A stretch of DNA of 64,000 nucleotides, taken from Clostridia bacterium. GTDB taxonomy: Bacteria; Bacillota; Clostridia; UMGS1883. This document shows, piece by piece, positions 1 through 64,000 of this stretch; the stretch's first letter is position 1; each line of letters begins with the position of its first letter. The notes beneath the pieces were generated by a model, which was given only the letters and a program-made list of their open reading frames with translations, had not been told where the DNA came from and made no database searches. Location: the NCBI GenBank assembly GCA_045661145.1, contig JAZRFC010000075.1:20763-84762 (forward strand), in the 5' to 3' direction. The translations under genes and the position numbers were made by a program.

Positions 1-306
1 AAAGCCCTTGTTCTGCTTTTTAACAACCTTTATATAGTCATCAACAAAGCCTATCAGACCAAAGAGTACACCGCATAAAAGTATTGCACCGCATCTTAAA
101 TCCCTTATAAAAATTAATGTTGCAATAACTGTTGCCGCTATAAAAACAAGACCGCCCATTGTGGGTGTTCCCTGCTTTTTCTCGTGCCATGAGGGACCGT
201 CCTCTAAAATTGTCTGTCCGAATTTCAGCTTGCGAAGAAACGGAATCAGAACAGGTTCGCACAGTGCAGTTATTAGAAAGCTTATTACACATGCTTTTAT
301 CCACAT
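1..306 (-). CDS. mraY: Phospho-N-acetylmuramoyl-pentapeptide transferase MraY, N-terminal part only (gene runs off the window start)
   Basis: Own translation of the minus strand from the ATG at 306 gives MWIKACVISFLITALCEPVLIPFLRKLKFGQTILEDGPSWHEKKQGTPTMGGLVFI..., which has the MraY signature GP.SH.KK.GTPTMGG. It lies directly downstream of murE as in B. subtilis spoVD-murE-mraY. It is absent from the ORF track because it has no in-window stop. Confidence 0.8.
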   Translation of the reverse strand, partial: MWIKACVISFLITALCEPVLIPFLRKLKFGQTILEDGPSWHEKKQGTPTMGGLVFIAATVIATLIFIRDLRCGAILLCGVLFGLIGFVDDYIKVVKKQNKGF

Positions 307-312
307 AGTTAA

Positions 313-1749
313 TTACCCCTTCATTGTTGAAAGTATCTCTTTTACAACAACTCTTTCGTCAAAGTCGTGTTTAACATGGTCAATTTCCTGATATGTTTCG
401 TGTCCTTTTCCTGCAAGGATAATAATATCGCCCTCTTTGGCAATTTCCATTGCTTTGCGGATGGCATCCTTTCTGTTTACCACGGTGATGTGGTTATCCT
501 TTTTCATTCCTGCAAGGATATCCTTTATGATTTCCTCTGGCACTTCACATCTGGGATTATCGCTTGTAACCACAACAAGGTCTGAAAGCTCCTCTGCAAT
601 TTTTCCCATTTTAGGACGTTTGCTTGCATCACGGTTGCCACCGCATCCAAACAGGGTTATCACGCGCCCCTTTGCAAAGTCACGTACCGCAGATATGATG
701 TTCTCCATACCGTCGGGAGTGTGTGCATAGTCGATAATCACAGTATACGGAGTCGTTGTGCGAACAACCTCAATTCTTCCTTTTATGCTTTTTGCAAGGA
801 CAAGACCCTTTTCGATATCCGATATATCAATTCCGATATTTATACACGCACAAATTGCCGCAAGAGCATTGTAAACCGAGAATTTCCCAGGGATTCCAAG
901 ACGCATTTCGTGAGTTTCGTCTTTATATACAATGTCAAATATTACGCCTCTCTCACTCATTTTTATGTTATCTGCTTTTATGATCGATTCCTCGTCAATG
1001 GAATAGGTAAGCACATCTTCTCCTGCCGCAGAAAGACAGATTTGCGAATAGTCTGAATCAAGATTTATTGCGGAGGATTTACTCATTGCAAAAAGCTTTG
1101 CCTTTGCCTTTGCATAATTTTCCATGGTTTTGTGAAAATCAAGATGGTCCTGTGTGATGTTTGTTAAAACTGCTGTTTCAAAGGTTACACCGTACACTCT
1201 GTCAAGCTCGAGAGAATGGCTCGAAACCTCCATTACCACATATTTACCGCCGCTTTGCACCATCTTGTGAAAAATTTCAAAAAGGTCAAAGGACTCTGGG
1301 GTTGTACGGCTGCTTTCCGTAATGCAGTCACCGATTATTATCTGATTTGTGCCGATAAGGTCACATCGTAAACCCTTAAGCATAAGAATTTGCCTGATAA
1401 GATATGTTGTAGTGGTTTTTCCGTTTGTACCTGTAAGACCGATTATTTTAAGCTTTTTTTCCGGATGGTCAAAATACTCCGCGCTGGTGAGAGCCAATGC
1501 TTTTCTTGAGTCTTTTGCCTTTACATAGGTGCATCCGCAGTTAACATCGTCTTCGCCCAGAACTGCAACTGCACCATTTTTTATTGCGCTGTCGATATAT
1601 TTATGTCCGTCGGTTTCAAAGCCTTTTATTGCTATAAAGAGATAGCCCTCCTGAACTTTTCTGGAGTCATATGCTATGCCATTTATTTCAAGCTCTCCGT
1701 CTCCGAAAATTTCACAGTCAATATTTTTAACGAGTTCTTTTAATGTCAT
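313..1749 (-). CDS. murE: UDP-N-acetylmuramoyl-L-alanyl-D-glutamate--2,6-diaminopimelate ligase
   Basis: 478 aa with the Mur ligase P-loop GLTGTNGKTTTTYL and dcw-cluster context. Confidence 0.93.
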   Translation of the reverse strand: MTLKELVKNIDCEIFGDGELEINGIAYDSRKVQEGYLFIAIKGFETDGHKYIDSAIKNGAVAVLGEDDVNCGCTYVKAKDSRKALALTSAEYFDHPEKKLKIIGLTGTNGKTTTTYLIRQILMLKGLRCDLIGTNQIIIGDCITESSRTTPESFDLFEIFHKMVQSGGKYVVMEVSSHSLELDRVYGVTFETAVLTNITQDHLDFHKTMENYAKAKAKLFAMSKSSAINLDSDYSQICLSAAGEDVLTYSIDEESIIKADNIKMSERGVIFDIVYKDETHEMRLGIPGKFSVYNALAAICACINIGIDISDIEKGLVLAKSIKGRIEVVRTTTPYTVIIDYAHTPDGMENIISAVRDFAKGRVITLFGCGGNRDASKRPKMGKIAEELSDLVVVTSDNPRCEVPEEIIKDILAGMKKDNHITVVNRKDAIRKAMEIAKEGDIIILAGKGHETYQEIDHVKHDFDERVVVKEILSTMKG

Positions 1750-1761
1750 TATGCACCTCCG

Positions 1762-3945
1762 TCAATTCTCTTCCCTCTTAACAAATTTTACATAGATTTT
1801 TGTTCCTGCCGCCACTTCGGATTTTGCCTTTGGGCTTTGACTTACTGCTATATAATCAGCAGGAATTGTTCCGCTGTTTGCGGCATCAAGCTCCATACTG
1901 AGTCCTGCATTTTCGATAGTTGCCTTTGCATTTTTATAGTTCATTCCTATAACATCGGGAACAATTGCCGTTCCCTGAGTTTCTTCCTTTTGGGTGTACG
2001 CAATTACAACGCCACCCTTATGAAGCTTTGTTCCTGCTGCAGGAATCTGGTTTGTAATCTTTTCTCCGTTACCCTTGGGATTGATTTTAAGTCCCAGATT
2101 ATCAAGCTTTACAAGTGCTTCCTGCACAGTAAGCCCGTTAATATTAGGTACTGTTACAGATATTTTATCCTTGTTTTCCTCTGTGGGCTGAGGAGCATAT
2201 CCAAGGTAAGGAAGAACATCTTCAAAAATTCTTCCTACCGCCGGTGCTGCAATTGCACCACCGCCTGTTGCTCCTGCATGAGGCTCGTCAAGAAGCAGAA
2301 GACATACAAGCTGGGGATTGTCGGCAGGTGCTACGCCTATAAATGATGCAATGTATTCTCCGCTTCCTCGGGGAAGCTTTTCACTTGTTCCTGTTTTTCC
2401 GCCAATACGGAAGCCTGCAACATATCCGCCTTTACCTGTTCCCTCTGCTACAACGCGTTCCATCATACCGCGCATCTGCACGCTGGTTTCTTTGGAAATC
2501 ACATTGCGGACAAGCTCGGGTTCAAAGGTTTCAATTACATTTCCATCTGTATCGGTATATGCTTTTATTATACGGGGTTTCATAAGGTTTCCTTCGTTCA
2601 CAACGGCTGAAACGGCACTTATAAGTTGCAGTGGTGTAATTGTAAAGGTCTGCCCGAAAGATGATGTCGCCAAATCCACAACACCAAGCTTCTGATGGAA
2701 TGTTCCGGCAGATTCACCGGGGATTGTAAAGCCGGTCTTTTCAGTAAGGCCAAAGGCTTTATAATATTTTTGGAAAGTTGTTGCACCCATTCTTGAAGCA
2801 AGCTCCATTACAAACGGGTTGCAGGAATTCATAAGCCCCTGAGCGAAGGTTTCTTCTCCGTGTCCGGCGTGCTGCCAGCAATGGATACTGCGGTTTGCCA
2901 CCTGTCTGACACCTGAGCAGGAGAATACGTCCTGCGGAGATGCAACACCCTCTTCAAGAGCCGCTGCCGCAACTATTGTTTTAAAAGTCGAACCCGGCTC
3001 GTAGGAGTCTACAACGGCTTTGTTACGCCACATTTTTGTGACAGCCTTGTTATATGCTTCTGTATAAGCGTCACCCTCAAGTTCAAGGGCATCGAGTTGC
3101 TCTAAAAGAAGCTGATCCGTTATAACACGGGGGGCGTTCAGGTCATAAGTCGGAACTACTGCCATAGCAAGGATTTCTCCGGTATTGGGATCCATAACAA
3201 TAGCGGCACCGCCATTTCCCAGAAGATTTTCCTCATACGCCTGCTGAAGATGTTTTTCAGTATATCGCTGTATAGTTTCATCAATAGTCAGGACAACACC
3301 CTTGCCGTCCTGCGGTTCAATGTAGTTTTCGTATTTAAATGGCATTTCGTTGTTTGCAACATCCTTTGCCGCAACGATTCTGCCGTCAACACCGCGAAGC
3401 TGTTCATCAAGAACATTTTCCAGACCTTCAAGACCCTGATTGTCACTTCCCGTAAACCCGATAACTTGTGCCGCAAGCGAGCCGTAGGGATAGTAACGCT
3501 TTGAATCTTCTTCAAAATAAACTCCCGTAAGTTTTTCGCTTCTGATAAGGTCAGCAACGCTTTTTTCAACCTGCTTTGCAACGACCACCGACTGTCTGTT
3601 TGTACGGGAAATCTGTTTTCTTAAATTCGCCTCATCTACTCCAAGGATTTTTACAAGAGCGTTTACAACCTCTTCCTCATTTTTGCTCTTTTCTATTTCC
3701 TGGGGGTTCAGGGTAACTCTTTCAGCAGATGCACTTTGTGCAAGAATTTTTAAGTTGCGGTCATAAATGGAGCCGCGTTTTGCACTAATTATACTATCGC
3801 GGGTCTGCTGTTCAGCCGCCATTCTGCTGTATTCTTCACCGCGGACAAACTGTATCCATGCAAGTCTTATCAGAAGCACCAGCACGCCCACAAGGAAAAA
3901 AAGTGTTATTAATTTCATTCGTTTTTTTATGGCTCTTGTCGGCAT
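1762..3945 (-). CDS. Class B penicillin-binding protein (FtsI/SpoVD/PBP2B-like transpeptidase) with C-terminal PASTA domain
   Basis: 727 aa with an N-terminal TM anchor, the transpeptidase motifs STFK and KTGT, and a C-terminal PASTA-like segment (VPNINGLTVQEALVKLDNLGLKI). It sits between ftsL and murE. Confidence 0.9.
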   Translation of the reverse strand: MPTRAIKKRMKLITLFFLVGVLVLLIRLAWIQFVRGEEYSRMAAEQQTRDSIISAKRGSIYDRNLKILAQSASAERVTLNPQEIEKSKNEEEVVNALVKILGVDEANLRKQISRTNRQSVVVAKQVEKSVADLIRSEKLTGVYFEEDSKRYYPYGSLAAQVIGFTGSDNQGLEGLENVLDEQLRGVDGRIVAAKDVANNEMPFKYENYIEPQDGKGVVLTIDETIQRYTEKHLQQAYEENLLGNGGAAIVMDPNTGEILAMAVVPTYDLNAPRVITDQLLLEQLDALELEGDAYTEAYNKAVTKMWRNKAVVDSYEPGSTFKTIVAAAALEEGVASPQDVFSCSGVRQVANRSIHCWQHAGHGEETFAQGLMNSCNPFVMELASRMGATTFQKYYKAFGLTEKTGFTIPGESAGTFHQKLGVVDLATSSFGQTFTITPLQLISAVSAVVNEGNLMKPRIIKAYTDTDGNVIETFEPELVRNVISKETSVQMRGMMERVVAEGTGKGGYVAGFRIGGKTGTSEKLPRGSGEYIASFIGVAPADNPQLVCLLLLDEPHAGATGGGAIAAPAVGRIFEDVLPYLGYAPQPTEENKDKISVTVPNINGLTVQEALVKLDNLGLKINPKGNGEKITNQIPAAGTKLHKGGVVIAYTQKEETQGTAIVPDVIGMNYKNAKATIENAGLSMELDAANSGTIPADYIAVSQSPKAKSEVAAGTKIYVKFVKREEN

Positions 3946-4049
3946 GTTTTCACTCCTTTTTTGTTATTTTGACAGATGCTTCTTCCTTTTTTATAAACGC
4001 AAAAAGGGATTTGGCAAAAAATATCCTGTTGCCACTTCCCTTTATTATA

Positions 4050-4535
4050 TTAATATAAGTATTCCAGTATTCCCGATATGCGGTTTATAAATGCACTGAA
4101 TGAACTTTTCTCCTCAATCTTTAAAACTTCTCCGTTGTCAGTATTTCCAAGCGCAATATACTGTATCTGGTTTTTTGCAGGGGGCTTAAGGCCAAGGCGC
4201 TGTGCTTCCTGTTCAATCTTCTTCGGGTCAAGATTTCCCTCCGCCTTCACCTGCTGCTCAACAACCTTTGCACTTACAAGCTCAAGGTTTTCTTTAGTAG
4301 CTGAAAGCTTGTTGTACTCTGCAGTAATTGTGGCATATCTGAGAAGAACTATGAAAGACAATGCAAAAGCAACCAAAATTGCTTTTACAATGCGCTTTTT
4401 CATCTTTAACGCCTTCTTGTGCGATAACTTAACAGTTGTCTTTCCGGCAGTTTTCTTCTTCCCTGCGGATTTCTTCCTGGGAACATCTGATGTGTAGTAT
4501 TCAGTTTTTAATGCACTAGAACCGTCTGTATACAT
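4050..4535 (-). CDS. ftsL: Cell division protein FtsL/DivIC-like (septum formation initiator)
   Basis: 161 aa with a basic N-terminus, a single TM segment and a coiled-coil, located between rsmH and the PBP gene. Confidence 0.7.
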   Translation of the reverse strand: MYTDGSSALKTEYYTSDVPRKKSAGKKKTAGKTTVKLSHKKALKMKKRIVKAILVAFALSFIVLLRYATITAEYNKLSATKENLELVSAKVVEQQVKAEGNLDPKKIEQEAQRLGLKPPAKNQIQYIALGNTDNGEVLKIEEKSSFSAFINRISGILEYLY

Positions 4536-4548
4536 CGATACGCTCCTG

Positions 4549-5472
4549 TCAGATTATTTTTTCCACAGCTCTTAATTTACTGCTTCTCGCACGCGGGTTT
4601 TCGTCAAGCTCTTTTTCAGAAGGAACTATGGGTTTCCGTGTGATGCTCTTTACGGAAGGCTTGTTTCCGCAAACGCATACGGGGAAATCTTTTGGGCAGG
4701 TACAACCTTTCTCCAAGGATGCAAAGGTTGTTTTTACAATTCTGTCTTCAAGGGAGTGGAATGTAATTATCCCCATCTTGCCGCCCTTTTTAAGAAGCTC
4801 TGCCCCATCTCTTATTGCCTGTTCCAATATTTTAAGTTCTCCATTGACCTCAATCCTTATCGCCTGAAATGTCCGCTTTGCAGGATGTGGTCCATCCTTC
4901 CTTGCCGAAAGGGGGATTGCCGCTTTTATAATGTCTACAAGCTCAAAAGTTGTTTCTATGGGTGCTGTTTTTCTTCTCTCAACAATAAAATCAACTATTC
5001 TGCTTGCCCACCGTTCCTCTCCGTATGTGGAGATTATCTTAAAAAGCTCTTCTGACGAATAGGTATTTACTATATCCTTTGCGGTAAGGCTGTCGCGACT
5101 ATCCATACGCATGTCCAGTGGCGCGTCCTGCATATAGGAAAAGCCCCTCTCTGCATCGTCAAGCTGAGGTGACGATACACCTAAATCCGCTATAATTCCG
5201 TCAAATTTTTCTATGCCAAGGTTTTTTGCTATGTTTTTGATATTGGAAAAATTATCGTGCACTGCGGTGAAATCTTTTCCCTTAAAACGCTCATTGGCAT
5301 TTTTTATTGCAACTTCATCACGGTCTATTCCGATAACTTGTCCACCACGCTCCAAAATCAGAGATGTATGTCCGCCGCCGCCCAATGTAAAATCGGCATA
5401 TATTCCACCCGGTTTAACATCTATGCTATCAACGGTTTCCTTTAAAAGCACAGTAATATGGTTGAATTCCAC
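4549..5472 (-). CDS. rsmH: 16S rRNA (cytosine1402-N4)-methyltransferase RsmH (MraW)
   Basis: 307 aa with the [23 protein letters not shown]-binding motif, following mraZ. Confidence 0.93.
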
Positions 5473-5486
5473 AATGCTTCCTCCTA

Positions 5487-5921
5487 TCAGAAGCTGATTT
5501 CTTCCAGACTTTCTGCAGCTTCCTCAACAGTCATCTCTTCTTCACTCTGAGAATATTCCATCCAACGCTGTGCGTCCCATATTTCCACGCGCTTGCTGAC
5601 ACCGATAATAACAACCTCTTTTGTAAGAGCTGCATATTCACGGTGAGGCGGTGTAATAAGCACCTTACCCTGCTTGTCCGGTTCACCCTCTGCGGCACCG
5701 GAGAGGAATGTTCTCTGCAAGAAACGGGCACTCTTCTGATTAGAGGGAAGCTTGGCAAGATTGTCAGCAAGCTCTTCCCATACCTCCATAGGATATACAA
5801 ACAGACAGCCCTCAAAGCCCTTGGTGATCATGAACTGTTCGCCAAGCTGCTCACGAAACTTTGCAGGGATAATTACTCTTCCCTTCGCATCGATATTATG
5901 TGAGTACTCGCCTACGAACAT
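5487..5921 (-). CDS. mraZ: Transcriptional regulator MraZ
   Basis: [24 protein letters not shown] is a typical MraZ N-terminus. The ORF extends to 5936, but the start was chosen at the conserved MF(V/M)GEY. Confidence 0.9.
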
Positions 5922-6248
5922 CCAAACCACCTCCACTTCGTTGCACTTTCGTGCACTTTCCTACACTTTGAGTATATTTTACTATATATCAGCTGTGATT
6001 TCAATACTTTTTTAAAATTTTTTTGATTTTTTTGTTTTTTACATTATTATCTAAATATGGTAAATATTGGGCTTGGAGATACAATATTTTGTAAGCGAAA
6101 AAGAAATTCTGAAATAAAATTTTGAAAAATTTGTTTCAGGATTGTTAAATTTACGAAATTAAAGTAATTTGTTTTAAAAATCTCTTGCAATTTCATATAA
6201 ATTATATTATAATTCACAATGTTGGTAAAACAACTTAATATTCTATTT

Positions 6249-6324
6249 CGGGGTGTAGCGCAGCTGGTAGCGCGCCTGCTTTGGGAGCAGGATGCCGCAG
6301 GTTCAAGTCCTGTCACTCCGACCA
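6249..6324 (+). tRNA. tRNA-Pro (anticodon UGG)
   Basis: Cloverleaf read directly: acceptor CGGGGTG/CACTCCG, anticodon stem CCTGC/GCAGG with loop TTTGGGA, T-arm GGTTCAAGTCC and a 3' CCA. Confidence 0.9.
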
Positions 6325-6496
6325 CATCGAGTGTTCATAACGTGTTTATGGGCACTCATTTAATTTTGGTGTTGAATTAAAAAGGACTTCAACCTCCTAC
6401 ACCCCCTCTAACTAAATCTTCAAATAAAAACATTGCATTTTCACAACATTTAGTGTACAATATAGTATGGTATATACCACAAAAGAGGTGTTTATA

Positions 6497-7756
6497 TTGG
6501 AAAAACTGAAAATAACGGGCGGAAAACAGCTTTTTGGTGAAATTGCAGTTTGCGGTGCAAAGAATGCCGCTGTTGCAATTATTCCTGCTGCATTGCTTGT
6601 AAACGGTGTTTGCCGTATTGAAAACATCCCCGATATTAAAGATGTACGCTTAATTATAGAAATGCTTGTCCGTCTTGGGGCAAGTGTTACATATGTTGAT
6701 GACACAACCATTGAGGTAAATTCTTCGAAATTGAAAACTCACATAGCTCCTATGGAGCTTGCAAGCCGTATGCGTGCCAGCTATTATCTTCTCGGTGCAC
6801 TTCTCGGCAGAATGAACCGTGCGGAGGTTTCCCTCCCCGGTGGCTGTAATTTCGGCACACGTCCCATTGATCTGCATGAAAAAGGTTTTTCGGCAATGGG
6901 TGCAACGGTAAAAATTGAGGACGGCATTGTATATGCCGAGTCAAAACAGCTTACGGGAACAACAATCTATCTTGACACCGTAAGCGTAGGCGCAACAATA
7001 AACATTATGTTGGCGGCAGTTCTTGCCAAGGGCAGAACCATTATTGAAAATGCCGCAAAGGAGCCACACATAGTTGATGTGGCAAACTTCCTTAACGCAA
7101 TGGGTGCAAATGTCCGCGGTGCGGGAACAGATGTTATCCGTATAACAGGTGTTTCCGAGATGAAGGGCGGTACATACAGTATTATCCCCGACCAGATTGA
7201 AGCGGGTACCTTTATGCTTCTTGCTGCTGCGGCAGGCGGAGAAGTTCTCGTGAGAAATATTATTCCCACACATATGAACTGCCTTACCTCCAAGCTTGAA
7301 GAGATGGGCGTGAATGTTACGGAATATGATGATTCTATCCGCATTGAGCGTGACGGCAACCTCAAGGGAACGTCTGTAAAGACAATGCCCTACCCGGGAT
7401 TTCCCACCGACCTTCAGCCCCAGATGGTGGCACTTCTTTCTACCGTAGGTGGGAAAAGCACCGTCGATGAAAATGTGTGGGACAACCGTTTCCAATATAT
7501 AGACCAGCTTCTCAGTATGGGTGCTGACATTACCATAAACGGCAGAAGAGCAAACATTTCGGGAACTACTCTCCACGGTGCAGAAGTTACTGCAACTGAC
7601 CTCCGTGCAGGTGCCGCACTTATAATTGCAGGTGCCGCAGCTGAGGGTGTGACAGAGATAGCATCTCCTCACTACATTGACAGAGGGTATTCCGATATAG
7701 AACGACGGCTCCGCAGTATAGGAGTGAAAATCGAGAGAATTTTTACAGCAGACTAA
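6497..7756 (+). CDS. murA: UDP-N-acetylglucosamine 1-carboxyvinyltransferase
   Basis: GGKQLFGEIAVCGAKNAAVAIIPAALL is the MurA N-terminus. The TTG at 6497 (EKLKITGG) has an AAGAGG RBS and matches the MEK(L/I)..GG start of homologues. The ORF-track start of 6467 is also possible. Confidence 0.9.
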   Translation: MEKLKITGGKQLFGEIAVCGAKNAAVAIIPAALLVNGVCRIENIPDIKDVRLIIEMLVRLGASVTYVDDTTIEVNSSKLKTHIAPMELASRMRASYYLLGALLGRMNRAEVSLPGGCNFGTRPIDLHEKGFSAMGATVKIEDGIVYAESKQLTGTTIYLDTVSVGATINIMLAAVLAKGRTIIENAAKEPHIVDVANFLNAMGANVRGAGTDVIRITGVSEMKGGTYSIIPDQIEAGTFMLLAAAAGGEVLVRNIIPTHMNCLTSKLEEMGVNVTEYDDSIRIERDGNLKGTSVKTMPYPGFPTDLQPQMVALLSTVGGKSTVDENVWDNRFQYIDQLLSMGADITINGRRANISGTTLHGAEVTATDLRAGAALIIAGAAAEGVTEIASPHYIDRGYSDIERRLRSIGVKIERIFTAD

Positions 7757-7772
7757 AACGAAAGGTAACTGT

Positions 7773-8570
7773 ATGAGTATTTCAATATGCCCACTTTCCT
7801 CGGGCAGCAGCGGAAACTCAATATTGATACGAAGTGACTCGTGCGCAGTCCTTGTAGATTGCGGGATGACGGGAAAAGCCGCTGAAAACGAGCTTGCGCA
7901 GGCAGGTATTTCCCCTGAAAAAATAGATGCCATTATAGTAACCCACGAGCATATTGACCATATAAGCGGTGTGGGAATTATGTGCAGAAGATACAAAATT
8001 CCCGTGTATGCCACCCTTGGCACATGGAAAGCAATGATTAATTCCATTGGAAAAATTGACACATCACTGATACGCTACATTGCGGCGGAGGTTCCCTTTG
8101 AGATTTCGGGAACGACTTTCCACCCCTTTTCCACATCTCACGATGCGGCGGAAAGTATAGGTCTTGTTTTTTCAAAAGACGGAAAGTACGGCGGAGTTGC
8201 AACGGATTTAGGCACGGTGACAAAGCATATCTTCGATTTGCTTTCCCCCTGCTCCATTGCCGTGTTGGAAGCAAATCACGATGAGGTAATGCTTAAAAAC
8301 GGACCATATCCGTTGCATCTTAAAGAAAGGATTCTTTCCGACTACGGACACCTTTCCAACAAGCTGTGCGGTGCCCTTTGTGCCAAGTTGGTGCGTGAGG
8401 GTAAGCTCCGTCAGGTAATGCTCGGGCATTTAAGCACTGACAACAACACCCCACGCAGAGCATATGAAACCGTTGCAAACAGTATTGAAGCAACGGGCTT
8501 TAAAATAGGCGAGGATGTGGAGCTTTACATAGCAGAAAGATACTGTATGAGCGAGGAGCTTATTGATTGA
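7773..8570 (+). CDS. MBL-fold metallo-hydrolase (WalJ/YycJ-like)
   Basis: HEHIDH metallo-beta-lactamase motif at ~265 aa. It lies immediately upstream of rlmH, as yycJ does in Bacillus. Confidence 0.8.
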   Translation: MSISICPLSSGSSGNSILIRSDSCAVLVDCGMTGKAAENELAQAGISPEKIDAIIVTHEHIDHISGVGIMCRRYKIPVYATLGTWKAMINSIGKIDTSLIRYIAAEVPFEISGTTFHPFSTSHDAAESIGLVFSKDGKYGGVATDLGTVTKHIFDLLSPCSIAVLEANHDEVMLKNGPYPLHLKERILSDYGHLSNKLCGALCAKLVREGKLRQVMLGHLSTDNNTPRRAYETVANSIEATGFKIGEDVELYIAERYCMSEELID

Positions 8571-8571
8571 T

Positions 8572-9048
8572 ATGACAGTTAATATTATTTGTGTAGGGAA
8601 AATTAAAGAAGATTATTTTATAAAGGCAACGGCTGAATTTGAAAAACGACTCAGCCGTTTTTGTTCGTTCAATGTGATTTGTCTGCCCGACAAAAGTATT
8701 CCCGACAATGCCTCGCCTGCCGAAGAACAGATTGTTTTTAAAAAAGAGGGAGAGGAAATCCTCAAAAAAATCGGCAAGAGTGATATTGTTGTCGCAATGT
8801 GTATTGAGGGCAAGCAGCTTTCAAGCGAGGAACTTGCAGAGAAAATCCGTGATTTTCAGATGCAGTCATCCACTATCGATTTTGTTATCGGTGGCTCACT
8901 TGGACTTTCCGACGAGGTTAAAAGCAGAGCAAATCTTAAGCTCAGTATGAGCAAAATGACATTCCCCCACAGAATCGCAAGGCTGATGTTGGAGGAACAA
9001 ATATATAGGGCTTTTAAAATTAATAATAATGAAACTTATCATAAGTAA
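8572..9048 (+). CDS. rlmH: 23S rRNA (pseudouridine1915-N3)-methyltransferase RlmH
   Basis: MTVNIICVGKIKEDYF matches the RlmH (SPOUT) N-terminus. The ATG at 8572 is preferred over the upstream TTG at 8563. Confidence 0.9.
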   Translation: MTVNIICVGKIKEDYFIKATAEFEKRLSRFCSFNVICLPDKSIPDNASPAEEQIVFKKEGEEILKKIGKSDIVVAMCIEGKQLSSEELAEKIRDFQMQSSTIDFVIGGSLGLSDEVKSRANLKLSMSKMTFPHRIARLMLEEQIYRAFKINNNETYHK

Positions 9049-9084
9049 AAGGTACATATTGGGACTATCCCAATATGTACCTTT
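9047..9084 (+). terminator. Intrinsic terminator after rlmH
   Basis: Perfect 17-bp inverted repeat AAAGGTACATATTGGGA/TCCCAATATGTACCTTT followed by T-rich sequence. Confidence 0.7.
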
Positions 9085-9118
9085 TACTATATTTTCATTT
9101 TCTTTTAATTTTTCTTAT

Positions 9119-9147
9119 TAAGGGGGTTATATCCCCTTAATAATTAG
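9119..9147. repeat. Solo copy of the TTAAGGGG-N4-CCCCTTAATAAT palindrome module that terminates the ~180-bp repeat family
   Basis: TTAAGGGGGTTATATCCCCTTAATAAT here, versus TTAAGGGGAGTTCCCCTTAATAAT at 17898-17921 and its reverse complement at 14650-14673. Confidence 0.6.
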
Positions 9148-9644
9148 GATTGCATCTCCTATAATATAAATTGCCAAGCAGGTGTAACGCACACTCTGGT
9201 TGTTGCGACACAAACTTAACGGGAAGAATCCGCATCGAAAACTGATGCGGATTCTTTCCGTTTATTTATGGTATACGCACTAAACTACGGTTTTTGCAAA
9301 TTTTCTGTCGGCTACCGTAAAATTGCGAGCATCATTTTCCTCTGCAGGCGAGCAATTTTAGACGAACAGGCAACTGAGTGTTGCCTTAAAGTCGGCGGTT
9401 CAAAGACAGAAAATTTGCAAAAACAAAACAATACATTTAAAGAAAACCACGCCCAAGAAATATTACGCCCCTGCGAGGGCGTTTCAAGGGGTTATGGGGT
9501 CATAGGGGAGCTAATGGGGAAATCGCAATCCCCCTGCTCCCCTATAAAAGCTTTTTGGCTCCCAAAAGTACACCGTCCCTGCGACTCCGCAGATTGGCTT
9601 GCACTTCCGCAAAATGTTTAAAGAGTTTTAAACATTAAAACGCC

Positions 9645-9684
9645 GTAATGCTAATGCATCACGGCGTTTATTGACATTGTTAAC
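9645..9684 (-). terminator. Intrinsic terminator of pck
   Basis: On the minus strand the hairpin AACGCCGTGATGCATTAGCATTACGGCGTT is followed by TTTTA, immediately after the stop. Confidence 0.65.
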
Positions 9685-11451
9685 TTACTTTAAGTTGTTC
9701 TTAAGAGTCTCAAGTTCTGCCTTAATTTCTGCAGGAAGTCTGTCACCGAACTGAGCAAAGTATTTCTCCTGGTCAGCTACGTCTTCCATCCATACAGCCT
9801 TGTCTACGCTGAGAAGCTCTTTAAGCTGTGCTTCAGAGATTTCAAGGTCTGTTGTATCGATGTCGCTGATTTCGGGAAGGAAACCGATTTCGCTTTCCTT
9901 AGCGTCTACCTTACCATCACAACGGTCAACAATCCAATTAAGGACACGCATATTGTCGCCGAATCCGGGCCACATGAAGTTACCCTCATCGTCTTTTCTG
10001 AACCAGTTAACGTGGAAAATCTTGGGAGCTTTGTCAGCACCCATCTTTGCACCCATTTCAATCCAATGTGCAAAGTAGTCAGCCATATTGTAACCAACGA
10101 AAGGCTTCATAGCCATGGGGTCACGACGAACAACACCAACAGCACCTGTCGCTGCAGCAGTTGTTTCAGATGCCATTGTAGCACCTACGAATACACCGTG
10201 ATTCCAATCTCTTGCCTGATATACGAGGGGAGCAGTCTTTGCACGACGGCCACCGAATACGATAGCACTAATCGGAACACCCTGGGGATTCTCGAATTCC
10301 TTGGAGATGCAGGGGCAGTTTACTGCAGGAGCAGTAAATCTGGAGTTGGGATGAGCAAGGTTGCCTTCGTATGTCTTGCCGTTAACCTTATTTGCTGTCC
10401 ACTCTGTGCAGTTTTCGGGAGGATTCTTGTCAAGACCTTCCCACCAAACTGTCATATCGTCGTTATTGATAGCAACGTTTGTGAAGATTGTGTTCTTCTT
10501 TGTAGCTGCAAGTGCGTTGAAGTTTGTCTTTTCACTTGTACCGGCAGCAACACCGAAGAAACCTGCTTCGGGGTTAATAGCGTAAAGTCTGCCGTCTTCA
10601 CCGATTCTGCGCCAAGCGATATCGTCACCGATTGTCCAAACTTTGTAGCCCTTTTCTGTAAGATATTCCGGAGGAATAAGCATAGCAAGGTTTGTCTTAC
10701 CGCAAGCAGAGGGGAATGCAGCACAGATGTACTTAACTTCGCCCTGAGGATTCTCAAGACCGAGGATAAGCATATGCTCTGCCATCCAGCCTTCCTTCAT
10801 ACCCTGGTAGGAAGCAATTCTGAGTGCGAAACACTTCTTGCCGAGAAGTACGTTACCGCCGTATGCGGAGTTAACAGACATAATTGTGTTGTCCTGAGGG
10901 AAGTGAACAATATATCTTTCGTCGGGATTTACATCCTTCTTAGCGTGAAGACACTTAACGAAGTCACCGTCAGAGCCAAGAGCATCAAGGACGCTCTTAC
11001 CAACTCTTGTCATGATGTCCATGTTAAGAACAACGTAGATGCTGTCTGTAAGCTCTACACCAATCTTGGAGAAAGGTGAGCCAACGGGACCCATGGAGTA
11101 AGGAATAACATACATTGTTCTGCCTTCCATTGAGCCGTCGTAAAGAGCGTTAAGTTTTGCATACATTTCCTTGGGAGCCATCCAATTGTTGATAGGACCT
11201 GCTTCCTCTTCTGTTTCTGTACAGATGAATGTTCTGTCCTCTACACGAGCTACATCGTTAACAGCTGTTCTGTGATAGTAACAGCCGGGAAGCTTTTCCT
11301 GATTAAGCTTAATCATTTCGCCTGTGGAAACAGCCTCTTCACGGAGAGCCTCGAGCTGCTCTTCGCTGCCGTCAATCCAAACTACGTTCTGAGGACGGCA
11401 AAGTGCTTTCATTTCTTCAAGCCAGGTAAGTACTTTTTTGTTATCTGTCAT
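9685..11451 (-). CDS. pck: Phosphoenolpyruvate carboxykinase (GTP-dependent type)
   Basis: SAYGGNVLLGKKCFALRIAS and AAFPSACGKTNLAMLIP match the kinase-1a/P-loop motifs of GTP-PEPCK. Length is ~588 aa. The start was chosen at MTDNKK; the ORF itself extends to 11469. Confidence 0.88.
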   Translation of the reverse strand: MTDNKKVLTWLEEMKALCRPQNVVWIDGSEEQLEALREEAVSTGEMIKLNQEKLPGCYYHRTAVNDVARVEDRTFICTETEEEAGPINNWMAPKEMYAKLNALYDGSMEGRTMYVIPYSMGPVGSPFSKIGVELTDSIYVVLNMDIMTRVGKSVLDALGSDGDFVKCLHAKKDVNPDERYIVHFPQDNTIMSVNSAYGGNVLLGKKCFALRIASYQGMKEGWMAEHMLILGLENPQGEVKYICAAFPSACGKTNLAMLIPPEYLTEKGYKVWTIGDDIAWRRIGEDGRLYAINPEAGFFGVAAGTSEKTNFNALAATKKNTIFTNVAINNDDMTVWWEGLDKNPPENCTEWTANKVNGKTYEGNLAHPNSRFTAPAVNCPCISKEFENPQGVPISAIVFGGRRAKTAPLVYQARDWNHGVFVGATMASETTAAATGAVGVVRRDPMAMKPFVGYNMADYFAHWIEMGAKMGADKAPKIFHVNWFRKDDEGNFMWPGFGDNMRVLNWIVDRCDGKVDAKESEIGFLPEISDIDTTDLEISEAQLKELLSVDKAVWMEDVADQEKYFAQFGDRLPAEIKAELETLKNNLK

Positions 11452-11586
11452 TTTTATATCTCCTTTCAAAAATCCAATTTTTCCTGTTTATCATTATATA
11501 GTATAAATCGATATTTGTCTACTGTTTTTTTAATTTTTTTGCAAAATAAAATGGCAACCTGATAAATTCATCAAGTTGCCGTATCA

Positions 11587-12441
11587 TTATTTTGAAAAAT
11601 AGTCGCTTAGTTCACAAAACTGCTCTATCGAAAGAGCCTCTCCTCTTACGGTGGGTGAAAGACCTACTGATTCCACAGCTTTTGCAACTTCCTCTTTCGA
11701 GCCAAACACACCGCTTCCTGAAAGAGCATTTACAAGGGTTTTTCTCCTCTGTGAAAAAGCCGCCTTGATAAGCTTGAAGAAAAGCTTTTCATCTCTGGGA
11801 GTTACCGATGGAGTGTCAAGGATTTCCATACTGACAACGGCACTGTCCACCTTGGGTGCAGGGATAAATGCTCCTGCAGGAACGTGCTTTATGATTTCAG
11901 GTCTGGAAAAATACTGTGTAGTTACGGTGATTGCACCGTAATCTTTACTGCCGGGTTTTGCACAAAGTCTCTCGGCAACCTCTTTCTGAATCATTACAAC
12001 AATCTTTTTGAATGGAAGTCTGCTTTCAAGAAGATTCATTATAATGGGAGTTGTTATATAGTATGGGAGATTCGCCGCAACACTTACATCCATTCCCGAA
12101 AACTCGTTTTCCATAAGCTCTTTAAGGTTTACTTTAAGGCAGTCCTCCCATATGAATGATATATTGGAGAAGCCTGCCAGAGTTTCCTCAAGAACTTTCT
12201 CAAGCCTTTTGTCAAGCTCAATGGAAACAACCTTTTCCGTAGTCTGAGCAAGTGCCGCAGTGAGCACACCGAAGCCCGGACCGATTTCTATTACACCACG
12301 GGCATTTTCGCTGACTGCATCTGCCATGGCGAGGGGGACGGATTCATCGGTGATGAAGTTCTGTCCCATACTCTTTGCAAAAGTAAAGCCGTATTTCGAG
12401 CAAAGATATTTAATTATTTTGGGATCTGTAAGGTTATACAT
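11587..12441 (-). CDS. rsmA: 16S rRNA (adenine1518/1519-N6)-dimethyltransferase RsmA/KsgA
   Basis: FAKSMGQNFITDESV is the KsgA N-terminal motif, at 284 aa. Confidence 0.92.
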   Translation of the reverse strand: MYNLTDPKIIKYLCSKYGFTFAKSMGQNFITDESVPLAMADAVSENARGVIEIGPGFGVLTAALAQTTEKVVSIELDKRLEKVLEETLAGFSNISFIWEDCLKVNLKELMENEFSGMDVSVAANLPYYITTPIIMNLLESRLPFKKIVVMIQKEVAERLCAKPGSKDYGAITVTTQYFSRPEIIKHVPAGAFIPAPKVDSAVVSMEILDTPSVTPRDEKLFFKLIKAAFSQRRKTLVNALSGSGVFGSKEEVAKAVESVGLSPTVRGEALSIEQFCELSDYFSK

Positions 12442-13106
12442 TACTTTTCCTCCATTGCCGAAAGTTCAGAAAAACTTTCTATATACATATCGCAGGTTTC
12501 TTTAAGCTCAGGTGTATACTGACGGCTTCTTTCGTCATAGACTCCGCAGACAAGCATACCTGCTCTTTTTGCGGTTTGTGCCGCAGTAATCACATCCTCA
12601 AACACAAGGCACTTTTCGGGAGATACCCCTGCTTTTTGTGCCGCAAGAAGATAAACCTTGACGGAATTTTTCCCCTCGCCCGCTTCGCAGGTATTGGCAA
12701 AACCGTCAAAAAGGTCATATATTCCATTGTTTTTAAGTGCAGGCTTAAAGAAGTATTCAGGGGAGCTTGTGCAAAGCACAATTTTCTTCCCATTATTTTT
12801 AAGATATTCAATAAACTCTTTTACAAAAGGCTTCATCAATACATTGTGGGAATATTCGTGTATTGCCATATCTGTCCATTCCTGCATAAGCTCCTCGGGA
12901 GTATCAGGCAAATTAAAACGGTTTTTCGTATAGTTGGCAATCTCCGAAAAGCTCATTGCGGCAATATTGTGAACATAGTCCTCGGGAACCTTTATTCCAC
13001 GCTTGTTTTCGAGGAACTCGTAATCTATCCTCTCCCATATTCCCAATGAATCCATTATGGTGCCGTCCATATCAAAAACAGCGGCATCAAATGTATTTAA
13101 TTTCAT
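12441..13106 (-). CDS. HAD-superfamily hydrolase (beta-phosphoglucomutase-like subfamily IA)
   Basis: AAVFDMDGTIMDS motif I (DxDGT) and 221 aa. Confidence 0.8.
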   Translation of the reverse strand: MKLNTFDAAVFDMDGTIMDSLGIWERIDYEFLENKRGIKVPEDYVHNIAAMSFSEIANYTKNRFNLPDTPEELMQEWTDMAIHEYSHNVLMKPFVKEFIEYLKNNGKKIVLCTSSPEYFFKPALKNNGIYDLFDGFANTCEAGEGKNSVKVYLLAAQKAGVSPEKCLVFEDVITAAQTAKRAGMLVCGVYDERSRQYTPELKETCDMYIESFSELSAMEEK

Positions 13107-13118
13107 AATATCTCCTCT

Positions 13119-14570
13119 TTATTTTGAATACTGCTGAAGAAGACTATTCTTAACCTGCCACAGTTCGGGGGATAAATCCACATAGTAAGTGTGAGGATTT
13201 TCGAAACGCTTAACTTCGTCCCAGATTGTTTCCACCTGTTCCTTGCAGTATTCACGAATTTCGGAAAGGGTAGGAAGATTTGCCACCTTTTCCCCGTTTT
13301 CAAAAATTTTCACAAGAAGCTTTCTTGCAGTAAAGTTCGTAACCGTCTTACGTTTCCATGTGTGGATAGGGTCAAATATTTCGTAAGGATGGCTACTGTC
13401 TATTTCCTCATTGTGAAGAGTCATAACATCAGCAATTGCCTTGCCCGTTTCATTATCATAAAGTCGGTAAACCTGCTTGAAATCAGGGGTTGTAATTTTT
13501 GCAGGGTTTTCGCTGATTTTGATTTTGGGAACTACTTCACCATTTTCCTCAACACCTACAAGCTTGTACACACCGCCGAAGACGGGCCAGCTTCTTGCGG
13601 TAATAAGCCTTTCACCAACACCGAAAGAGTTAATCTGTGCACCGTGGGAAAGGGTGTCGCGGATGATATATTCATCAAGCGAATTGGATACTACTATACC
13701 GCAATCTTCAAAGCCCTCTTTATCCAATTCCTTGCGTATCTTTTTGGTAAGATAAGTGATGTCACCGCTGTCAATTCGTACTCCCTTGGGTCTGTGTCCC
13801 CTGGGAAGAATTACTTCCTTGAAAACCTTAATTGCATTGGGAAGTCCGCTTTTAAGAACATTGTATGTGTCGATAAGGAGCGTACAACTGTCGGGATAAA
13901 CCTCCGCATATGCCTTGAACGCATCATATTCTGTGGGGAACATCTGCACCCAGCTGTGTGCCATTGTTCCGATAGCAGGGATACCGTAAAGCTCGTCACT
14001 GAGGGTATTTGCAGTACCTACACAGCCCGCAATATATGCAGCCCTTGCTCCTAAGATAGCACTGCTTGCACCGTGCGCACGACGGGAGCCAAATTCCATA
14101 ACTGCTCTACCCTCTGCCGCACGGACAATTCTATTGGTCTTAGTGGCTATAAGTGTCTGATGGTTAACAAGGAGAAGAAGCATCGTTTCAACAAGCTGTG
14201 CCTGAATTGCAGGCCCCTTGACAATTACCAGAGGCTCATTGGGAAATACGGGCGTACCCTCCGGCATTGCCCATACATCGCAGGAAAATTTGAAATTTGC
14301 AAGATAATTAAGAAACTGTTCGTCAAAAAGGTTTCTAGAGCGAAGATATTCTATATCTTCTTTCTCAAATTTAAGGTTTGAAAGATACTCTACTACCTGC
14401 TCCGTTCCTGCCATAATGGCAAATCCTCCGTCATCGGGAACACTGCGGAAATAGAGGTCAAAATAACACACCTTCTCCCCTGTTCCGTTCTTGAAATAGC
14501 CGTTTGCCATAGTAAACTCATAAAAGTCGGCAAGCATTGAGTAATTTTGTTCTTTCAACATAGTAACCAT
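13119..14570 (-). CDS. pncB: Nicotinate phosphoribosyltransferase
   Basis: LADFYEFTMANGYF N-terminus and 483 aa, the typical Firmicute NAPRTase size. Confidence 0.9.
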   Translation of the reverse strand: MVTMLKEQNYSMLADFYEFTMANGYFKNGTGEKVCYFDLYFRSVPDDGGFAIMAGTEQVVEYLSNLKFEKEDIEYLRSRNLFDEQFLNYLANFKFSCDVWAMPEGTPVFPNEPLVIVKGPAIQAQLVETMLLLLVNHQTLIATKTNRIVRAAEGRAVMEFGSRRAHGASSAILGARAAYIAGCVGTANTLSDELYGIPAIGTMAHSWVQMFPTEYDAFKAYAEVYPDSCTLLIDTYNVLKSGLPNAIKVFKEVILPRGHRPKGVRIDSGDITYLTKKIRKELDKEGFEDCGIVVSNSLDEYIIRDTLSHGAQINSFGVGERLITARSWPVFGGVYKLVGVEENGEVVPKIKISENPAKITTPDFKQVYRLYDNETGKAIADVMTLHNEEIDSSHPYEIFDPIHTWKRKTVTNFTARKLLVKIFENGEKVANLPTLSEIREYCKEQVETIWDEVKRFENPHTYYVDLSPELWQVKNSLLQQYSK

Positions 14571-14646
14571 CTCCTGTTTTTTAAAACAGAGTTATTGACA
14601 AAGTCAATAACTCCCCTTCTAACCATAATCCGCCACCTGTAAATTC

Positions 14647-14828
14647 AGGGGATTATTAAGGGGTTTTCCCCTTAATGATAAAATCGCCAAAATCGGGGGC
14701 GTGTACCTCGATTTTGGCTCCTTACAAGGGCTGGCACGGTGAGTGCCGCGCGAGCGTAAGCCCTTTTCTCGAACTGAAATGTTTTATGAAATAAAACTTT
14801 CGGTTCGAAAGGCTGACCTTGTCAGCCG
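14647..14828 (-). repeat. Copy A of a ~180-bp structured intergenic repeat, in inverted orientation
   Basis: The reverse complement aligns to copies B and C through three hairpin modules (details in the findings). Confidence 0.7.
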
Positions 14829-15113
14829 TTAACCGTTCTCAATGGCATCTTCCAGCCAGAATTCTGCAATATCAATTGCCTCAAAAAGGCTTTCACGGGT
14901 TGCTTTCTTGATAACCTTTTCCTTGCCTACTCCCTTGTTGGTGCAGAGGTCTATTGTTACGCTATCCGCAACTTCAAGGTCGCCAACCTTTTTCTTTGAC
15001 TTAATTGTGAAAATGATAATATATTTTTCGCTGAGGTCACCGTAATAAATTGTATCTCCACGGCGTACCATCGGTTTACCCTTATAGGTAAAAAGCTTCT
15101 GTTCTGCTGCCAT
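14829..15113 (-). CDS. Hypothetical small protein (~95 aa)
   Basis: The ORF runs 14829..15149. MAAEQKLFTYKGKPMVRRGDTIYYG... has no recognised family. The start was chosen at the second Met. Confidence 0.5.
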   Translation of the reverse strand: MAAEQKLFTYKGKPMVRRGDTIYYGDLSEKYIIIFTIKSKKKVGDLEVADSVTIDLCTNKGVGKEKVIKKATRESLFEAIDIAEFWLEDAIENG

Positions 15114-15239
15114 TATACTCTCTCCTTTATATAAACAAATAGTTTGCATAATTATTTAGTCTATTCTACCACAAAAGTTTAAAATAGTAAAGTATTTTTT
15201 AATATGTTTCTTCTACGCATATTTTTACCCAAAAAAGTA

Positions 15240-15268
15240 TTGATAATTTTCCCCGATTGTGATATAAT
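15240..15268 (+). promoter_or_regulatory. Sigma-A type promoter of the SRP RNA gene
   Basis: TTGATA, a 17-bp spacer, then TGaTATAAT as an extended -10. Confidence 0.6.
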
Positions 15269-15275
15269 TATAAAG

Positions 15276-15566
15276 CTGTACCGGCCGGGGAGGTAGCGGT
15301 GCCCTGTATCCGCAATCCGCTATAGCGGAGGTTATGTCCCCGATTGAGGCGTTTTTTCAGTACGGCAGGAGCATTTAAGTGGTGTTGACGGTTGGGTCTT
15401 GCGCAATATCGGCCCGTGAACCTTGTCAGGCGGGGAACCGAGCAGCAATAAGCGGTCTCCGGTATGTGCCGCGAGGGTGCCTGACCCGAGCTAACTGAAT
15501 GATTTCCGCGTAGTGAATAACGTCGATTTCGGGGTGTACAGCGAAATGCGGATGGCAATGCCATCC
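15276..15566 (+). ncRNA. ffs: Signal recognition particle RNA (long Bacillus-type scRNA/ffs, ~290 nt)
   Basis: Domain IV motif TCAGGCGGGGAACCGAGCAGC, compared with E. coli TCAGGTCCGGAAGGAAGCAGC. It has GC-rich pairing 5' and 3' ends, a promoter just upstream, and the conserved synteny with dnaX-ybaB-recR found in Bacillus. The ends are approximate. Confidence 0.8.
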
Positions 15567-15690
15567 TTTCGAAGCAAAAGTTTTATTACATAAAAGCATT
15601 TGCTTCGAGAAAAGGGCTTTCGCTCGCGCGGCACTCACCGTGCCAGCCCTTGCAAGGAGTCAAAAACGAGGTACACGCCCCCGTTTTTGA
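15567..15690 (+). repeat. Copy B of the ~180-bp structured repeat (lacks the terminal TTAAGGGG palindrome module)
   Basis: TTTCG, hairpin 2, then GGGCTTTCGCTCGCGCGGCACTCACCGTGCCAGCCC, then CAAGGAGT, then CGAGGTACACGCCCCCG. Confidence 0.7.
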
Positions 15691-15788
15691 TAGATTTTAA
15701 TATGTTTTAAAATAATATTCAAGGGATAAAAACAAATGGTGTTTTATCCCTTTACTTAAATACCAAGTTGTTAAAAGGGGGTATTTGC

Positions 15789-17366
15789 GTGGAGCATCAG
15801 ACTCTTTACAGAAAGTGGCGGCCGAAAACTTTTGACGATGTTGTAGGTCAGCAACACGTTACACAAACCATAAAAAACGAAATAAAGAACAACGTATGCG
15901 GACATGCATTCCTTTTCTGCGGAACACGCGGAACGGGTAAAACCTCCACAGCAAGAATCCTCAGTAAAGCCGTTAACTGTGAAAGCCCCATTGACGGAAA
16001 TCCTTGTAACAAGTGTGCAACCTGTCAGGGAATTGAAAACGGCAGTATAATGGACATTATTGAAATTGATGCCGCAAGCAACAGCGGTGTTGACAATATC
16101 CGTTCCCTCCGTGAAGAAGCGGCATATACAGCCGCCGTTACAAAATACAAAGTGTATATTATCGACGAAGTGCACGCTCTTAGTAAGGATGCGTTCAATG
16201 CCCTGCTGAAGCTTTTGGAAGAGCCCCCTGCTCACGTTAAATTTGTTCTTGCTACGACCGAGGCAAACAAGGTGCTGGGGACAATTTCTTCCCGTTGCCA
16301 ATGCTTTGATTTCAAGAGAATTACTCCCGAAGATATTTATGGCAGACTTGAATATATCTGTAATGCCGAGGGCATTATGGCAGAGGACAAGGCTCTCCGC
16401 ATGATTGCACAGCATGCTGACGGCTCTCTACGTGATGCATTAAGTGCTCTTGAGCCGTGTATTGCTGCAGGCAGAGAGATTGACACGGAATTTGTAGCAG
16501 ATTTTTTGGGCAGAGCCGAAAACCACTCGGCGCTTGAGCTGTGTGGCTGCATTGGCAGAAACGATGCCGCAGGAGTAATAAGCTGTATTGACGATGTTTG
16601 TTCGAGAGGTAAAAACCTCTCTCCGTTCATAGAAACACTTATCCGTGCAATGCGTGATATGCTTGTTATTTCCGTTTCGGGACAATGTAAAAGTGATTTT
16701 GACGAAACTGAATATGAAGCTCTTAAGGAAAGCAGTTCAAACTATTCCACGGAAAAATTGTTATTTGCAATAAAATCCCTTTCTGAAGCTGTTTCGACAG
16801 CAAGATTTATGACAAATCCCAGAGTAGTTTTTGAAGCGGCACTTATTAAACTATGTACAAAGAGCAATGACGGCAGCTACGATGCGCTTCTCAGCAGAAT
16901 TGCAGAGCTTGAAAAAAAGATTGAGAGCGGAAATATTTCCGTAACTCCTGCAAAAACAAAGCCTGCACAGGAAGAAAAATCAGCTCCAAAAGTTGAAGTG
17001 CCTGCCCCCGAGCCTATTCCCGACCTTCCACCCAGCGAATTTTTAAGCAAGATTAAGGGTGCGTGGCCTGAAATCATGACAGACCTGTCCCAGAGCATAC
17101 TGCTCTATACGACGCTTATAAACGTTGAGCTTCGGGAAGAAAACGACAAGTTGGCACTCACATTCCCCGACGATGGAGGAAGAGCAATGCAGGATATGGT
17201 GGCAGAGGGTATTGACCTCATAAACGGAGCAATCAAATCCCACACAGGACTTGATGTACACACGGTAACAAGGTTGCAGAGTGATTTTTCCGCATTTGCA
17301 ACCAAGAAGAAAGAACACGATCCTATGGAAGATATAATGAATCTTCCCATAACAAATATAGAATAA
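15789..17366 (+). CDS. dnaX: DNA polymerase III subunits gamma/tau
   Basis: AAA+ clamp-loader Walker [10 protein letters not shown], with SRP-RNA and ybaB/recR context. The GTG start at 15789 ([11 protein letters not shown]) follows the RBS AAAGGGGG. The ORF-track start is 15768. Confidence 0.92.
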
Positions 17367-17383
17367 GAAAGGATGTTTTAAAT

Positions 17384-17740
17384 ATGGCAAGAGGTGGCGG
17401 ATTTCCCCGTAATATGGGCATGGGCGGTATGGGCAATATGAATAATATGATTAAGCAGGCCCAGAAAATGCAGGAGGAAATGTTAAAGGCACAGGAACAG
17501 CTTAACGAACAGGAATTTGAAGCAAGCGTAGGCGGCGGAGCTGTATCCGTAAAGGCAAACGGCAGAAAAGAGCTTGTTGAACTTACCATTTCTCCTGATG
17601 CAGTTGACCCTGATGATGTTGAGATGCTTCAGGATATGATTGTTTCAGCTGTTAATGAGGTCCTCAGAAAGGCTGATGAAGCTCAGGCAAACAACCTTAA
17701 GGGGCTGACAGGTGGCCTTAACATCCCCGGATTATTCTAA
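17384..17740 (+). CDS. ybaB: Nucleoid-associated protein YbaB/EbfC
   Basis: 118 aa with [19 protein letters not shown], between dnaX and recR. Confidence 0.9.
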
Positions 17741-17744
17741 TACC

Positions 17745-17924
17745 GGATGCAAAGCATCCTTTCGCAACAAAAGTTTTACTGCGTAAAAGCATTCGTTGCG
17801 AGATTCGGGCTTTCGCTCGCGCGGCACTCACCGTGCCAGCCCGTTCAAGGAGTTAAAATCGAGGTACACGCCCCCGATTTTAACGGATTCAAACATTAAG
17901 GGGAGTTCCCCTTAATAATCCCCC
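17745..17924 (+). repeat. Copy C of the ~180-bp structured repeat (full length)
   Basis: Starts with the hairpin GGATGCAAAGCATCC right after the ybaB stop and ends with TTAAGGGGAGTTCCCCTTAATAATCCCC. Confidence 0.7.
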
Positions 17925-17955
17925 TTGAAAGTTTTTCTCTTAGGAGTTGAATTAA

Positions 17956-18546
17956 ATGTATCCCGTTTCATTACAGGAACTTATTGACGAATTTAATAAA
18001 CTTCCCGGTATTGGTCACAAGAGTGCAGTAAGGCTGGCTTTCCACGTGATGAATATGCCCGAGGAAAAGGTACAGAAATTTATTAACGCTGTAAACAGGG
18101 CAAAAACAAGCGTGCATCTTTGCAGTAAGTGTCAGAATCTTACGGATAAGGATGTATGCGACATTTGTTCATCCGACAAGCGTGACACACATATTATTTG
18201 CGTTATGGAAAGTCCCAAGGACGTTACTGCCCTTGAAAAGACCAGGGAATATAACGGACTTTACCATGTTCTCCACGGAGCAATATCCCCTATGGACGGA
18301 GTCGGTCCAGATGATATTAAGATTAAGGAACTTATTTCCCGTCTTACTCCCGAAGTGACTGAGGTTATTATGGCAACAAACCCCACAGTTGAGGGCGAGG
18401 CTACGGCTATGTACATAGCAAGGCTCTTAAAACCGATGGGGATTACTGTTACAAGAATTGCCCACGGTATCCCCGTAGGCGGTGACATTGAGTATGCCGA
18501 CGAGGTTACTCTAACCCGTGCTATTGAGGGTCGCCGCGAAATATAA
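17956..18546 (+). CDS. recR: Recombination protein RecR
   Basis: [23 protein letters not shown] (HhH), a C4 zinc finger (CSKC...CDIC) and a Toprim region. Confidence 0.93.
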
Positions 18547-18721
18547 AAAGCACAAAAAAGGTTATGTGATAACAGACTCACATAACCTTTTTTGCTGTGT
18601 CGCAACAACAGGTATTATACCTGTATTGGTATTATAGCACACAATTTCCAATATTGCAATACATTTGTTATGCATACATTTAAAATATTTATATATATAA
18701 TTGTATTGCAGAGGTGATTTT

Positions 18722-18913
18722 ATGAAAAAATTTAAAATACCATCTATTCCGCCAACAACCAACAAATGTATAAGATTTCCAAACGATATAATTGGTGAAG
18801 TTGAAAAAGCGATTGAGGGGAAAAATTGCACCTTTACTGCCTTTGTTGTAGAAGCGGTAAAAGTTGCTCTGGAAAATATTGAAGATGAAAATAAAGAAAA
18901 TCCGCAAACATAG
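18722..18913 (+). CDS. Small ribbon-helix-helix-like protein (YlcI/YnfO-like, ~63 aa)
   Basis: IRFPNDIIGEVEKAIEGKNCTFTAFVVEAVKVALEN fits a beta-strand plus two helices. The start at MKKFKIP has an upstream GAGGTGA RBS. The ORF extends to 18701. Confidence 0.5.
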   Translation: MKKFKIPSIPPTTNKCIRFPNDIIGEVEKAIEGKNCTFTAFVVEAVKVALENIEDENKENPQT

Positions 18914-18945
18914 TTTGCGGATTTTTTATTTATTTTGCACTCTCG
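18905..18945. terminator. Bidirectional intrinsic terminator between the small RHH ORF and hslO
   Basis: AAATCCGCAAAC/GTTTGCGGATTT hairpin flanked by T-runs. Confidence 0.6.
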
Positions 18946-19811
18946 TAAAGAGATTCTAATTCCTCTTTAGTATATTTATAAATATTATCACAGAAATGGC
19001 AGGTGATTTCAGCTTTGCCGTCTTCCTCTATAATTTTTGTAAGTTCGTCTTTGCCGAGGCTTATGAGTGCACGGTCTGTACGGTCACGGGAGCAATCACA
19101 CTCATATTTAGTAGGAACATTGTCAAAATATTCGATTTCGTAGTCCGAAAGAAGCTGTTCAACTATATCTTCGGGCTTTTTGCCGTTTGAGAGCATCTCC
19201 GTAACGGAAGAAATTGACTGAACAGTTCTTTCCACGTTGTCAATATCCTCATCATAGGCACCGGGACGCACCTGCAGGATAAATCCGCCTGCCGCCTTAA
19301 TCGTATAGTCTACATCAACGAGCACACCAAGAGCAACTGCTGTTGGAAGTTGTTCACTTGTTGCATAGTACTGTGTCAAATCTTCGGCAACCTCACCATT
19401 AACAAGGGGAACCTGCCCTACATACGGCTCTTTAAGCCCGAGATCACGGATAATTCCAAGCATACCGTCACGACCTATTGCACCGCCTACATCAAGCTTA
19501 CCCTTATCATTAAGAGGTAAATCTACAAGGGGATTTCCCACATATCCTTTTACATTGGCATTTCCGTCGCCTACTGCAACAACTTTTCCGATAGGACCTC
19601 CGCCGTTTAACTGAATGGTCAGGCTGTCATCAGCACTTTTAAGCATACTTCCCATAATTGCCGCAGCTGTAAGTGTTCTGCCGAGAGCCGCCGCAGCTGT
19701 TGGTGACATTTTGTGTATTTCCTGAGCACGGTTACAAAGCTCAGTTGTATCGGCTGCTACCACACGGATAGCACCGTTTGAGGTTATTGCGTTAACTATA
19801 TAATCTGCCAT
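18930..19811 (-). CDS. hslO: Redox-regulated chaperone Hsp33
   Basis: 293 aa with a C-terminal zinc centre CDCSRDR...CHFC. Confidence 0.9.
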   Translation of the reverse strand: MADYIVNAITSNGAIRVVAADTTELCNRAQEIHKMSPTAAAALGRTLTAAAIMGSMLKSADDSLTIQLNGGGPIGKVVAVGDGNANVKGYVGNPLVDLPLNDKGKLDVGGAIGRDGMLGIIRDLGLKEPYVGQVPLVNGEVAEDLTQYYATSEQLPTAVALGVLVDVDYTIKAAGGFILQVRPGAYDEDIDNVERTVQSISSVTEMLSNGKKPEDIVEQLLSDYEIEYFDNVPTKYECDCSRDRTDRALISLGKDELTKIIEEDGKAEITCHFCDNIYKYTKEELESLYESAK

Positions 19812-19889
19812 AGTATCACTCCTGCATTTAGTTGATTGTATAATTCTTAACTAAATATACAATTTATATACTTAATTAAAAATTATACA

Positions 19890-19924
19890 AAAGGCAGAGG
19901 CTAAGCCTCTGCCTTTTTGCATAG
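19890..19924 (-). terminator. Intrinsic terminator downstream of rplL
   Basis: AAAAGGCAGAGGCT-AA-GCCTCTGCCTTTTT. Confidence 0.7.
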
Positions 19925-19936
19925 TCAAAACTAAAA

Positions 19937-20308
19937 TTACTTAAGTTCAACCTTTGCGCCAACTTCTTCAAGCTGAGCCTTGATCTTTTCAGCGTCGTCC
20001 TTAGAAACAGCTTCCTTAAGAGTCTTGGGAGCACCATCAACTGCTTCCTTAGCTTCCTTAAGGCCAAGACCTGTGATTTCACGAACAACCTTGATAACCT
20101 TAATCTTTTCTGCACCTGCATCTGCAAGAACAACGTCAAATTCTGTCTTTTCTTCAGCTGCTGCACCTGCATCGCCAGCTGCTGCTACCATAGCAACGGG
20201 AGCTGCTGCGCTTACGCCAAATTCTTCCTCCATAGCCTTTACGAGCTCAGCTACTTCGAGGAGCTTGAGTTCTTTAATTTCAGCAATAATTGTTTCGATC
20301 TTACTCAT
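19937..20308 (-). CDS. rplL: 50S ribosomal protein L7/L12
   Basis: 123 aa with [32 protein letters not shown]. Confidence 0.95.
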
Positions 20309-20342
20309 TTTTACTTACCTCCTATAATAAGTTAAATAATTT

Positions 20343-20966
20343 TTATTCTTCTGTAGGAGCTGCTGCTTCTGAAGCATCAGCTTCCTCTGCTGCAGGAGCT
20401 TCCTCTACGGGAGCTTCTACTACTGCTTCCTCTGCGGGAGCTTCTTCCTTCTCAACCTTGATGTCAGCGGGCTCTACGCCGTTATCAACAAGTGCCTGCA
20501 ATGTACGTGCAAGATTGCTGATAGGTGCGTTGAGGCTGCCGAGCAACTTAGCAAGAAGAGTTTCACGGTTGGGTGTAGCTGCAAGTGTCTTAACTTCGTC
20601 AAGAGCGAGCACCTTACCATCCAGGAAACCTGCCTTGATTTCGAGCTGTTCGTGAGTCTTTGCAAACTCAGCGATAACCTTTGCGGGAGCAACTTCATCT
20701 GTCATGCTGAGTGCAAGAGATGTAGGTCCGTTAAGGATAGGATCGAGCTCGTCAAAGCCAACTTCCTTCGCTGCAAAGCGTGCAAGAGTGTTCTTAATAA
20801 CCTTGTACTCTACGCCTGCTTCGCGAAGCTTGTTACGAAGCTGAGTATCTTCTTCAACTGAAAGTCCGCAGTAATCAACGAATACGCCGGAAACTGCTGT
20901 CTTAAACTGTTCAGACATAGAAGCTACTATCTGCTTCTTTTCTTCGAGAACTTTCTGACTAGGCAT
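20343..20966 (-). CDS. rplJ: 50S ribosomal protein L10 (with ~35-aa Ala/Glu-rich C-terminal extension)
   Basis: 207 aa. The L10 core carries the tail VEKEEAPAEEAVVEAPVEEAPAAEEADASEAAAPTEE. Confidence 0.92.
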   Translation of the reverse strand: MPSQKVLEEKKQIVASMSEQFKTAVSGVFVDYCGLSVEEDTQLRNKLREAGVEYKVIKNTLARFAAKEVGFDELDPILNGPTSLALSMTDEVAPAKVIAEFAKTHEQLEIKAGFLDGKVLALDEVKTLAATPNRETLLAKLLGSLNAPISNLARTLQALVDNGVEPADIKVEKEEAPAEEAVVEAPVEEAPAAEEADASEAAAPTEE

Positions 20967-21149
20967 GTTTTCACCTCACTAATAATAATGAAAAAGGGAT
21001 TCTTCGCCCATAGACGCAAAGAATCCCGAATTTTTGTAGGAATACTTCCTCGGCAGGACTTACCTTTATGCCTGCTGTCTATGGAACTAACGGTGCTATT
21101 ATACACCGCTTGTTAACTTTTGTCAAGAACTAATTTGATTTAAATCAAA
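20967..21149 (-). promoter_or_regulatory. rplA-rplJ intergenic region, probably the L10 leader (autoregulatory L10(L12)4 binding RNA)
   Basis: A ~180-nt structured, GC-richer leader sits between rplA and rplJ, as in other bacteria. It was not fitted to a covariance model. Confidence 0.4.
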
Positions 21150-21842
21150 TTAGCCAATCTTGGATGCATTGATTTTGATGCCAGGGCCCATTGTGCTTGC
21201 TACTGCAACACTCTTAAGATACTGACCCTTAGCTGTAGCGGGCTTCGCCTTGATGATAGCTGCCATAAGAACATCAAAGTTCTCCTTGAGCTTCTCAGGA
21301 CCGAAGGAAGCCTTACCGATGGGGCAGTGAATGATGTTTGTCTTATCAAGACGATACTCAATCTTACCTGCTTTTACATCGTTTACAGCCTTAGCAACGT
21401 CCATGCTTACTGTACCTGCCTTGGGGTTGGGCATAAGGCCCTTGGGTCCAAGGATTCTAGCGATACGTCCGATTACACCCATCATATCAGGTGTAGCGAT
21501 TACTACGTCGAAATCAAGCCAATTTTCTTTCTGAATCTTTTCAACGTATTCTTCTGCGCCTACATATTCAGCGCCTGCTGCCTGTGCTTCGTTAGCCTTT
21601 TCGCCTTTCGCGAAAACAAGAACTCTAACCTTCTTACCTGTACCGTTGGGAAGAACTACAGCACCTCTAACCTGCTGGTCTGCGTGACGGGAGTCAACGC
21701 CGAGCTTTGCGTGGAATTCGATTGTTTCGTCGAACTTAGCGCTTGCAGTCTTTACAACGAGGTCAAGAGCTTCGGCAGGATCATACTGCTTGCCGGCTTC
21801 AATAAGCTGTGCACCGGCTACATATTTCTTACCATGTTTCAT
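21150..21842 (-). CDS. rplA: 50S ribosomal protein L1
   Basis: 230 aa with [20 protein letters not shown]. Confidence 0.95.
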
Positions 21843-21898
21843 TACTGTTAACCTCCTTGTGGTTCATCGGGAATTACCCCTCCCACATTACTCTTAGA

Positions 21899-22324
21899 TT
21901 ATTCTTCTACTGTTACGCCCATGCTTCTTGCTGTACCTGCGATCATGCTCATAGCAGCTTCAAGACTTGCAGCGTTGAGATCGGGTCTCTTAAGTTCTGC
22001 AATCTGCTGAAGATCTGCCTTGGAAAGCTGAGCAACCTTCGTCTTGTTAGGTACACCACTACCACTCTCGATCTTACAAGCCTTCTTAATGAGGACTGCA
22101 GCCGGGGGAGTCTTAGTGATGAAGCTGAAGGATCTGTCCGCATAAACGGTAATAACAACGGGGATGATTAATCCTGCGTCTTTAGCTGTTCTCTCGTTGA
22201 ATTCTTTTGTGAACTGTACGATGTTAACACCGTGCTGACCGAGAGCCGGACCAACCGGAGGAGCCGGTGTAGCCTTACCTGCGGGGATTTGCAACTTGAT
22301 ATAACCTGCGATTTTCTGAGCCAT
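21899..22324 (-). CDS. rplK: 50S ribosomal protein L11
   Basis: [35 protein letters not shown]. The start was reassigned to the ATG at 22324, which has an AGGAGG RBS. The ORF-track start of 22456 adds 44 unlikely residues. Confidence 0.92.
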
Positions 22325-22424
22325 GGTTTTGCACCTCCTTGAAAAAAATGTGGTGATAACGAACACTCTTTGAGTGTCCTCCCATCTATAACAAGCCTTG
22401 CGGCTTATTAACAAATAGTACGTA

Positions 22425-22952
22425 TTATTCCAGCGGTTCAATCTGGTAGAAGTCAAACTCTACCTGCATTTCTCTGCCGCCGAACATGGTAACCATAACG
22501 CTAACCTTACGTTTTTCGTTATTGATTTCCAATACTTCACCCATAAAGCCTTCCATAGAGCCGTCGGTAATACGAACTGTATCGCCAACGTCAATGCCAA
22601 GGTCAACTGTCACAGTTTCAACACCGAGACGTTCAACCTCTGCTTCAGAAAGCGGAACGGGTTTGCTTCCCGGTCCTACAAAGCCCGTACAACCACGGGT
22701 ATTGCGAACCACATACCAACTTTCGTCGGTCATTTTCATTTTTATAAATACATATCCGGGGTAAATCTTTCTGGTAACGGCTTTCTTTTCACCCTTATCG
22801 TTTTCCTCGATTGCTTCCTCGACAGGAATGCAAACTTCACCGATAAGTTCACCGAGGCCGCGGTTTTCAACAGTTTTTTCAATACTGTCTTTTACCTTGT
22901 TTTCGTAACCCGAATAAGTATGAGCAACATACCACTTAAATTCAGCACTCAT
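22425..22952 (-). CDS. nusG: Transcription termination/antitermination factor NusG
   Basis: [16 protein letters not shown] (NGN domain) with a C-terminal KOW domain. Confidence 0.93.
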
Positions 22953-22993
22953 AATATATCAGGCGAAGCGCCCTTCCTCCTTTACTGTAATAA

Positions 22994-23209
22994 TCAGCGA
23001 ATAATGAATTTACCGGCTAAGAAAGTAAAGAGTGCATCAAGGCCGAAAATTACAAGACCGATGAGGATAAGTGCCGCAATAACAATCAAAGTGTTGTTAA
23101 GAAGCTGTTTCTTTGAGGGCCAAACAACCTTCTTGAATTCGGATTTAGTACCTTTAATAGATTTGCCGATACGACGGAAGAAGCCTTCCTTTTTAATATT
23201 TTCTCCCAT
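22994..23209 (-). CDS. secE: Preprotein translocase subunit SecE
   Basis: 71 aa with KKVVWPSKKQLLNNTLIVIAALILIGL. Confidence 0.9.
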   Translation of the reverse strand: MGENIKKEGFFRRIGKSIKGTKSEFKKVVWPSKKQLLNNTLIVIAALILIGLVIFGLDALFTFLAGKFIIR

Positions 23210-23225
23210 TAAAGTTCACCTTCTA

Positions 23226-23375
23226 TTACTTAGATTCTTTATGCAGTGTGTGCTTGCGGCAGAAAGGACAATACTTATTCATTTCAAGTCTGTCAGGATT
23301 GTTCTTCTTATTTTTAATAGTATTGTAGTTACGCTGCTTGCATTCTGTGCATGCCAATGTTATTTTAACTCTCAT
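23226..23375 (-). CDS. rpmG: 50S ribosomal protein L33
   Basis: Own translation gives [49 protein letters not shown] (49 aa) with the L33 CxxC...CxxC zinc ribbon. It is too short for the ORF track. Confidence 0.9.
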
Positions 23376-23722
23376 GATTCTGCGCCTCCTGAGTAAGAAT
23401 TTGCCTCGATTTTTTATGCACGTAAAAAAAACCCTGCATAGCGAGGTAAGAATAATATACCATATGTGATTTTTTTTGTCAACACATTTTTTCGGGAAAT
23501 TTTCATTTTTTTAGGTCATTACTATATATAAGGAAGAAAGGGAGCCAACGGCACAAGATAGGCATGGGATTACCTCAAAAATGATAAAATATTTAATGTT
23601 CTTTTATGTAAAAATTCATCCTGCCTTTTGAATTAAAATCTGCATTCAATTCAGTTAATTTATTCTCTGCCCATTTAGTGTCTTTATCAATCCACCACTT
23701 TGAATCAGGATAACATACATTT

Positions 23723-23919
23723 GCACGAAGTGCAACATCGTTTACACCTTAGGTGTAACATCATTGATGCGAAGCATCACATCGTTTGTGCAATAGCACA
23801 ACATCATTTTGTGTCCGTGAATATTTTTTGTTTGTGGCAAAGCCACAAAATGATGTTCAGGCAAAGCCTGAAATGGTGTTGACCGTAAGCGGTCAAATGA
23901 TGTTGTGTCCATAGGACAC
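23723..23919. repeat. Array of 8 short hairpin units (~22-23 bp period); units 1-4 end in AACATC(A/G)TT and units 5-8 end in its reverse complement AAATG(A/G)TGTT
   Basis: Read directly from the sequence (details in the findings). It is not CRISPR-like because there is no conserved repeat and no spacers of spacer length. Confidence 0.6.
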
Positions 23920-23957
23920 AAATACAAAAAAGCAAGCCTTACGACTTGCTTTTTTGA

Positions 23958-24033
23958 TGGTGGGAACAATAGGGCTCGAACCTATGACCCTCTGCTTGTA
24001 AGGCAGATGCTCTCCCAGCTGAGCTATGCTCCC
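23958..24033 (-). tRNA. tRNA-Val (anticodon UAC)
   Basis: The reverse complement GGGAGCATAGCTCAGCTGGGAGAGCATCTGCCTTACAAGCAGAGGGTCATAGGTTCGAGCCCTATTGTTCCCACCA has anticodon loop CTTACAA. Confidence 0.9.
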
Positions 24034-24036
24034 ATA

Positions 24037-24111
24037 TGGTGACCCGTACGAGATTTGAACTCGTGTTACCGCCGTGAAAGGGCGGTGTCTTAACCGCTTG
24101 ACCAACGGGCC
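24037..24111 (-). tRNA. tRNA-Glu (anticodon UUC)
   Basis: The reverse complement GGCCCGTTGGTCAAGCGGTTAAGACACCGCCCTTTCACGGCGGTAACACGAGTTCAAATCTCGTACGGGTCACCA has anticodon loop CTTTCAC. Confidence 0.9.
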
Positions 24112-24115
24112 AAAG

Positions 24116-24192
24116 TGGTAGCGGCGAGTGGGCTCGAACCACCGACCTAACGGGTATGAACCGTTTGCTCTAGCCAACTGAGCTACACCGCC
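24116..24192 (-). tRNA. tRNA with CAU anticodon (elongator Met, or Ile2 if lysidine-modified)
   Basis: The reverse complement GGCGGTGTAGCTCAGTTGGCTAGAGCAAACGGTTCATACCCGTTAGGTCGGTGGTTCGAGCCCACTCGCCGCTACCA has anticodon loop TTCATAC. Confidence 0.85.
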
Positions 24193-24225
24193 ACATGTAC
24201 AAGACTTTCGCCTGACACATTGGCT

Positions 24226-24254
24226 ATTATAATATAGCGTTTTACAAAAGTCAA
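24226..24254 (-). promoter_or_regulatory. Consensus sigma-A promoter of the tRNA Met-Glu-Val operon
   Basis: On the minus strand, TTGACT then a 17-bp spacer then TATAAT. Confidence 0.65.
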
Positions 24255-24277
24255 GTATTTTTTTCACTTTTTTTCAA

Positions 24278-24712
24278 TTATTTCCGAAGCAGCTCGTCAA
24301 ATGCCTCTATATAGCCATTCAGTCCCTTTCCCGTAATCGTCTTTTGGGCAACAAGGGAAATATAGGAAAACTGACGGAAGCTTTCCCTCTCCTCTATTTT
24401 GGAAATATGCACCTCTACCGTGGGGATTGCTACTGTCTTGAGTGCATCTAAAATAGCGATGCTTGTATGCGTATAAGCGGCAGGGTTTATGATTATCCCG
24501 TCAGTATTCCCGTACGCCGCCTGAATTCTGTCTACAATATCTCCCTCGTGATTTGACTGATAGAACTCCACCTCCACGCCTTTTTTGTCGGCGTGTGCCT
24601 GAACCATTTCTACCAAATCATTATAGGTAGACTTTCCGTACACATCAGGCTCGCGTATTCCCAGCATATTAAGATTGGGGCCGTTAATAACAAGTATCTT
24701 CATAAGTATCAC
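24278..24712 (-). CDS. aroQ: 3-dehydroquinate dehydratase, type II
   Basis: MKILVINGPNLNMLGIREPDVYG and 144 aa. Confidence 0.92.
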   Translation of the reverse strand: MILMKILVINGPNLNMLGIREPDVYGKSTYNDLVEMVQAHADKKGVEVEFYQSNHEGDIVDRIQAAYGNTDGIIINPAAYTHTSIAILDALKTVAIPTVEVHISKIEERESFRQFSYISLVAQKTITGKGLNGYIEAFDELLRK

Positions 24713-24940
24713 CTTTTATTCATTATTTTAAAATAGGGGATGTTAAAAAAGTCCAGACCGCAAAAAGGCAATAATAATATGGAAATTTAGGTGGTGCTTA
24801 AATCCAAAAACATCTTAATTTGGTTGAAAAATCTCACTTTATTCGATTTTTCTAAGTTTTTAAGCCTTTTTTGCTACGGGCAAACTTCGCCGCTCGCTGT
24901 ATACACATACAGCTTCGGGTAACCCACGGCAAGCCGTGGC

Positions 24941-26188
24941 TCAGTTTGTCCGTTCTGAAGCATTTTTTCCTATCCCCGTACATTTAAGAATTTGTGAGGC
25001 AGTTTCCTGCCACGTTTTTTGCGATTTTACGGAAAAGTGGCTTAATTTCTCGTACAAAGGAAAACGCACCTCGTACATTTCCCGGAGTTTTGATATGCCG
25101 CCTTGGGACAAGGGTCTGCCTTTAGTGGATAATCTTTCAACGTCACGGTCAATGAAAACAACCGTTCCATTCTGGTGTATTATATCGTAGTTTTCTTCCC
25201 TTGTCACAGCACCGCCGCCTGTCGCAATTACACAACCTGACTTTTTGCAAAGGTCGGCGAGGGTTTCCGTTTCTATTTTGCGGAAATGTTCCTCTCCATA
25301 TTTTTCTATAATTTCGGCAGGAGTTTCACCTTTTTTGGCAATTTCCTCGTCACTATCATAAAACTCCCTGCCCAGAAGCTCCGCAAGGTATTGCCCCACG
25401 GTTGATTTTCCCGAGCCGGGCATTCCCACGAGTATAATATTCTTTGTATCTTTTTCAATAATATTTTTTATGCGTGTAATTTCGCTGTCGGGAATTTCCT
25501 TGCCTGTAAATATTTCCGAGGCTTTTTTTGCCTGAGCTACAAGCATACCCAAACCGTTTGCCGTTTTGAGTCCTCGCTTTTCAGCATCAAGGATAAGTTT
25601 AGTTTTTGAAGGGTTGTAGATAAGGTCAAGCACGGCTTCACATTTTTTAAAATCATTAATTTCAACAGGTGACTTTCCCGTTTCGGGATACATTCCCACG
25701 GGAGTTGCATTTACAATAATCTGTGCGTCGTAATAGCTTTCCATATCCCCTGCCTTGATTTCGGCAGAAGTTACCGTCCGCACACTTTTTGCACCCATAT
25801 CGCTAAGAACACAGACCACGGTTTTTGCCGCACCGCCGGTTCCGAGGATGACCGCATCCTTTCCTATTATATCTGCACCCGTTTCCTTTATCTGATAAGA
25901 AAACCCGTAATAGTCCGTGTTATAGCCAACAAGCTTTCCGTCTTTTTTAAGGACAGTATTTACTGCCCCGATTCGGAGTGCATCGGGAGAGATTTCATCC
26001 AGATATTCGATTACGGTCTTCTTATATGGAATTGTGACATTAAGCCCGTCAAACTCCTTTTTCCGAAAGAACTCCCCTACCTCGTTTTCCGCAAGCTCCT
26101 TATATTCATAGGAATAGTCGGCAAGCTCATTATGGATAGGTTTTGAAAAAGAGTGACTGAGCTTTTTCGCAATTAGGTAAATGTTCAT
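24941..26188 (-). CDS. Bifunctional shikimate dehydrogenase / shikimate kinase (AroE-AroK fusion)
   Basis: The N-terminal ~270 aa is shikimate dehydrogenase with a GTGGAAKTVV Rossmann motif. The C-terminal ~140 aa carries the shikimate kinase P-loop ILVGMPGSGKSTVGQYLAELLGREFYDSD. Confidence 0.88.
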   Translation of the reverse strand: MNIYLIAKKLSHSFSKPIHNELADYSYEYKELAENEVGEFFRKKEFDGLNVTIPYKKTVIEYLDEISPDALRIGAVNTVLKKDGKLVGYNTDYYGFSYQIKETGADIIGKDAVILGTGGAAKTVVCVLSDMGAKSVRTVTSAEIKAGDMESYYDAQIIVNATPVGMYPETGKSPVEINDFKKCEAVLDLIYNPSKTKLILDAEKRGLKTANGLGMLVAQAKKASEIFTGKEIPDSEITRIKNIIEKDTKNIILVGMPGSGKSTVGQYLAELLGREFYDSDEEIAKKGETPAEIIEKYGEEHFRKIETETLADLCKKSGCVIATGGGAVTREENYDIIHQNGTVVFIDRDVERLSTKGRPLSQGGISKLREMYEVRFPLYEKLSHFSVKSQKTWQETASQILKCTGIGKNASERTN

Positions 26189-26193
26189 TAAAA

Positions 26194-27342
26194 TCAGGCC
26201 TCTCTGTAACTGCCAAGGTATTTCACGTTTTTCTCACCCAAAGAGTATTCAAGCAAGTCTATTATGGCAGGAAGCTTTTCGGAATAAACCGACACATCTA
26301 TATCGAAATAGAACATAAATTCGAAGTCGCTTTCGGGGATGGGACGGCTTTCCAATTTAATAATGTTGATGCCGAGAGAATAGAAATTTGCAATTACGCT
26401 GTAAAGAGCACCTGCTTTGTGAGGTGTCCTTATAAGAAGGCTTGTTCTATCGGCACCGGGGTAAATTTCAAGATTTTTGGAGAAGCAGATGAACCTTGTA
26501 TAGTTATTCTTTGTGTTCTGCACATAGGGCTTTACAACCTGCAGGCCATACTGCACCGCACAGATTTCTCCTGAAAGTGCGGCAACATCGCATCTTTCGG
26601 ATTCCGCTACCATTTTCGCAGCAACGGCTGTGTTTTCACATTCTGTTACCTTTACGCCCTTGCCAAGGGATTCAAGAAATTCACTGCACTGGCTGATTGC
26701 CTGAGGATGAGAATAGATTTCCTTTATATTTCCTAACTGAGTGCCCTTTTTGGAAAGCAGGCTGTGTTCTATCTGCATTCTTGTACTGCGGACAATACTG
26801 AATTTATGTTCACTCATAAGGTTGTATATCTGCGTAACACTACCTGCACTGCTGTTTTCAAGAGGCACTACGCCATACGCACAAAGTCCGCTTTCAACCG
26901 CATGGAAAACCGCCTCGAAAGAATTGCAATACATAATTGACGGTTTTTCAAAAAGCTTCTGACAAGCAACTGAGGAATGTGCCCCCTCTACACCCTGACA
27001 GGCAACAAATGCCTTTTCGGGAAAAAGGTTGGGGGTTTCCTGCATAGCCTTTTTAATACTCTCGGAAAGCCCTGATTGGGGAGAAAGGAATTTACTCTGA
27101 TAAGTACGGCTGAGGTCAAGAATGGAGCCGTAGAGTCTTCTTGCATAGTCACCGTATTCCTCGCCTGCATTTTCCTCTACTTTTTCAAGGAGTTTTCTTT
27201 CTCTTTCGGAATCATATACAGCCATTCCCGATTCTTTTTTATATGCGGCTACTTCCTTTGCTACATTCATTCTTTTTGTGAAAAGCTCTACCAATTCCTT
27301 ATCTATACTGTCTATTTCTTTTCTGCAATCTTCAAGATTCAT
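26194..27342 (-). CDS. pheA: Bifunctional chorismate mutase / prephenate dehydratase (P-protein) with ACT domain
   Basis: N-terminal AroQ-class chorismate mutase (DSIDKELVELFTKRMNVAKEVAAYK), then a prephenate dehydratase domain and a C-terminal ACT domain. Confidence 0.88.
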   Translation of the reverse strand: MNLEDCRKEIDSIDKELVELFTKRMNVAKEVAAYKKESGMAVYDSERERKLLEKVEENAGEEYGDYARRLYGSILDLSRTYQSKFLSPQSGLSESIKKAMQETPNLFPEKAFVACQGVEGAHSSVACQKLFEKPSIMYCNSFEAVFHAVESGLCAYGVVPLENSSAGSVTQIYNLMSEHKFSIVRSTRMQIEHSLLSKKGTQLGNIKEIYSHPQAISQCSEFLESLGKGVKVTECENTAVAAKMVAESERCDVAALSGEICAVQYGLQVVKPYVQNTKNNYTRFICFSKNLEIYPGADRTSLLIRTPHKAGALYSVIANFYSLGINIIKLESRPIPESDFEFMFYFDIDVSVYSEKLPAIIDLLEYSLGEKNVKYLGSYREA

Positions 27343-27354
27343 TTTTTCTGCACC

Positions 27355-28422
27355 TCACAAAATTTTATTTGCAACAGCTATTGCCGCTGCTGCTTCGATG
27401 CAGGCTACTGCCCTTTTTACAATACAAGGGTCGTGTCTGCCCTCTACTACAAGTGTTGTATTCTCTTTTTTGGAAAGAGACACACTCTTCTGTTCCTTTC
27501 CGATAGACGGAGTGGGTTTTATTGCCACCTTAAATATTATGGGCATACCACTTGATATTCCACCTAATATTCCGCCGTGGTTATTAGTTTCGGTTACTAT
27601 TTTTCCGTCTTTTACCATAAAGGCATCGTTATTTTCGCTTCCTCTTATTCTTGAGGAATCAAAACCTCTGCCGAACTCTATTCCCTTTACGGCAGGGATG
27701 GCAAATACTGCTGACGAAATACTGCTTTCCCATCCTCCGAAAAATGTGTTGCCAACACCGGCAGGCACACCTGTAATTGCACATTCTATTGTGCCGCCGA
27801 TACTGTCTGCATCCTTTTTGGCAGAGAGAATTTCCTCTTTCATTTTTTCGCCCTTTTCATCATTCAATACAGGGAAAGGCTTACTGTCTACAAAATCACT
27901 TTTAGTAACATTGCAGGGGTCAAAGCTGTCGTCCTCCACACTGCCTATTGAGGAAATATGCGCACCTATAAAAATGCCCTTTTCCTCCAAAAGTTGCTTC
28001 AGAATTCCGCCTGCTATACAAAGAGTGGCCGTGAGCCTGCCCGAAAACTGACCTCCGCCGCTTACATCTCTGTATTCACCAAATTTGCTCCATGCCGCAA
28101 AATCAGCGTGACCGGGACGTGGAATGTCTTTAAGGTTTTCGTAATCCTTTGAACGGGTATTGGTATTTTCTATGATACCGCAAAGGGGTGCACCGTTTGT
28201 AAAGCCGTTTGTAATTCCTGCAACAAACTTTACCTTATCCCCTTCTTTTCGGGTGGTGGAAAATTCATCATTACCCGGGGCACGTCGTGCCATAAAGAGG
28301 GAAAGCTTTTCCTCATCAATCTTAATTCCTGCAGGCAAGGCCTCGATAACTACGCCCATCGCCTCGGAATGAGATTGCCCAAAAAGAGATATTCTGATTT
28401 TTTCACCTGTCGTAAAGCTCAT
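27355..28422 (-). CDS. aroC: Chorismate synthase
   Basis: SLFGQSHSEAMGVVIEALPAGI signature. The start is set at MSFTTGEK (28422), overlapping the aroA end by 20 nt. The ORF extends to 28491. Confidence 0.9.
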   Translation of the reverse strand: MSFTTGEKIRISLFGQSHSEAMGVVIEALPAGIKIDEEKLSLFMARRAPGNDEFSTTRKEGDKVKFVAGITNGFTNGAPLCGIIENTNTRSKDYENLKDIPRPGHADFAAWSKFGEYRDVSGGGQFSGRLTATLCIAGGILKQLLEEKGIFIGAHISSIGSVEDDSFDPCNVTKSDFVDSKPFPVLNDEKGEKMKEEILSAKKDADSIGGTIECAITGVPAGVGNTFFGGWESSISSAVFAIPAVKGIEFGRGFDSSRIRGSENNDAFMVKDGKIVTETNNHGGILGGISSGMPIIFKVAIKPTPSIGKEQKSVSLSKKENTTLVVEGRHDPCIVKRAVACIEAAAAIAVANKIL

Positions 28423-29674
28423 TGCACTTACCTCCAAGCATAGTAAATTTTTCGTAGAATTCAGGGTAGGATTTATTGACCGCTTCGGCAATGTCTATGG
28501 TAACATCTCCCTTGCACACGAGAGATGCTATTGCACCACTCATTGCAATGCGGTGGTCGTTGGCACTTGTTATATTTCCGCCTGTAAGCGTGCTTCCCGT
28601 AACATAAATATTATTTTCATCAAAATCTATTTTTCCGTCAAGGGCTGTTATCATATCAACGGTGGTTTTAACACGGTCGCTTTCCTTGTCACGGAGCCGT
28701 TGTATATTTTTGAATACGGTAGTCCCCTCTGCCCTTGTTGCTGCTACACAAAGAATCGGAACAATGTCGGGAATGTCCGCACAATCTACCGTGATTGCCC
28801 TGAGATTTGATTTCTTTACAGTTACGCTGTTTTTGTCACGGGTTATATCGGCTCCCATCTTGTTGAGAATCTCCAAAGCACGGCTATCACCCTGAAAAGT
28901 ATCTTCACAAAGTGATGTGCAGGTAATACCCTCTTCCGAGCCGATGGCACCTGCCACTAGCCAGAATGCACCGTTTGACCAATCGCCCTCTATTTCAAAA
29001 AAATCAGTTGACGTAAACCTCTGCCCCTCGGGGACTATGTATCCGTTTTCCGTCTTTTCGGTATTTACACCAAATTTTTTCATAATGTCGATTGTTATAT
29101 CAATATACGGTCCGCTTTTTATGGGAGTGGTTGCCTTAATTTCTCCGCCGCCTGTTACACCAAGAGCTAAAAGGAGTCCCGTTATAAACTGACTGCTGAT
29201 GTTTCCGGGGATTTCAAAAATATTCCCCGAAAGCTGTCCCTCTGTTTTGCAGGGCAGAAAGCTTTCACCATAAGAGGTTGTTACTCCATTTTTGTTAAGC
29301 ACTTCGCACAAGGGAAGCAAGGGGCGTTCCCCCAGCCGTTCTGCACCTGTAAAGGTGCATTTTTTTCCAAGTGCCGCCGCAAATGGAAGCATAAAGCGGA
29401 GGGTTGAACCGCTTTCACGGCAGTTCAGAACACATTCACTGCCCTGCTTTTGGATGGGATAAACTGTCACTCCGTCTTTTGTATATTCAACTTTCCCACC
29501 GAGGGATTCTATGCACTCTATCGTTGCCTTTGTATCCTCGGAATAGGAGTTTGTTATAATCTTTGTTGGTCTGTCTGCCGCCGCCGCACATATAAGTGCC
29601 CTGTGCATACAGGATTTTGACGGTGGAGCTGAAACCGTTCCGTTTAGTTTTGAGGGTGAAAGCAAAACTTTCAT
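28403..29674 (-). CDS. aroA: 3-phosphoshikimate 1-carboxyvinyltransferase (EPSP synthase)
   Basis: 423 aa with an MKVLLSPSKLNGTVSAPPSKS... N-terminus and the EPSPS fold motifs. Confidence 0.92.
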   Translation of the reverse strand: MKVLLSPSKLNGTVSAPPSKSCMHRALICAAAADRPTKIITNSYSEDTKATIECIESLGGKVEYTKDGVTVYPIQKQGSECVLNCRESGSTLRFMLPFAAALGKKCTFTGAERLGERPLLPLCEVLNKNGVTTSYGESFLPCKTEGQLSGNIFEIPGNISSQFITGLLLALGVTGGGEIKATTPIKSGPYIDITIDIMKKFGVNTEKTENGYIVPEGQRFTSTDFFEIEGDWSNGAFWLVAGAIGSEEGITCTSLCEDTFQGDSRALEILNKMGADITRDKNSVTVKKSNLRAITVDCADIPDIVPILCVAATRAEGTTVFKNIQRLRDKESDRVKTTVDMITALDGKIDFDENNIYVTGSTLTGGNITSANDHRIAMSGAIASLVCKGDVTIDIAEAVNKSYPEFYEKFTMLGGKCNELYDR

Positions 29675-29675
29675 C

Positions 29676-30737
29676 TCATTCCATTCCTTCCTTTACAATG
29701 GCTAAAAATTCATCCATGCTGATATTTATAACTTCGCACTCGCCCACGCTTGTGGGTACTACAAGGGAAACTCTTGTGTCGTCTGCTTTTTTGTCGCTCT
29801 CGGCTCTTTTTAAAAGCACATCGGGAGAGTAGGGACATTTTACATCAAGGGCAAAAAGGTCAAGCATTTGTTTCAGTATATCACAAGTACCTTGTTTGCA
29901 CAAGCCACGCTTTTCCCATGCCTTTGTCACGATGTACATTCCCATTGCAACACATCTGCCGTGAGAAAGAGTGTAGTTTGCTTCCGTTTCGATTGCGTGT
30001 CCTGCCGTATGTCCGAAATTAAGGATTTTTCGGATTCCGCTTTCAAATTCGTCTTCTTCTACCACATCTCTTTTTATTTCAATACATCGGATAATAATTT
30101 CTTCAAGATTTTTTCTGTAATCCGCCATAAGGAGTCCGTCTATTTTCCTGCCACGTATAACGGCATACTTTATGACCTCTGCCATACCGTCGTCAAAATA
30201 TTCTTCGGGGAGAGTAGAAAGTACATCGGGGTCAAAAATTACCGCCTCGGGCTGATAAAATGCCCCTGCAAGATTTTTCCCTTGCTCAAGGTCGATTCCC
30301 GTCTTTCCGCCCACGGAAGAATCCACCGCTGCAAGAAGTGATGTGGGAATCTGCACAAATTTTACACCTCTCATATAGGTTGCCGCAGAAAAGCCCGTAA
30401 GGTCCCCCGTCACACCGCCGCCAAGGGCAAAAAGAGTGTCCTTTCTGGAAAAATGATTTTCAGCAAGGAAGTTCAGGATTTCAAGATATGTCTTTGCATT
30501 TTTAGATGATTCTCCAGCTGGAAAAACAAATTCAAAAACGCTCATCCCTATTTTTTCAAGGGGTGCCTTTACCCTTTCCATATACAGAGGAGCAACATTG
30601 GAGTCGGAAACTATCAGAGCTTTTCCGCCCATGCCAAGCTCCGCTGCATATTCTCCCACACGGTCTATTGAACCCTTTTTCACTATGACATCATATTTTT
30701 TTGAAGCATTAACCAAAATCTTTTTCATATTAACCAA
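29676..30737 (-). CDS. aroB: 3-dehydroquinate synthase
   Basis: 353 aa with the glycine-rich NAD motif GGGVTGDLTGFSAATYMRG. Confidence 0.92.
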   Translation of the reverse strand: MVNMKKILVNASKKYDVIVKKGSIDRVGEYAAELGMGGKALIVSDSNVAPLYMERVKAPLEKIGMSVFEFVFPAGESSKNAKTYLEILNFLAENHFSRKDTLFALGGGVTGDLTGFSAATYMRGVKFVQIPTSLLAAVDSSVGGKTGIDLEQGKNLAGAFYQPEAVIFDPDVLSTLPEEYFDDGMAEVIKYAVIRGRKIDGLLMADYRKNLEEIIIRCIEIKRDVVEEDEFESGIRKILNFGHTAGHAIETEANYTLSHGRCVAMGMYIVTKAWEKRGLCKQGTCDILKQMLDLFALDVKCPYSPDVLLKRAESDKKADDTRVSLVVPTSVGECEVINISMDEFLAIVKEGME

Positions 30738-31560
30738 TACTTTCCTTTATTTTTGTTCCCTCTTCCAAAAGTGCATGAAGTCTCGTCTTATCCCCCGTTT
30801 TGATAGCATCACTGTATTTCTGGAGCTCTGTTATAATATTGTCTATTTCAAAGCAAAGATTATCACCGTTTTCCATAAACAGTTCTGTCCACATATCGGG
30901 ATTAAGCTTTGCAACACGGGTTAAGTCACGGTAGCTTCCTGCCGAAAAGCCCTTGTGCACACGGGAGTTGGGGCTTTTTACATAAGCATTTGACACCACG
31001 TGGGCAAGCTGGGAGGTATATGCAATAATTTTATCGTGCTCCTCCGCGGAGCTTACCGTTACACTCTTAAAGCCTGCTTTCTGGAGAAGCTTCTTGGTTT
31101 TTTCAAGAATTTCTATGGTTTCATCTTTGTCGGGGACGAGAATCATTGATGCATTCTGAAACATTGATGCACGGGAATATTTAAATCCCGAAAACTGTGT
31201 TCCCGCCATAGGATGTCCCCCCATAAAACGGTAACCGTATTTTTTTGCAAGTGAAAAACCTTTTTTGCAGATTTCTCTCTTTGTGCCGCCACAATCAATC
31301 ACTGTGGTGCCTTCGGAAATAAAGTGGGAATATTCCTCCATAAATTCTATGGTTGCTTCGGGGTAAAGTGCTATAAAAACATATTCACAGCTTCCTATAT
31401 TTTCTTTCGTCAATTCATCTGTCAAAGCGTTTTCAAGTCTTGCCCGTGCAATTGTAACTTCGTCACGGTCACAGCCGAAAACTTCTATGTCCCCTGCTTC
31501 CATAAAGGCTTTCGCCATAGAACCCCCGATAAGCCCAAGACCTGCCACTGCAATTTTCAT
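30730..31560 (-). CDS. tyrA: Prephenate dehydrogenase
   Basis: MKIAVAGLGLIGGSMAKAF Rossmann N-terminus and 276 aa. Confidence 0.88.
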   Translation of the reverse strand: MKIAVAGLGLIGGSMAKAFMEAGDIEVFGCDRDEVTIARARLENALTDELTKENIGSCEYVFIALYPEATIEFMEEYSHFISEGTTVIDCGGTKREICKKGFSLAKKYGYRFMGGHPMAGTQFSGFKYSRASMFQNASMILVPDKDETIEILEKTKKLLQKAGFKSVTVSSAEEHDKIIAYTSQLAHVVSNAYVKSPNSRVHKGFSAGSYRDLTRVAKLNPDMWTELFMENGDNLCFEIDNIITELQKYSDAIKTGDKTRLHALLEEGTKIKESIG

Positions 31561-31561
31561 A

Positions 31562-32563
31562 TTACTTCATTGCCTCCATTACTTTTCTTACCGTATCTGA
31601 AACATCCTTAAACTGTGCAGGGGTAAGGGACTGTGCACCGTCGCAGAGTGCTTTCTGCGGGTTATTATGAACTTCTATCATAAGACCGTCGGCACCTGCA
31701 GCAACCGCTGAAAGAGCAAGGGGTTTAACAATTCTTGCAATACCGCAGGCGTGGCTGGGGTCAGCAATTACGGGAAGATGACTGAGCTCGTGAAGCATGG
31801 GGATTGCCGAAACGTCAAATGTATTTCTTGTTGCTGTTTCGTAGGTTCTTATGCCACGTTCACAAAGGATGATATTCTCATTACCCTCGCTCATAATGTA
31901 TTCGGCACTCATAAGAAGCTCCTTGAGAGTATTTGCAAGGCCTCTCTTTATAAGAATGGGCTTTTTCGCTTTTCCGAGTTCCTTTAAAAGTTCGAAGTTC
32001 TGCATATTTCTTGCGCCCACCTGAATAACATCAACATCCTCAAAGAGATGCAGGTGGTCGGCACTCATAATCTCCGTCACGATGGGAAGTCCCGTTTCCT
32101 TCTTAGCCTCTACAAGAAGCTTGAGTCCGTCCTCACGCATACCCTGGAAGTCGTAGGGTGAAGTTCTCGGTTTAAATGCACCGCCACGGAGGAAGTCTGC
32201 ACCTGCCGCCTTAACCGCTTGTGCCACCTCTATAATCTGCTCCTCGCTTTCAATAGAACAAGGTCCTGCAATAATTCCGAAGTGACCGTCGCCGATTTTT
32301 ACTCCTCCACAATCAATTACAGTGTTTTCGGTGCGGAATTTACGGTTGGCATTTTTGAAAGGTTCTGTTACACGGGTAACCTGTGTCACTATGTCAAGCC
32401 CCTCCAAAAGCTCTGTATCAATACGGCTAGTGTCACCGATAAGTCCCAATACCGTCTGATATTCGCCGGAGGAAATGTGAACACGCACATTCTGGCTTTC
32501 AATCCAGCTTATTAAATTGTCGAACTGTTCTTTCTTTGCATCACTTTGTACTACTACGATCAT
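31562..32563 (-). CDS. 3-deoxy-7-phosphoheptulonate (DAHP) synthase, type I-beta with N-terminal regulatory domain
   Basis: 333 aa. The KDO8PS-like core ([14 protein letters not shown]...[12 protein letters not shown]) is preceded by a ~90-aa ferredoxin/ACT-like domain, as in the Thermotoga/Bacillus type. Confidence 0.88.
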
Positions 32564-32588
32564 TTTAATTTTCCTCCCTATAAAAAAT

Positions 32589-32618
32589 AAACTCTGCAGT
32601 GATTGTCACTGCAGAGTT
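32589..32618 (-). terminator. Attenuator terminator between the leader peptide and the DAHP synthase gene
   Basis: On the minus strand, AACTCTGCAGTGA-CAA-TCACTGCAGAGTT (13-bp perfect stem) is followed by TTTATTTTTTA, 25 nt upstream of the RBS AGGGAGG. Confidence 0.8.
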
Positions 32619-32636
32619 ATTAAAAACATTCTCTTA

Positions 32637-32720
32637 TTATTCGCAGCACAAATCACTTTTACTTTGAGACATAATAAAGTAAAAGTAAAAATATGCAGCT
32701 GCGAATACAAATAAGCTCAT
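32637..32720 (-). CDS. Leader peptide of the aro supra-operon, 27 aa: MSLFVFAAAYFYFYFIMSQSKSDLCCE
   Basis: Own translation. The RBS AAGGAG lies 7 nt upstream of the ATG. A run of Phe/Tyr codons occupies codons 10-15, and the peptide sits between the promoter and the terminator. Confidence 0.7.
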   Translation of the reverse strand: MSLFVFAAAYFYFYFIMSQSKSDLCCE

Positions 32721-32748
32721 GTCTTTTCTCCTTTAAAGATTTCTTGTT

Positions 32749-32781
32749 ATTATATTAGCACTCTAAAGTGCTAAATGTCAA
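32749..32781 (-). promoter_or_regulatory. Promoter of the aro supra-operon with an internal palindrome
   Basis: On the minus strand, TTGACA then an ~18-nt spacer containing the palindrome TAGCACTTTAGAGTGCTA, then TAATAT/TATAAT. Confidence 0.6.
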
Positions 32782-32798
32782 TAACTTTTTTAAAAATT

Positions 32799-34304
32799 TT
32801 ATTCTTCTGTATTTTCACTACGGTTACTGAGAGTTACCTCTACCTGAGCTTCCGAATAACCGTCGGCACCGGGTACCATTACTGTAACGGGAACTTTTTC
32901 TCCCTCTTTATAATACTTCAGTCTGTCCTGAAGCTGTGCCAGAGCAGAAACAGTATATCCGTCAAACTTTGTTATAATATATCCCTTTTTGATTCCTGCT
33001 TTCTGTGCACCGAGTCCTTCTATAACCTCGGTCACAAACACACCTACGGGCATACCGAAAGCTTCGCTGCTGGAAGAATCCACGTCTGTGCCTGTTATTC
33101 CGAGGAATCCCTGCTTATCCTCGTCGACCATTTCTCTTGTGCGACGAAGCATAAGCTCGTCAATGATGTCCTCTACATCAGAAATGGGAATAGCATAGCC
33201 CATACCCTCTACGCCTGTGGTGGCAATTTTTACAGAGTTTATACCGACAAGATTACCTGCCATATCCAAAAGCGCACCGCCGCTGTTACCTGAGTTAATT
33301 GCCGCATCTGTCTGGATAAAGGAGTTTGTTACAACTGATTTTCCGTCAGAGCTTTTCATAGTTATACTTCTGTTAACGGCACTGATGATACCTGTTGTTA
33401 CCGACTGACCGTAGCCAAGAGCATTACCGATGGCAACAACCCTATCCCCCGGTTTGAGGGTTGAAGAATCGCCGATTTTTGCAACCTTGATTTCTGACAA
33501 AACATCCTTGGGTACATCTGCAATTTTCACAGAAATTACTGCCAGGTCTTTACCGACATCATACCCCTTTACCACAGCATGGGGAATATCCTCATCCGTA
33601 ATTTTTCCGTTCTGCCCGTTTTCTTCAAGACGCTTCTCAACAGGACTGAATACAACACTTAACTCCTTTGTATTTGCCACAACATGGTAATTTGTAACAA
33701 TGAGAAGCTCCGTTTCGTTCTGTCCGATAATGATGCCGCTGCCGCTGGAGGTACTCTCCTGCTGATATGTGCCGAAAAATGTAATTACATCCGATACGCT
33801 ACGGTTGGTAATTGCAACTACAGATGGCATACAAGCCTGAGCAATAGATGATATATCTCCCTGCACGTGAGATTCATTCTCCCCCTTATGGAGAATCACC
33901 TGCGTAGGCTCTAACCGATAGGAGCCGCCCGTAAGTCTTGTCACAAACCTATTTGCAATGCTGAAAGTCGTGCCAAACAAAATCCCTGCAACAACAGAAA
34001 GAGCAACCACACGGGGCCAGATACGCTTTTCTTTCTTTATCGTATGTGTCACATTAAATTCGGGAATTCTCTCGCCAAGACTCGGCTCACCTGAATCTTC
34101 TGGAAAATCTTCCTCTGTTTTTTCGAAGGCAGAATCCTCAACCTCGCTGAAAGATTCTTCAAGTGTTTCTTCCTCTATGGTGATTGTTTCTGTTTCGCTT
34201 TCTTCCACATCAAATTTATTTTCAAATTCGTTATTCATAAGCTGCCTCCTTGTATCTTTGAGCTTTTGCTCGTTTATTATATCATAAAAGATAAAAGTGT
34301 ACAA
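32799..34304 (-). CDS. htrA: HtrA/DegP-family serine protease with PDZ domain (membrane-anchored, acidic N-terminal region)
   Basis: GNSGGALLDMAGNLVGINS catalytic Ser motif, an HVV...D triad and a C-terminal PDZ domain, at 501 aa. Confidence 0.88.
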   Translation of the reverse strand: MYTFIFYDIINEQKLKDTRRQLMNNEFENKFDVEESETETITIEEETLEESFSEVEDSAFEKTEEDFPEDSGEPSLGERIPEFNVTHTIKKEKRIWPRVVALSVVAGILFGTTFSIANRFVTRLTGGSYRLEPTQVILHKGENESHVQGDISSIAQACMPSVVAITNRSVSDVITFFGTYQQESTSSGSGIIIGQNETELLIVTNYHVVANTKELSVVFSPVEKRLEENGQNGKITDEDIPHAVVKGYDVGKDLAVISVKIADVPKDVLSEIKVAKIGDSSTLKPGDRVVAIGNALGYGQSVTTGIISAVNRSITMKSSDGKSVVTNSFIQTDAAINSGNSGGALLDMAGNLVGINSVKIATTGVEGMGYAIPISDVEDIIDELMLRRTREMVDEDKQGFLGITGTDVDSSSSEAFGMPVGVFVTEVIEGLGAQKAGIKKGYIITKFDGYTVSALAQLQDRLKYYKEGEKVPVTVMVPGADGYSEAQVEVTLSNRSENTEE

Positions 34305-34393
34305 ACTATATTTAAAATGTTAAAAAATTTTTAATAATCTTCCGTTGATTACTAAAGACCGTGACAAGGAAATTTATCACGGTCTTTACTGAT

Positions 34394-35749
34394 TTAAAAT
34401 ATTCCGATATACGCATCAAGCACAGAAGAAACCAAGATTGCAATAATACAAACGGGTGCAAGGTACTTAATGACAAATGTGAAGAGTGCTTTTTTTCCAA
34501 ACTTTCCGCTAAGCTCTACTTCCTCGATGATAGCCTGAGGCTTAATTACATATCCGATAAATATGCAGGTAAAGAATGCTACAATGGGCATCATTACACT
34601 GTTGGTAATGAAGTCAAAGAAATCAAGCATCTGCATTCCGATAATGGTAGCTGTATCCCAGATGCTGTAACCGAAGCAGGAAAGAAGTCCCATAACAATT
34701 GAGAATACAAATACCACTGCAAGAGCAATTTTTCTGCTCCATTTGAGCTTGTCGCAAACAATAGACACAACGGTCTCCATCAGCGAAATGGAAGATGTAA
34801 GTGCCGCAAAAAGCACAAGCAAGAAGAAAAGCGTACCTATAATCTGTCCGCCTGCCATACTCTCAAACACCTTGGGAAGTGTTGCAAACATCAGGCTGGG
34901 GCCTTTGCCGAGAGCCTCGGGAGAACCGTTTGAAAAGGCATATGTAGCAGGGATAATCATAAGACCTGCAATAAAAGCGATACCTGTATCAAAAATTTCA
35001 ATCTGTGACACGGAGCTTTCAAGATTAACTTCCTTTTTCATATAAGAGCCGTATGTTACCATAATACCCATTGCAAGGGACATTGAGTAGAAAAGCTGTC
35101 CCATTGCTGCAAGAACGGTCGTTCCTGAAAACTTGCTGAAATCGGGAGTTATGTAATATTTCACACCATCAATTGCTCCGGGGATTGTCATTGCATAGCC
35201 TGCAATAACTATTGAAAGGATAACCAGAACGGGCATCATAATTTTGCTGACCTTTTCAACACCCTTTTCAACACCAAAAAGAACAACGAGGGCGGTGAGA
35301 CCGATATATATAAAGAACCAGCCAACAGGCTCTGCCGCGGAGGTTATGAATCCGCCAAAATAACTGTCCTGTGCCGCCATAACACCGCCACCTGTACAGA
35401 ACGCATAAAGGTACTTTGTTACCCATCCGCCTATTACAGAGTAATAAGGAAGGATTATAGCCGGTACAAAAGCCGCAAGATAGCCAAGAAAAGCAAATTT
35501 CTTGTTAAGCTTTGTAAATGCACCTACGACGCTGAGTCCTGTCTTTCTTCCGAGGGCAATTTCTGCAGTCATAAGGGCAAATCCAAGTGTTACCGCAAGA
35601 ATAAGATATGTAAGGAGAAATATTCCGCCGCCATATTTTGCCGCAAGATATGGAAATCTCCAAATGTTACCAAGTCCTACCGCGCTTCCTGCCGCCGCAA
35701 GAACAAAACCTATTTTTCCGGTAAAACTGCTTCTTTTTTCGTTTGACAT
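34394..35749 (-). CDS. Sodium-dependent transporter, neurotransmitter:sodium symporter (NSS/SNF) family
   Basis: GLGNIWRFPYLAAKYGGGIFL signature and ~12 TM segments. Confidence 0.88.
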   Translation of the reverse strand: MSNEKRSSFTGKIGFVLAAAGSAVGLGNIWRFPYLAAKYGGGIFLLTYLILAVTLGFALMTAEIALGRKTGLSVVGAFTKLNKKFAFLGYLAAFVPAIILPYYSVIGGWVTKYLYAFCTGGGVMAAQDSYFGGFITSAAEPVGWFFIYIGLTALVVLFGVEKGVEKVSKIMMPVLVILSIVIAGYAMTIPGAIDGVKYYITPDFSKFSGTTVLAAMGQLFYSMSLAMGIMVTYGSYMKKEVNLESSVSQIEIFDTGIAFIAGLMIIPATYAFSNGSPEALGKGPSLMFATLPKVFESMAGGQIIGTLFFLLVLFAALTSSISLMETVVSIVCDKLKWSRKIALAVVFVFSIVMGLLSCFGYSIWDTATIIGMQMLDFFDFITNSVMMPIVAFFTCIFIGYVIKPQAIIEEVELSGKFGKKALFTFVIKYLAPVCIIAILVSSVLDAYIGIF

Positions 35750-35868
35750 AGAGTAGCCTCCTCCTGTTACAAAAAAGCAGAATCACCACTAAGGTGATTC
35801 TGTTACTTTGTATTATGAGTATATTTTACCATATATTTAAAATATGTCAAGTCTAGGCATAAAATAAT

Positions 35869-37404
35869 CTAACCAAAATATTTTCTGTCAAGGCTTCTGT
35901 AACCGATTGCCTCGGCAATATCCATTTCGTTAATCTTTTCTCTGCCGTCACAATCTGCAATGGTACGGGCAACCTTTAAAATACGGGTATATGCTCTTGC
36001 CGTAAGCCCCAGAGAGTCAAATGCATTTTTAAGCATCTTGCTTTCATTTTCTCCGATTGCACAATATTTTTCTATAAGAGAGCCTGAAAGCTGTGAATTG
36101 GTTGTAATTGATTCGTTTTTATAACGCTCTTTCTGTATTTCACGGGCGGCGTTCACCCTCTTTTTAATATCCTGAGAGCTTTCGCCCTTCATTGCCTTAA
36201 GGTCTGAATACTTTACGGGTGCCGCTTCAAGCTGAATATCAATTCTGTCAAGCATAGGACCGCTTAGTTTACCGAGATACTTTCGTATTTCCGTTTCCGT
36301 ACATCGGCAACGGTCACTGCCGTCTCCATAATAACCGCATTTGCAAGGGTTAAGTGCCACAACAAGCATTGTGTTGCAGGGATATGTATAGGATGCTGAC
36401 GCACGGGTGACGGTGATTTTCTTGTCTTCAAGAGGCTGACGCATCGATTCTATTACATCTTTTCTGTATTCGGGAAATTCGTCGAGGAAAAGCACCCCGT
36501 TATGAGCAAGGGAAATCTCCCCCGGTCTTGCTTTTGCACCGCCGCCAACTATACTTACCGCACTTGCACTGTGGTGAGGGGTACGGAAAGGACGTGTGGC
36601 GATAAGCTTCGTATTGGAATCAAGCTCCCCTGCAATTGAGTATATTTTTGTAACCTCAATAGCTTCCTCCAAGGTCATATCAGGAAGAATTGTGGGAATT
36701 CTCTGGGAAAGCATTGACTTTCCGCTTCCCGGGGTCCCGATGAGCAGAAGATTATGCCCGCCACTGACACACAGTTCAATCCCGCGACGGAGAGCTATTT
36801 GTCCGCGCACATCAGAAAAATCTATATTGTATTGCGCCGATGAAGAAAATACCGATGCAACATCACACACGGTAGGCTCAATCAGTTCTTCTCCCGTGAG
36901 GTGGCAAAATACATCTGAAAGGCATTTTGCACCGTAAATTTCCACGCCCTCTGTAAGTGCGGCTTCATCAACATTATCAAGCGGCACTATAATCTTTCTG
37001 ATTCCCCACTCTTTCGCAGAGGTAACAAGAGAAAGAACACCGTTCACCGGACGAAGCTCACCCGAAAGGCCAAGCTCACCTATAAACATATATGGGGAAA
37101 GGTCTGCCTTAAGCTGACCTGTTCCTGCCATAATGGAAATTGCAATGGGGAGGTCAAATTGAGTTCCCTCTTTTTTAAGGTCGGCAGGAGCAAGATTTAT
37201 AACTGCACGCTTTGCAGGAAATTGAAAGCCGCTGTTTTTAAGTGCGGCACGAACTCTCTCCTTCGCCTCCCGCACGGTGGCATCGGGAAGTCCTACCACA
37301 TCAAAAGCAGGAAGTCCGTTGGAAAAGTCCGCTTCTACTATTACGCTTTTACCCTCAAGACCCGAGAGTGCACCTGTGTTCACCTTAACTATCATAAAAA
37401 ACAT
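35869..37404 (-). CDS. comM: YifB/ComM-family Mg-chelatase-like AAA+ ATPase
   Basis: 511 aa with a Lon-like N-terminus, Walker A LLIGTPGSGKSM and an Mg-chelatase ChlI-like C-terminus. Confidence 0.88.
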   Translation of the reverse strand: MFFMIVKVNTGALSGLEGKSVIVEADFSNGLPAFDVVGLPDATVREAKERVRAALKNSGFQFPAKRAVINLAPADLKKEGTQFDLPIAISIMAGTGQLKADLSPYMFIGELGLSGELRPVNGVLSLVTSAKEWGIRKIIVPLDNVDEAALTEGVEIYGAKCLSDVFCHLTGEELIEPTVCDVASVFSSSAQYNIDFSDVRGQIALRRGIELCVSGGHNLLLIGTPGSGKSMLSQRIPTILPDMTLEEAIEVTKIYSIAGELDSNTKLIATRPFRTPHHSASAVSIVGGGAKARPGEISLAHNGVLFLDEFPEYRKDVIESMRQPLEDKKITVTRASASYTYPCNTMLVVALNPCKCGYYGDGSDRCRCTETEIRKYLGKLSGPMLDRIDIQLEAAPVKYSDLKAMKGESSQDIKKRVNAAREIQKERYKNESITTNSQLSGSLIEKYCAIGENESKMLKNAFDSLGLTARAYTRILKVARTIADCDGREKINEMDIAEAIGYRSLDRKYFG

Positions 37405-37542
37405 TCCTTATATAGAGATATACACAGTATATCACCACAAAAACCCAAAGTCAAATACTGCAAAAATTTTCTTGACTTAATTTTATTTAGATAGTATAAT
37501 ATTTAGGTATCTTGATTGAAATTAATTTCAGTCGCTTTGTTT

Positions 37543-37567
37543 CGGGGTGTAGCGCAGTTTGGTAGTC
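37543..37567 (+). pseudogene. Truncated 5' fragment (~25 nt) of a tRNA-Pro-like gene
   Basis: CGGGGTGTAGCGCAGTTTGGTAG is identical to the 5' end of the intact tRNA-Pro at 37938, then the sequence diverges. Confidence 0.6.
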
Positions 37568-37745
37568 CTCCTTGGACATTCAGTATACTCTTGCTGAATT
37601 TTGCGTTTGCTTTTTTATCTATATAAGAAATCCGCCGATTTTTGACCTATCGTTCAAAAATCGGAGCAGTCATTGAAATGTCTTACCGTATTTGACCGAC
37701 TACAGGGTATCTTTTTTATCCAATCTTAAAACTTAATACAAATTT

Positions 37746-37784
37746 CGGGGTGTAGCGCAGTTTGGTAGCGTGCTTCGTTCGGGA
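37746..37784 (+). pseudogene. Truncated 5' half (~39 nt) of a tRNA-Pro-like gene
   Basis: CGGGGTGTAGCGCAGTTTGGTAGCGTGCTTCGTTCGGGA matches the tRNA-Pro through the anticodon-loop region, then diverges. Confidence 0.6.
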
Positions 37785-37937
37785 CACTGCGATATTGGGT
37801 TCATTCGCAAAACGCCGAACCCCGACAAATCTTTTAACACCGCCACTTATGGCGACCAAGAAAACAAAATACATGTGGTCAAACAAGTTTTGACCACATG
37901 TTATCCCACAGACACGAAAAAATATGAAAATTTAATA

Positions 37938-38014
37938 ACGGGGTGTAGCGCAGTTTGGTAGCGTGCTTGCTTCGGGAGCAAGAGGCCGCGGGTTCAAGTC
38001 CCGCCACTCCGACC
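37938..38014 (+). tRNA. tRNA-Pro (anticodon CGG)
   Basis: CGGGGTGTAGCGCAGTTTGGTAGCGTGCTTGCTTCGGGAGCAAGAGGCCGCGGGTTCAAGTCCCGCCACTCCGACCA, with anticodon loop TTCGGGA and a 3' CCA. Confidence 0.9.
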
Positions 38015-38211
38015 ATCAAAATCTCAGTAACAAAGCGGTTTCTGAGGTTTTTGTTTTGTTTGGAAGCTCTAAATTTTGGCCACATAAAAAAGCGGTTCAA
38101 AGGAAAAGATGACTTTTTGTCTTTTGAAATCTAATAATTTTTACATTACGCATTATGCAATTAGAAATTTGCAACTATCTTGAAAATTTACTGTAATTAT
38201 TTCAAGTAGAA

Positions 38212-39660
38212 TTGGAGGTGCAAACTTTGACATCAGATGTATTTTTTGACGGGAACTTAACTAATTACGAAAAAACAATATATAGCATGGCAATTTCTTT
38301 TAGTCACTGTCACACTTATGTAATAAATGACGATGACATTTCAGAAATTGCTGCACTTCTTTGTGTAGACTACAAACTACTTTATAAAGCAATAAATTAT
38401 TGCACAAATGGAGTGATGCCCGCAGAAATAATAAAAATTGGAGAAAAATACTGCAATCAAAAACAAATAAAAAATGCTGACTTATTTAGTGCAATAGTTA
38501 GATTGTATTTTATATACAAGAACATTGACAAAATCTCAGATGATACCTCATACGATGCAATACTAAATAATTATAATATATTTCAAAGTTGCATTGGGGA
38601 ATTTGACTGTATAAATGCAACAATTGCAACCTTTGAATGTATGGCACATAATTTTTTCACTTTAGAATTCAATGTGTTTAATAGTAGTGATTATCAACCC
38701 AAAAGTCAACTAAATTTGTTAATGTCTTTTCTATCGTATGACCAACAAGATGTTTTTGATAGAAGATATCTCCCCTTTTTATATCGTACTATCAGTTACG
38801 AATTCATTACAAGAGTGAACTCTTTATATTTAATTACTATTGTACAAATTATTAAACATTCTATTTTTATGGATGATAAAATCAAAGCTATTTCAAATGA
38901 AATGTATAGCTACCTTTTGGAAATTATCCAAAACGCAAGAATAATTTCTGTGCAGTCGAATATTTTGTCACCACATAATCAGATTAACCCGAAAGTTCGT
39001 GGGAAGCATGAAAATACAACTAGATTACAAATTCTATATAGCTATGAAAATTTCGACTCGTATTATCTCAGGCTTGATTTAGCACACAAGGGGGAAGGTT
39101 TTATTCATTACAACAATAAATCTCCTGGTGGCATCAAATGTTGTTTATTTACTAAAGCAGAATATCAATCTGTTATTGATAGATTCCCGTTATCAAAGAA
39201 TTTTTTTATAGAATATAGTAATCGATATGCTTTAAAAGAGCTGAGTAATTTAAATTTGACCAAAGAAGAACTTGTTCTGTATGAAAAAATTCGCACAAAA
39301 AAAGAACACCTTCAGGCATTTGAAGATGTATACAACGAGAATAGTGTCATTGATTTTATAAATACAATATCATTAATGCTACCACCTTCTTGTAGAGTCC
39401 CTATCGATGTAGAAGAAAGGCATGCAACATATTGTTTTAATTATGATAAAATAATGTTTTATTCTGTCCTTTTGCAAATAGCCTTCTTTTCTCAAAATCA
39501 AGCAAAATTTGAGAAATTACTATCATTTATTGCATCTCTTGCATGTAAATATGGATTAATTACAGAAGATATGAAATCTGATTTTTCTTGCATTGAAGGA
39601 GTTTGTTTGATTATAGATGAAGCTAAAAACAGAACTATTTCTTACAACAATCAACAATAG
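38212..39660 (+). CDS. Hypothetical protein, 482 aa, no recognisable domain
   Basis: Long, very AT-rich ORF with a TTG start at 38212 and an alternative TTG at 38227 behind a GGAGGTG RBS. No motif was recognised. Confidence 0.6.
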   Translation: MEVQTLTSDVFFDGNLTNYEKTIYSMAISFSHCHTYVINDDDISEIAALLCVDYKLLYKAINYCTNGVMPAEIIKIGEKYCNQKQIKNADLFSAIVRLYFIYKNIDKISDDTSYDAILNNYNIFQSCIGEFDCINATIATFECMAHNFFTLEFNVFNSSDYQPKSQLNLLMSFLSYDQQDVFDRRYLPFLYRTISYEFITRVNSLYLITIVQIIKHSIFMDDKIKAISNEMYSYLLEIIQNARIISVQSNILSPHNQINPKVRGKHENTTRLQILYSYENFDSYYLRLDLAHKGEGFIHYNNKSPGGIKCCLFTKAEYQSVIDRFPLSKNFFIEYSNRYALKELSNLNLTKEELVLYEKIRTKKEHLQAFEDVYNENSVIDFINTISLMLPPSCRVPIDVEERHATYCFNYDKIMFYSVLLQIAFFSQNQAKFEKLLSFIASLACKYGLITEDMKSDFSCIEGVCLIIDEAKNRTISYNNQQ

Positions 39661-39744
39661 TCTTTTCTTTGTTTACACCGTATCAAAATTTAATACGCCC
39701 AAAAGCTATGGCACGGATTTTATGTCCGTGCCGTTTTTGTTTTA

Positions 39745-41175
39745 TTATGCCATTCTAAGCTCGGCTTTTTGGGCTGCTATTTCGGCTTTCATTTTCACTA
39801 TGAGTTTTGCAAGTTCGATTTCGCATTCTTCCTCTGTCTTGGCATATATGTTTCTTGCCATTCGTTTGCCGTAGGCATCCTTTGGCGAGTATCTGCCTTC
39901 GTATAGGTGGTCGTTTATTTTGCTGATGCATCCTGTACCGGGCTTTCGCATCTTGCCCTTTTTAGGCTCGAATTTTGTCTCCTGCGGTGGTTGCTCGCTA
40001 TCTGCTTGTACATTCTCGTCTGTGTCTTTTCCCATGCTGAATCGTGCGTTAATTTTGTCTGCGGCATTCTTTTTCATTTCATCTGTACTATGTAGGTATA
40101 TGTCTATTGTTGTTTTGCTTGATATGTGTCCGAGTATGGTGGATAGTGTTTTGATGTCCATTCCGTTGGCTACTGCGGTTGTGGAGAATGTGTGCCGTAG
40201 GTCATGGAATCGGACCTTTTTGCATTCAGCTCGTTCTAATACCACTTGCATCTGGTGATATACCGCTGATGGATCTCTTGGCATTCCTTCGACGCTTGGC
40301 GATGGGAACATCCACTCGGAATCTACTGTCTTCTTATATTCTTTTAGTATGTCCAGTATATTTTGCGGTAGTATTATACTTCGTATGGAGTCTTTTGTTT
40401 TAGGCTCTGTTATTATCAGTTTGCCTTTTACTCGGCCGACTTGTCTTCCTATGTCCAACTGTCCTGTTTCGAAGTTCAGGTCTTTCCATTTGAGTGCCAT
40501 ATCTTCGCCTCGTCTCATTCCTGTTGCAAGTACCATTATGAAGATTTCGTAGTATCCGTCATATTTGGCTTGTATGAAGAATCTTTTCAGTTCTTCCTTA
40601 CTTAGCACTTGCATCTCTCTTGCTTTCTTTGGTGGCAGTTTACATCCTACGGCAGGGTTTGTTTTGATTAGTCCATCATCTACCGCCCTTTGCAGTGCCG
40701 TTCTGCAGTTTGCGTGGCAGCTCCTGACTAATCTGTCGGATAGTCCTTTGCCGAGGGTGTCGGCATATCTTAGTCTGCCATTCTGCTTGAGGTCCGTGTA
40801 GAATTTTTGCAGGTCATTCTGTGTTAGTTTATTGAGGGGTATATCTCCGAGTTTTGGTATTATGTGTTTGTATATTCTTGATTCATATCCCTCTTGGGTA
40901 GTCATTTTCAGTCCCATCTTGCAGTAGTATTGATACCAGAAGTCTATCCATTCTCCGAAGGGCATACTGCTTTTGACTCGATTCCGTCTTGTGATGCCGA
41001 TTTTGTCCTTGAGTTCATTAAGCTTTTGATTGCATTCGCTCTCAGTTTTGGCAAGGACATTCTTTGTTATCGGCAAGCCCTCTATATCATAGTCTACTAC
41101 AATTCTACCTTCCCATCGGCCATCCTTTCGTAGTCTTATCGTACCTTCGCCGGGTTTTCTCTTTTTCTTTGCCAT
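39745..41175 (-). CDS. Tyrosine-type site-specific integrase with N-terminal AP2-like arm-binding domain and an extra arm-domain-like C-terminal extension
   Basis: N-terminus MAKKKRKPGEGTIRLRKDGRWEGRIVV. The catalytic region HDLRHTFSTTAVANGMDIKTLSTILGH...IDIYLH follows the R..H..R..Y pattern. The C-terminal 70 aa (KMRKPGTGCISKINDHLYEGRYSP...KTEEECEIELAKL) repeats the arm-domain pattern. The ORF extends to 41193. Confidence 0.85.
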   Translation of the reverse strand: MAKKKRKPGEGTIRLRKDGRWEGRIVVDYDIEGLPITKNVLAKTESECNQKLNELKDKIGITRRNRVKSSMPFGEWIDFWYQYYCKMGLKMTTQEGYESRIYKHIIPKLGDIPLNKLTQNDLQKFYTDLKQNGRLRYADTLGKGLSDRLVRSCHANCRTALQRAVDDGLIKTNPAVGCKLPPKKAREMQVLSKEELKRFFIQAKYDGYYEIFIMVLATGMRRGEDMALKWKDLNFETGQLDIGRQVGRVKGKLIITEPKTKDSIRSIILPQNILDILKEYKKTVDSEWMFPSPSVEGMPRDPSAVYHQMQVVLERAECKKVRFHDLRHTFSTTAVANGMDIKTLSTILGHISSKTTIDIYLHSTDEMKKNAADKINARFSMGKDTDENVQADSEQPPQETKFEPKKGKMRKPGTGCISKINDHLYEGRYSPKDAYGKRMARNIYAKTEEECEIELAKLIVKMKAEIAAQKAELRMA

Positions 41176-41189
41176 TTTATCATCTCCTC

Positions 41190-42365
41190 TCATAGTATTT
41201 CATCTAAGAAGCTCCCGACTATTTCGGATGCTCTCTTTTGCATATCGCCTGTTACATGTGTGTATGTATCTACTGTGAAGCTCGGATTTGTATGCCCGAG
41301 TATAGTTGACAGTGTTATCACATCCACTCCTGTTGCTAATGCATGTGTTGCGAAGGTGTGCCGGAGGTCGTGGAAGGATATGTTCGGCAGATTCAGTTTA
41401 CTTAAGAAGCTTTTCGCTTTCCTGTATGCTGCAGGCGGTGCTATGGGCAGCTTTGGATTCAGGAGGTTCGGGAATATCCATTCTGATATCCGTTTCCTAT
41501 TTCGGAGTCTGTCTGCCGTTATCTTAGGCAGAAGGATTTTTCTCTTGCTTTCGTCCGTCTTAGGTTCACCCTCATATATTTCGTCGCCTTTTAGCAGGGA
41601 TATGCTTGTCTTAATTCTTATGATGCCTTCTTTTTCATCGAAGTCTCTCCACCTTAGTCCGCATATTTCACCTCGTCTTAAGCCAGTGGTTAATTCGAGG
41701 TAGAAGAAGTCGCCCCATTCACTATCTTCATCTATGGTTTGCATCAGTATGTCAAGTTCTGCATTGTTCAGTACCTGAAGGTCTTTCTTCTTTTTCTTCG
41801 GCCTTTTTGTTTTCTTGGTAGGATTCTTTGGGATAAGGTGATTGTTTACCGCTATCTCCATTGCTCTGTGTAGTGTAGCATGTATGTCTATGATGGTGTT
41901 ATCTGCAAGTTCGTGTCCATACACGGGGTGCTCTTTGATTCTGCCCGTCTTCTTTAGTTTGACATACATTCTCTGCACTTCGTTTGTACTCAGGAAGGCA
42001 AGCTTCTTTTTGCCGATATGTGGTCTGATATATGTGTTGACGATTCTTCGATTCCTTTCTACTGTTTGAGGTCTAATTGTTCCGGGCAGGTATTCTGTGA
42101 GCCATTTATCTAACCATTCACTTACGGTCATATTACTGTCCTCGGTTAGTTCTACGCCACGATATTCCTCTTTTAGCTGATTGAACTTTTGCAGGAAGTC
42201 TTTTTGGTTTTTATCGGTTGCATATCTGAATATGGGATCGCCATTCTTCTTGTGTCCGACTACGATTCTGCCTTCCCAGTCACCATTAGCTTTCTGTCTT
42301 ACCATACCATCTCCTGAAGGTCTTCGTTTTGCCATTTTCATCACCTCGCTTTTTCTGTAACACAC
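41190..42365 (-). CDS. Tyrosine-type site-specific integrase with N-terminal AP2-like arm-binding domain
   Basis: MAKRRPSGDGMVRQKANGDWEGRIVVGHKK and HDLRHTFATHALATGVDVITLSTILGHTNPSFTVDTYTHV. The true start is probably the internal Met at ~42341 or ~42335. It overlaps the downstream integrase by 4 nt. Confidence 0.85.
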   Translation of the reverse strand: MCYRKSEVMKMAKRRPSGDGMVRQKANGDWEGRIVVGHKKNGDPIFRYATDKNQKDFLQKFNQLKEEYRGVELTEDSNMTVSEWLDKWLTEYLPGTIRPQTVERNRRIVNTYIRPHIGKKKLAFLSTNEVQRMYVKLKKTGRIKEHPVYGHELADNTIIDIHATLHRAMEIAVNNHLIPKNPTKKTKRPKKKKKDLQVLNNAELDILMQTIDEDSEWGDFFYLELTTGLRRGEICGLRWRDFDEKEGIIRIKTSISLLKGDEIYEGEPKTDESKRKILLPKITADRLRNRKRISEWIFPNLLNPKLPIAPPAAYRKAKSFLSKLNLPNISFHDLRHTFATHALATGVDVITLSTILGHTNPSFTVDTYTHVTGDMQKRASEIVGSFLDEIL

Positions 42366-42518
42366 ACAATACTGTAAAGGTTCGAGTAAGTCAAGCGAAA
42401 AAGCGAAACAAATTTACAAAGAATTTCAAAAGACATATAACAGTAATTTTATTGACATAAACCCAATAGAAAAGAGGTTAAGCATGCATTTTATGCTTAA
42501 CCTCTGGTTATATAGATT

Positions 42519-43076
42519 CTATTCCATTGTGCCTACTATTCTATTTATGTCACCGTCTGAGTCTACTATTATTGTTTTAGTTTTGCTCGGTGCCACATAT
42601 CCAAATCCTTCAATGTAGGTTTTATTTTTTTCTTCTATAATTTCATTTCGTATTTTTGTTTCTTCATCGGTGAGATAGCAGGTGTCCTTTGCCATAATTT
42701 CGTCATTCGGATTTATGGGTTCTGCCGGATTCTTTTCCCATTTCGCATAGAGAACATCAGGTTTTGTGAATTTAAATGTTGTTACCTGATTCTGCTTTGT
42801 TTGGGGATCGGTAAACCATCCCTTGAATGTGTATCCGTATTTTGTCGGGACATAACTTTCAAGGCTGATGCTCTCACCGTACCTTTTGGTTATAGGCCTG
42901 ATAAAGCTTCCACCATCAGATGCGAAGGTTAAGGTTACATTTCCTACGATTCCAAGTTCGTTGTCGAAGGTCACTCGGTACTTACTGATCCACCAAGGTT
43001 CTGCCAATGCTGTGGTTGTCATCAGCATCATTGCTACCAACGCCGTACACAACACTTTTTTCTTCATAATTTTCAT
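42519..43076 (-). CDS. Secreted protein with Listeria-Bacteroides (InlB B-type / Flg_new) repeat
   Basis: Signal peptide MKIMKKKVLCTALVAMMLMTTTALA, and YGYTFKGWFTDPQTKQNQ...DVLYAKW matches the Flg_new repeat. Confidence 0.65.
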   Translation of the reverse strand: MKIMKKKVLCTALVAMMLMTTTALAEPWWISKYRVTFDNELGIVGNVTLTFASDGGSFIRPITKRYGESISLESYVPTKYGYTFKGWFTDPQTKQNQVTTFKFTKPDVLYAKWEKNPAEPINPNDEIMAKDTCYLTDEETKIRNEIIEEKNKTYIEGFGYVAPSKTKTIIVDSDGDINRIVGTME

Positions 43077-43243
43077 CTCCTAAATTTGTATTTACCTTTC
43101 GGTAACACAAACATACCACAGAAGATGGCATAAGTCTACGAAGTTTTTTCAAGGACTTTTTCTTTGTTTAAGGCGTATCATATTTTGATATGCCGATGCA
43201 TGCAAATAGCCTGTCACTAAACAAAGTGACAGGCTATTCGTTA

Positions 43244-43465
43244 TTATTTACTTCCAACTATGATAGCTTCGTATGCATCAAAATAATCTTCTGTATTACT
43301 GCTAAGTCCGCTTGCTTTCCACGCTTGCTCAAAAGTAATATCATTTGTGTTACTCAAAATAATGTAGGTAGAATCTTTTACGGCATTATGCAATCTTCCC
43401 GTAAGTTCTAATCTGTATTTGTATATATATGGAAGTTCTTTTACTTTCCATGTTCCGTCACTCAT
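43244..43465 (-). CDS. Hypothetical small protein (73 aa)
   Basis: ORF only; no motif recognised. Confidence 0.35.
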   Translation of the reverse strand: MSDGTWKVKELPYIYKYRLELTGRLHNAVKDSTYIILSNTNDITFEQAWKASGLSSNTEDYFDAYEAIIVGSK

Positions 43466-43495
43466 TTCATAGTGAGTAGAGGAATAACAAAATTC

Positions 43496-43981
43496 TCAGT
43501 TTTTGATGTATTCAGTTATTTTATCTTCGGGAGTTGCATCGTATGTTTTTACAACATCAGGAGCTTCACCAAACGAAACATCTACTATCTCAAAATACTT
43601 ATCATAATCATCATAATCAATTAAAAGTTGTATGGAATCTTTTATATAATAATTAGCTTTTCCTTCAAGTGCTTTGTCAGGAATTGATGCTTTAAGATTA
43701 ACACCGATAACATATTCAATAGGATTATCGTTTAACTTTTTGATTACATTTTCATCTTTTATGGCAAGTTTTTTCTTCGTGTGCTTTTCATCGTCAAGTG
43801 TTATTTCTAACCACACACCGTCTTTTCTTGAGTTTATAAATTGTTGAGCAGAACACATTACCGAACCTGAAGAAGTAATAGTTTTCTCATCTTTATGATT
43901 TTGAAAATATATAATTCCCGACACAATAACAACGATAAGTAAAGAGATTATTAAGTATGTATATTTCTTTTTCATACACAT
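43496..43981 (-). CDS. Hypothetical membrane-anchored protein
   Basis: An N-terminal TM segment (YLIISLLIVVIVSGIIYF) is followed by a soluble domain. 161 aa. Confidence 0.5.
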   Translation of the reverse strand: MCMKKKYTYLIISLLIVVIVSGIIYFQNHKDEKTITSSGSVMCSAQQFINSRKDGVWLEITLDDEKHTKKKLAIKDENVIKKLNDNPIEYVIGVNLKASIPDKALEGKANYYIKDSIQLLIDYDDYDKYFEIVDVSFGEAPDVVKTYDATPEDKITEYIKN

Positions 43982-43987
43982 GCCTCC

Positions 43988-45817
43988 TTACTTTATCTCA
44001 ATATTTATTTTGTCTGCATATCCTTTGTATGTTTCGTAATCTCCAATATTTGAGCTACTAATCAGTATCTCATCAGAATCAATTTCTGCCGCTACTGTTG
44101 GTTTTGAAACTTCAATTCCATCAACAATGACCTTTATGTAATTCTCGTTGTTTGGATATTCCGATATCTTCTTTGTTGCTTCCCTAAAATCTGCCCTTGC
44201 TTTTTCTGTGATTTTCAGTTCTAATGCAACTCCTGTTACATTACCCGCAGCAGGTCCGTCTTCTGGTCGTGGCAACCAACGCACCTTACAAGACAAAATA
44301 TCTTCATCGGTAATAATGTAATTGTTGTCCTTATCCATAATTTTCAGTACGCTTCTGTTATGAAAATTCACATCCTTGCTGTAATTAATCCGAACAGTTG
44401 ACAATCTTGGGTTAATATCCATTTTCAGCATCTTCATAAGTGCATTGTCGGAATCGCCAAGCATTGTTTCTATAAGCTCTTTTGGAGCGTCAATATGCCA
44501 TTCGTCATAATAGCTGCACACTTCATCGTTAAATTGACTTTCTTCAGGAACTATTTTAGCGATAGTTTTTTCTATTCCGGGATATGTTGCAGCTTCGCCA
44601 TAAAGCTTTACCATATAATCATATATCCCGAGAGCCTCATCAAAAGCTTCGCCCTCTGTTTTGAATACATACTGAAATGCACAAAGAACATCATTATAAA
44701 ATTCAACGACTACATGACCTTTTTTATAACCATTCTTTACAATATACATATTGCCTTCCTGATGCCGTGGAGCAGGATATGCTTCATCGCCTGAGTTTAA
44801 CAAATAACTTTCGTCAATATCCATTTCATCAAGCACTAATTCCTTACTGAGTCCTAAATAGGAATTCATAACTGAAGGACCATATCCCATATCAAGATTT
44901 GCAGGACTGCACGGATTGTATCCTACATAATAATTCAGTGCTTCTGCAAGATACCTGAGAGGTACATAGGTTCTTTCATTTATAATCCGCGCTTCGGTAT
45001 TCATATCATATTCCGTACCATTAATCGTATATTGTCTTTTTCCGATTATAAAGCTAAAACTATCTCCACCGGCACCACCGCTTATTTTACTTTCTTCTTC
45101 AGTTACAGTAGATATGAGAACCTTTTGAATATCAGGAATCCAAGTAACACTGCATCCGAGTTGCTCACAAAACTCTCTAACAGGTATTTGAGTTCTTCCG
45201 TCCACATCAATAAATGGTTTATCCATAAACATCATTTCTTTACCGTCAAGCTCAATTCTAAGCTCTCCATCAAAATCTTTAACATAAACATTTCCCAAAT
45301 ATTCCGGTGCGTTTGAGGCCTGTTCTATTTGATTATTTACAGTGATGAGTGCGATTTTCATATCCTCGGTGAATCTTGCTTTTATTTCAAGCATTCTTCC
45401 AAAGTAATATGAGGAAATATATATCTCATCGCCAATTTTGATTGTCATTGGAGCTGACGGAAACATCTCTGTTTTGTTTTCGTATTGACCATCTTTGGAG
45501 AATGTAGTGAAAAAATCATCACCAACGGTAAATATTGCTTTACCCATTGCACTTTCAGAGTTCTTGCAGTTTTCTCCTTCGGTTATTTCGTAGGTGTTTT
45601 CTGAGGTTTCCTTAATATCATATCCCAATAAAGTACAAAGTTCTTTAATTGGCAAATATTCTGTATCATCAATTACAATGTTATTTACATCATTATACGC
45701 TCCGTCAAGATAGACACTTCTCTTGCTTTCTGAATACACAGGTTCTTCTGCTGATGCAATCACCACCATAGAAAGAAACATTGTAACAGATAAGATAATA
45801 GCCAATAATTTTTTCAT
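43988..45817 (-). CDS. Secreted protein with three copper-amine-oxidase N-terminal-like (stalk) domains
   Basis: Signal peptide from MKKLLAIILSVTMFLSMVVIASA. It has three copies of the motif ..IDDTEYLPIKELCTLLGY.., ..DGRTQIPVREFCEQLGCSVTW.. and ..ERTYVPLRYLAEALNY... The ORF extends to 45874. Confidence 0.7.
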   Translation of the reverse strand: MKKLLAIILSVTMFLSMVVIASAEEPVYSESKRSVYLDGAYNDVNNIVIDDTEYLPIKELCTLLGYDIKETSENTYEITEGENCKNSESAMGKAIFTVGDDFFTTFSKDGQYENKTEMFPSAPMTIKIGDEIYISSYYFGRMLEIKARFTEDMKIALITVNNQIEQASNAPEYLGNVYVKDFDGELRIELDGKEMMFMDKPFIDVDGRTQIPVREFCEQLGCSVTWIPDIQKVLISTVTEEESKISGGAGGDSFSFIIGKRQYTINGTEYDMNTEARIINERTYVPLRYLAEALNYYVGYNPCSPANLDMGYGPSVMNSYLGLSKELVLDEMDIDESYLLNSGDEAYPAPRHQEGNMYIVKNGYKKGHVVVEFYNDVLCAFQYVFKTEGEAFDEALGIYDYMVKLYGEAATYPGIEKTIAKIVPEESQFNDEVCSYYDEWHIDAPKELIETMLGDSDNALMKMLKMDINPRLSTVRINYSKDVNFHNRSVLKIMDKDNNYIITDEDILSCKVRWLPRPEDGPAAGNVTGVALELKITEKARADFREATKKISEYPNNENYIKVIVDGIEVSKPTVAAEIDSDEILISSSNIGDYETYKGYADKINIEIK

Positions 45818-45824
45818 TGTGTAT

Positions 45825-46796
45825 TTACCTCCTTGCTTTTTTCTTCTTGATTTTATATCCAACCAAGAATCCAATACCGCCTACTAATAAAACAACAATC
45901 AAAGTAGCGACTACTTTTGCTTCTGCTGGGTTATTAAACACCCAATATAACAGATTTGCAGAAGGGCTGCTCAATGGTGGTAATTTCGCCTTTGCTTCTT
46001 CAGGGAATAACGAAACCACTTTCTCATAATCTGATGCTTTTATCGTATAATCACCCGTAGGTGCACTATACATTTCAGTTCTTGAACCACTAACCATGCA
46101 TTTATCCCACATATATACTGTGTAAGTTTTATCGCCTTTGTAAGCCACAATGTCAAAACTACCACTACTTGCTTGAGCAAGTACATTTTTTATGTCAGTA
46201 AGATAAATGTTATCCGCCAATTCATAGAACTTTTCCTTATCAATTTCAAAGGCATCACTTGTTCCGTTTAAGCGAATTTCAACCTTATCACATTTTGATT
46301 TTTCTACGCCCAACAGAGCAGTTAAAGAAATTTCATCACCTTCTTCAGTAAAGGTTGCGTTTATCTTGTCAATTCTTTCTTGTTCTGCTTTTTCATATTC
46401 GCCATCATTCAAATAGCTTTCAAATCGTTTCCAAATATCAAAGTCAGTATTTTTAATTTTAAGTGTAGCCGTATCATAGCTTGTAACTTCAAAAATGTTA
46501 GTTTCATTGTTTTCATCAAAATATGTAAAGAGATAAACATTTCCTGCTTTAACTTTAAAATCACCTATGGGGTTCGGTTTATTGTAATGCTGCTTTGTTC
46601 CGGTTAAAACATCACCCTTAATTTTAACACGAGGGCATACCGTAACAGTAGTATCATTATAGGCAAGCACTTCGCCGAAAAAGACTTGTGTATCATCATT
46701 GCTCAGCAAGCCTTCAGGAACATCGCCTGCAAAAACTGATATAGACATTGAAAGAATAATCACAAAAACGCCGAATAAACAGATAAACTTTTTCAT
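45825..46796 (-). CDS. Hypothetical type-I membrane protein (signal peptide, C-terminal TM and KKKKARR tail)
   Basis: ORF with this topology; no motif recognised. Confidence 0.5.
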   Translation of the reverse strand: MKKFICLFGVFVIILSMSISVFAGDVPEGLLSNDDTQVFFGEVLAYNDTTVTVCPRVKIKGDVLTGTKQHYNKPNPIGDFKVKAGNVYLFTYFDENNETNIFEVTSYDTATLKIKNTDFDIWKRFESYLNDGEYEKAEQERIDKINATFTEEGDEISLTALLGVEKSKCDKVEIRLNGTSDAFEIDKEKFYELADNIYLTDIKNVLAQASSGSFDIVAYKGDKTYTVYMWDKCMVSGSRTEMYSAPTGDYTIKASDYEKVVSLFPEEAKAKLPPLSSPSANLLYWVFNNPAEAKVVATLIVVLLVGGIGFLVGYKIKKKKARR

Positions 46797-46807
46797 TACG
46801 CCACCTC

Positions 46808-47362
46808 CTAATTTTCAATAACATAACTCTTTGTTGGCATTACATTTTTAAAATCAACTGCTTTTTCTAATTCTTCCCAAGTTGTTTTGGCAATTTCTTC
46901 TGTGCAAGTATCTTCCAAAAGATGTTGTCCAAATTCTTTTAGCATGTCATACAGTTCCTTTGAAAAGTTTATTTCATATACCGCATCACACCCCGAAACA
47001 TAATCTAAAGTATTTATAATAGCACTAACGTTTCCGTCCTTGTAATAAGATATGTAAGGATATAATTTGTTCAAATTATAACTGTACTTGGTATTGTCTA
47101 TATCTAATTTATGCAAGTCTTTTGCATCGAGAGATTCTGTCTTATTGAGTAAAGCTAGTGTTAAATTTATATAATTGTTCATAAACTCATAGTTGATTTT
47201 ATGTTGTTGCTCATAAGCTTTATAGATTGAACCAATCTGCATACATATTAAAACCACAAATAGAATAATAGCAGTTGTTTTAAATATTTTCTTTTTCATT
47301 GGCAAATACCTCCGGTAATTTTCCTTATATAATATTATATCAGATAATGGTTTTGCTTTCAA
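46808..47362 (-). CDS. Hypothetical membrane-anchored protein
   Basis: The TM segment AIILFVVLICMQIGSI follows the internal Met MKKKIFK at ~47299. 184-aa ORF. Confidence 0.45.
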   Translation of the reverse strand: MKAKPLSDIILYKENYRRYLPMKKKIFKTTAIILFVVLICMQIGSIYKAYEQQHKINYEFMNNYINLTLALLNKTESLDAKDLHKLDIDNTKYSYNLNKLYPYISYYKDGNVSAIINTLDYVSGCDAVYEINFSKELYDMLKEFGQHLLEDTCTEEIAKTTWEELEKAVDFKNVMPTKSYVIEN

Positions 47363-47643
47363 TCGGTATAGAAAATGAAAATAACGACTTTTCTTTTTAC
47401 TACTTGAATAAATGCTTCTATAAGCAAATTGACACCCTTAACAATTAAAGGGTGCCAATTTTATATTTATCCTATTTTGTACCCTTTAGAAACAAGCTCG
47501 GTAACAGTTTTCATACCGATTTCTTTGTTTTCAAAGAATATTTGTTTTGCATTTGGTGATTCCTTAATTGTTATAACTTTTTTATCCTCGTCTATCCACA
47601 CGGACCAAGCTTGTTCCATATTATATCATCATACCCCGCGAAA

Positions 47644-48357
47644 TTATTTTGCTTCTAAAATTGTTCTAAAGGTTTCAAGATCAACACCGTTTTTACCGTC
47701 CATGATAATAAATTCTGCCGTCTTTTCGCTAAAATTAAATCCCGACATTCTCATAAGTGGTACATCAAGAGAATTCACAAGCATAGCAGCAACTGTTCCC
47801 CTCGTAACATCATCAGGACCTTCTAAATATAAACCTGTAAATAACCCAAGTCTGCTTCCGGTCATCATATATCCATGTGGGAATTCACCTTGTTGTTCTG
47901 CCTTTTCCTTATATCCTAAAAGTGTAATAAGCATTTTTGCAAATTCCTGAACAGAAACATTCTTATCAGGCTCAAAAGTTGTTTCTGAAGTTCCTTCTAC
48001 CAATGCATTTACGTGTGCAAATGTAATTTCTTTTACTGCCCAATGATTTTCAATGTCATTGAAAGTAGGTCTGTATAGATAATCATTCAATATATCATTA
48101 TAATTCGCATTCATTCTTGTGATTAAAGCGGCTGCTTCTGCTCTTGTGATAACATCATCTAATCTTAAATTACCATCAGGATCGCCTTTAAGAATACCAA
48201 GTGACACCAACTCAGATGCCTCTGTTTCAAATGTAACAGGTGTACCGCCAATAATGTTGTCGCTCGCTACAGCCTTTTCTGTTGCAAATACGCTTATGCC
48301 CGAAAGCATCATAATCCCTACTAATATTAATGATAATAATTTTTTCATCAATCTCAT
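47644..48357 (-). CDS. SLH-domain-containing secreted protein
   Basis: Signal peptide, then ..GDPDGNLRLDDVITRAEAAALITRM.. and FNDIENHWAVKEI...FEPDKNVSVQEFAKMLITLLGY, which match the S-layer-homology consensus. Confidence 0.65.
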   Translation of the reverse strand: MRLMKKLLSLILVGIMMLSGISVFATEKAVASDNIIGGTPVTFETEASELVSLGILKGDPDGNLRLDDVITRAEAAALITRMNANYNDILNDYLYRPTFNDIENHWAVKEITFAHVNALVEGTSETTFEPDKNVSVQEFAKMLITLLGYKEKAEQQGEFPHGYMMTGSRLGLFTGLYLEGPDDVTRGTVAAMLVNSLDVPLMRMSGFNFSEKTAEFIIMDGKNGVDLETFRTILEAK

Positions 48358-48365
48358 CCTTTCAC

Positions 48366-49010
48366 TTATTTTGTTGCTAAATATTTGCTTTTTATTGTTT
48401 CTTCCGATATTTGATATTCCATCGTTTTTCCAAATGAAGTTTGCTGCATAAGAGGTACATCTATTGCTTTTATAAGGATTTTTGCAATCTCATTCTTGTT
48501 TATCACAAAATCTTCTGCATCGGGATAGAGGATGATTCCTATTTCATTTCCAACTTTTAAGTATCCGTGCGGATAACCACCTCTCTGCATTGCAAGTGGT
48601 TCGTAACCAAGCATAGTTACTAGTGTCTTCACGACTTCATAATATGTGATGTCTACATCAGGATTAAAAATATCATTTCCATATCCACACATGATTTTCA
48701 TACTTTGAACCACACCAATTTGATTTATGTATGGGTTATTATCGGGAACGTCAGTAAAAGTATTTGGCATCGTAACATTTGTCATTTTCAGAGTCTGTGT
48801 AACGATTTTTGCCATTTCTGATCTTGTAATGTTTTGATAAGGTCCAGAGCCAACATCACTCATTATACCTATCTCATACAACTGAGTTAATTCTGATTTA
48901 CGTGTAATCATTCCTTCATCTGTTGACATATTTTCAGCAAGCGCACAAACGCTTAAAAGCATCATAATTCCTACTAATACTATTGATATCAATCTCTTCA
49001 TAACATTCAT
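48366..49010 (-). CDS. SLH-like domain secreted protein (paralog of the preceding gene)
   Basis: FTDVPDNNPYINQIGVVQSMKIMCGYGNDIFNPDVDITYYEVVKTLVTMLGY, and it shares the GYPHGY segment with 47644..48357. Confidence 0.6.
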   Translation of the reverse strand: MNVMKRLISIVLVGIMMLLSVCALAENMSTDEGMITRKSELTQLYEIGIMSDVGSGPYQNITRSEMAKIVTQTLKMTNVTMPNTFTDVPDNNPYINQIGVVQSMKIMCGYGNDIFNPDVDITYYEVVKTLVTMLGYEPLAMQRGGYPHGYLKVGNEIGIILYPDAEDFVINKNEIAKILIKAIDVPLMQQTSFGKTMEYQISEETIKSKYLATK

Positions 49011-49028
49011 CCTTTCATATTTTCTTTA

Positions 49029-49187
49029 TTATTTGTCTCCATTCTTCTTTTTTCTTATCATAAGAATAATTAGTGTTATGAGCACCGCAAAGATAATTCC
49101 ATAAGCGATTATAAGGATTCCGTCCGGTTCACCTAAAAAAGCAAATATTTTATCATTCTGTGCTTCAGGAAGATATGAGTTTTTCAT
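49029..49187 (-). CDS. Possible small membrane peptide (52 aa): MKNSYLPEAQNDKIFAFLGEPDGILIIAYGIIFAVLITLIILMIRKKKNGDK
   Basis: Own translation. An AGGAGG lies 12 nt upstream. It has a C-terminal TM segment and a basic tail. It is not in the ORF track because it is under 60 aa. Confidence 0.3.
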   Translation of the reverse strand: MKNSYLPEAQNDKIFAFLGEPDGILIIAYGIIFAVLITLIILMIRKKKNGDK

Positions 49188-49203
49188 GATTTTTCATAAC
49201 CTC

Positions 49204-49530
49204 CTAATTTGTACTAAAATCAACTAACATTGTTCCCTTGTATCTTAGAGTCCCTTTTTGATTTATTGTATATCCGTTGTAGGAATACTCTGACACATAA
49301 AAGTTCAGTTTTTTATCTCCGGCAAGGAATGTTACAACATAAGAATCTTCGTCACAAAAGTTTTCAGCTTTTCTTGCAAGTCTGCTTTGATAATACTGTT
49401 TGTTTATTACTTTTGCTTCGACTTCTTTTTCGTTGCCGTATTTGTTCAAAATGATGCGTAAGAGAATTCCAACCGTAATTACAATTCCTATAAAGAGGAA
49501 TATAGTATTGATATAATCGCCTATACTCAT
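49204..49530 (-). CDS. Small membrane-anchored protein (DUF2500-like?)
   Basis: 108 aa with an N-terminal TM segment and a beta-rich tail. It lies downstream of HK1 and has a promoter-box-like sequence upstream. Confidence 0.5.
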   Translation of the reverse strand: MSIGDYINTIFLFIGIVITVGILLRIILNKYGNEKEVEAKVINKQYYQSRLARKAENFCDEDSYVVTFLAGDKKLNFYVSEYSYNGYTINQKGTLRYKGTMLVDFSTN

Positions 49531-49563
49531 AACATCACTCCGTTCTTTTTTCTTTGCTAAAGT

Positions 49564-49610
49564 ATATCATATAATGATATAAATTTTATTTTTATTGCAT
49601 AAAATGCACC
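49564..49610 (-). promoter_or_regulatory. Partial copy of a conserved promoter box (shared with 51713-51760 and 61847-61893)
   Basis: TATATCATATAAT...TTGCATAAAATGCAC. Confidence 0.4.
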
Positions 49611-49669
49611 TTTCTCTGTAAAATTGGTAAAAAAATAAATGCCGGACCCGAAGTTCGGCACTTATCTCA

Positions 49670-50956
49670 TTAAGAATTAAATATTATAAAAGATAATACA
49701 AATTCATTATCTGCTTGGTCTATTTTAAGCACATGATTATATTTTGAGAGTGCTTGTTTGATGTTTTCAAGACCAAAACCGTGATTTTCTTTATCTGTTT
49801 TTGTTGTTTTCATAGAAAGTTTTTTGCCTTTGCTTATGGAGTTAGAAATTTTGCAAAGGATAGCATCTTCTTCAAAGATAACAGATAGCTTTATATGCTT
49901 TTGTTCAGATTTGATTTTTTCACAAGCTTCAATGGCATTATCAAGACTATTACCAAAAATAATACATATATCTGTAGCATCAATAGACATTTTTTCAGGA
50001 ATCTGAACCGTCGATTCAAATTTAATATTCTTTTCTTCTGCCAGTGCTTTTTTTGTGCTTATAATAGCATCCAATGCAACATTTCCGGTATCAATAGTTT
50101 CGCCGGATATAAGTTTTTCACTCATTTCATCTATGTATTGAATACCGCCTTCATAGTCATTTCTTTGAAAGTAACCTCTTAAAGCAACCCAATGATTCTT
50201 TATATCGTGACGAAAACCTTTTATCTGATTTTGCATGACAAGAATATCGTCAAGATGTTTTGTCTGAGATTTTATCTGCTCTTTATATAATTGCTCTCGA
50301 TTCTCATATTCAGATTGCTTCGAAATATGTTCATATAAATACATAGAAGCAAATGCACTTGCAATAAGTCCAATACAAGTAAATAAAGCTACATTAAATA
50401 ATAATGGCTCATTTATATTATACATAAGTCTAAAAAGAACAAAAGCTGTTGTTATAGCAGGGGTAAAAACTACAACCAAAAGAATCCAATATGATGTTTG
50501 GACAAATAGTTTTTGATTTTTATATCTTAATCTTACAAAGTAGGTTATAAGCAAAAATATAAATTTTGAAGATAGTGCACCTGCAATCCAAAGAAGCTTA
50601 TTATCTATTAATTCAGATGTAGGAACGCCAAAAACAAGACCTAAAACATATAAAACAAACAATTCGCAACATCCGTTTAAAGTTATACCTATTATCGGAA
50701 TTAGTATCTTATTCTTTATGCTTCCTTTAAATAGCAGAGAAAAGAGAAATGCAACGAAATACATAATCAATGTATTTTGTAAAGTTCCAAAGTATAAATA
50801 AAAGCTTATATCAATAGTAACAGCAAGTACCAAATATCCAACAAAATATAGATATTTGGGCAGATCATCTTTTTTTTGCATAAATGTATCCAATATCATA
50901 TAAAAACAAGCTGATTCTATAAACCCTGTTAATAATTCAACTATCGTAAGCGTCAT
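49670..50956 (-). CDS. AgrC/LytS-like GHKL sensor histidine kinase (HK1), ~6 TM sensor domain
   Basis: A polytopic N-terminus is followed by an H-box (RHDIKNH) and an HATPase_c_5-type C-terminus. It overlaps the upstream LytTR regulator gene by 4 nt. Confidence 0.85.
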   Translation of the reverse strand: MTLTIVELLTGFIESACFYMILDTFMQKKDDLPKYLYFVGYLVLAVTIDISFYLYFGTLQNTLIMYFVAFLFSLLFKGSIKNKILIPIIGITLNGCCELFVLYVLGLVFGVPTSELIDNKLLWIAGALSSKFIFLLITYFVRLRYKNQKLFVQTSYWILLVVVFTPAITTAFVLFRLMYNINEPLLFNVALFTCIGLIASAFASMYLYEHISKQSEYENREQLYKEQIKSQTKHLDDILVMQNQIKGFRHDIKNHWVALRGYFQRNDYEGGIQYIDEMSEKLISGETIDTGNVALDAIISTKKALAEEKNIKFESTVQIPEKMSIDATDICIIFGNSLDNAIEACEKIKSEQKHIKLSVIFEEDAILCKISNSISKGKKLSMKTTKTDKENHGFGLENIKQALSKYNHVLKIDQADNEFVLSFIIFNS

Positions 50957-51672
50957 ATCCTATACTTCCTCTCTTTGAAATTAATAAAAGCAGTAGCAAC
51001 TTGCTTTTTGAATGTTCTGCTGATTGGGATAACCTTATCAGCATCATACAGAACGAGTTCTGTTTCTTTAATTTCACGGATATGATTGAGATTGATAACA
51101 AAAGATTTATGTACTTGAATAAACATAGTCTTGTCTATGCTATCATAAAGCTCTGCCATTGTTTTACAGATTTTATGTACTTTATCTTTTGTGTGAATGT
51201 GAATATAGTGCGCCTGACATTCAAAGTAAAGTATATCTTCACAAAAGAGTCTGATTTTGTTTCTGTTTTCTGTAAATACAAAAGTAGTACGTTCTTCCGA
51301 AAGTTTCTTTACTATATCGGCAAACACTTTATCAAATTCATCGTTAGAAACGGGTTTTATTAAAAATCTAAACGGCGAACACTCGAAGCAAGCCTGCATA
51401 TACTTTGTATGGCTTGTTACGAACACAATTATGACATGCTTATCAATTTTTCTGATAATATTAGCGGTTTCAATACCATTTAAGATATTCATTTCCATAT
51501 CAAGAAAAATTACATCATAATTGCCTTCGCCCATATTATACATCTTCACTAATTCTTCGCCGCTATAAAAGGCATCACAACTGACTTCGGGTTCGTTTTT
51601 ATCTAAAATATATTTCTCAAGAATATTTATGTATTCTTGGTTATCATCACATATTGCAATGTTCAACTCCAA
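50953..51672 (-). CDS. LytTR-family response regulator (AgrA-like; RR1)
   Basis: A receiver domain (LDMEMNILNGIE) with a C-terminal LytTR DNA-binding domain (FIQVHKSFVINLNHIREI). Confidence 0.88.
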   Translation of the reverse strand: MELNIAICDDNQEYINILEKYILDKNEPEVSCDAFYSGEELVKMYNMGEGNYDVIFLDMEMNILNGIETANIIRKIDKHVIIVFVTSHTKYMQACFECSPFRFLIKPVSNDEFDKVFADIVKKLSEERTTFVFTENRNKIRLFCEDILYFECQAHYIHIHTKDKVHKICKTMAELYDSIDKTMFIQVHKSFVINLNHIREIKETELVLYDADKVIPISRTFKKQVATAFINFKERKYRI

Positions 51673-51712
51673 TCATCCTCCTTTAGTTCTCACAAAAAAC
51701 TTTAAAGTTTAA

Positions 51713-51760
51713 TATATCATATAATAATGTATTCTTTGTGTTTTTTGCATAAAACGACAC
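51713..51760 (-). promoter_or_regulatory. Conserved ~47-bp promoter box upstream of the RR1-HK1 operon
   Basis: TATATCATATAATAATGTATTCTTTGTGTTTTTTGCATAAAACGACAC is near-identical (43/47) to 61847-61893. Confidence 0.55.
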
Positions 51761-52041
51761 TTAATTCGCAAAACTTGCATTTAATTATAACACAAACCGT
51801 GATACTTAACAAGTTTGCCCTGGCTATAACTATTTGTCTGACCGTCAAGCCAAGCACCGCGGATATATTTTTCGGAGACTGTTGGTATTATGCTATATAA
51901 TTTCCCATTTCCCTAACCTCATATTCTCTGTGCTTAAGGGCTGTACAAAGTTTTGATAACTATAATTCTAAATGATATATTTTCAAAATAGGTTTTTCAC
52001 TATATTTACTTTATCACAAATCTTACTTATTTTCCTTAGCT

Positions 52042-52764
52042 TTAACTCTCGTAAAAACTCGAATCTTCAAAAACATCTTTACTTACAATATATTCACACA
52101 ACATATCACGACCGTCACAATCAATAATCTCACATTCTTTATTGAGAACTAGCCCGCACTTTTCGCACAACATGTCTAGAAACTTAACAACACCTTCATA
52201 GCATTTTTCCATATATGTTTTTGTAAACATAGTTGCCAGCGATTCTTTAGTTGTCCCCATCGGTATTTTTGCATCGCTTGTTATATAATGACCTTCGGCA
52301 ATCTCATTGTTTTTAAAGTGAGTTATATCATTTCTTAACTTTATTATAGATTTTGTAAGTGAATAATAATTATCTCTCTTGATTTCAGAAAAATCCACAT
52401 GAAACATTGTGCAAATAAGTTGAAGTTTTACATTATGTGAGGTTTTTAGTATATCTAACTCCGTACACCCGAGTCTTCTAGTAATAATGGTATTAAGAGC
52501 AGTTTCGTATAAATTAACAATAAATGTTGCTGCGATAGAACCATGATAAAGATTTTTTAGAAAATCTTCTTCGTTTATTTCATCGCAAGAACCATCATCA
52601 TAACGTAAAACATTATCATCATTCATATATGAAATTGCATCTTCAACAATTTTTGTTGATAACTTTTCAAAATTCAAAAATATACCAAAAGCCATAATTA
52701 GCACCCCTCTTTTATCATAAATCGAACTACAGCGGATATGGAGAAAAATCACATTGTTTTTCAA
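52042..52764 (-). CDS. Hypothetical protein with a HEPN-like Rx4H motif
   Basis: Predicted all-alpha. It contains LRNDITHF (R-x4-H). The probable start is MAFGIF at ~52695. No other family was recognised. Confidence 0.5.
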   Translation of the reverse strand: MKNNVIFLHIRCSSIYDKRGVLIMAFGIFLNFEKLSTKIVEDAISYMNDDNVLRYDDGSCDEINEEDFLKNLYHGSIAATFIVNLYETALNTIITRRLGCTELDILKTSHNVKLQLICTMFHVDFSEIKRDNYYSLTKSIIKLRNDITHFKNNEIAEGHYITSDAKIPMGTTKESLATMFTKTYMEKCYEGVVKFLDMLCEKCGLVLNKECEIIDCDGRDMLCEYIVSKDVFEDSSFYES

Positions 52765-52846
52765 CCTTATGTAATATTATACCATTGTCACAAGAAAACA
52801 ACAAGGGTAAGGAGTTTATATTCCCTACCCTCAAAATTAACTTTTA

Positions 52847-54574
52847 TCATTCCACTTTTTCAGAGATAATTACTCTGCGCATATTCTCATCCCACACAAC
52901 GTTCATATCAAGTGCATCTGCAACAAATCTTACAGGGACAAGTGTACGGTTGTTGATAATAACACCAGGAGAATCAAGACTGACAGGAGCATTGTTAACC
53001 AAAGCTATATTATCTCCGATACCAAGTTTAATCACTGCTTCATCCTTAACTGCCGTCACGGAACTTGTATCTGAATCCCAGGAAATTTCACAGCCAAGTG
53101 TTTCAAATATTTTTCTCATCGGAACCAGAACTCTGCTGTTGATTATGACGGGAGTTGTATCAAAATACAAATCAAGTCCGTTTACATAAACGGTAATCGG
53201 TCTTTCAGCGGACGACTTTTTTTCAGAAGCATCATCTGGGAGTGTTAAAATTCCTGACTTTGTAATGCCTGTATTGTTATCAAGAATTGAAAAGCTGTAC
53301 TTATTCTTTTCTATATAACCTAAACTGAAAAACTCAAAAGGCGTTATTTCAACACCGTATTTGTTAATCAGCCCTACGCCCGAGTCTTTCTTCGAAGCTT
53401 CCGCAACACCATTCTTAAAGGGCTGAATATCCGAATAGATAAACTCTGTAATTCTGTTTCCGTTGTTATCCAGTACTGCTTTATCTGTTGCCGGAGGAAT
53501 CCGCCCTGTGTAGCCGCTAATTATATTTATCCCGATAAGAACTTCGCCATTGACCATTACATTATAATCTTTCCGAGGAATTTTTATTTGTCCGTTTTTA
53601 TCTATATGATACCATTTTTCTGCTTCCGGTTCCTCACAAACCTTTGCAAGACCGTTTTGAAATTCCCATGCATGACTATATTTGAAAGGTATAACAAGCT
53701 CCCATTCCTTGTTTATATATCCGTATTTTCCTTCTTCTTCGGAATACACCAATGCAAGATTGTCGCTGAATTTATAAGGGAAGCTTCCTGCAAAGTAATA
53801 AGAATTACTTTCATCATTCAGATTTATATACCTCCAACCCTTATCAAAGACAGCAACAATGTCGTCATCACAAATTTCCAAATCATCATAAACACATGGG
53901 AGAATTTCCTCATGCTCGTCACCTATAACACCGTACTTTCCGTCTTTCTTTACCTTTGTGATTTTATACGGCCGACCAGTATGGTATTCATCATAAGTTT
54001 TCACATTTAAAGGATTTCCTTTTTTATGAAAGCATTGACGCACACCACCTTTTATGGTATGTATAACTCCGCACATTTCGTGGATATAATCATATTCGCA
54101 CGGTAAAAGCTCTTTCCCGTTTTCATCTATCATACCATATTTTTCACTTGAAACAACAATTGAATATCCGTCGGTTATCGGAGAAACAATATCGTATTTA
54201 CTTACATCGAAAAGTGCATTTCCTGAAGCATCAATTATTATTTTTGAACCGCCTGAGCTTACAAAATATTTTCCCTCCGAGAAAACATACGCTTCATCAT
54301 AGATAAACGGAGCTATTGTATTTCCTGAAGTATCTATAAGACCTTGTCTCATAAGAAGGTTTTTATCCGTTACAGTAAGACGCGCGACCCCGTTTTCCCA
54401 TGAATAATCAATACACGTGCTTCTGTAGTCTGTTTCAGGCTCAATCCACTTTAACGAAATCCCGTAGTCTTTTTCTAAAGATTCTGCAGATACTTCTGCT
54501 AAAACGGGAAAAGCAAACAGAATCTGAAACAGCAAAACTGCCAATATGCTTCCTGTTATAAAGCCTTTTTTCAT
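52847..54574 (-). CDS. Secreted protein with WG-containing (KWG-like) repeats and two C-terminal copper-amine-oxidase N-terminal-like stalk domains
   Basis: Signal peptide, then repeated ..KYGYINKEWELVIPFKYSHAWEFQNGLAKV.. type WG repeats, then C-terminal ..VLVPMRKIFETLGCEISW.. and ..TLVPVRFVADALDMNVVW... Confidence 0.65.
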   Translation of the reverse strand: MKKGFITGSILAVLLFQILFAFPVLAEVSAESLEKDYGISLKWIEPETDYRSTCIDYSWENGVARLTVTDKNLLMRQGLIDTSGNTIAPFIYDEAYVFSEGKYFVSSGGSKIIIDASGNALFDVSKYDIVSPITDGYSIVVSSEKYGMIDENGKELLPCEYDYIHEMCGVIHTIKGGVRQCFHKKGNPLNVKTYDEYHTGRPYKITKVKKDGKYGVIGDEHEEILPCVYDDLEICDDDIVAVFDKGWRYINLNDESNSYYFAGSFPYKFSDNLALVYSEEEGKYGYINKEWELVIPFKYSHAWEFQNGLAKVCEEPEAEKWYHIDKNGQIKIPRKDYNVMVNGEVLIGINIISGYTGRIPPATDKAVLDNNGNRITEFIYSDIQPFKNGVAEASKKDSGVGLINKYGVEITPFEFFSLGYIEKNKYSFSILDNNTGITKSGILTLPDDASEKKSSAERPITVYVNGLDLYFDTTPVIINSRVLVPMRKIFETLGCEISWDSDTSSVTAVKDEAVIKLGIGDNIALVNNAPVSLDSPGVIINNRTLVPVRFVADALDMNVVWDENMRRVIISEKVE

Positions 54575-54599
54575 ACACGGTAGTCCCCTTTATCCAAAG

Positions 54600-56255
54600 T
54601 TATTTCTTCAAATCTACTTCCACAAGCATTTTATCATCCGAGGGAGTGTACAACAGCTTATTTTCGTGAATAAAAATGTTATAGTCGTAAATGGAGTCGC
54701 TTGAACGAAAAATATTTGTCGGACTAGAGAATACACAGGTGCGTATATCCTTGTCACCGTCCGTGTCCCCGTAGGAGCTTGTTACAAGCATTCCACCTTC
54801 AACATATGATTCTGTGGGAAGAGTTGTTTCAAAAAGGTGTGCTCCTGCACCGCTTCCGATGCCATAATTAAGATACATTTCAACAATGGATTTTTCATCG
54901 CTTTTTGTATGAAGATAGAGGGTATCACCTCTGAGAACACCGTTGTAAAGAGGGAGTGAACTTTCATTAATCACAATTGTTTTTCCGCTTGCGCTGCTGT
55001 AACGGTACATCTTGCCGTCCTGTGAATATACAATCATTTCGCTGTTTGATTTTGTGTCGTTGTCCCAGCCTGTGAAAGCAAGGAAACTTAATACATTTTC
55101 AATCATCGGAGTAAGTGTTTCTGTGTCAAGATTGTAGCGATAAAGAGAACTGTTATTTTCGTCATTTGTATTATATCCCGTAAGATAAATGTTGTTTCCG
55201 ATTATCTGAATATCATTATACTCGTGACCTTCGCTGCCATGCCAGCTGTCGTAAGAAGGATGCTTTTTTTCTGCAAAAACCGTGTTTTCTGCAAGGATTT
55301 CGGTATATTCTTCGCTTCCGTCCTTATAATAAATAACTCTTGAAGCACCGGGACCGCCGCCACGGAAAACCCTTACCGAGTATCCTTCAAGGTCATAAAC
55401 CTTTTCGTTGCCTCCGATAAAGCTATGGAAATAATCACCTTCAATAGAATCTTCGATAGTGCCGTCGGGATTTATTTTATAGCGGTAATCTCTGCCCATT
55501 GAAGCACCTGTGCGGAAGGAGAAGTACATTCCGCTATCCTGAAGTGAAAAGTTAATAAGATTGTTTCCGAAATCAGCATAACCGTTGGGTACGGTAGTAT
55601 GAATAAGCTCATTTGCGGTAGGATTGTCAACGGGTGTACGATAAATTTTTCTGTCGTTTCCCGTGTAGTAATAATATGTTCCGTCCGTTGCGGCGTTAGG
55701 CATAATCTGAGTTCTTAAATCGGGAAGGCCAAGTGTTTTACAGATATAATTATCCGCAGTTATCACAAGTCCGTTTTTGTCATCATAACTGTATTTCCAC
55801 TCGAATTCATCAACTGCAAAACGCCATGTGAGAGGGAAGTAAGTAACATCACGGAAAAGTATCAGGGGATATTTCTCATTTGTGTTGTCAATTTCTTTTC
55901 CGTTTACAATAATATTGAAATTACAAATAGTAATTTCGTTTGACTTACCGTTTTTCCATTCCCATTTATAGTTGCGGTATGCACCCGAAATATTTTCCTT
56001 TGTTATTTCAAGGGTGTTTGTATCGCTACTCCACTTTGTAGCAACACCGAGGAAACGGCAATCGTAATATGTCATGGGGAAGTACACAATATCCTTGTAC
56101 TGAAGCAGGGGATACTGTCTGTATGAATTATCCACGCTTTGTCCGGAAAGTGTAACGGAGCAGGCAGGGATATTTGCAACCTCTTTTGCACAAACATTTG
56201 ATGCAAAACAAAGGATGATTAGTGTGAATAAAATTGCAACTTTTTTCATGTTCAA
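54600..56255 (-). CDS. Secreted stalk-domain + beta-propeller-like protein (DUF5050-like), paralog 1
   Basis: A signal peptide is followed by two stalk-domain copies (QYPLLQYKDIVYFPMTYYDCRFLG and KYPLILFRDVTYFPLTWRFAVDEFEW) and a Tyr/Gly-rich repetitive C-terminal region. The first ~170 aa are about 80% identical to 56252..57988 and 60176..61804. Confidence 0.7.
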   Translation of the reverse strand: MNMKKVAILFTLIILCFASNVCAKEVANIPACSVTLSGQSVDNSYRQYPLLQYKDIVYFPMTYYDCRFLGVATKWSSDTNTLEITKENISGAYRNYKWEWKNGKSNEITICNFNIIVNGKEIDNTNEKYPLILFRDVTYFPLTWRFAVDEFEWKYSYDDKNGLVITADNYICKTLGLPDLRTQIMPNAATDGTYYYYTGNDRKIYRTPVDNPTANELIHTTVPNGYADFGNNLINFSLQDSGMYFSFRTGASMGRDYRYKINPDGTIEDSIEGDYFHSFIGGNEKVYDLEGYSVRVFRGGGPGASRVIYYKDGSEEYTEILAENTVFAEKKHPSYDSWHGSEGHEYNDIQIIGNNIYLTGYNTNDENNSSLYRYNLDTETLTPMIENVLSFLAFTGWDNDTKSNSEMIVYSQDGKMYRYSSASGKTIVINESSLPLYNGVLRGDTLYLHTKSDEKSIVEMYLNYGIGSGAGAHLFETTLPTESYVEGGMLVTSSYGDTDGDKDIRTCVFSSPTNIFRSSDSIYDYNIFIHENKLLYTPSDDKMLVEVDLKK

Positions 56256-57964
56256 TCCTCCTGTTCTTCAAACTTGACCTCTACCACACGACCGAGGTCT
56301 TCGGGGATGTAGAGAAGCTTGTCGCTTTCAAGAAAGTAGTTTGGGTTAATAATGTCGCTTGATTTGAACGGCTCGGGAGTTCCGCGGAAAATGCAGGTAT
56401 GAATATCTTCCCCTGGCATTTCGCCATAGGAACGGGTAATAAGCTTACCATCTCTTATATCTGTATCTGCACCGAGAAAGGTATCAAGGAGGGTGCGCCC
56501 GTCGTATTTGCATATTGCATATCTATCGTATTCTTTTACAATTGTATGGATTCTGTCATAGTCCTGAGTGCAAAGATATATTTTCTCCCCGATGGATATT
56601 CCTGTGTTAATGGGAAGACTGTTTTCATCAACGACTACATTTTCCTTGCTTTCAACAGAATAACGATATAATTTTCCATCACGGTAATAAAGTACTATAT
56701 CAGAATCTTTTTTGGAAGCATTATCCCAACCACGGAAAACAAAGAAAGAAGAAATATTATTAAGCACAGGTGAAACAGTTCCTGTTTGTGTGTCGACACA
56801 GTATAGATTACTTGGACTGTCATCTGATACATCCTGTATCTTCTCTTCAGTATCGTCAATCTGAGGATATCCTGTTAAATAAATATTTTCGTCTGTTACC
56901 TGAGGAACACTGTAGTAAGTCCAACGTTCCTGATTTTTATAACGCTGTTCACCGAAACGTATGTTTTCAAGAACAATCTGTTTGTCAATGCCGTCTTTTG
57001 TGTAATATACAATGGTGCTTCCGGGGTGTCCGCTATTATATCCCGATACGGAAAAACCGTCAAAATTCAGAGTGTAATGATTATATCCAGAGTATTTGTT
57101 TTGTGACCTTTCGATTTTTTCGAATGTTCCGTCAGAATTGATTTTATAATTATAGTCAATTCCCGTTGATGCTCCGCCTATATGATAAGAAACATATACC
57201 TGACCGTTGTCATAAGAAAAATATGCCATTGTTTGGTCAGAAATGTAGTTGTCGGGAATGGTGTGAATGCATTCATACTGAGATAAGTTGTGTGCGGGAG
57301 CGCGATAAATTTTGTTGTCTGTACACTCGTAATAGTAGTATTTTTTGTCGGCAGCGGCTGAAACAATCTTGTGATGATCGGGGACGAAAACAGGGAGTGT
57401 TCGGCAAATGTAGTTATCTGCGCTTATCTTAAGTCCGCTTTCCTCAGTATAGCTGTATTCCCAGCCGAATTCATCAACTGCAAAACGCCATGTGAGAGGG
57501 AAGTAAGTAACATTGCGGAAAAGTATAAGTGGATATTCCTCATTTTTATTGTCAATTTCTTTTCCGTTTACAATAATATTGAAATTACAAATAGTAATTT
57601 CATTTGACTTTCCGTTTTTCCATTCCCAGTTGTAGTTACGGTATGCACCCGAAATATTTTCCTTTGTAATTTCAAGGTTGTTTGTATCTCCGTTCCACTT
57701 TGTAGAAACACCGAGGAAACGACAATCGTAGTATGTCATGGGAAAATACACTATATCCCTAAATTGCAGAAGTGGATACTGACGATTAATACTGTCAACC
57801 TCTTGACCATTGAATGTAACTTTACACTTAGGAATGTACGCGTATTCTTCTACCTCTCCTATGGATTCATCACTGAATCCATAGGGATTCTGTGCCAACA
57901 CACACAAGGGAATCAGTATTATAATTATAATTAAAGAAATGACTTTCACAAGGTTCTTTTTCAT
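56252..57964 (-). CDS. Secreted stalk-domain + beta-propeller-like protein, paralog 2
   Basis: Same architecture as paralog 1. The start is probably MKKNLVKV at ~57964; the ORF extends to 57988. Confidence 0.7.
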   Translation of the reverse strand: MKKNLVKVISLIIIIILIPLCVLAQNPYGFSDESIGEVEEYAYIPKCKVTFNGQEVDSINRQYPLLQFRDIVYFPMTYYDCRFLGVSTKWNGDTNNLEITKENISGAYRNYNWEWKNGKSNEITICNFNIIVNGKEIDNKNEEYPLILFRNVTYFPLTWRFAVDEFGWEYSYTEESGLKISADNYICRTLPVFVPDHHKIVSAAADKKYYYYECTDNKIYRAPAHNLSQYECIHTIPDNYISDQTMAYFSYDNGQVYVSYHIGGASTGIDYNYKINSDGTFEKIERSQNKYSGYNHYTLNFDGFSVSGYNSGHPGSTIVYYTKDGIDKQIVLENIRFGEQRYKNQERWTYYSVPQVTDENIYLTGYPQIDDTEEKIQDVSDDSPSNLYCVDTQTGTVSPVLNNISSFFVFRGWDNASKKDSDIVLYYRDGKLYRYSVESKENVVVDENSLPINTGISIGEKIYLCTQDYDRIHTIVKEYDRYAICKYDGRTLLDTFLGADTDIRDGKLITRSYGEMPGEDIHTCIFRGTPEPFKSSDIINPNYFLESDKLLYIPEDLGRVVEVKFEEQED

Positions 57965-57977
57965 ATATACCACACCT

Positions 57978-59258
57978 TTACACGTCAAATATTATAAACG
58001 ACAATACAAATTCGTTTTCTTTCTGTTCTATGTTCAACACATGCTTGTACTTTGAAAGCGCTGCCTTGATATTTTCGATCCCATACCCATGGTTTTTTCT
58101 GTCCTGTTTCGTTGTTTTGAGACTCATAGATTTATTTTCCGCACAAGAATTTGATATTTTACATATAACACAATCTTCATCATATATAATCTGGATACAT
58201 ATATATTTTTTGTCTTTCAGTTTTTCACACGCCTCAATAGCATTATCCAGCGCATTTCCGAAAATAACACATACATCTATAGGTTCAATTCCAAGATTCT
58301 CATAAATTTGAATATTGGTTTTAAATTCTATTTTCTTACTTTCCGCAATTAACAGTTTTGAGTTAATTATTGCATCTAATGCAATATTTCCCGTCGAAAC
58401 ACTTCTTTGCGTTTTGGAAATAGCTTCATCCATAGATGCTATGTATGCCTGACCCCCTTTGCTGTCGTCACGTCTGAAATATTCTTCTATTGCTGCCATA
58501 TGATTTTTTATATCATGCCTGAATTTTCGCAGTTCTCCTTGCATGAAAAGGATCTCATCCAAGTGCTTTGCCTGTGATTTAATCTGCTGTTCGACCACTT
58601 GTTGTCTTCCAGTAATTTCTGCCTGCTTTGCCATATTTTCATACAAATAAATCACGAAGAAATTACTGAGCATCAATCCCACAGAGCATATAACAGTCAG
58701 TATACTCAATTCCTGTTTTGGATTATGGTATGAGAGATTAAAAAACAAAAACTCTGCTACTGTGGTACTCGCAAACACCACAAAAAACAAAATCCAGTAT
58801 GAAGCAGTTTTCTTAGATTTGTTTTTACCGCCATAACAAACAATCTTGAATACGGCAAATCCAAATATTTTGGAAATCACCGTTCCCAGATATCTGAGTA
58901 TATCTGACTCCATTAATTGCTCAGTTGTTATTCCAAAAATTGCAGAAAGTCCGAACATGGTAATTATTTCTGTAATAACGCTTAATAAAATTCCCAATGC
59001 TGCAATAACCGGACGAAGCAAAAACGGGCATCTGTAAAAAAGCGAAGAAGTTATGATTACTGAAAAAATAACCACAGCGTTCCATATACCGAAATTGAAA
59101 AACATATTACCTATAAAAATACACACCGCCATTATACAAATAACAAACGGACGAATCACACTATTTAGTACTTCTTTTTTTTCAAAATATGTATCCATCA
59201 GCATAAGGTATAAATACGCCTCAACAAAACAAGTCATAAGTGTCATCAAAATATTCAT
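57978..59258 (-). CDS. AgrC/LytS-like GHKL sensor histidine kinase (HK2), paralog of HK1
   Basis: Same architecture as HK1. The H-box region KHLDEILFMQGELRKFRHDIKNH aligns with HK1 KHLDDILVMQNQIKGFRHDIKNH. Confidence 0.85.
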   Translation of the reverse strand: MNILMTLMTCFVEAYLYLMLMDTYFEKKEVLNSVIRPFVICIMAVCIFIGNMFFNFGIWNAVVIFSVIITSSLFYRCPFLLRPVIAALGILLSVITEIITMFGLSAIFGITTEQLMESDILRYLGTVISKIFGFAVFKIVCYGGKNKSKKTASYWILFFVVFASTTVAEFLFFNLSYHNPKQELSILTVICSVGLMLSNFFVIYLYENMAKQAEITGRQQVVEQQIKSQAKHLDEILFMQGELRKFRHDIKNHMAAIEEYFRRDDSKGGQAYIASMDEAISKTQRSVSTGNIALDAIINSKLLIAESKKIEFKTNIQIYENLGIEPIDVCVIFGNALDNAIEACEKLKDKKYICIQIIYDEDCVICKISNSCAENKSMSLKTTKQDRKNHGYGIENIKAALSKYKHVLNIEQKENEFVLSFIIFDV

Positions 59259-59971
59259 ATTAGCATATATTTCCTTTCCTTGTAGTTGATGAACTTCTCC
59301 CCGAATTCTTTTTTGTATTTTCTGCCCAACGGAATTTTTGCATTACTTTCATAAAGAGATATTTCATTATCTTTAATTTCTTTAACATATGCCATATTAA
59401 CCGCATAAGAATTATGCACACGGCAAATTTTTTCTTCACTTACCACACGGCAAAGTTCACTTAGAGACTTATGTATACGATAAATTCGTTCTTTTGTATA
59501 AATAAAAAGTTGATGTGACTGACTTTCAAGGAAAATAATATCTTCACAGTAAAGTCTGACTTTCTCGCGGTTTTCCAAAAAAATCAATGTACTTCTTTCC
59601 TCGGAAAGCTTTTCTTCTATATCCCTCAAGGTCTTTTTAAAATCTTCAAATGACATGGGTTTTATTAAAAAGCGAAATGGGGTACATTCAAAACATTCAC
59701 GCATATACTGCGTATGCTGTGTCACAAACACAATTATTACATGCTTGTCCATTTTGCGTATCAGGTTTCCTGTATTGATTCCACTGATCCCAGACATTTC
59801 CATGTCAAGAAAGATTGCATCATAATTTTGTTTTCGACAGTCGTATGCTTTCAGAATTTCTTCGCCACTGTGAAAAACATCGTAATACGGAGCATTTCTC
59901 TCCATTGAGTCAAGGTATTTTTCAACAGTATTTATATATTCAAAACTGTCATCACATATCGCAATATGCAT
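59255..59971 (-). CDS. LytTR-family response regulator (RR2), paralog of RR1
   Basis: MHIAICDDSFEYINTVEKYL aligns with RR1 MELNIAICDDNQEYINILEKYI. It has a C-terminal LytTR domain. Confidence 0.88.
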   Translation of the reverse strand: MHIAICDDSFEYINTVEKYLDSMERNAPYYDVFHSGEEILKAYDCRKQNYDAIFLDMEMSGISGINTGNLIRKMDKHVIIVFVTQHTQYMRECFECTPFRFLIKPMSFEDFKKTLRDIEEKLSEERSTLIFLENREKVRLYCEDIIFLESQSHQLFIYTKERIYRIHKSLSELCRVVSEEKICRVHNSYAVNMAYVKEIKDNEISLYESNAKIPLGRKYKKEFGEKFINYKERKYMLI

Positions 59972-60175
59972 TTTGTCTCTCCCTCAAATGAATTTATTAA
60001 ATTATAACAGAAATTGCAATGTTTTCTCATATAATTACGCAGACAACACTTTTAGATTCCTAAATTACACAACATTTATATATACTTTCCGCAAATGTGA
60101 GCCATAACTAATGCAATCAAAACAGTTCTTATGAATTTTAATTTATTTTAAAGTTAAAAGGGAAAATTAATTCAA

Positions 60176-61804
60176 TTACGGTTTCAACTTAACTTCGCAA
60201 AATTCTCCTGTTTCTATATTTCTATAAATCAGTGTATCTCCAAAAATTGTGATTGCAGTCGCATCATCCGCACTTACAAATGGAGATCTCACATGGTTGT
60301 TAAACCCCTCGTTAGACGCATCAAATACAACAAGTCTTGCACTTGGGTTTTCCGATTTATCCCTTGCTACTAAGTAGCCATTCTGATAGCTGAAGCTTGT
60401 ATTCGTTGAAAAAGTCATTATTCTTTCTCTACCCTGGTACGGAGGTGGTACAGAACCGTTAGGATCCCCGTACACATCTACATGCGAGCCGTTATCGTCT
60501 TTTGTAATAACATACATTCCCCAAAACGGACTTTTTTCAACGTAAGCTTCGTCTTCCTGTATAATTTGTATCATATCCAGAAATGTTCCCGAATTTTCTC
60601 TCACTTCAAAATACTGTCCCGAATCAACATGATATTGGTCAAGACATCCATCACAAGTGTAAATAACCACTTGACCTCTTGTTTCGCTATCGTATGCCTT
60701 AAAATTATCAACATTGTCTTCTATTTCCAAAATCTTTCCGCTTTTAACATTTATGGAATACAAAATTTTTACTTCTTCCTCACCCTTATATCCGATTACA
60801 TAAATATTATCTCCTACAATCTGAGGAGGGATAACATCAAGCGACGAATGTCGTCCAGGTGTTCCAAAAGAGATTTCGGGGATTTTAACCTCGGTTCGGT
60901 TTTCCCCAACATAGTAGCAAAAGCTCCAATCGCCGGTAAAGAAAGACAATTCAGCCGTAACACCATCGCCGTAGGCACAATAGTAACTTGCTGGACCGCT
61001 TGCCTTTTCAGCCTCTGTAAGTGTTTTATCCTTATTGATATAATATTTATGGTCTGATCCCATCGTAGCACCGCCGCTGCGGTAGGATAAATAAACCTTT
61101 CCGTCTGCATAGCTGAGTCCTGCAGGAATTCCGCTTTCAATGTGGTGAATAACCTCCTGCTTGCCGAGATCATTAACAGGTGTTCTGTATATGTTTCCGT
61201 TGGCTGAATTATGATGGTAATAATACTCTCCGTCACAGGTAAATCCGGCATACGCACCGACCATTTCAAGAGCAGATAAGTCCAGCATCTTAACTCTGTG
61301 ATTAGATGAATTTATTACAAGCCCGTTTTTGTTGTCAAAAAAGTATTCCCATCCAAATTCATCGACCGCAAACCGCCAAGTAAGAGGAAAATATGTCACA
61401 TCACGGAAAGTCAGGAGTGGATAAGGTTCTGTTTTATTATCAATCGTTTTTCCATTTACAATAATATTAAAATTGCAAATACTAACATCATTTTCCGTTT
61501 GGTTCTTACTCTCGCTTTTATAGGCAGTAAGAACAGAATTTATATTCTTCTTTGATATAGTAAGAGTATTTGTTACTCCATCCCATGCAGTTACAATACC
61601 GAGATGACGGCTATCAAAATAGGTCATAGGGAAATATGTAATATCCTTGTATACGAGCAGTGGGTACTGTCTGAATTCATTTTCAACTTTGTTTCCATTG
61701 AAATAAACATCAAATTCAGGCAAAACTGCAATTTCTTTTGCTGACACAGACATCGCAGGTATTACCATTACGATAATCATCAAAACAATAAACATCTTTT
61801 TCAT
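60176..61804 (-). CDS. Secreted stalk-domain + beta-propeller-like protein, paralog 3
   Basis: Signal peptide, then the stalk repeats QYPLLVYKDITYFPMTYFDSRHLG and PYPLLTFRDVTYFPLTWRFAVDEFGWEY. Confidence 0.7.
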   Translation of the reverse strand: MKKMFIVLMIIVMVIPAMSVSAKEIAVLPEFDVYFNGNKVENEFRQYPLLVYKDITYFPMTYFDSRHLGIVTAWDGVTNTLTISKKNINSVLTAYKSESKNQTENDVSICNFNIIVNGKTIDNKTEPYPLLTFRDVTYFPLTWRFAVDEFGWEYFFDNKNGLVINSSNHRVKMLDLSALEMVGAYAGFTCDGEYYYHHNSANGNIYRTPVNDLGKQEVIHHIESGIPAGLSYADGKVYLSYRSGGATMGSDHKYYINKDKTLTEAEKASGPASYYCAYGDGVTAELSFFTGDWSFCYYVGENRTEVKIPEISFGTPGRHSSLDVIPPQIVGDNIYVIGYKGEEEVKILYSINVKSGKILEIEDNVDNFKAYDSETRGQVVIYTCDGCLDQYHVDSGQYFEVRENSGTFLDMIQIIQEDEAYVEKSPFWGMYVITKDDNGSHVDVYGDPNGSVPPPYQGRERIMTFSTNTSFSYQNGYLVARDKSENPSARLVVFDASNEGFNNHVRSPFVSADDATAITIFGDTLIYRNIETGEFCEVKLKP

Positions 61805-61846
61805 AATATACCACCTTTAGTTCACTTAAAAATTCTTGAATTTTAG

Positions 61847-61893
61847 TATATCATATAATAATGTATTCTCTGTGTTTTTTCATAAAAAGACAC
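61847..61893 (-). promoter_or_regulatory. Conserved ~47-bp promoter box upstream of paralog 3
   Basis: TATATCATATAATAATGTATTCTCTGTGTTTTTTCATAAAAAGACAC. Confidence 0.55.
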
Positions 61894-62080
61894 TTTATTT
61901 GTAAAACTCGTAATTAATTATATCACTATTCTTTAAATTTAACAATCTATATTAATATACATTATATGGATGCAAAGAAAATATATTTATTTCTTTTTCT
62001 TCTTATGCTTTGCCCATATTTTTTCACCTCCTGCGAGACAAAGCATACCACATAAGAGAGAGGAAGTCCACGAAGTTTTT

Positions 62081-62446
62081 TTACAATCTTCCATGTCTTT
62101 TCTTAACATTTTCGATTGCCATCTCTTCAATGTCTTCCATGTAGTACTGAGTATAGGCACCACTCATGATCATCGTTTGCTTTTCAATGCTGACAGCAAA
62201 TTTGAAAAGCATATCGGCGACTCTGTCTGTGTGACCGGCGATTGTACAATCTACTGCCTGAACCAACAGTTTATTCATGTATGTACCTATGCTATCATAC
62301 TGAAGTTTTGAGAGATATTCTTCGATAGCTTCACCGCAAAATGCACTCTCACTTTTGTAGCCAAGGTCCTCAACATAATTTTTAATTTGTCTTTGAACCT
62401 CGATAGGAACATTGAAAGTCATCTTAACTTTTTTGTTCTTCTTCAT
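62081..62446 (-). CDS. Ribbon-helix-helix (CopG/MobC-like) protein, probable relaxase accessory factor
   Basis: The N-terminal MTFNVPIEVQRQIKNYVEDLGYKSESAFCGEAIEEYL fits an RHH fold. It lies immediately downstream of the relaxase gene. Confidence 0.5.
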   Translation of the reverse strand: MKKNKKVKMTFNVPIEVQRQIKNYVEDLGYKSESAFCGEAIEEYLSKLQYDSIGTYMNKLLVQAVDCTIAGHTDRVADMLFKFAVSIEKQTMIMSGAYTQYYMEDIEEMAIENVKKRHGRL

Positions 62447-62464
62447 TGTATTTTCACCTCCTTT

Positions 62465-63596
62465 TTACATTCCGTGATGGATACCCATCGCAGTATCTTT
62501 TCTGTATTCTTTTGTTCTTTCTTTTGAATCCACAATTGATTTTGTGAATCCTTCCTGGATGTCATGGTCAATGGACTGCTCAAACATTTTACAGAGATTG
62601 AATACAATGTCAGCATAGACTGGTGTAGCTCTGACTGTATTTGTATATAAATTGTTCCGCTTATTATCGTAGAGAGTCGCTTTTAAAACAGCATTTGCTA
62701 AGCGTTTTTGGAGATTAAGATTGTTCTCCAGACTATCGAAACATTCTTCAGGATCCTTGCGATAATATTTCAAGAGAGCCAACTGAACCTGACACCATTG
62801 TTGATACAATTCTTGCAGGTTTAGATCCTTGCTTACGACTTTTACAACCGCATCGACTTTGTCTTTTTGCTCACGAGAAAGGAACTGATAATTTTTCTTG
62901 CCGGTGTATCCTGCAAGAGACAATTTCAATTCATAAAACGCACCGACAAACTCATCGGGAGCTTGACCAACATCAGCACTAAACTCACTGACTTTTTCTT
63001 TCACGGACTCAACAATTTTATCTCGAAGAGATTGTCTCGCATCATAGAGCTGCTGCATCTCATCTTTGAATATAGTTTTGGTCAGCGACTCCTTGTAGCG
63101 TTCATAGTCTCTCGGGCAAATAAATTCGCCGCCGGGTTCCTTATTATACACAAGAAAATGAACATGATAGTGGCCTTGCTCTTTATGAAAGGCAGCGTAC
63201 CATTTCATATTTTCAGCAGGAATTCTGTGGTAGGATGCTATATCAAACTGCTTCGACCTGAGAAGATTTCTCCACGCATCAGGCGTATCATATCCAAGTC
63301 TTTCTGCATCAGTTTGCCTGAGAGATATGATTTCTTCCCAGACAATTCCTTTGTGATGATATATTTCCTGCGATGCCTTATGGAGATTTACATAGTCCTC
63401 TTGACCAAACAAACCATGTTCGCCCATCTTTACAACCCCAGATCTCTCGGCAGCATATTGAGTGAACACATCCGACCTGTACCTTGTATTAATTGTTTTA
63501 TCAACTCTGTCTCTCTTTGAAATATATTCTGTGAATCCGCCGCCGACAGGTTTACCTGTCTTGCAGTATCGTGTTGATATAAAAACTTTACTCATA
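62465..63596 (-). CDS. MobP/MobA-VirD2-like relaxase (mobilisation nuclease)
   Basis: The histidine motif HKEQGHYHVHFLV is of the H-x-[DE]-x2-H-x-H-x-H type, and Tyr residues sit near the N-terminus. The start was reassigned to ATG 63596 (MSKVFISTRY) behind a GGAGG RBS. The ORF extends to 63748. Confidence 0.6.
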
Positions 63597-63644
63597 ATTT
63601 TTCCTCCAATCTCAAAAATTCTTGTAATTTTGAAGACACCTGTT

Positions 63645-63680
63645 TTAACACCTGTTGAAACGCCCACACGGTGCGGGTCG
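63645..63680. promoter_or_regulatory. GC-rich inverted repeat upstream of the relaxase gene, candidate oriT/nic region
   Basis: GTGCGG-GTCGACGGGAATA-CCGCAC lies within an unusually GC-rich 250 bp directly 5' of the relaxase gene. Confidence 0.3.
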
Positions 63681-64000
63681 ACGGGAATACCGCACACCCA
63701 AACCGCACCTGTAGATGCATTTTTCAAACTCTCCGCCGGGCTTTGCACGGCGATGTAAGCCTGCTTGGGGCGGATAACGCACCAAGCTTTATCCTGCTTC
63801 CTTCAAAAACACCACGCCTCGCCGTTTCGGGGCGCCCCATCAGGTGATTTCTCGTACTTCCGTTTGTTCTTTTAAATCGATTTTAAGGGTTTAACATAGG
63901 GCTTATCTCTTCGGTTCGAGAGGTTAACTTTTCAGGGTGGTGTAACTACCTTACCCCAAATAGTTATATGCTGAAACCCCGCCTTAAGCCCTTGGTCATA

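Follow-up and report, generated by a model that had tools for sequence, protein, structure and literature searches.

The window, by which we mean the whole 64-kb stretch of DNA analyzed here, harbors pncB (13119-14570), a hypothetical ORF (14829-15149), the SRP RNA (15276-15541), dnaX, ybaB, and recR, a gene context that had been correctly given in the preliminary description of this locus. It contains exactly three copies (A, B, and C) of a structured intergenic repeat and one solo terminal palindrome. The repeat finder, the 20-mer and 17-mer counts, and the covariance model R1 all agreed on the three copies, which lie where previously described. Direct and inverted repeats (D2 and I1-I3) were reported over the copies, the conserved 20-mer occurred three times in the window against an expectation of zero, as did the conserved 17-mer, and the palindrome TTAAGGGG-N-CCCCTTAA was found three times, the solo one included. 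R1 scored copies A, C, and B at 203, 184, and 169 bits, respectively, and detected no further copy in the 64 kb. Copy A and copies B and C lie on opposite strands within 3.3 kb.

The element consists of five local hairpins in series (H0-H4) and measures ~180 nt. Copy A (14645..14830, minus strand) is full length, with the stop codon of the hypothetical ORF on one side and pncB on the other. Its H0 (GGCTGACAAGGTCAGCC, 14811..14827), identified from the sequence and from covarying pairs, starts 1 nt past that stop codon (TAA, 14829-14831) and is followed by TTTCG. H1 (TTTCGAACCG...GTTCGAGA, 14767..14810) is an imperfect hairpin of ~40 nt, detected as inverted repeat I1. H2 (14728..14763) is composed of an outer stem (GGGCT/AGCCC), an inner stem (GGCAC/GTGCC), a TCACC loop, and an invariant 5' internal loop, TACGCTCGCGC. 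H3 (GCCAAAATCG-AGGTACACGCCCC-CGATTTTGGC, 14686..14718) was recovered as an inverted repeat and through the conserved 17-mer, while H4 (TTAAGGGG-N4-CCCCTTAA) and the C-rich tail TAATCCCC (14647..14675) were recovered by the palindrome search and as inverted repeats. The host terminator (14585-14612) lies downstream of this copy. A 106-aa ORF adjoining copy A, considered as a candidate partner protein, had no match in Pfam, NCBIfam, or PDB.

Copy B (15547..15690, plus strand) is located ~9 nt past the 3' end of the SRP RNA and comprises H0 (15550-15566), H1 (15567-15610), H2 (15614-15649), and H3 (15659-15690) only. The palindrome module had been reported missing from this copy, and a terminator-like hairpin (GGGATAAAAAC...GTTTTATCCC followed by TTT, 15723..15753, plus strand, hairpin at 15723-15750) indeed stands where H4 would be. 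Copies at the same position after the SRP RNA occur in L032, L057, and L082, and these likewise have a terminator-like hairpin in place of H4. Meanwhile, copy C (17742..17926, plus strand) is full length and fills the spacer from ybaB (stop codon 17738-17740) to recR. It displays H0 (17745-17759), H1 (17760-17803), H2 (17807-17842), H3 (17852-17884), H4 (17896-17915), and the tail (17916-17924), with a fold z-score of -7.3. Copy C is 99.5% identical to the copy at the same locus in L026, whereas the flanks are 84-87% identical. The solo H4-like palindrome (TTAAGGGG-GTTATAT-CCCCTTAA-TAAT, 9118..9144, plus strand; palindrome 9118-9140, with a 7-nt loop) had no other element module near it according to R1. 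A copy that decayed down to its 3' end is its probable origin, and similar 3' remnants are present at the site between the hypothetical gene and pncB in L077 and L082.

Two points of the preliminary description require revision. Each copy had been described as following a terminator hairpin of the upstream gene. This hairpin (GGATGGCAATGCCATCC and variants) is conserved and covaries across ~95 copies; hence, it is the element's own H0, and copy B starts near 15550 instead of 15567. Since H0 is within the element and canonical host terminators are found downstream of it, the idea that copies follow host terminators is wrong. In addition, a sequence listed as a third module is the loop and 3' arm of the fourth hairpin, AAAAYCG-AGGTACACGCCCC-CGRTTTT.

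A search with an exact 20-mer of the core retrieved ~100 more copies in ~23 gut MAGs of Clostridia/Oscillospiraceae. No copies were found in plasmids and phages by blastn or in viral contigs by pattern search. These sequences allowed a covariance model to be built, and the larger alignment displayed covariation far above that of the controls. The scan against Rfam 15, which covers riboswitches, ribozymes, sRNAs, omega/reRNA, and group I/II introns, placed no family on the copies at the gathering threshold. At E<=10 it returned only weak matches far under the gathering scores, to miRNA precursors and, over the 3' border of copy B, to PYLIS_6/FasX. Collectively, these results bear out the original proposal of a structured, covarying intergenic repeat outside the known RNA families. 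Literature searches with core sequence strings returned nothing, and keyword searches returned no prior description. The family is lineage-specific, and in each of many genomes it is spread over at least 40 different gene ends. The upstream genes are varied housekeeping genes encoding DnaK, GroES/EL, GyrB, RNase J, EF-P, PPDK, FolD, YbaB, RadC, and others. At shared loci in related species, presence, absence, and partial remnants form a decay series, and modular deletion derivatives of the element also exist. One copy is interrupted by another small palindromic repeat. Two diverged metagenome relatives (L103 and L104) are located after a terminator-like hairpin instead, and the H3 loop of L104 differs from that of the family.

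The compensatory changes initially noted in the first module hold and extend to every helix. All five hairpins covary, with 97.4% of cells paired and 24 of the 49 pairs changed on both sides. The covariation score was 0.258 against 0.04-0.07 for slid controls, a value that none of 500 shuffles reached. Pairs in H0 change between A:T and C:G and between A:T and G:C, seven of the ten modelled pairs of H1 are altered on both sides, and the inner stem of H2 occurs in four fully complementary versions across genomes. Meanwhile, hardly any variation is seen in the internal loop of H2, the loops of H2 and H3, or the C-rich tail. Conservation peaks in the center of the element (H2 and the H3 loop) and not at its ends. 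This combination of compensated helices and conserved unpaired nucleotides is typical of structured RNAs. The top mutual-information pairs were all inside helices, and this measure revealed no pseudoknots or long-range pairs beyond them, although tertiary contacts between invariant loops would be invisible to covariation. Two candidate contacts, one between CAAGG of the H0 loop/linker and CCTTG and the other a complementarity between linker and tail, displayed no covariation. By eye only, the H0/linker (GGTCATCCTTTC) resembles the 3' end of 16S rRNA and the H3 loop resembles the 16S 1400 region; we did not rely on either likeness.

The composition of the helices is less typical of RNA. Among 4277 helix cells, 4144 were Watson-Crick, 25 G-U, 64 A-C, and 44 other, counts that are partly inherited within subfamilies. 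G-U pairs were thus not favored over A-C, although such a preference would be expected of a generic RNA motif on the transcribed strand. Near-pure Watson-Crick helices are unusual for RNA, and a constraint on single-stranded DNA hairpins fits them equally well. The scarcity of G-U pairs weakens an RNA reading, but as the counts are partly inherited, such a reading is still compatible with the data.

The most unusual property of the element, absent from the preliminary description, is that it starts at stop codons. In 99 model hits, we looked for ORFs of 60 codons or more that run in the same direction as the element and have a stop codon ending -13 to +6 nt from H0. All 89 testable copies had such an upstream ORF, and the remaining ten hits were six copies at block edges and four located after the SRP RNA. 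By comparison, random positions gave 6.9% and the antisense side 11 of 99. The stop codons were TAA (57 copies), TGA (23), and TAG (9), and for some ORFs a TGA within H0 itself serves as the stop. Apart from the stop codon at its variable distance (-13 to +6 nt), the left flank has no other conserved bases.

On its other side, the element is always followed by the host terminator or by the next cistron. A canonical terminator comes after 38 copies, an ORF comes next with no terminator in between after 31 H4-bearing copies, and 18 of the 25 copies without H4 have a terminator exactly at its place. Comparison with empty sites places the insertion point past the stop codon and ahead of the terminator or RBS. 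The element does share with intrinsic terminators a GC-containing hairpin (H0) right behind the gene, followed by UUU. However, intrinsic terminators combine a stable hairpin with a U tract of ~5 or more, whereas H0 is followed by TTTCG or TCTCG, with only three U residues (UCU in 15% of the copies), and H4 is followed by AACAATCCCC, with no U tract; the long-stem, U-rich terminators are those found after the 38 copies. A terminator scan of the window called neither H0 nor H4.

When species are compared locus by locus, conservation of the element equals or exceeds that of the coding DNA on its flanks. Across 65 same-locus pairs, mean identity was 85% for the element against 81.5% for the upstream 300 nt, and in some cases 99-100% against 84-93%. 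Shared loci displayed 71 compensated pairs against 39 one-sided changes, and many of these in-locus compensated changes could reflect copy replacement by gene conversion. H1 subtypes tended to track the genome more than the locus, as read from the listing without counting. Within a genome, copies were at most 93% identical (mean 76%), and there has been no recent burst of copies.

Based on these findings, we favor, with somewhat less than even confidence, the interpretation that the element is a selected, structured module embedded in the transcripts of 3' UTRs and intercistronic spacers, where it would act in cis as RNA. Judging from its position, its transcript would form the beginning of the 3' UTR or of the spacer. 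Its most likely role would be that of a boundary or insulator which blocks 3'-to-5' decay before the stop codon, or which defines processing between cistrons. A host factor might recognize the invariant internal loop of H2, the loops of H2 and H3, and the C-rich tail. H0 would have to be melted by the terminating ribosome, which would tie folding of the module to translation of the gene before it. The element is best read as old and not as an active MITE; it probably spread a single time as a repeat in the ancestor of the clade and has since been kept by selection and not by ongoing transposition. Two further points speak against a cis-acting RNA module. Plain hairpin barriers need neither a fixed orientation nor 180 nt, and none of the explanations tested accounts for a start 0-6 nt from the stop codon instead of anywhere before the terminator.

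Action as RNA would make the element a new and widely deployed cis element shaping the expression of chaperone, replication, and translation genes. Its hosts are abundant uncultured gut bacteria, and it would offer a test case for the interplay between translation termination and 3'-UTR structure. Action as DNA would instead imply a mechanism of insertion able to locate the ends of genes. In both cases, the covariance model obtained here can be used directly on metatranscriptomes. We also consider it possible, if rather doubtful, that the copies constitute an undescribed class of RNA marking the 3' boundaries of ORFs in dozens of core housekeeping operons of a clade of uncultured gut Clostridia, coupled to the terminating ribosome through H0, 0-6 nt from the stop codon, and either read by a dedicated factor or self-processing.

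Interspersed structured repeats are already known in bacteria, and several resemble the element in part. REP/BIME sequences (REPINs) of enterobacteria and pseudomonads are also multi-copy extragenic palindromic repeats transcribed at the 3' ends of genes. REPs stabilize the upstream mRNA, and Liang and Deutscher reportedly observed an effect on translation of the preceding gene when a REP lies no more than ~15 nt from its stop codon. A literature search combining REPs with stop codons yielded nothing but general papers on tmRNA. However, REPs are single palindromes of 20-40 nt, often clustered or in inverted pairs, present in both orientations, and mobilized by RAYT. The element is instead a 180-nt unit of five hairpins whose loops are invariant; it occurs singly at each site and in one orientation only, and the 8-kb blocks around the matches displayed no RAYT. 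BOX of S. pneumoniae, ERIC/IRU of enterobacteria, and bcr1 of the B. cereus group are likewise transcribed, modular, structured intergenic repeats of 100-200 nt, with module-loss variants and a suspected role at the RNA level. Unlike the element, they are found in both orientations and without a link to stop codons, and in several cases have TIRs or TSDs; no sequence or Rfam similarity between them and the element was found.

Two further systems share its relation to stop codons. Mycobacterial interspersed repetitive units (MIRUs) lie between the cistrons of operons, in fixed orientation to transcription, and overlap the upstream stop codon. They differ in being tandem direct repeats of 40-100 bp with small ORFs for translational coupling, whereas the element stands alone, encodes no protein, and is rich in hairpins. 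Integron attC sites, such as the Vibrio cholerae repeats, are folded imperfect palindromes directly after, and in many cases overlapping, the stop codon of an ORF, strictly co-oriented, with a species-specific sequence and a structure kept by Watson-Crick pairing. In attC, however, R''/L'' pair with L'/R' across the whole site, with RYYYAAC/GTTRRRY cores, and the sites belong to arrays of promoterless accessory cassettes beside intI. The element pairs in five local helices, and GTTAAGG/CCTTAAC occur only as the 4-nt-spaced arms of H4. Its upstream genes belong to the core housekeeping set and keep their synteny (dnaX-ybaB-recR, groES-groEL, dnaK); they encode DnaK, GroEL, GyrB, YbaB, RNase J, and similar proteins in conserved operons and not in a cassette array. 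To our knowledge, there is no precedent for the combination of four properties described here, namely sense orientation in 100% of cases, a beginning at the stop codon, covarying stems that carry invariant loops, and same-locus copies that are more conserved than the neighboring genes.

The main competing explanation, which we consider unlikely, is a non-autonomous and essentially selfish mobile DNA (MITE, REPIN, or IS200/IS605-PATE-like), whose hairpins would be single-stranded DNA sites for a transposase encoded elsewhere. The sense bias would then arise from exposure of the non-template strand past the stop codon of highly transcribed genes. Mobility agrees with the dispersal to at least 40 gene ends per genome, with the same-locus remnants and modular deletions, with the almost exclusive Watson-Crick pairing, and with the small palindromic repeat inserted into one copy. 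Nevertheless, the MITE alternative raised in the preliminary description is not supported. TIRs are absent, as the inverted repeats are all local hairpins and the ends share at most a GGAT core, and comparison of filled with empty sites at six loci revealed no duplicated flank. Orientation follows the upstream gene in 100% of cases and not one DNA strand, near-identical copies are absent within genomes, and the 8-kb blocks surrounding the matches displayed no transposase. Conservation is highest in the center and not at the ends, same-locus copies are as conserved as their coding flanks or more, and plasmids, phages, and viral contigs are devoid of copies. Because all three kinds of stop codon are used, the target is not one fixed trinucleotide such as TAA; nor did we find the fixed 4-5-nt target at constant distance from the left-end hairpin that characterizes IS200/IS605-PATE elements.

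Action in trans, as 3'-UTR-derived sRNAs processed from the host mRNA, whose unpaired C-rich H3 loop ACGCCCCCG and AAUCCCC tail would bind G-rich RBSs, appears improbable. In Firmicutes, RsaE/RoxS act in this manner through unpaired C-rich motifs. The sense position at mRNA 3' ends, with a terminator or H4 as 3' hairpin, and the invariant C-rich loops and tail next to covarying stems would suit such a function, but dozens of copies with the same seed per genome would be redundant, about half of the copies are intercistronic without a terminator and thus have no evident defined 3' end, and the H3 loop of L104 differs. Decidedly improbable is a conditional terminator, attenuator, or riboswitch-like sensor of read-through, with H0 and its UUU as terminator or pause and H2/H3 as a core binding a ligand or protein. 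Riboswitches typically have covarying stems around a conserved core, TTTCG comes after H0, and 31 copies or more immediately precede an ORF in the same direction. However, H0 is placed before and not after the putative sensor, which therefore could not act on it during transcription. Moreover, H0 is followed by only three U residues and H4 by no U tract, ~38 copies precede a canonical terminator with no downstream gene to regulate, and no Rfam riboswitch matched.

We regard as very improbable a new self-cleaving ribozyme, or other catalytic or processing RNA, cutting at the ORF boundary: multiple copies with invariant loop and internal-loop nucleotides beside covarying helices are reminiscent of small ribozymes, and processing would make sense at cistron boundaries and after the SRP RNA, but the hairpins are serial, with no demonstrated junction or pseudoknot, and no Rfam ribozyme family matched. 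Hardly credible is a site that would bind proteins or influence topology at the level of DNA where highly transcribed genes end, recalling the E. coli BIME/REP elements that bind gyrase and IHF. The association with highly expressed housekeeping genes and the Watson-Crick-only palindromes would agree with it, but such a role requires neither the strict sense orientation nor the start at the stop codon, and the element is always found before the terminator and never after it.

Simpler readings of individual parts were also discarded. A sigma-54 promoter (GGCAC-N5-GTGCC) is contradicted by the covariation of this stem, since ACCGC/GCGGT and the other variants no longer contain the GG/GC elements. 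A small ORF starting from an ATG in H0 was rejected by reasoning, as a large minority of copies have GGCTGAC, without ATG, and indels in H1 shift the frame; the core also has no third-position variation. Split copies flanking an ORF, as might be left by an autonomous element, numbered zero among 219 model hits. H4 is not an independent repeat, with three solo occurrences against 54 within elements. As for H0 as a separate family of stop-proximal hairpins, only five H0-like hairpins were found without a core within 140 nt, and these resemble diverged, interrupted, or truncated copies of the element.

The window holds three copies of the element: copy A (14645-14830, minus strand), copy B (15547-15690, plus strand), and copy C (17742-17926, plus strand). 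These copies, proposed in the preliminary description, were upheld by a repeat finder, by exact-word counts, and by a covariance model of the element (R1). The repeat finder paired 15562-15703 with 17755-17896 at 85% identity, and the inverted segment 14688-14828 with both of these at 83-87% identity. The invariant 20-mer GGCACTCACCGTGCCAGCCC and the 17-mer CGAGGTACACGCCCCCG each occurred exactly three times in the window (expected 0.00-0.01), and R1 likewise recovered exactly three copies, scoring 203, 184, and 169 bits. The terminal palindrome TTAAGGGG-N-CCCCTTAA was found in copies A and C, plus one solo occurrence at 9118-9140. Copy C displayed a fold z-score of about -7, alike on either strand. 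The gene context described earlier was also borne out, with pncB, dnaX, ybaB, and recR placed by Pfam and a large SRP RNA placed by Rfam at 15276-15541. Between pncB and the SRP RNA lies the hypothetical ORF of 106 aa (14829-15149, minus strand; 95 aa from the second Met), which had no match in Pfam, NCBIfam, or PDB sequences. The position of this ORF is kept in at least seven related MAGs.

Scanned against one genome per species, the 20-mer returned 98 loci, one of which was a stray cyanobacterial match, about the chance expectation. The remaining loci all belonged to MAGs of uncultured Clostridia/Oscillospiraceae, sampled from goat and roe deer among other sources; about 23 MAGs carried the element, with up to 16 loci per genome. 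On the window and loci together, R1 gave 99 matches below E = 1e-30, and on the reverse strand only ~20 bits. The alignment of 95 copies delimited a conserved block of ~180 nt, (A)GC-GGATGAC...AACAATCCCC(T). The hairpin before each copy, which had been taken for the terminator of the host gene, lies inside this block and is therefore the first hairpin of the element itself (H0).

The helices were derived by folding an alignment of 53 sequences (A2). H0 has the consensus GGATGACAAGGTCATCC and is followed by TTTCG. H1 is an imperfect hairpin of ~40 nt with at least four subtypes. H2 consists of an outer stem GGGCU/AGCCC, an invariant 5′ internal loop of 11-12 nt (CUUUCGCUCGCGC), an inner stem GGCAC/GUGCC, and the loop UCACC; a single-stranded linker containing AGG(A/U)G comes next. 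H3 is a ten-pair stem with the near-invariant loop AGGUACACGCCCC, and H4 (UUAAGGGG-N4-CCCCUUAA) is followed by the tail CAAUCCCC. Neither H0, with three U residues only, nor H4, which has no U tract, is credible as a terminator.

The placement of the element followed a strict pattern. In 89 of the 99 R1 matches, the element was preceded by a co-oriented ORF (60 codons or longer) whose stop ended somewhere from 13 nt upstream to 6 nt downstream of the first H0 base. The remaining ten comprised six matches at the edge of a stored block, where placement is untestable, and four located behind the SRP RNA. When positions and strands were drawn at random from this DNA, the rate was 6.9%, and the antisense side of the element stayed at this background rate (11/99). 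The gap from stop to H0 was usually 1-4 nt, and in ~17 copies the stop was a TGA inside H0 itself (GGATGAC/GGCTGAC, or the start of TGATGGC). All three stop codons were used (57 TAA, 23 TGA, and 9 TAG), so the placement rule does not come down to a single fixed trinucleotide, TAA for example. The upstream genes spanned 99 Pfam families of core housekeeping functions, including DnaK, GrpE, GroES, GroEL, GyrB, ParE, RNase J, IF2, EF-P, AlaRS, PPDK, GAPDH, FolD, SHMT, MnmE, RadC, and YbaB. Downstream came either the next cistron, as in 31 H4-bearing copies followed by an ORF with no intervening terminator, or a canonical terminator (38 copies). Of the 25 copies lacking H4, 18 (copy B among them) carried a terminator precisely in the place of H4. 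Since a cistron or a terminator follows it, the element is always contained within a transcription unit, with the stop codon on its 5′ side and the terminator or RBS on its 3′ side. This position and the fixed orientation argue for a transcribed, sense-strand element.

Covariation was pronounced. In A2, standard pairs made up 97.4% of 2593 helix cells, and 24 of 49 pairs showed two-sided changes. The covariation score was 0.258, compared with 0.04-0.07 after partners were displaced by 1-3 columns, and it was not attained in any of 500 shuffles. Every one of the top mutual-information pairs fell within the helices, and the base of H1 displayed a U-G to C-A swap (80 vs 15 sequences). The inner stem of H2 was fixed by the search pattern and was hence assessed separately, in second copies from the same blocks and in a metagenome scan set to skip the common version. 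The alternatives found (ACCGC/GCGGT, ACTGC/GCAGT, and AGCGC/GCGCT) were all perfectly complementary around a constant UCACC loop. A central conservation peak, together with loops that stay constant next to covarying stems, is what a functional RNA recognized through its loops usually shows. RNA-level constraint normally makes G-U pairs commoner than A-C, and the helix cells comprised 4144 Watson-Crick, 25 G-U, 64 A-C, and 44 other pairs. That G-U was not favored over A-C counts against an RNA reading without refuting it, since these counts are of cells, not of independent events, and most of the A-C excess is one inherited mismatch in an H1 subtype.

Comparison of flanks revealed identical gene junctions with and without the element. 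At the ybaB-recR junction, the element was present in the window and in five more genomes, survived as a remnant in the block L082, and was missing from L057, the closest relative, whose flanks are 91% identical. L002 and L022, in which the SRP RNA ends in a terminator of its own, lacked the element at SRP-dnaX. The hypothetical-pncB junction held a full copy in the window, in L002, and in L057 (cut by the block edge in L057), a 5′ remnant in L026, and 3′ remnants in L077 and L082, and was empty in L032 and L068. In L076, a native GGTTAA (Gly-stop) was replaced by the H0 start GGCTGA. This decay series, the dispersal of the family, and its Watson-Crick-only stems would all be accounted for by the main rival explanation, a non-autonomous mobile DNA element that uses single-stranded-DNA hairpins. 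Such an element fails on the fixed orientation and on its expected termini, for there were no terminal inverted repeats in the element and no target-site duplication in comparisons of filled and empty sites. It also fails on the absence of young copies: copies at different loci of one genome averaged 76% identity, with a maximum of 93%. Finally, it fails on conservation within loci. Across species, same-locus pairs (n = 65) averaged 85% identity in the element vs 81.5% in the upstream 300 nt, meaning that the conservation of these copies equals or exceeds that of the adjoining coding DNA; individual pairs were 99-100% identical in the element and 84-93% in the flanks. At ybaB-recR, window positions 17742-17955 and L026 3080-3292 (MAG SVJW01) were ~99.5% identical, including the 30 nt from the element to the recR start codon, between coding flanks of 84-87% identity. 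This tract reflects either very strong constraint or recent recombination. For copy C alone, identity to the L026 copy was 99.5%, with flanks at 84% and 87%. In comparisons within shared loci, two-sided changes affected 71 pairs and one-sided changes 39. Some of the former may represent copy replacement or gene conversion, because the H1 subtype tends to track the genome more than the locus, as read without counting from the locus listing. Taken together, the decay series, the lack of duplications and inverted repeats, the same-locus conservation, and the lack of near-identical copies describe an old family maintained by selection and not a currently active transposon.

No Rfam family matched at the gathering threshold (a scan at E <= 10 gave only weak sub-threshold matches), the core sequence strings did not occur in the literature searched, and the plasmid, phage, and viral collections did not contain the element. 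As a structured, modular, transcribed repeat it is similar to REP/BIME, BOX, ERIC, and bcr1; it resembles MIRU in operon polarity and stop-codon overlap, and integron attC in its fixed orientation on the stop codon. It fails the defining tests of each of these. We classify it as an interspersed structured intergenic element or candidate cis-RNA, although the chance of its being something less ordinary is realistic. Diverged relatives were found in two metagenome contigs from a higher-GC organism (L103 620-800 and L104 30-235), in both of which a terminator-like hairpin precedes the element. Both keep H2 and the AGGAG linker, and L104 also H4 and the tail, while H0, H1, and H3 are different hairpins, which points to H2 and H4/tail as the putative functional core.

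We propose, with moderate confidence, that the element is a cis-acting structured module embedded in transcripts, within 3′ UTRs and intercistronic spacers. Its most plausible role would be to form a boundary, either shielding the stop codon from 3′ decay or processing or insulating neighboring cistrons; the H2/H3 loops, which are invariant, and the C-rich tail would be the sites read by a host factor. With H0 beginning 0-6 nt past the stop codon, the terminating ribosome would have to unwind it, which might couple the fold to translation. We consider the following less likely: 3′-UTR sRNAs that act in trans through C-rich seeds, an attenuator controlling read-through, a ribozyme of a new kind, and a DNA site of the BIME type. 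No reading considered here accounts for the precise start at the stop codon.

Other rearrangements and repeats were also observed. Two copies ~91% identical (L069 4707-4875 and 5409-5574) derive from a ~700 bp tandem duplication carrying the 3′ end of a pyruvate phosphate dikinase gene, the element, and a terminator. Recurrent internal deletions (L021, L090, L081, L089, L004, and L077) joined short direct repeats inside the element, either CCTTTCGC after H0 to CTTTCGC in H2, or GCCAGCCCTT to CCCCTTAAC, and an identical deletion was seen at the same locus in different species. A second, unrelated palindromic repeat of ~84 nt (GGGGACGGGG..TTTTTGTAA.CCGCAGG.GCAACAAAAA..CCTGTCCCC), absent from the window, was found at L046 6856-6940, L064 ~5776, L074 ~7461, and L082 5171-5255. 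In L082, it sits inside the H1 loop of the SRP-dnaX copy, and in L046 it takes the post-stop position held by the main element in L076.

Within the window, a good promoter-like site (TTAATA-17-TATAAT, 9137-9165) adjoins the solo palindrome, and ~50 nt past it a strong terminator hairpin (9218-9262) stands just before an ORF at 9268. The region 9137-9262, which had no Rfam match, could be a short leader, an attenuator, or an sRNA. Further along, 49560-62100 contains a 300-nt stretch present three times (55732, 57396, and 61284; 66-87% identity), a 132-nt pair (49679/57987), and an AT-rich upstream block TATATCATATAATAATGTATTC... repeated at 49563, 51713, and 61847; these repeated segments suggest a cluster of paralogous genes that have promoter regions in common.

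Follow-up and report, generated by a model that had tools for sequence, protein, structure and literature searches.

A mirrored mini-hairpin array behind a clostridial tRNA operon as a probable remnant of a PF05635 cassette related to Gut-1 RNA

We found that an intergenic array of small hairpins at 23723–23919 of the window (the whole 64,000-nt stretch of Clostridia bacterium DNA analysed here, from contig JAZRFC010000075.1) is very likely a block of cis-acting repeats that belonged to a small accessory cassette, the gene of which has been lost at this locus, leaving an orphan array that is a sister variant of Gut-1 RNA (RF01706). The identification of the array as a cassette remnant is well supported. 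How it works is a more tentative matter: we think it possible that the hairpins fold out and that the linkers between them form a platform for the protein encoded by the cassette itself. Cassette identity and binding-platform mechanism together make up our best explanation, to which we assign a probability of roughly 0.5.

Anatomy and acquisition of the array

As a first-pass annotation made from the sequence alone had described, the array consists of eight hairpin units with variable stems and mirrored tails, located between a tRNA Met-Glu-Val operon and rpmG; the sequence and a repeat search both bore this out. Four perfect mini-hairpins with AACATC(A/G)TT linkers are followed by four with the mirrored linker AAATG(A/G)TGTT. 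The repeat search of the window returned the direct repeat families GTGCAACATCGTT/GTGTAACATCATT/GCACAACATCATT and AAATGATGTT/AAATGGTGTT/AAATGATGTT, and the mirror relation of the two linker families is seen, for example, in the arms at 23800–23813 and 23844–23857, which are 100% complementary over 14 nt. When the whole window was scanned for hairpin runs (stem of at least 5, loop of 3–5, gaps of up to 16), runs of at least four consecutive perfect hairpins occurred in the 64 kb only at 23721–23801 and 23831–23921, and runs in 50 local shuffles never exceeded three. The motif AAYGRTGT is present 23 times in the 64 kb, compared with 9.4 ± 3.2 expected, and seven of these sites lie inside 23735–23903, where four minus-strand sites precede three plus-strand ones. 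The array also folds far better than shuffled sequence on both strands (z = −7.8 and −7.95; 0/200 shuffles as good).

The hairpins, which had been given stems of 4–6 bp and 3-nt loops, are real, although the stems reach 6–8 bp when the conserved T-T/A-A closing pairs are included and U7 has either a 4-nt loop or a bulged stem. The conserved part of the array measures 7–10 nt, the variable part is a palindrome of 11–16 nt and no cas genes were found among the ORFs near the array, in agreement with the earlier judgement that it is unlike a CRISPR array (identical repeats of 24–48 nt with spacers of 26–72 nt). Periods that are not multiples of three, and stops in all frames, led us to reject a coding repeat (AAT-GAT-GTT, read as N-D-V).

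The half-array nearest the gene stub described below, U1–U4 (23721..23809), has the plus-strand linkers ACATCGTTT, AACATCATTG, CACATCGTTTG and CAACATCATTTT, with AAYGATGT on the minus strand. Its hairpins U1 (TGCAC-GAA-GTGCA), U2 (ACACC..GGTGT) and U3 (GATGC-GAA-GCATC) are position-specific and common to loci L313, L267, L227 or L252. The centre, GTGTCCGTGAATATTTTTTGTTT (23810..23834), had been called degenerate; it is so, but as a decayed copy of a central element, TTTGTGTCCGC-loop-GCGGA, that is conserved in homologues (alignment A3, columns 108–150), where this hairpin is paired in five of seven aligned sequences and broken in the window. The half-array nearest the terminator, U5–U7 (23835..23904), carries the plus-strand linkers AAAATGATGTT, AAATGGTGTT and AAATGATGTT and has its homologous half in the same alignment. 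The terminal hairpin U8, TTGTGTCC-ATA-GGACACAA (23903..23921, minus strand), is the conserved terminator-proximal end of window-type arrays: the form GTGTCC-NNN-GGACAC stands at the same position in L227, L252, L263, L267 and L313, always adjoining a terminator, and all seven base pairs are retained in the 6/6 sequences that cover U8. Six loci align with the window array along its full length, position-specific hairpins included, and 12 of 50 predicted pairs in the alignment of homologues still pair after changes on both sides.

The setting of the array is chromosomal and housekeeping, with tRNA genes, rpmG, secE, nusG and aro genes as neighbours. The last gene of the tRNA operon, tRNA-Val(UAC), lies at 23958..24033 on the minus strand (ARAGORN; Rfam tRNA, 69.5 bits), and the cassette begins directly at its 3′ end. 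A bidirectional Rho-independent terminator, with a 14-bp stem and then a T run, occupies 23925..23956 (minus strand). The array sits between this tRNA-Val terminator and the rpmG promoter, a location at which a 23S rRNA insertion (helix 25 or 45) was rejected. Three relatives (L001, L007 and L008) have flanks 96–97% identical to the window at the same tRNA-Val/rpmG junction; blastn homology with them ends at 23564 and restarts at 23917–23950, and the junction measures 23–59 nt in the relatives versus about 350–385 nt in the window. By this comparison, the whole stretch gained by the lineage is 23565..23956 (minus strand), comprising terminator, array, promoter remnant and gene stub, in place of about 25–75 nt in the relatives. 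The terminator is unlike the one at the same place in the three relatives and probably arrived as part of the cassette instead of descending from the original terminator of the tRNA operon. We found no target-site duplication or clean insertion boundary at the window locus, the alignment being one of replacement rather than insertion, and the motif cluster was absent in all 80 NusG loci fetched for a check of orthologous conservation. An integrase arm site or att remnant was rejected for lack of a recurrent integrase and of a duplicated tRNA 3′ end in the window. Because the array is absent in the closest relatives and has many copies elsewhere, it is a widespread element that this particular lineage acquired, rather than a relic private to it. 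The first-pass annotation had tied a strain-specific relic to absence from close relatives together with a lack of other copies, and the outcome was mixed, since the array is missing from the orthologous junction of close relatives but abundant elsewhere.

The same locus speaks to the suggestion that the tRNA Met-Glu-Val transcript carries the array as a structured 3′ trailer or as a region where it is processed. Operon and array share a strand, with the array immediately downstream, and at least 14 related arrays are also preceded by a tRNA gene; the tRNAs are those for Ala, Arg, Gln, Leu, Ser, Tyr, Thr, Trp, Pro and Val, with at least nine identities other than Val among the related loci. 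However, the strong terminator stands between tRNA and array, close relatives keep the tRNA operon without the array and many arrays elsewhere have no adjacent tRNA gene, so a tRNA trailer is most improbable.

At its other end, the array overlaps a degenerate sigma-70-type promoter of the lost gene (23707..23735, minus strand), with a −35 box, TTGCAC (23735..23730), inside U1, a 17-nt spacer and a −10 box, TATCCT (23712..23707). The homologous position of L267 reads TTGCAC-17-TATAAT, plus a TG extension, and local alignment of the window with L267 scored 62, against a maximum of 47 among 200 shuffles. Farther on, at 23593..23674 (minus strand), is the probable stub of a PF05635 four-helix-bundle gene, ATG(G)GCAGAGAATAAATTAACTGAATTGAATGCAGATTTT, which reads M-A-E-N-K-L-T-E-L-N-A-D-F if one G is removed, an assumed 1-nt frameshift, and continues into unrelated sequence until the stop. 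After this frameshift, 9/13 residues are identical to the N terminus of the L241 protein, MKENKLAELSMDF, and tblastn returned a weak match (E = 10, query residues 3–13) in the expected orientation, 68 nt from the array. Intact PF05635 genes occupy the homologous position in L267, L296, L310, L332, L333 and L342. The match is short, at 13 residues, and descent of the 13-codon stub from a PF05635 gene is probable rather than proven. The window array is an orphan, of whose cassette only the degenerate promoter and the probable stub of about 13 codons remain. In this history, the lineage would have acquired the cassette behind tRNA-Val and later lost most of the gene by deletion.

The array family, PF05635 genes and Gut-1

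Arrays with the same linker and different stems were found in about 60 of 120 metagenome loci and in four loci from a viral collection (L103, L169, L213 and L223). The search pattern demanded a CGAAG loop, which made the scans specific but biased the sample towards GAA loops; most of the output of three-linker pattern scans of viral contigs consisted of coding tandem repeats, with 1–2 true matches among 38–120. Read on the ACATCAT strand, triloops take the form GNA with a C-G closing pair; leaving aside GAA, which the search favoured, 22 of the 47 other triloops are GCA, GTA or GGA. Such loops are of the GCGNAGC type of DNA mini-hairpin, which is extraordinarily stable (PMC13037366, PMC3201870). 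Stems of the ATGATGT family are nearly all Watson–Crick (2 G-T and 3 A-C among roughly 800 pairs), leaving too few other pairs for a strand test based on G-T versus A-C mismatches to decide. The linker differs by lineage (GTGAAG, TGATAT, GTGAAAT, ATGAAAT, AGTGATAT or AATGAAG), whereas the architecture is constant. Every homologous array adjoins a terminator, and the terminator apex TTTGTC-NNNN-GACAAA is conserved among cassettes with different linkers.

Unit spacing is 22–24 bp in the window, which had been read as a two-helical-turn periodicity; across the family it varies from 17 to 29 nt without helical phasing, and the periodicity is incidental. This range bears on the idea of a plasmid or phage iteron, centromere, cos/pac site or origin, in which phased double-stranded sites would stand in a 4+4 inverted arrangement. 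The window spacing and AT-rich centre would suit such a site, as would the viral-classed contigs that carry some relatives (a terminase gene lies about 900 nt downstream of the L103 array, and the L169 array is at a contig end). The family as a whole is unphased, however; rep, par and terminase genes are absent near the window copy, as judged from the ORFs near the array, and near most other copies; the arrays sit in chromosomal housekeeping surroundings, many of them behind tRNA genes; and the palindromic spacers would go unexplained. We therefore disfavour this idea as very unlikely. Of the protein-binding array proposed initially, the repeat platform stays live, but the iteron or centromere version does not. 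A phage cos/pac site or genome end, an idea that came from L103 and L169, was given up because most copies proved chromosomal, and an N4-type hairpin promoter does not fit 4–9 units at 20-nt spacing in bacterial chromosomes. An Rfam scan of L103 gave no match, and BLAST against GenBank phages did not find the array; that search did return an unrelated conserved leader adjoining the L103 array.

The distribution of the arrays raises the alternative of a selfish or structural DNA repeat of the REP/BIME/MITE kind, which would persist as DNA through single-stranded hairpins or mini-cruciforms and for which the PF05635 gene would be an occasional passenger or a trans-acting partner, as RAYT is with REPs. 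Copies are many and their contexts varied, and many are orphans or lie at the ends of short contigs, as is typical of assembly-breaking repeats. Several may lie close together (four within 2.5 kb in L213; three in the 9-kb locus L241), head-to-head and tail-to-tail arrangements both occur and presence varies between close relatives; the very stable GNA triloops and the almost purely Watson–Crick stems also point towards DNA. A PF05635 gene accompanies only about 20% of the arrays for which sufficient flanking sequence is available, and orphan and gene-linked arrays are intact to about the same degree (70% and 74%, respectively, of units with a stem of at least 4 bp), so an independently maintained or mobile element fits these figures at least as well. 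Against this alternative, the window locus shows a replacement without target-site duplication or clean boundary; no transposase, RAYT or integrase recurs beside the arrays, the recurrent neighbours of which are housekeeping genes and PF05635; stems vary between units, unlike those of REPs; and the 64-kb window holds a single array. We regard a DNA repeat as improbable. In the REP/BIME and REPIN–RAYT systems of Proteobacteria (PMC3116915, PMC2817692, PMC3733652), palindrome clusters are likewise dispersed, intergenic and near terminators, arranged head-to-head or tail-to-tail, with many orphans and one small gene flanked by repeats in a minority of copies. REPs conserve the palindrome and a GTAG or CGTC tag, whereas window-type arrays conserve the linker and vary the palindromes; and RAYT is a Y1 transposase, whereas the array-associated protein is a four-helix bundle without a known catalytic motif. 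A REP/BIME (REPIN–RAYT) assignment was rejected on the varying palindromes, the missing tag and the absence of a recurrent transposase-like neighbour.

Using tblastn, we found a PF05635 gene in about 17 array loci, encoding proteins 51–100% identical to one another. PF05635/TIGR02436 is the family of the 23S-rRNA intervening-sequence (IVS) protein S23p and of Avd of diversity-generating retroelements. In at least 13 loci, the array, which usually stands behind a tRNA gene and a terminator, is followed after 51–128 nt by a gene for a protein of about 115 amino acids oriented away from it; the family assignment has Pfam E = 1e-25 to 1e-28 and TIGR02436 E = 1e-27 to 1e-31. The order tRNA, terminator, array, promoter, gene is constant in every module examined in detail, and in L241, L271, L343, L273 and L353 the last linker and the −35 box form one fused sequence (CATTGAAA, CATTTATTGACA). 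The cassette of gut Clostridia (Oscillospirales-like) very likely sits directly behind tRNA genes, with a terminator, two mirrored half-arrays whose units are each a 7–10-nt linker and a small variable hairpin, a sigma-70 promoter or Shine–Dalgarno site and the PF05635/TIGR02436 gene. Most ATGATGT and TGATAT modules have both halves placed after a strong terminator and ahead of a good promoter; in L351 and L311, by contrast, the gap between array and start codon is too short for a promoter, so the array is transcribed there, and one level of action cannot account for every case. The linker does not simply track protein relatedness: L351, 71% identical to L241, has GTGAAG, and L267, 55% identical, has ATGATGT. 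PADLOC returned no defence-system match for the PF05635 protein; a type III toxin–antitoxin array of the ToxI kind (near-identical repeats of about 36 nt) was rejected on this result, on the identity of the downstream gene and on the differing unit stems. In 22/22 loci, upstream arrays had more stop triplets on the sense than on the antisense strand, a weakly informative observation as nusG control regions behaved similarly (46/64).

The association extends beyond Clostridia. Mirrored short repeats, defined as a 6-mer plus its reverse complement occurring at least six times in the gene flanks, bracket 24 of 31 PF05635 genes across phyla, compared with 22 of 385 control positions (6%). The repeats in other phyla are contiguous 7-mers without hairpin interruption, and the array adjoins the start codon in non-clostridial cassettes too. 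In Coxiella, the IVS carries 2–4 tandem heptamers (GACAGAT) just upstream of S23p (PMC4990558). Apart from these heptamers, a literature search found no paper tying PF05635 genes to flanking repeat arrays, and the rule that PF05635 genes are bracketed by mirrored short repeats has apparently not been reported before.

Sister arrays with GUGAAAU or UGAUAU linkers match the Gut-1 model RF01706: half-arrays in L346, L347, L353 and L354 score 59–65 bits (gathering score 50), the first half matching on one strand and the second on the opposite strand. These arrays have the same module design as the others, with tRNA, terminator, two mirrored halves and PF05635 gene. By contrast, an Rfam scan of window positions 22500–25000 and 23700–23960 gave no Gut-1 match even at E ≤ 10, nor did other ATGATGT and GTGAAG arrays match RF01706 at that threshold. 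The window array nevertheless has the general Gut-1 architecture, with at least three small covarying hairpins and one conserved short linker, and gut metagenomes are the source of both; it is a sister variant of Gut-1 with AUGAUGU linkers in place of GUGAAAU, outside the model, and RF01706 covers just part of the array family. In the portion of the original description available to us (PMC2864571), Gut-1, with its three or four small, variable, covarying hairpins and one conserved 7-nt linker, appears as a single noncoding RNA from human gut samples only, with no gene association. We found instead that Gut-1 occurs as mirrored pairs behind terminators and tRNA genes and ahead of PF05635 genes. 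Both the PF05635 cassette context and the kinship with Gut-1 had been missed by the first-pass annotation.

These matches suggest another reading, that each half of the array, in the AUGAUGU orientation, is a free-standing small RNA of about 75–90 nt, with three or four hairpins and conserved single-stranded linkers, one conceivable role being that of a sponge that takes up an RNA-binding protein or another RNA; the gene linkage would then be incidental. Besides the scores of the sister half-arrays, this reading can draw on the rating ‘RNA: Y, not cis-regulatory’ given by Weinberg et al. in 2010 (PMC2864571), on the U-G pair that closes the Gut-1 consensus stems and is possible on that strand only, and on the five-unit, single-orientation L103 array, which ends in a strong terminator. 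On the other hand, no conserved promoter precedes either half, the first of which begins 0–5 nt past the terminator; orientation relative to the adjacent terminator differs between L169 and both L103 and the window; G-U pairs are nearly absent from ATGATGT-family stems; and the window array lacks an RF01706 match. Strong conserved linkage to PF05635 genes and promoters would also go unexplained, and we consider a free-standing RNA to have little probability.

Possible mechanism

For the action of the array we tentatively favour the binding platform, in which the linkers would carry the functional sequence and the hairpins would serve as spacers that fold out. Wherever the strand becomes single-stranded or mini-cruciforms are extruded, the hairpins would collapse and bring the linkers nearly next to one another, so that they come to resemble the unbroken tandem 7-nt repeats found beside PF05635 genes in other phyla. 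The lack of helical phasing and the contiguous 7-mers elsewhere both count for this folded-out form. Half-arrays typically hold 4–5 linkers, and the closest solved relative of the PF05635 protein, 2RLD, has five chains; Xanthomonas S23p is a homopentameric toroid (PMC4990558). The 4–5 quasi-tandem linkers of each half could then dock the PF05635 protein, a pentameric ring in solved relatives, and binding beside or over the −35 box, or on the 5′ leader, would control or insulate cassette expression. We infer single-stranded reading, protein binding and regulation from these correspondences. In the window, where the cognate gene is gone, the array would be active only with a paralogous protein encoded elsewhere and otherwise inert. 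We know of no nucleic-acid binding specificity established for any free-standing PF05635 protein. A conceptual parallel is TRAP, a ring protein that reads 11 (G/U)AG RNA repeats: there an oligomeric ring meets a similar number of short, irregularly spaced leader repeats, and linkers per half-array may be matched to PF05635 subunits in the same manner, although the TRAP fold is unrelated to the predicted four-helix-bundle reader. A pure binding platform leaves the constant reverse complementarity of the two halves unexplained, which counts against it.

That complementarity, the most universal property of the arrays, is the starting point of a close rival that we hold to be unlikely, in which the array is an RNA processing or insulation stem like that of the 23S IVS. 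The linkers of the two halves would pair in read-through RNA, and RNase III or another double-strand RNase would cut the branched stem and free the cassette from its host transcript; in other phyla, complementary arrays flanking the ORF would excise it. The pairing of tails 1–4 with tails 5–8, already envisaged in the first-pass annotation, stays live: linkers pair in the minimum-free-energy folds of the window array, RNAalifold predicts two linker–linker helices, one linker–linker pair changes from A-U to G-C in 2/7 sequences and G-U pairs occur on the plus strand only. The Coxiella 5′ cut falls at the first heptamer repeat (PMC4990558). Arrays that abut the start codon, and hence are transcribed, as in non-clostridial cassettes, L351 and L311, would also suit a processing stem. 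Yet most ATGATGT and TGATAT halves lie past a terminator and upstream of the promoter and would thus rarely be transcribed, the covariation is one event in two closely related sequences and single-orientation arrays exist (L103, L269 and L311). Helices of 7–10 bp broken by four-way junctions are poor RNase III substrates. A processing stem, moreover, needs no repeated linker, and one linker kept over 7–8 units with unrelated hairpins argues for sequence-specific reading.

The clostridial modules share much with the S23p-bearing 23S IVS of Coxiella, Leptospira and others (PMC4990558). Both have a PF05635 family protein, inverted repeats with the ORF and short tandem heptamers or linkers upstream of it (the 4+4 mirrored linkers of the window are like the repeats that accompany the ORF in S23p-type cassettes); both are lodged in stable-RNA transcription units; and both behave as dispensable, decaying elements with an often degenerate ORF. 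They differ in location (23S rRNA helix 45 or 25, compared with a position behind a tRNA operon and terminator in the window), in that IVS heptamers are contiguous whereas clostridial linkers are separated by hairpins, and in that both clostridial halves usually lie upstream of the gene rather than enclosing it; most clostridial modules, unlike the IVS, also carry their own promoter.

Implications for PF05635 proteins and Gut-1

Gut-1 has been in Rfam since 2010, to our knowledge without a function, host or gene context, and we know of no role for PF05635 ‘four helix bundle proteins’, which are very common and have solved structures, outside diversity-generating retroelements. The reason for such an ORF in rRNA intervening sequences is a 30-year-old question. 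Our findings connect the three: the arrays are the clostridial form of the mirrored repeats, paired and beside stable-RNA genes. A broader idea, which we offer as speculative, is that PF05635 proteins and mirrored arrays constitute one widespread, uncharacterised protein–nucleic-acid system in which a pentamer would read 4–5 lineage-specific heptamers. If this is true, the heptamers are contiguous in most phyla and hairpin-separated in gut Clostridia, where they form the Gut-1 motif and its variants; the cassette targets stable-RNA genes, inside 23S rRNA in some phyla and behind tRNA genes here; and dispersed orphan arrays such as that of the window are footprints of the system. Gut-1, free-standing ‘Avd-like’ proteins and rRNA intervening sequences would then share one explanation. 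For annotation, the family accounts for odd clusters of hairpins between genes and for assembly breakpoints in gut Firmicutes, and loose observations become hypotheses that can be tested directly: that the protein binds its own array, that RNase III processes it and that there is autoregulation.

The hairpin array and its relatives

Eight small perfect hairpins, read from the sequence at positions 23721–23921 of the window, form an array that is real, as the first-pass annotation had claimed. Four hairpins are each followed by AACATC(A/G)TT and the other four by its reverse complement, AAATG(A/G)TGTT, with a 25-nt centre separating the two halves. A repeat search recovered both linker families and the mirror relation between them. 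When we scanned the whole window, four or more perfect hairpins followed one another only at 23721–23801 and 23831–23921, and the longest run in shuffled sequences never exceeded three. The motif AAYGRTGT matched 23 times in 64 kb (9.4 expected for the whole window); 7 of the 23 matches fell in a single 169-nt stretch, four on the minus strand followed by three on the plus strand. Both strands of the array had a folding z-score of about −7.8. That annotation held up overall, except that the stems are 6–8 bp long through T-T/A-A closing pairs and the seventh unit has a 4-nt loop or a bulge. Comparison with homologous arrays showed that its ‘degenerate centre’ is the decayed version of one conserved element, and the eighth unit the intact version of another.

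Pattern scans of a viral collection, some contigs of which may be bacterial, found the same linker (ATGATGT, or ACATCAT in the other orientation) with different hairpins at loci L103, L169, L223 and L213, the last with three such arrays. No fewer than about 60 loci among the 120 metagenome matches listed had linkers in clusters of four or more, in a sample skewed by the CGAAG search pattern and by the number of matches listed. ATGATGT units usually precede ACATCAT units; the reverse order, which is the window's own, and arrays of a single orientation were also found. At least six loci (L227, L252, L263, L267, L296 and L313) aligned with the window array over its full length, sharing the position-specific hairpins GATGC-GAA-GCATC, TGCAC-GNA-GTGCA, ACACC..GGTGT and a terminal GTGTCC-NNN-GGACAC. 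Across the window and homologous arrays, 12 of the 50 predicted pairs kept their pairing despite changes on both sides. Units are spaced 17–29 nt apart, with stems of 4–8 bp that are nearly all Watson–Crick. Triloops on the ACATCAT strand are mostly GNA closed by C-G; the search pattern inflated the count of GAA, but of the 47 triloops other than GAA, 22 were GCA, GTA or GGA. C-G-closed GNA triloops form an extraordinarily stable type of DNA mini-hairpin (PMC13037366, PMC3201870).

A rho-independent terminator adjoins every array among the matches listed. At L238, L286, L273, L353, L351, L248, L213 and L169, the terminator that precedes the array shares the apex TTTGTC-NNNN-GACAAA, which is conserved between cassettes with different linkers. 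Judged from this sequence, the terminator probably belongs to the cassette, which would explain why the tRNA-Val terminator of the window is unlike that of its close relatives.

Three human-gut contigs also carry a conserved riboswitch-like leader (L103 2560–2770, minus strand; L211 2500–2672; L212 2223–2390) that is not related to the array and precedes unrelated small genes. Its promoter (TTGACT-17-TAGACT) is followed by a long pairing, TTGCGACA...TGTCGCAGCAA, that encloses a hairpin, and then by a terminator; an Rfam search gave no match at E ≤ 1.

Mirrored repeats accompany PF05635 genes

Clustering of neighbouring ORFs gave mostly housekeeping genes and one recurrent accessory family, a gene for a protein of about 115 amino acids that tblastn found in at least about 17 array loci (51–100% mutual identity). 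In 13 of these loci the gene points away from the array and has its start at a distance of 51–128 nt from it. The protein belongs to PF05635 (23S_rRNA_IVP; E = 1e-25 to 1e-28) and also to TIGR02436, ‘four helix bundle protein’; a PADLOC search with the module proteins gave no match. Among the members of PF05635 are the S23p ORFs found in intervening sequences of 23S rRNA, and the family is similar to Avd, a DGR protein (PMC4990558, PMC10053308). Of the solved structures, the closest (2RLD) contains five chains, and Xanthomonas S23p is a pentameric toroid (PMC4990558).

The module runs in one direction: tRNA, terminator, two mirrored half-arrays, sigma-70 promoter, Shine–Dalgarno site and gene, with the last linker fused to the −35 box in the usual arrangement, where ATGATGT units come first. 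The tRNAs ahead of arrays have at least ten identities. In gut Clostridia this architecture is constant and the linkers differ: GTGAAG in L351, TGATAT in L353, GTGAAAT in L354 and L355, ATGAAAT in L347 and the fourth array of L213, AGTGATAT in L346, and AATGAAG in L356. Four arrays, three of the ATGATGT type and one of the ATGAAAT type, share 2.5 kb of L213 (1–2456), so two linker families coexist in one genome and arrays can cluster densely around small ORFs. About 80% of the arrays with enough flanking sequence are orphans, which are about as intact as gene-linked arrays. Many intact orphans, clustering of arrays and GNA loops of the DNA type would all suit a REP/BIME-like selfish DNA repeat, a reading that we consider improbable. 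At L352, the terminator and first three array units present in the orthologous L351 have been lost by deletion between two short ACGTGC repeats, which shows how such arrays decay.

We then drew PF05635 genes from plasmids, from phage records and from viral contigs. Contiguous tandem repeats, mostly 7 nt long, bracket the gene in Nostoc, Bernardetia, Treponema and many uncultured lineages, lying upstream of it and recurring downstream as their reverse complement (for example, GTAATTC/AATTACG, TAACCTA ×9/AGGTTAT, ATGAGTT ×5/ACTCATT ×7 and TTAGTGA ×17). Such lineage-specific repeats occur in Cyanobacteria, Bacteroidota and Spirochaetota as well as in many uncultured lineages (L350, L349, L348, L345, L357–L378). 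A 6-mer and its reverse complement occurred at least six times in the flanks of 24 of 31 PF05635 genes (median 8), compared with 22 of 385 control positions (6%; median 4). Our search found no published statement of a general rule of repeat bracketing for PF05635.

Stop triplets were more frequent on the sense than on the antisense strand in 22/22 upstream repeat regions (110 nt; L345, L348–L350, L357–L377), and a 7-nt period would put them in all three reading frames; nusG control regions had the same trend, more weakly (46/64). In Monoglobus pectinilyticus (NZ_OY725736.1; L345 1430–1900), a type I restriction-modification operon harbours, between hsdS and hsdR, a PF05635 pseudogene that contains two in-frame stops and has inverted AATTAGGAATGAG repeats on either side, which shows that protein-coding operons can host the cassette.

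The window array as a probable orphaned repeat block

On the minus strand of the window, the tRNA operon promoter (24254–24226) is followed by tRNA-Met, tRNA-Glu and tRNA-Val (24192–23958), a strong terminator (23956–23925), the array (23921–23721), the rpmG promoter (23482–23454) and, downstream of 23375, rpmG, secE, nusG, rplK and rplA. Past the first unit on this strand, the window has the sequence TTGCAC-17 nt-TATCCT, which corresponds to TTGCAC-17 nt-TATAAT in L267, and the local alignment of the two loci scored 62 (shuffle maximum, 47). With one extra G removed, the sequence 68 nt from the array encodes M-A-E-N-K-L-T-E-L-N-A-D-F, identical at 9 of 13 residues to MKENKLAELSMDF of L241. 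The window thus appears to fit the module design, with a putative gene stub of 13 residues; since the remainder of the PF05635 gene is missing, the array is an orphan. We conclude with good confidence that this repeat block belonged to a PF05635 cassette, has been orphaned, and is a sister of Gut-1 RNA.

By its NusG relatives, which include MAGs labelled Oscillospiraceae or Acutalibacteraceae, the source of the window belongs among uncultured gut Clostridia. The closest relatives (NusG 98–99% identical, flanking DNA 96–97%) share the tRNA operon and rpmG promoter, but have 23–59 nt in place of window positions 23565 to ~23950, and a different terminator sequence, which argues that a short spacer and terminator were replaced by ~350–390 nt in the window lineage. 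The array is absent from their orthologous junction, as would befit the strain-specific relic considered in the first-pass annotation, whereas other copies were found elsewhere. In array-less L007 (~3330–3390) and L001 (~60–140), an inverted copy (TGGTGGGAACAA) of the tRNA-Val 3′ end (TTGTTCCCACCA) lies just past the terminator and extends it to a palindrome of ~60 nt, into which part of the tRNA falls. The orthologous region of another close relative, L009 (~190–590, corresponding to window 23560–24030), carries a 45-nt direct duplication of the tRNA-Val 3′ end and its terminator, flanking ~190 nt of GC-rich sequence. This looks like an att duplication left by an integrative element, tiny or collapsed; as the small insert differs from that of the window, the tRNA-Val/rpmG junction seems to change often.

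Gut-1 RNA and a possible role for the linkers

In an Rfam scan of intact modules, RF01706 (Gut-1 RNA), a model of three hairpins joined by GUGAAAU, matched half-arrays at 59–65 bits, the first half on one strand and the second on the opposite strand: L354 607–680(+) and 698–775(−), L353 582–657(+) and 677–752(−), L346 1286–1356 and L347 1296–1368. The portion of the original description consulted (PMC2864571) reports 43 examples from human gut metagenomes only, with neither a function nor a gene association. The mirrored pairs have a tRNA terminator on one side and a PF05635 gene on the other, and thus tie Gut-1 to a clade of hosts (gut Clostridia) and to a gene context, neither of which that portion supplies. 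Neither the window array nor the other ATGATGT and GTGAAG arrays matched RF01706 even at E ≤ 10, which makes the window array a sister variant outside Gut-1 as currently defined. That the arrays act as a free-standing sRNA of the Gut-1 type seems unlikely to us.

From the observed anatomy, homology, gene linkage, terminator and tRNA context and lineage gain, we infer a working model. Because linkers are conserved across units split by unrelated hairpins, they are probably read sequence-specifically; variable spacing and the contiguous heptamers of other phyla suggest reading with the hairpins folded out, which would make the linkers neighbours. Given four or five linkers per half, a pentameric protein and a last linker touching the −35 box or leader, each half-array may serve as a docking platform for the cassette's own PF05635 protein, and docking would control or insulate cassette expression. 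We prefer this model at a probability of roughly one in three. The Coxiella intervening sequence carries two to four copies of the heptamer GACAGAT immediately before S23p, and the first copy is a site of RNase III cleavage (PMC4990558). A close rival, somewhat less probable, is that the two halves pair into an RNase III-type stem, as in 23S intervening sequences; this best accounts for halves that are always complementary, and one linker pair covaries, but it fits poorly with arrays lying between a terminator and a promoter. The earlier suggestions of an iteron or centromere, likewise an origin, and of a tRNA 3′ trailer are disfavoured. The main value of the window array is the general link that it exposes between PF05635 genes, mirrored repeats and Gut-1.

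Follow-up and report, generated by a model that had tools for sequence, protein, structure and literature searches.

The aromatic amino-acid gene cluster and its leader ORF

We analysed a window of DNA of 64,000 nucleotides from a Clostridia bacterium, whose minus strand carries, in order, a promoter, a small leader ORF, a terminator, a gene for DAHP synthase and the rest of an aromatic-pathway cluster. A sequence-only reading of this DNA had named eight aromatic genes in the order DAHPS-tyrA-aroB-aroA-aroC-pheA-aroEK-aroQ, and Pfam confirmed the identity of every one of them:

31562-32563, minus strand: DAHP synthase with an N-terminal ferredoxin-like domain (Pfam PF18152 and PF00793, FXD and DAHP_synth_1)
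30730-31560, minus strand: tyrA (Pfam)
29676-30737, minus strand: aroB (Pfam)
28403-29674, minus strand: aroA (Pfam)
27355-28491, minus strand: aroC (Pfam; the real start is probably further downstream)
26194-27342, minus strand: pheA, CM-PDT-ACT (Pfam)
24941-26188, minus strand: aroE-aroK fusion (Pfam)
24278-24712, minus strand: aroQ, type II dehydroquinase (Pfam; 228 nt beyond aroE-aroK)

By Pfam the cluster includes both pheA and tyrA and lacks trp genes. Packing is tight from tyrA through the aroE-aroK fusion (24941-31560, minus strand), and the order DAHPS-tyrA-aroB-aroA was found again in most related loci. The eight genes had been proposed to form a single operon, which agrees with the tight packing of seven of them, whereas aroQ is set apart by a 228-nt gap with a promoter-like site (25207-25179). 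No terminator was predicted in this gap, and co-transcription of aroQ with the seven upstream genes is plausible. The ferredoxin-like N-terminal domain of DAHP synthase mediates feedback inhibition by Tyr and Phe in Thermotoga maritima; given this domain on the enzyme encoded here, enzyme activity and transcription would answer to the same two end products.

The region upstream of DAHP synthase holds the following features:

32776-32781, minus strand: -35 hexamer TTGACA, unchanged across the six closest leaders
32752-32760, minus strand: extended -10 TGCTAATAT (TG, one base, TAATAT; TAATAT itself at 32757-32752)
32756-32773, minus strand: promoter-spacer palindrome TAGCACTTTAGAGTGCTA, unlikely to be an operator
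32728-32733, minus strand: Shine-Dalgarno (SD) sequence AAGGAG of the leader ORF, 7 nt ahead of its ATG
32637-32720, minus strand: leader ORF of 27 codons plus stop, MSLFVFAAAYFYFYFIMSQSKSDLCCE (stop codon 32639-32637)
32676-32693, minus strand: codon run Tyr-Phe-Tyr-Phe-Tyr-Phe (UAU UUU UAC UUU UAC UUU), codons 10-15
32702-32695, minus strand: self-complementary GCAGCTGC within the leader ORF
32706-32698 and 32647-32639, minus strand: inverted repeat ATTCGCAGC / GCTGCGAAT within the leader ORF
32578-32573, minus strand: SD sequence GGGAGG of DAHP synthase, whose ATG is at 32563

A sigma-A-type promoter (TTGACA...TAATAT) had been described here and was indeed found on the minus strand, with an 18-nt spacer between -35 and -10 and with a -10 that is moreover extended by TG. 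The AAGGAG ribosome-binding site, the 27-codon ORF, its YFYFYF run, the self-complementary site and the inverted repeat described along with the promoter are likewise all present on that strand.

The promoter palindrome

The promoter spacer also contains the palindrome TAGCAC-N6-GTGCTA, and a repressor bound there could be the main control of the operon, with the leader contributing little. This perfect 6+6 palindrome overlaps both the spacer and the -10. Although it is present as a sequence, as had been reported, it is not conserved among close relatives: the left arm occurs in the window and partly in L001, and is missing from the other four of the five closest relatives (L002, L047, L003 and L004). 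Close relatives do keep GTGCTA and the -10, the right arm coinciding with the conserved extended -10. Simple arithmetic predicts that chance would place about 16 palindromes of the 6+6 type, at one fixed spacing, in a stretch of 64 kb, and a single one carries no significance by itself. With its left arm unconserved and its right arm explained by the extended -10, the palindrome was rejected as a likely operator. We regard a repressor as the main control as very improbable, and at most as a lineage-specific added layer.

The leader RNA can adopt alternative pairings

We folded the leader RNA and assigned its segments as follows:

32676-32707, minus strand: region 1, the 5' arm of the 1:2 hairpin, with Ala codons GCAGCUGC and the F/Y codons (folds; core pairs covary)
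32638-32665, minus strand: region 2, the 3' arm of the 1:2 hairpin, with the family motif AAAGUAAAAGUGAUUUGUGCUGC (folds; motif conserved in the family)
32657-32642, minus strand: 5' strand of the antiterminator, part of region 2 (folds)
32598-32614, minus strand: 3' strand of the antiterminator, running from within the terminator 5' arm through the loop to the fifth nt of the 3' arm (folds; own-versus-foreign pairing)
32582-32618, minus strand: intrinsic terminator with a 13-bp stem, loop CAA and U-run (fold; compensatory changes)

The leader folds with -61.1 kcal/mol, compared with -34.2 +/- 3.7 kcal/mol for dinucleotide shuffles (z = -7.4; 0/200 as good). Pairing in the terminator stem (32618-32606 with 32602-32590) is perfect and the U-run follows at 32589-32582, so that the perfect 13-bp stem terminator with U-run is present on the minus strand as claimed; its position needs correcting, from about 25 nt before the DAHP synthase ribosome-binding site to 12 nt before the SD and 26 nt before the ATG. 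The predicted energies are -28 kcal/mol for the 1:2 hairpin, -14.5 for the 2:3 pairing and -19.7 for the 3:4 pairing. These energies rank as they do in the E. coli trp leader.

The antiterminator is predicted for a ribosome placed on the F/Y codons and a terminator 3' arm that is only partly transcribed: AGUGAUU-U-GUGCUGCG of region 2 then base-pairs across the terminator 5' arm and loop and 5 nt into the 3' arm, yielding -14.5 to -15.3 kcal/mol, as against -19.7 kcal/mol for the terminator alone and -21.8 kcal/mol for the whole segment with the complete terminator. When truncated transcripts were folded with a ribosome on any of codons 10-16, the antiterminator remained the best structure until 5-8 nt of region 4 had been added. 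RNA folding for mutually exclusive pairings, the check suggested by the sequence-only reading, did therefore yield an alternative antiterminator, and one with covariation in the family. In full-length equilibrium folds the terminator always forms, even with a ribosome mask at every codon (the footprint sizes in the masking model being assumed values), and it is more stable than the antiterminator by 5-7 kcal/mol. Because attenuators act kinetically, we judged such masked equilibrium folds uninformative; the greater stability of the terminator means that an attenuation model relies on kinetics and on ribosome-polymerase synchrony. Judged by energy alone, the antiterminator of the window does not surpass shuffles (z = -0.67), and its support thus comes from the family.

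A family of Phe/Tyr leaders in related Clostridia

For comparison we sampled 80 species-level loci with related DAHP synthases, scoring small ORFs by a strict criterion of at least 5 aromatics in 7 residues. An F/Y-rich small ORF lies upstream in 65 of the 80 loci, versus 4/80 on the reverse strand, about 1.4 in shuffles and 0/74 in coding controls; four further loci (L016, L049, L068 and L070) have an F/Y small ORF on inspection. Conservation of the F/Y codon run in orthologous leaders, whose absence the sequence-only reading had named as a refutation, was therefore found in 65/80 loci by the strict criterion. A hairpin and U-run follow 13-62 nt downstream of the small-ORF stop in all 65 family leaders (65/65). 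Within these regions, an SD-like core precedes 62/65 of the leader ORFs and 13% of all other ATGs; the former figure is somewhat inflated because start codons were partly picked by SD.

The family leader peptides contain 18.7% Phe and 16.4% Tyr (35% F+Y, n = 1643 residues), and Trp accounts for none of the 1643 residues. Their codon usage varies with the genes that follow: the Tyr share is 0.49 where tyrA comes after DAHP synthase versus 0.29 where it does not (Mann-Whitney p = 3.5e-6, not phylogeny-corrected), and stand-alone tyrA genes are preceded by Tyr-dominated leaders (YYYYYYF). Sequence conservation in these peptides, which are 14 to 47 residues long, is confined to the F/Y run. This bears on the idea that the small ORF is a gene in its own right, for a functional hydrophobic micro-protein and ended by a terminator of its own, and unconnected with regulation of the aromatic operon, which would have a separate promoter. 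The peptide is hydrophobic and a strong terminator does lie downstream of the small ORF, but the residues outside the F/Y run are unconserved, the lengths range widely and the C-terminus shifts frame between lineages. Furthermore, no promoter-like site was found in the 26 nt that separate the terminator from the start codon of DAHP synthase, and the locus-specific complementarity of terminator loop and region 2, described below, would be needless for a plain terminator. We consider a micro-protein extremely unlikely.

Covariation was seen in the helices of the leader RNA. RNAalifold reported compensatory changes at 11/17 pairs, in both the F/Y-codon:region 2 helix and the terminator, and the switch between Tyr (UAU) and Phe (UUU) codons is mirrored by A/U in region 2 (19 A-U, 15 U-A and one C-G). 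The antiterminator has a mean folding z of -1.75 over the 65 leaders, in which 76% of the terminator 5'-arm bases pair upstream versus 54% in shuffles. The MAFFT alignment A2 sets the terminator subtypes GCAGUGA and GCCGCAC out of register with each other; one column map of the antiterminator could therefore not be used, and we turned to an own-versus-foreign duplex test. In this test, region 2 scored -13.9 kcal/mol against the 5' arm and loop of its own terminator, compared with -10.2 kcal/mol against those of other family members (z = -11, p < 1/3000), while reversed-sequence controls gave z of about -1 and composition controls were null. We also aligned 22 distinct sequences (25 leaders) from an anchor and without gaps; these were selected as fitting one register, and the alignment is hence only illustrative. 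It had both-side changes in 29 cells versus 8.4 expected, a value matched in 0/500 shuffles.

The region 2 motif is read as SKSDLCC in the group of the window, holds stop codons (UAA UAG) in another group and has other readings elsewhere. Its conserved nucleotides are in a different frame, or beyond the stop codon, between lineages, and the F/Y run alone is conserved as codons. Most members have their stop codon inside region 2 or at most 6 nt from it. Region 2 thus appears to be constrained as RNA and not as peptide. Could the whole leader then be an untranslated structured RNA, for example one that binds a protein, or a metabolite as riboswitches do, with the Phe/Tyr codons as a by-product of a U/A-rich helix? 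That conservation lies largely in RNA sequence and helices, and that region 2 is kept whatever its reading frame, would fit such an RNA. However, the aromatic run is in frame with an ATG that follows an SD-like core in nearly all members, the strand asymmetry (65/80 versus 4/80) would be unexplained, and the covarying codon position alternates between A and U only, by which Tyr or Phe is kept, though G/C would pair equally. The match of Tyr/Phe content to the downstream genes and the lack of any Rfam family match argue in the same direction, and we hold an untranslated structured RNA to be very unlikely.

Searches with Rfam gave no relevant match for positions 30000-36000 at E <= 10 or for the whole window at gathering score; the only matches were to spurious microRNA and sRNA models, well under threshold. 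A search of 15 related loci without the leader gave no match either, and the leader family is absent from Rfam 15. Direct sensing of uncharged tRNA by a T-box or other tRNA-binding leader would be an obvious candidate, T-boxes being how many Firmicutes usually control their aromatic genes (PMC2965389). Yet Rfam returned neither a T-box nor any other relevant family even at E <= 10, the stretch of about 130 nt from start codon to terminator is too short, and the specifier-loop architecture is absent, which leaves a tRNA-binding leader hardly credible.

A scan of the window for a second leader-peptide-like small ORF or an extra region 2 motif returned no convincing one. In metagenomes, the region 2 motif alone matched at least 120 contigs, mostly from human gut, and cultured carriers of the leader are Pseudoflavonifractor sp. 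AF19-9AC (L021) and Angelakisella massiliensis (L042). The sequence-only reading had called a Phe+Tyr leader attenuator unusual; this holds only against textbook Firmicutes models, for the family is common in gut Clostridia and among the nearest Clostridia such a leader is the rule.

A model for attenuation by Phe and Tyr

The leader has the sequence features of the attenuator class: an ORF with SD, cognate codons, a terminator, an antiterminator, the 1:2 pairing and the placement of the stop codon. The proposal of ribosome-mediated attenuation is supported by this anatomy, by the alternative antiterminator and by the conserved F/Y run, all read from sequence. It is very probable that the leader is a ribosome-mediated (leader-peptide) attenuator that senses charged tRNA-Phe and tRNA-Tyr and gates the DAHPS-tyrA-aroB-aroA-aroC-pheA-aroEK(-aroQ) cluster.

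In the model that we propose, the RNA segments and pairings are computed and the order of events follows the classical trp/phe model. Transcription would start near 32745, and region 1 (GCAGC Ala and F/Y codons) and region 2 would form a strong hairpin. If the leader is untranslated, or if the ribosome sits at the stop codon (32639-32637) over the GC-rich end of region 2, region 3 would pair with region 4 and RNA polymerase would terminate at the U-run (32589-32582). If Phe-tRNA or Tyr-tRNA is scarce, the ribosome would stall on codons 10-15, holding region 1 and freeing region 2, which could then pair with the emerging terminator 5' arm and loop; the terminator would be blocked and the operon transcribed. 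Phe and Tyr may gate read-through jointly, as the sequence-only reading inferred, but in the Corynebacterium glutamicum aroR-aroF attenuator limitation of Phe alone had an effect (PMC11802643).

As a phylum, the Bacillota have been assigned 'runaway' transcription (PMC13323073), which would make a closely trailing ribosome harder to achieve, unless a pause synchronises ribosome and polymerase. If the model is true, the family is prevalent enough to imply synchrony of RNA polymerase and leading ribosome through the first ~150 nt in a class of Bacillota, and it would be a natural reporter for transcription-translation coupling outside Bacillus.

Relation to known attenuators

The E. coli pheL-pheA and trp/his leaders share with the Clostridia leader the four segments, the regulatory codons in segment 1, the mutually exclusive 1:2/2:3/3:4 pairings and a terminator more stable than the antiterminator. 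The pheL leader (Rfam Phe_leader, with no Rfam match here) has Phe-only codons and controls pheA alone, whereas leaders of the Clostridia family have both Tyr and Phe codons and stand before a supra-operon.

In Corynebacterium glutamicum, the aroR-aroF attenuator (Neshat et al. 2014), as summarised in PMC11802643, also has a Phe/Tyr-codon leader peptide before a DAHP synthase operon, and stalling raises read-through; according to the same summary, only Phe limitation acted. Compared by description only, this system differs in belonging to Actinobacteria and in having a three-codon Phe-Tyr-Phe signal in place of a run of at least six, and the window operon, unlike that of aroR-aroF as summarised there, carries the whole common pathway together with tyrA and pheA.

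Within Firmicutes, His leader-peptide attenuators have been predicted in Bacilli, Peptostreptococcaceae and Erysipelotrichales (PMC2965389; PMC9413887). They are a precedent for amino-acid leader peptides in place of T-boxes, but concern another amino acid and other genes, and each is narrowly distributed (PMC2965389; PMC9413887). The uORFC-13-1 motif (Brewer et al. 2021) is a candidate Phe-codon small upstream ORF with a terminator, exclusively before aroF, and has 24 representatives, from Acholeplasma and unassigned environmental sequences only (PMC8632094). The window leader answers to that description, as it lies upstream of aroF and has a Phe-codon small ORF beside a terminator. Set beside the Clostridia family by description, uORFC-13-1 differs in that it is a candidate only and is defined by 'at least one' Phe codon (PMC8632094). 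The 5' UTR of aroF in Clostridioides difficile is a site of experimentally detected premature termination, with no riboregulator assigned (bioRxiv 10.1101/2020.08.10.244764); the likeness, by description only, is premature termination ahead of aroF in Clostridia.

We found no description of this Clostridia leader family in a literature search that covered few subscription journals. It is possible, and we suggest tentatively, that the leaders form an undescribed, widespread Phe/Tyr attenuator family of gut and rumen Clostridia with a small regulon (the DAHP synthase supra-operon, stand-alone tyrA and an ABC transporter) and with codons tuned to the target. The conceptual advance would be modest, because the mechanism is classical attenuation. 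If confirmed, many abundant Clostridia of gut and rumen, among them Oscillospiraceae, Lachnospiraceae, Christensenellaceae and Anaerovoracaceae, would set transcription of the whole Phe/Tyr pathway by ribosome stalling and not by T-boxes, TRAP or repressors. The leader RNA would be dual-coded, with codons held to Tyr or Phe while also pairing with region 2. Gene callers now miss such leader ORFs or would call them hypothetical micro-proteins, and the conserved 21-nt region 2 motif combined with an F/Y small ORF is a simple marker for annotating them. The two cultured carriers (L021 and L042) make ribosome-dependent attenuation testable in Clostridia.

A predicted attenuator precedes the aromatic operon

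The sequence-only reading had proposed that a Phe/Tyr-rich leader peptide controls an eight-gene aromatic supra-operon by attenuation. Between 32800 and 32550 the minus strand carries every feature of the claimed layout; the distances needed small corrections. The features are as follows, where regions 1-4 are leader RNA segments forming the 1:2 hairpin, the 2:3 antiterminator and the 3:4 terminator:

32781-32776, minus strand: promoter -35 TTGACA, followed by an 18-nt spacer
32757-32752, minus strand: promoter -10 TAATAT, preceded by TG (extended -10)
32733-32728, minus strand: leader Shine-Dalgarno AAGGAG
32720-32637, minus strand: leader ORF of 27 codons, peptide MSLFVFAAAYFYFYFIMSQSKSDLCCE
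32707-32676, minus strand: region 1, 5' arm of the 1:2 hairpin, with Ala codons GCAGCUGC and Tyr/Phe codons
32665-32638, minus strand: region 2, 3' arm of the 1:2 hairpin, sequence AAAGUAAAAGUGAUUUGUGCUGCGAAU
32618-32590, minus strand: hairpin with a perfect 13-bp stem, followed by UAUUUUUU
ATG at 32563, minus strand: start of the DAHP synthase gene, with Shine-Dalgarno GGGAGG

The leader RNA folds at -61.1 kcal/mol, compared with -34.2 +/- 3.7 kcal/mol for dinucleotide shuffles (z = -7.4). A palindrome also noted in the promoter, TAGCAC-N6-GTGCTA, is not conserved: four of the five nearest relatives lack its left arm, and the right arm is the extended -10, which is conserved.

Phe/Tyr leaders form a conserved family

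Searching genome contigs with the DAHP synthase query, we took the best 80 species-level loci (64-94% identity), which belong to Oscillospiraceae, Lachnospiraceae, Ruminococcaceae, Acutalibacteraceae, Christensenellaceae and Anaerovoracaceae and include two cultured strains, Pseudoflavonifractor sp. AF19-9AC and Angelakisella massiliensis; the closest is an Oscillospiraceae MAG (94%). A small ORF with at least 5 aromatics per 7 residues, on the coding strand and at most 350 nt upstream, was found in 65 of the 80, compared with 4/80 for reverse complements, 1.4 for shuffles and 0/74 for coding segments. The leader had been judged unusual; it is instead the majority state among these 80 species. 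Every one of the 65 loci has a hairpin with a U-run 13-62 nt past the small-ORF stop codon, and the order DAHPS-tyrA-aroB-aroA recurs in most loci. The peptides comprise 14-47 residues, with 18.7% Phe, 16.4% Tyr and no Trp in 1643 residues, and 63/65 contain at least two Phe and at least two Tyr. By sequence comparison, these predicted regulators are a sizeable conserved family within a classical kind.

Four further loci (L016, L049, L068 and L070) carry a Phe/Tyr small ORF narrowly outside the strict criteria. At L049 (1140-1570) and L070 the leader ORF lies displaced ~400 nt upstream of DAHP synthase (for L070, ~480 nt upstream), with repeat-like sequence in between at the former and very GC-rich sequence at the latter; both displacements may reflect insertions into the leader. 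Neither a Phe/Tyr leader nor an Rfam hit was found at five related DAHP synthase operons of Clostridia (L005, L012, L037, L062 and L077), at three Bacteroidaceae-labelled loci (L014, L034 and L046) or at two from spirochaetes (L076 and L079). In L015 and L030 the DAHP synthase gene does not come first; a pheA-like ACT domain ends just upstream.

Region 2 is predicted to pair with either partner

The ground-state fold consists of two elements, the long 1:2 hairpin (-28 kcal/mol) and the terminator formed by regions 3 and 4 (-19.7 kcal/mol). When a ribosome-sized mask was applied, equilibrium folding, which ignores the order of synthesis, never opened the terminator. We therefore cite folds of truncated transcripts, in which a ribosome sits on any of codons 10-16 and the 3' end lies anywhere before or within the first 5-8 nt of region 4. 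Under these conditions the most stable fold joins region 2 (AGUGAUU-U-GUGCUGCG) to the terminator 5' arm, the loop and the beginning of the 3' arm, with an energy of -14.5 to -15.3 kcal/mol. A terminator stabler than its antiterminator is normal for this class, as in the E. coli trp leader. With assumed footprint sizes, region 2 would stay free while the last Phe codon occupies the ribosomal A site, and a ribosome at the stop codon (32639-32637) would mask the GC-rich end of that region; this modelled geometry fits an attenuator.

All three pairings bear marks of selection

Thirty-nine aligned leaders share the core GCAGC, UAYUACUUU, AAAGUAAUAGYGAUUUGUGCUGC and terminator, in that order. RNAalifold recovered both the codon:region 2 helix and the terminator, with compensatory changes in 11/17 pairs. 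One codon alternates between UAU (Tyr) and UUU (Phe) with U or A as its region 2 partner; the pairs are A-U in 19 leaders, U-A in 15 and C-G in only one, the pattern predicted for a base that has to pair and at the same time preserve an aromatic codon.

For the antiterminator, the segment 3' of the ribosome, taken as far as the terminator loop, is more stable than its shuffles (mean z = -1.75), with 76% of terminator 5'-arm bases paired upstream versus 54% in shuffles. Region 2 is predicted to pair at -13.9 kcal/mol with the 5' arm and loop of its own terminator, compared with -10.2 kcal/mol for those of other members (permutation z = -11; reversed-sequence composition controls, z ~ -1), an effect that holds after dereplication to 53 lineages. 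The loop and four adjacent bases suffice for it (z = -8.4), a match that is not expected of a plain terminator, which needs no loop complementarity upstream. In an anchored ungapped alignment of 22 distinct sequences (25 leaders), picked to fit one register and thus illustrative only, 82% of cells pair, slid registers collapse, and both sides changed in 29 cells versus 8.4 expected (0/500 shuffles).

This comparative evidence supports the proposed mechanism well, and the leader is very probably a ribosome-mediated attenuator of the aromatic operon. Termination at the U-run, ribosome stalling and read-through on starvation are its predicted functional steps.

Region 2 is conserved as RNA

The leader might instead encode a functional micro-protein. 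In the window's group the conserved nucleotides of region 2 encode SKSDLCC; in a second, large group they include the stop codons UAA UAG in tandem, and the remaining lineages read them in still other ways. These frame changes argue against a micro-protein: the only parts constant as codons are the Phe/Tyr run and the two Ala codons paired to GUGCUGC, a pattern that supports a sensor of ribosome position.

Leader codons vary with the target gene

The Tyr share of Phe plus Tyr is 0.49 with tyrA immediately downstream of DAHP synthase (n = 48) and 0.29 otherwise (n = 10; Mann-Whitney p = 3.5e-6, without phylogenetic correction). A metagenome scan with a 21-nt region 2 motif matched at least 120 contigs, mostly from human gut; among the matches listed, 109 have DAHP synthase ~100-130 nt downstream, and in two a stand-alone tyrA comes right after a leader dominated by Tyr (SYYYYYYF). 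The latter leaders, MTNLFATNSYYYYYYFNN (L102:60-230) and MTKSFVAISYYYYYYFEN (L121:1640-1810), each have the region 2 motif and a terminator. Leader codon content appears tuned to the target gene.

Two other contigs among the matches listed have leaders in which a single Trp accompanies Tyr and Phe (SYYYGYYFW): MTMIRRSYYYGYYFWMQE (L107:4404-4640, minus strand) and MTMLRRSFYYYGYYFWKKK (L169:1590-1820). Downstream of the former lie genes of an ABC transporter (PF04392 substrate-binding lipoprotein, BPD_transp_2 permease and ATPase), which presumably takes up aromatic amino acids and shares this control; the latter, on a short contig, precedes only the start of a near-identical lipoprotein.

Relation to known systems

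We found no family matching the leader in Rfam 15 and no description of this Clostridia attenuator family in the literature searched. Leader-peptide attenuators for His were predicted earlier in Firmicutes (PMC2965389, PMC9413887), and a Phe-codon small ORF, uORFC-13-1, was reported upstream of aroF in Acholeplasma (PMC8632094). Among tested systems the closest analogue is aroR-aroF of C. glutamicum, whose leader contains Phe-Tyr-Phe and in which Phe limitation alone had an effect (PMC11802643); that Phe and Tyr are sensed jointly is therefore something we infer. Premature termination mapped in the C. difficile aroF 5' UTR, its cause unassigned (bioRxiv 10.1101/2020.08.10.244764), may reflect the same element. 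Since transcription in Bacillota is classed, for the phylum as a whole, as runaway (PMC13323073), a widespread, predicted ribosome-dependent attenuator in Clostridia is a useful test case; there is no contradiction in principle, as Bacillus is already known to attenuate antibiotic-resistance genes in this ribosome-dependent way (PMC9226507).

The operon and its neighbors

Pfam confirmed the identities claimed for the downstream genes: DAHP synthase with a ferredoxin-like N-terminal domain is followed by tyrA, aroB, aroA, aroC, a chorismate mutase-prephenate dehydratase-ACT pheA, an aroE-aroK fusion and a type II aroQ. The first seven overlap or have gaps of at most 12 nt, and aroQ lies 228 nt past aroE-aroK (gap 24713-24940, minus strand), with no terminator predicted in between. 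A GC hairpin without a U-run (CCACGGCUUGCCGUGG) directly follows the aroE-aroK stop codon, and a promoter-like GTGACA-17-TATAAT lies within the aroE-aroK 3' end (25179-25207, minus strand), so that aroQ may have some independent expression.

The leader's upstream neighbor is a gene for an HtrA-like serine protease (Trypsin_2 and PDZ; 32799-34304, minus strand), as it also is in L001, L003 and L047. Only 18 nt, with no predicted terminator, separate its end from the -35 hexamer, and its transcription could possibly run on into the leader.

Immediately past aroQ lies a tRNA-Met, tRNA-Glu and tRNA-Val cluster (24192-23958, minus strand) with a near-consensus promoter (TTGACT-17-TATAAT, 24254-24226) and a terminator (23956-23925, minus strand); a 124-aa ORF overlapping these genes (23893-24267) is spurious. 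Elsewhere, the window holds a bacterial large SRP RNA (15276-15541, plus strand; 198 bits) and tRNA-Pro genes at 6249-6324 and 37939-38015.
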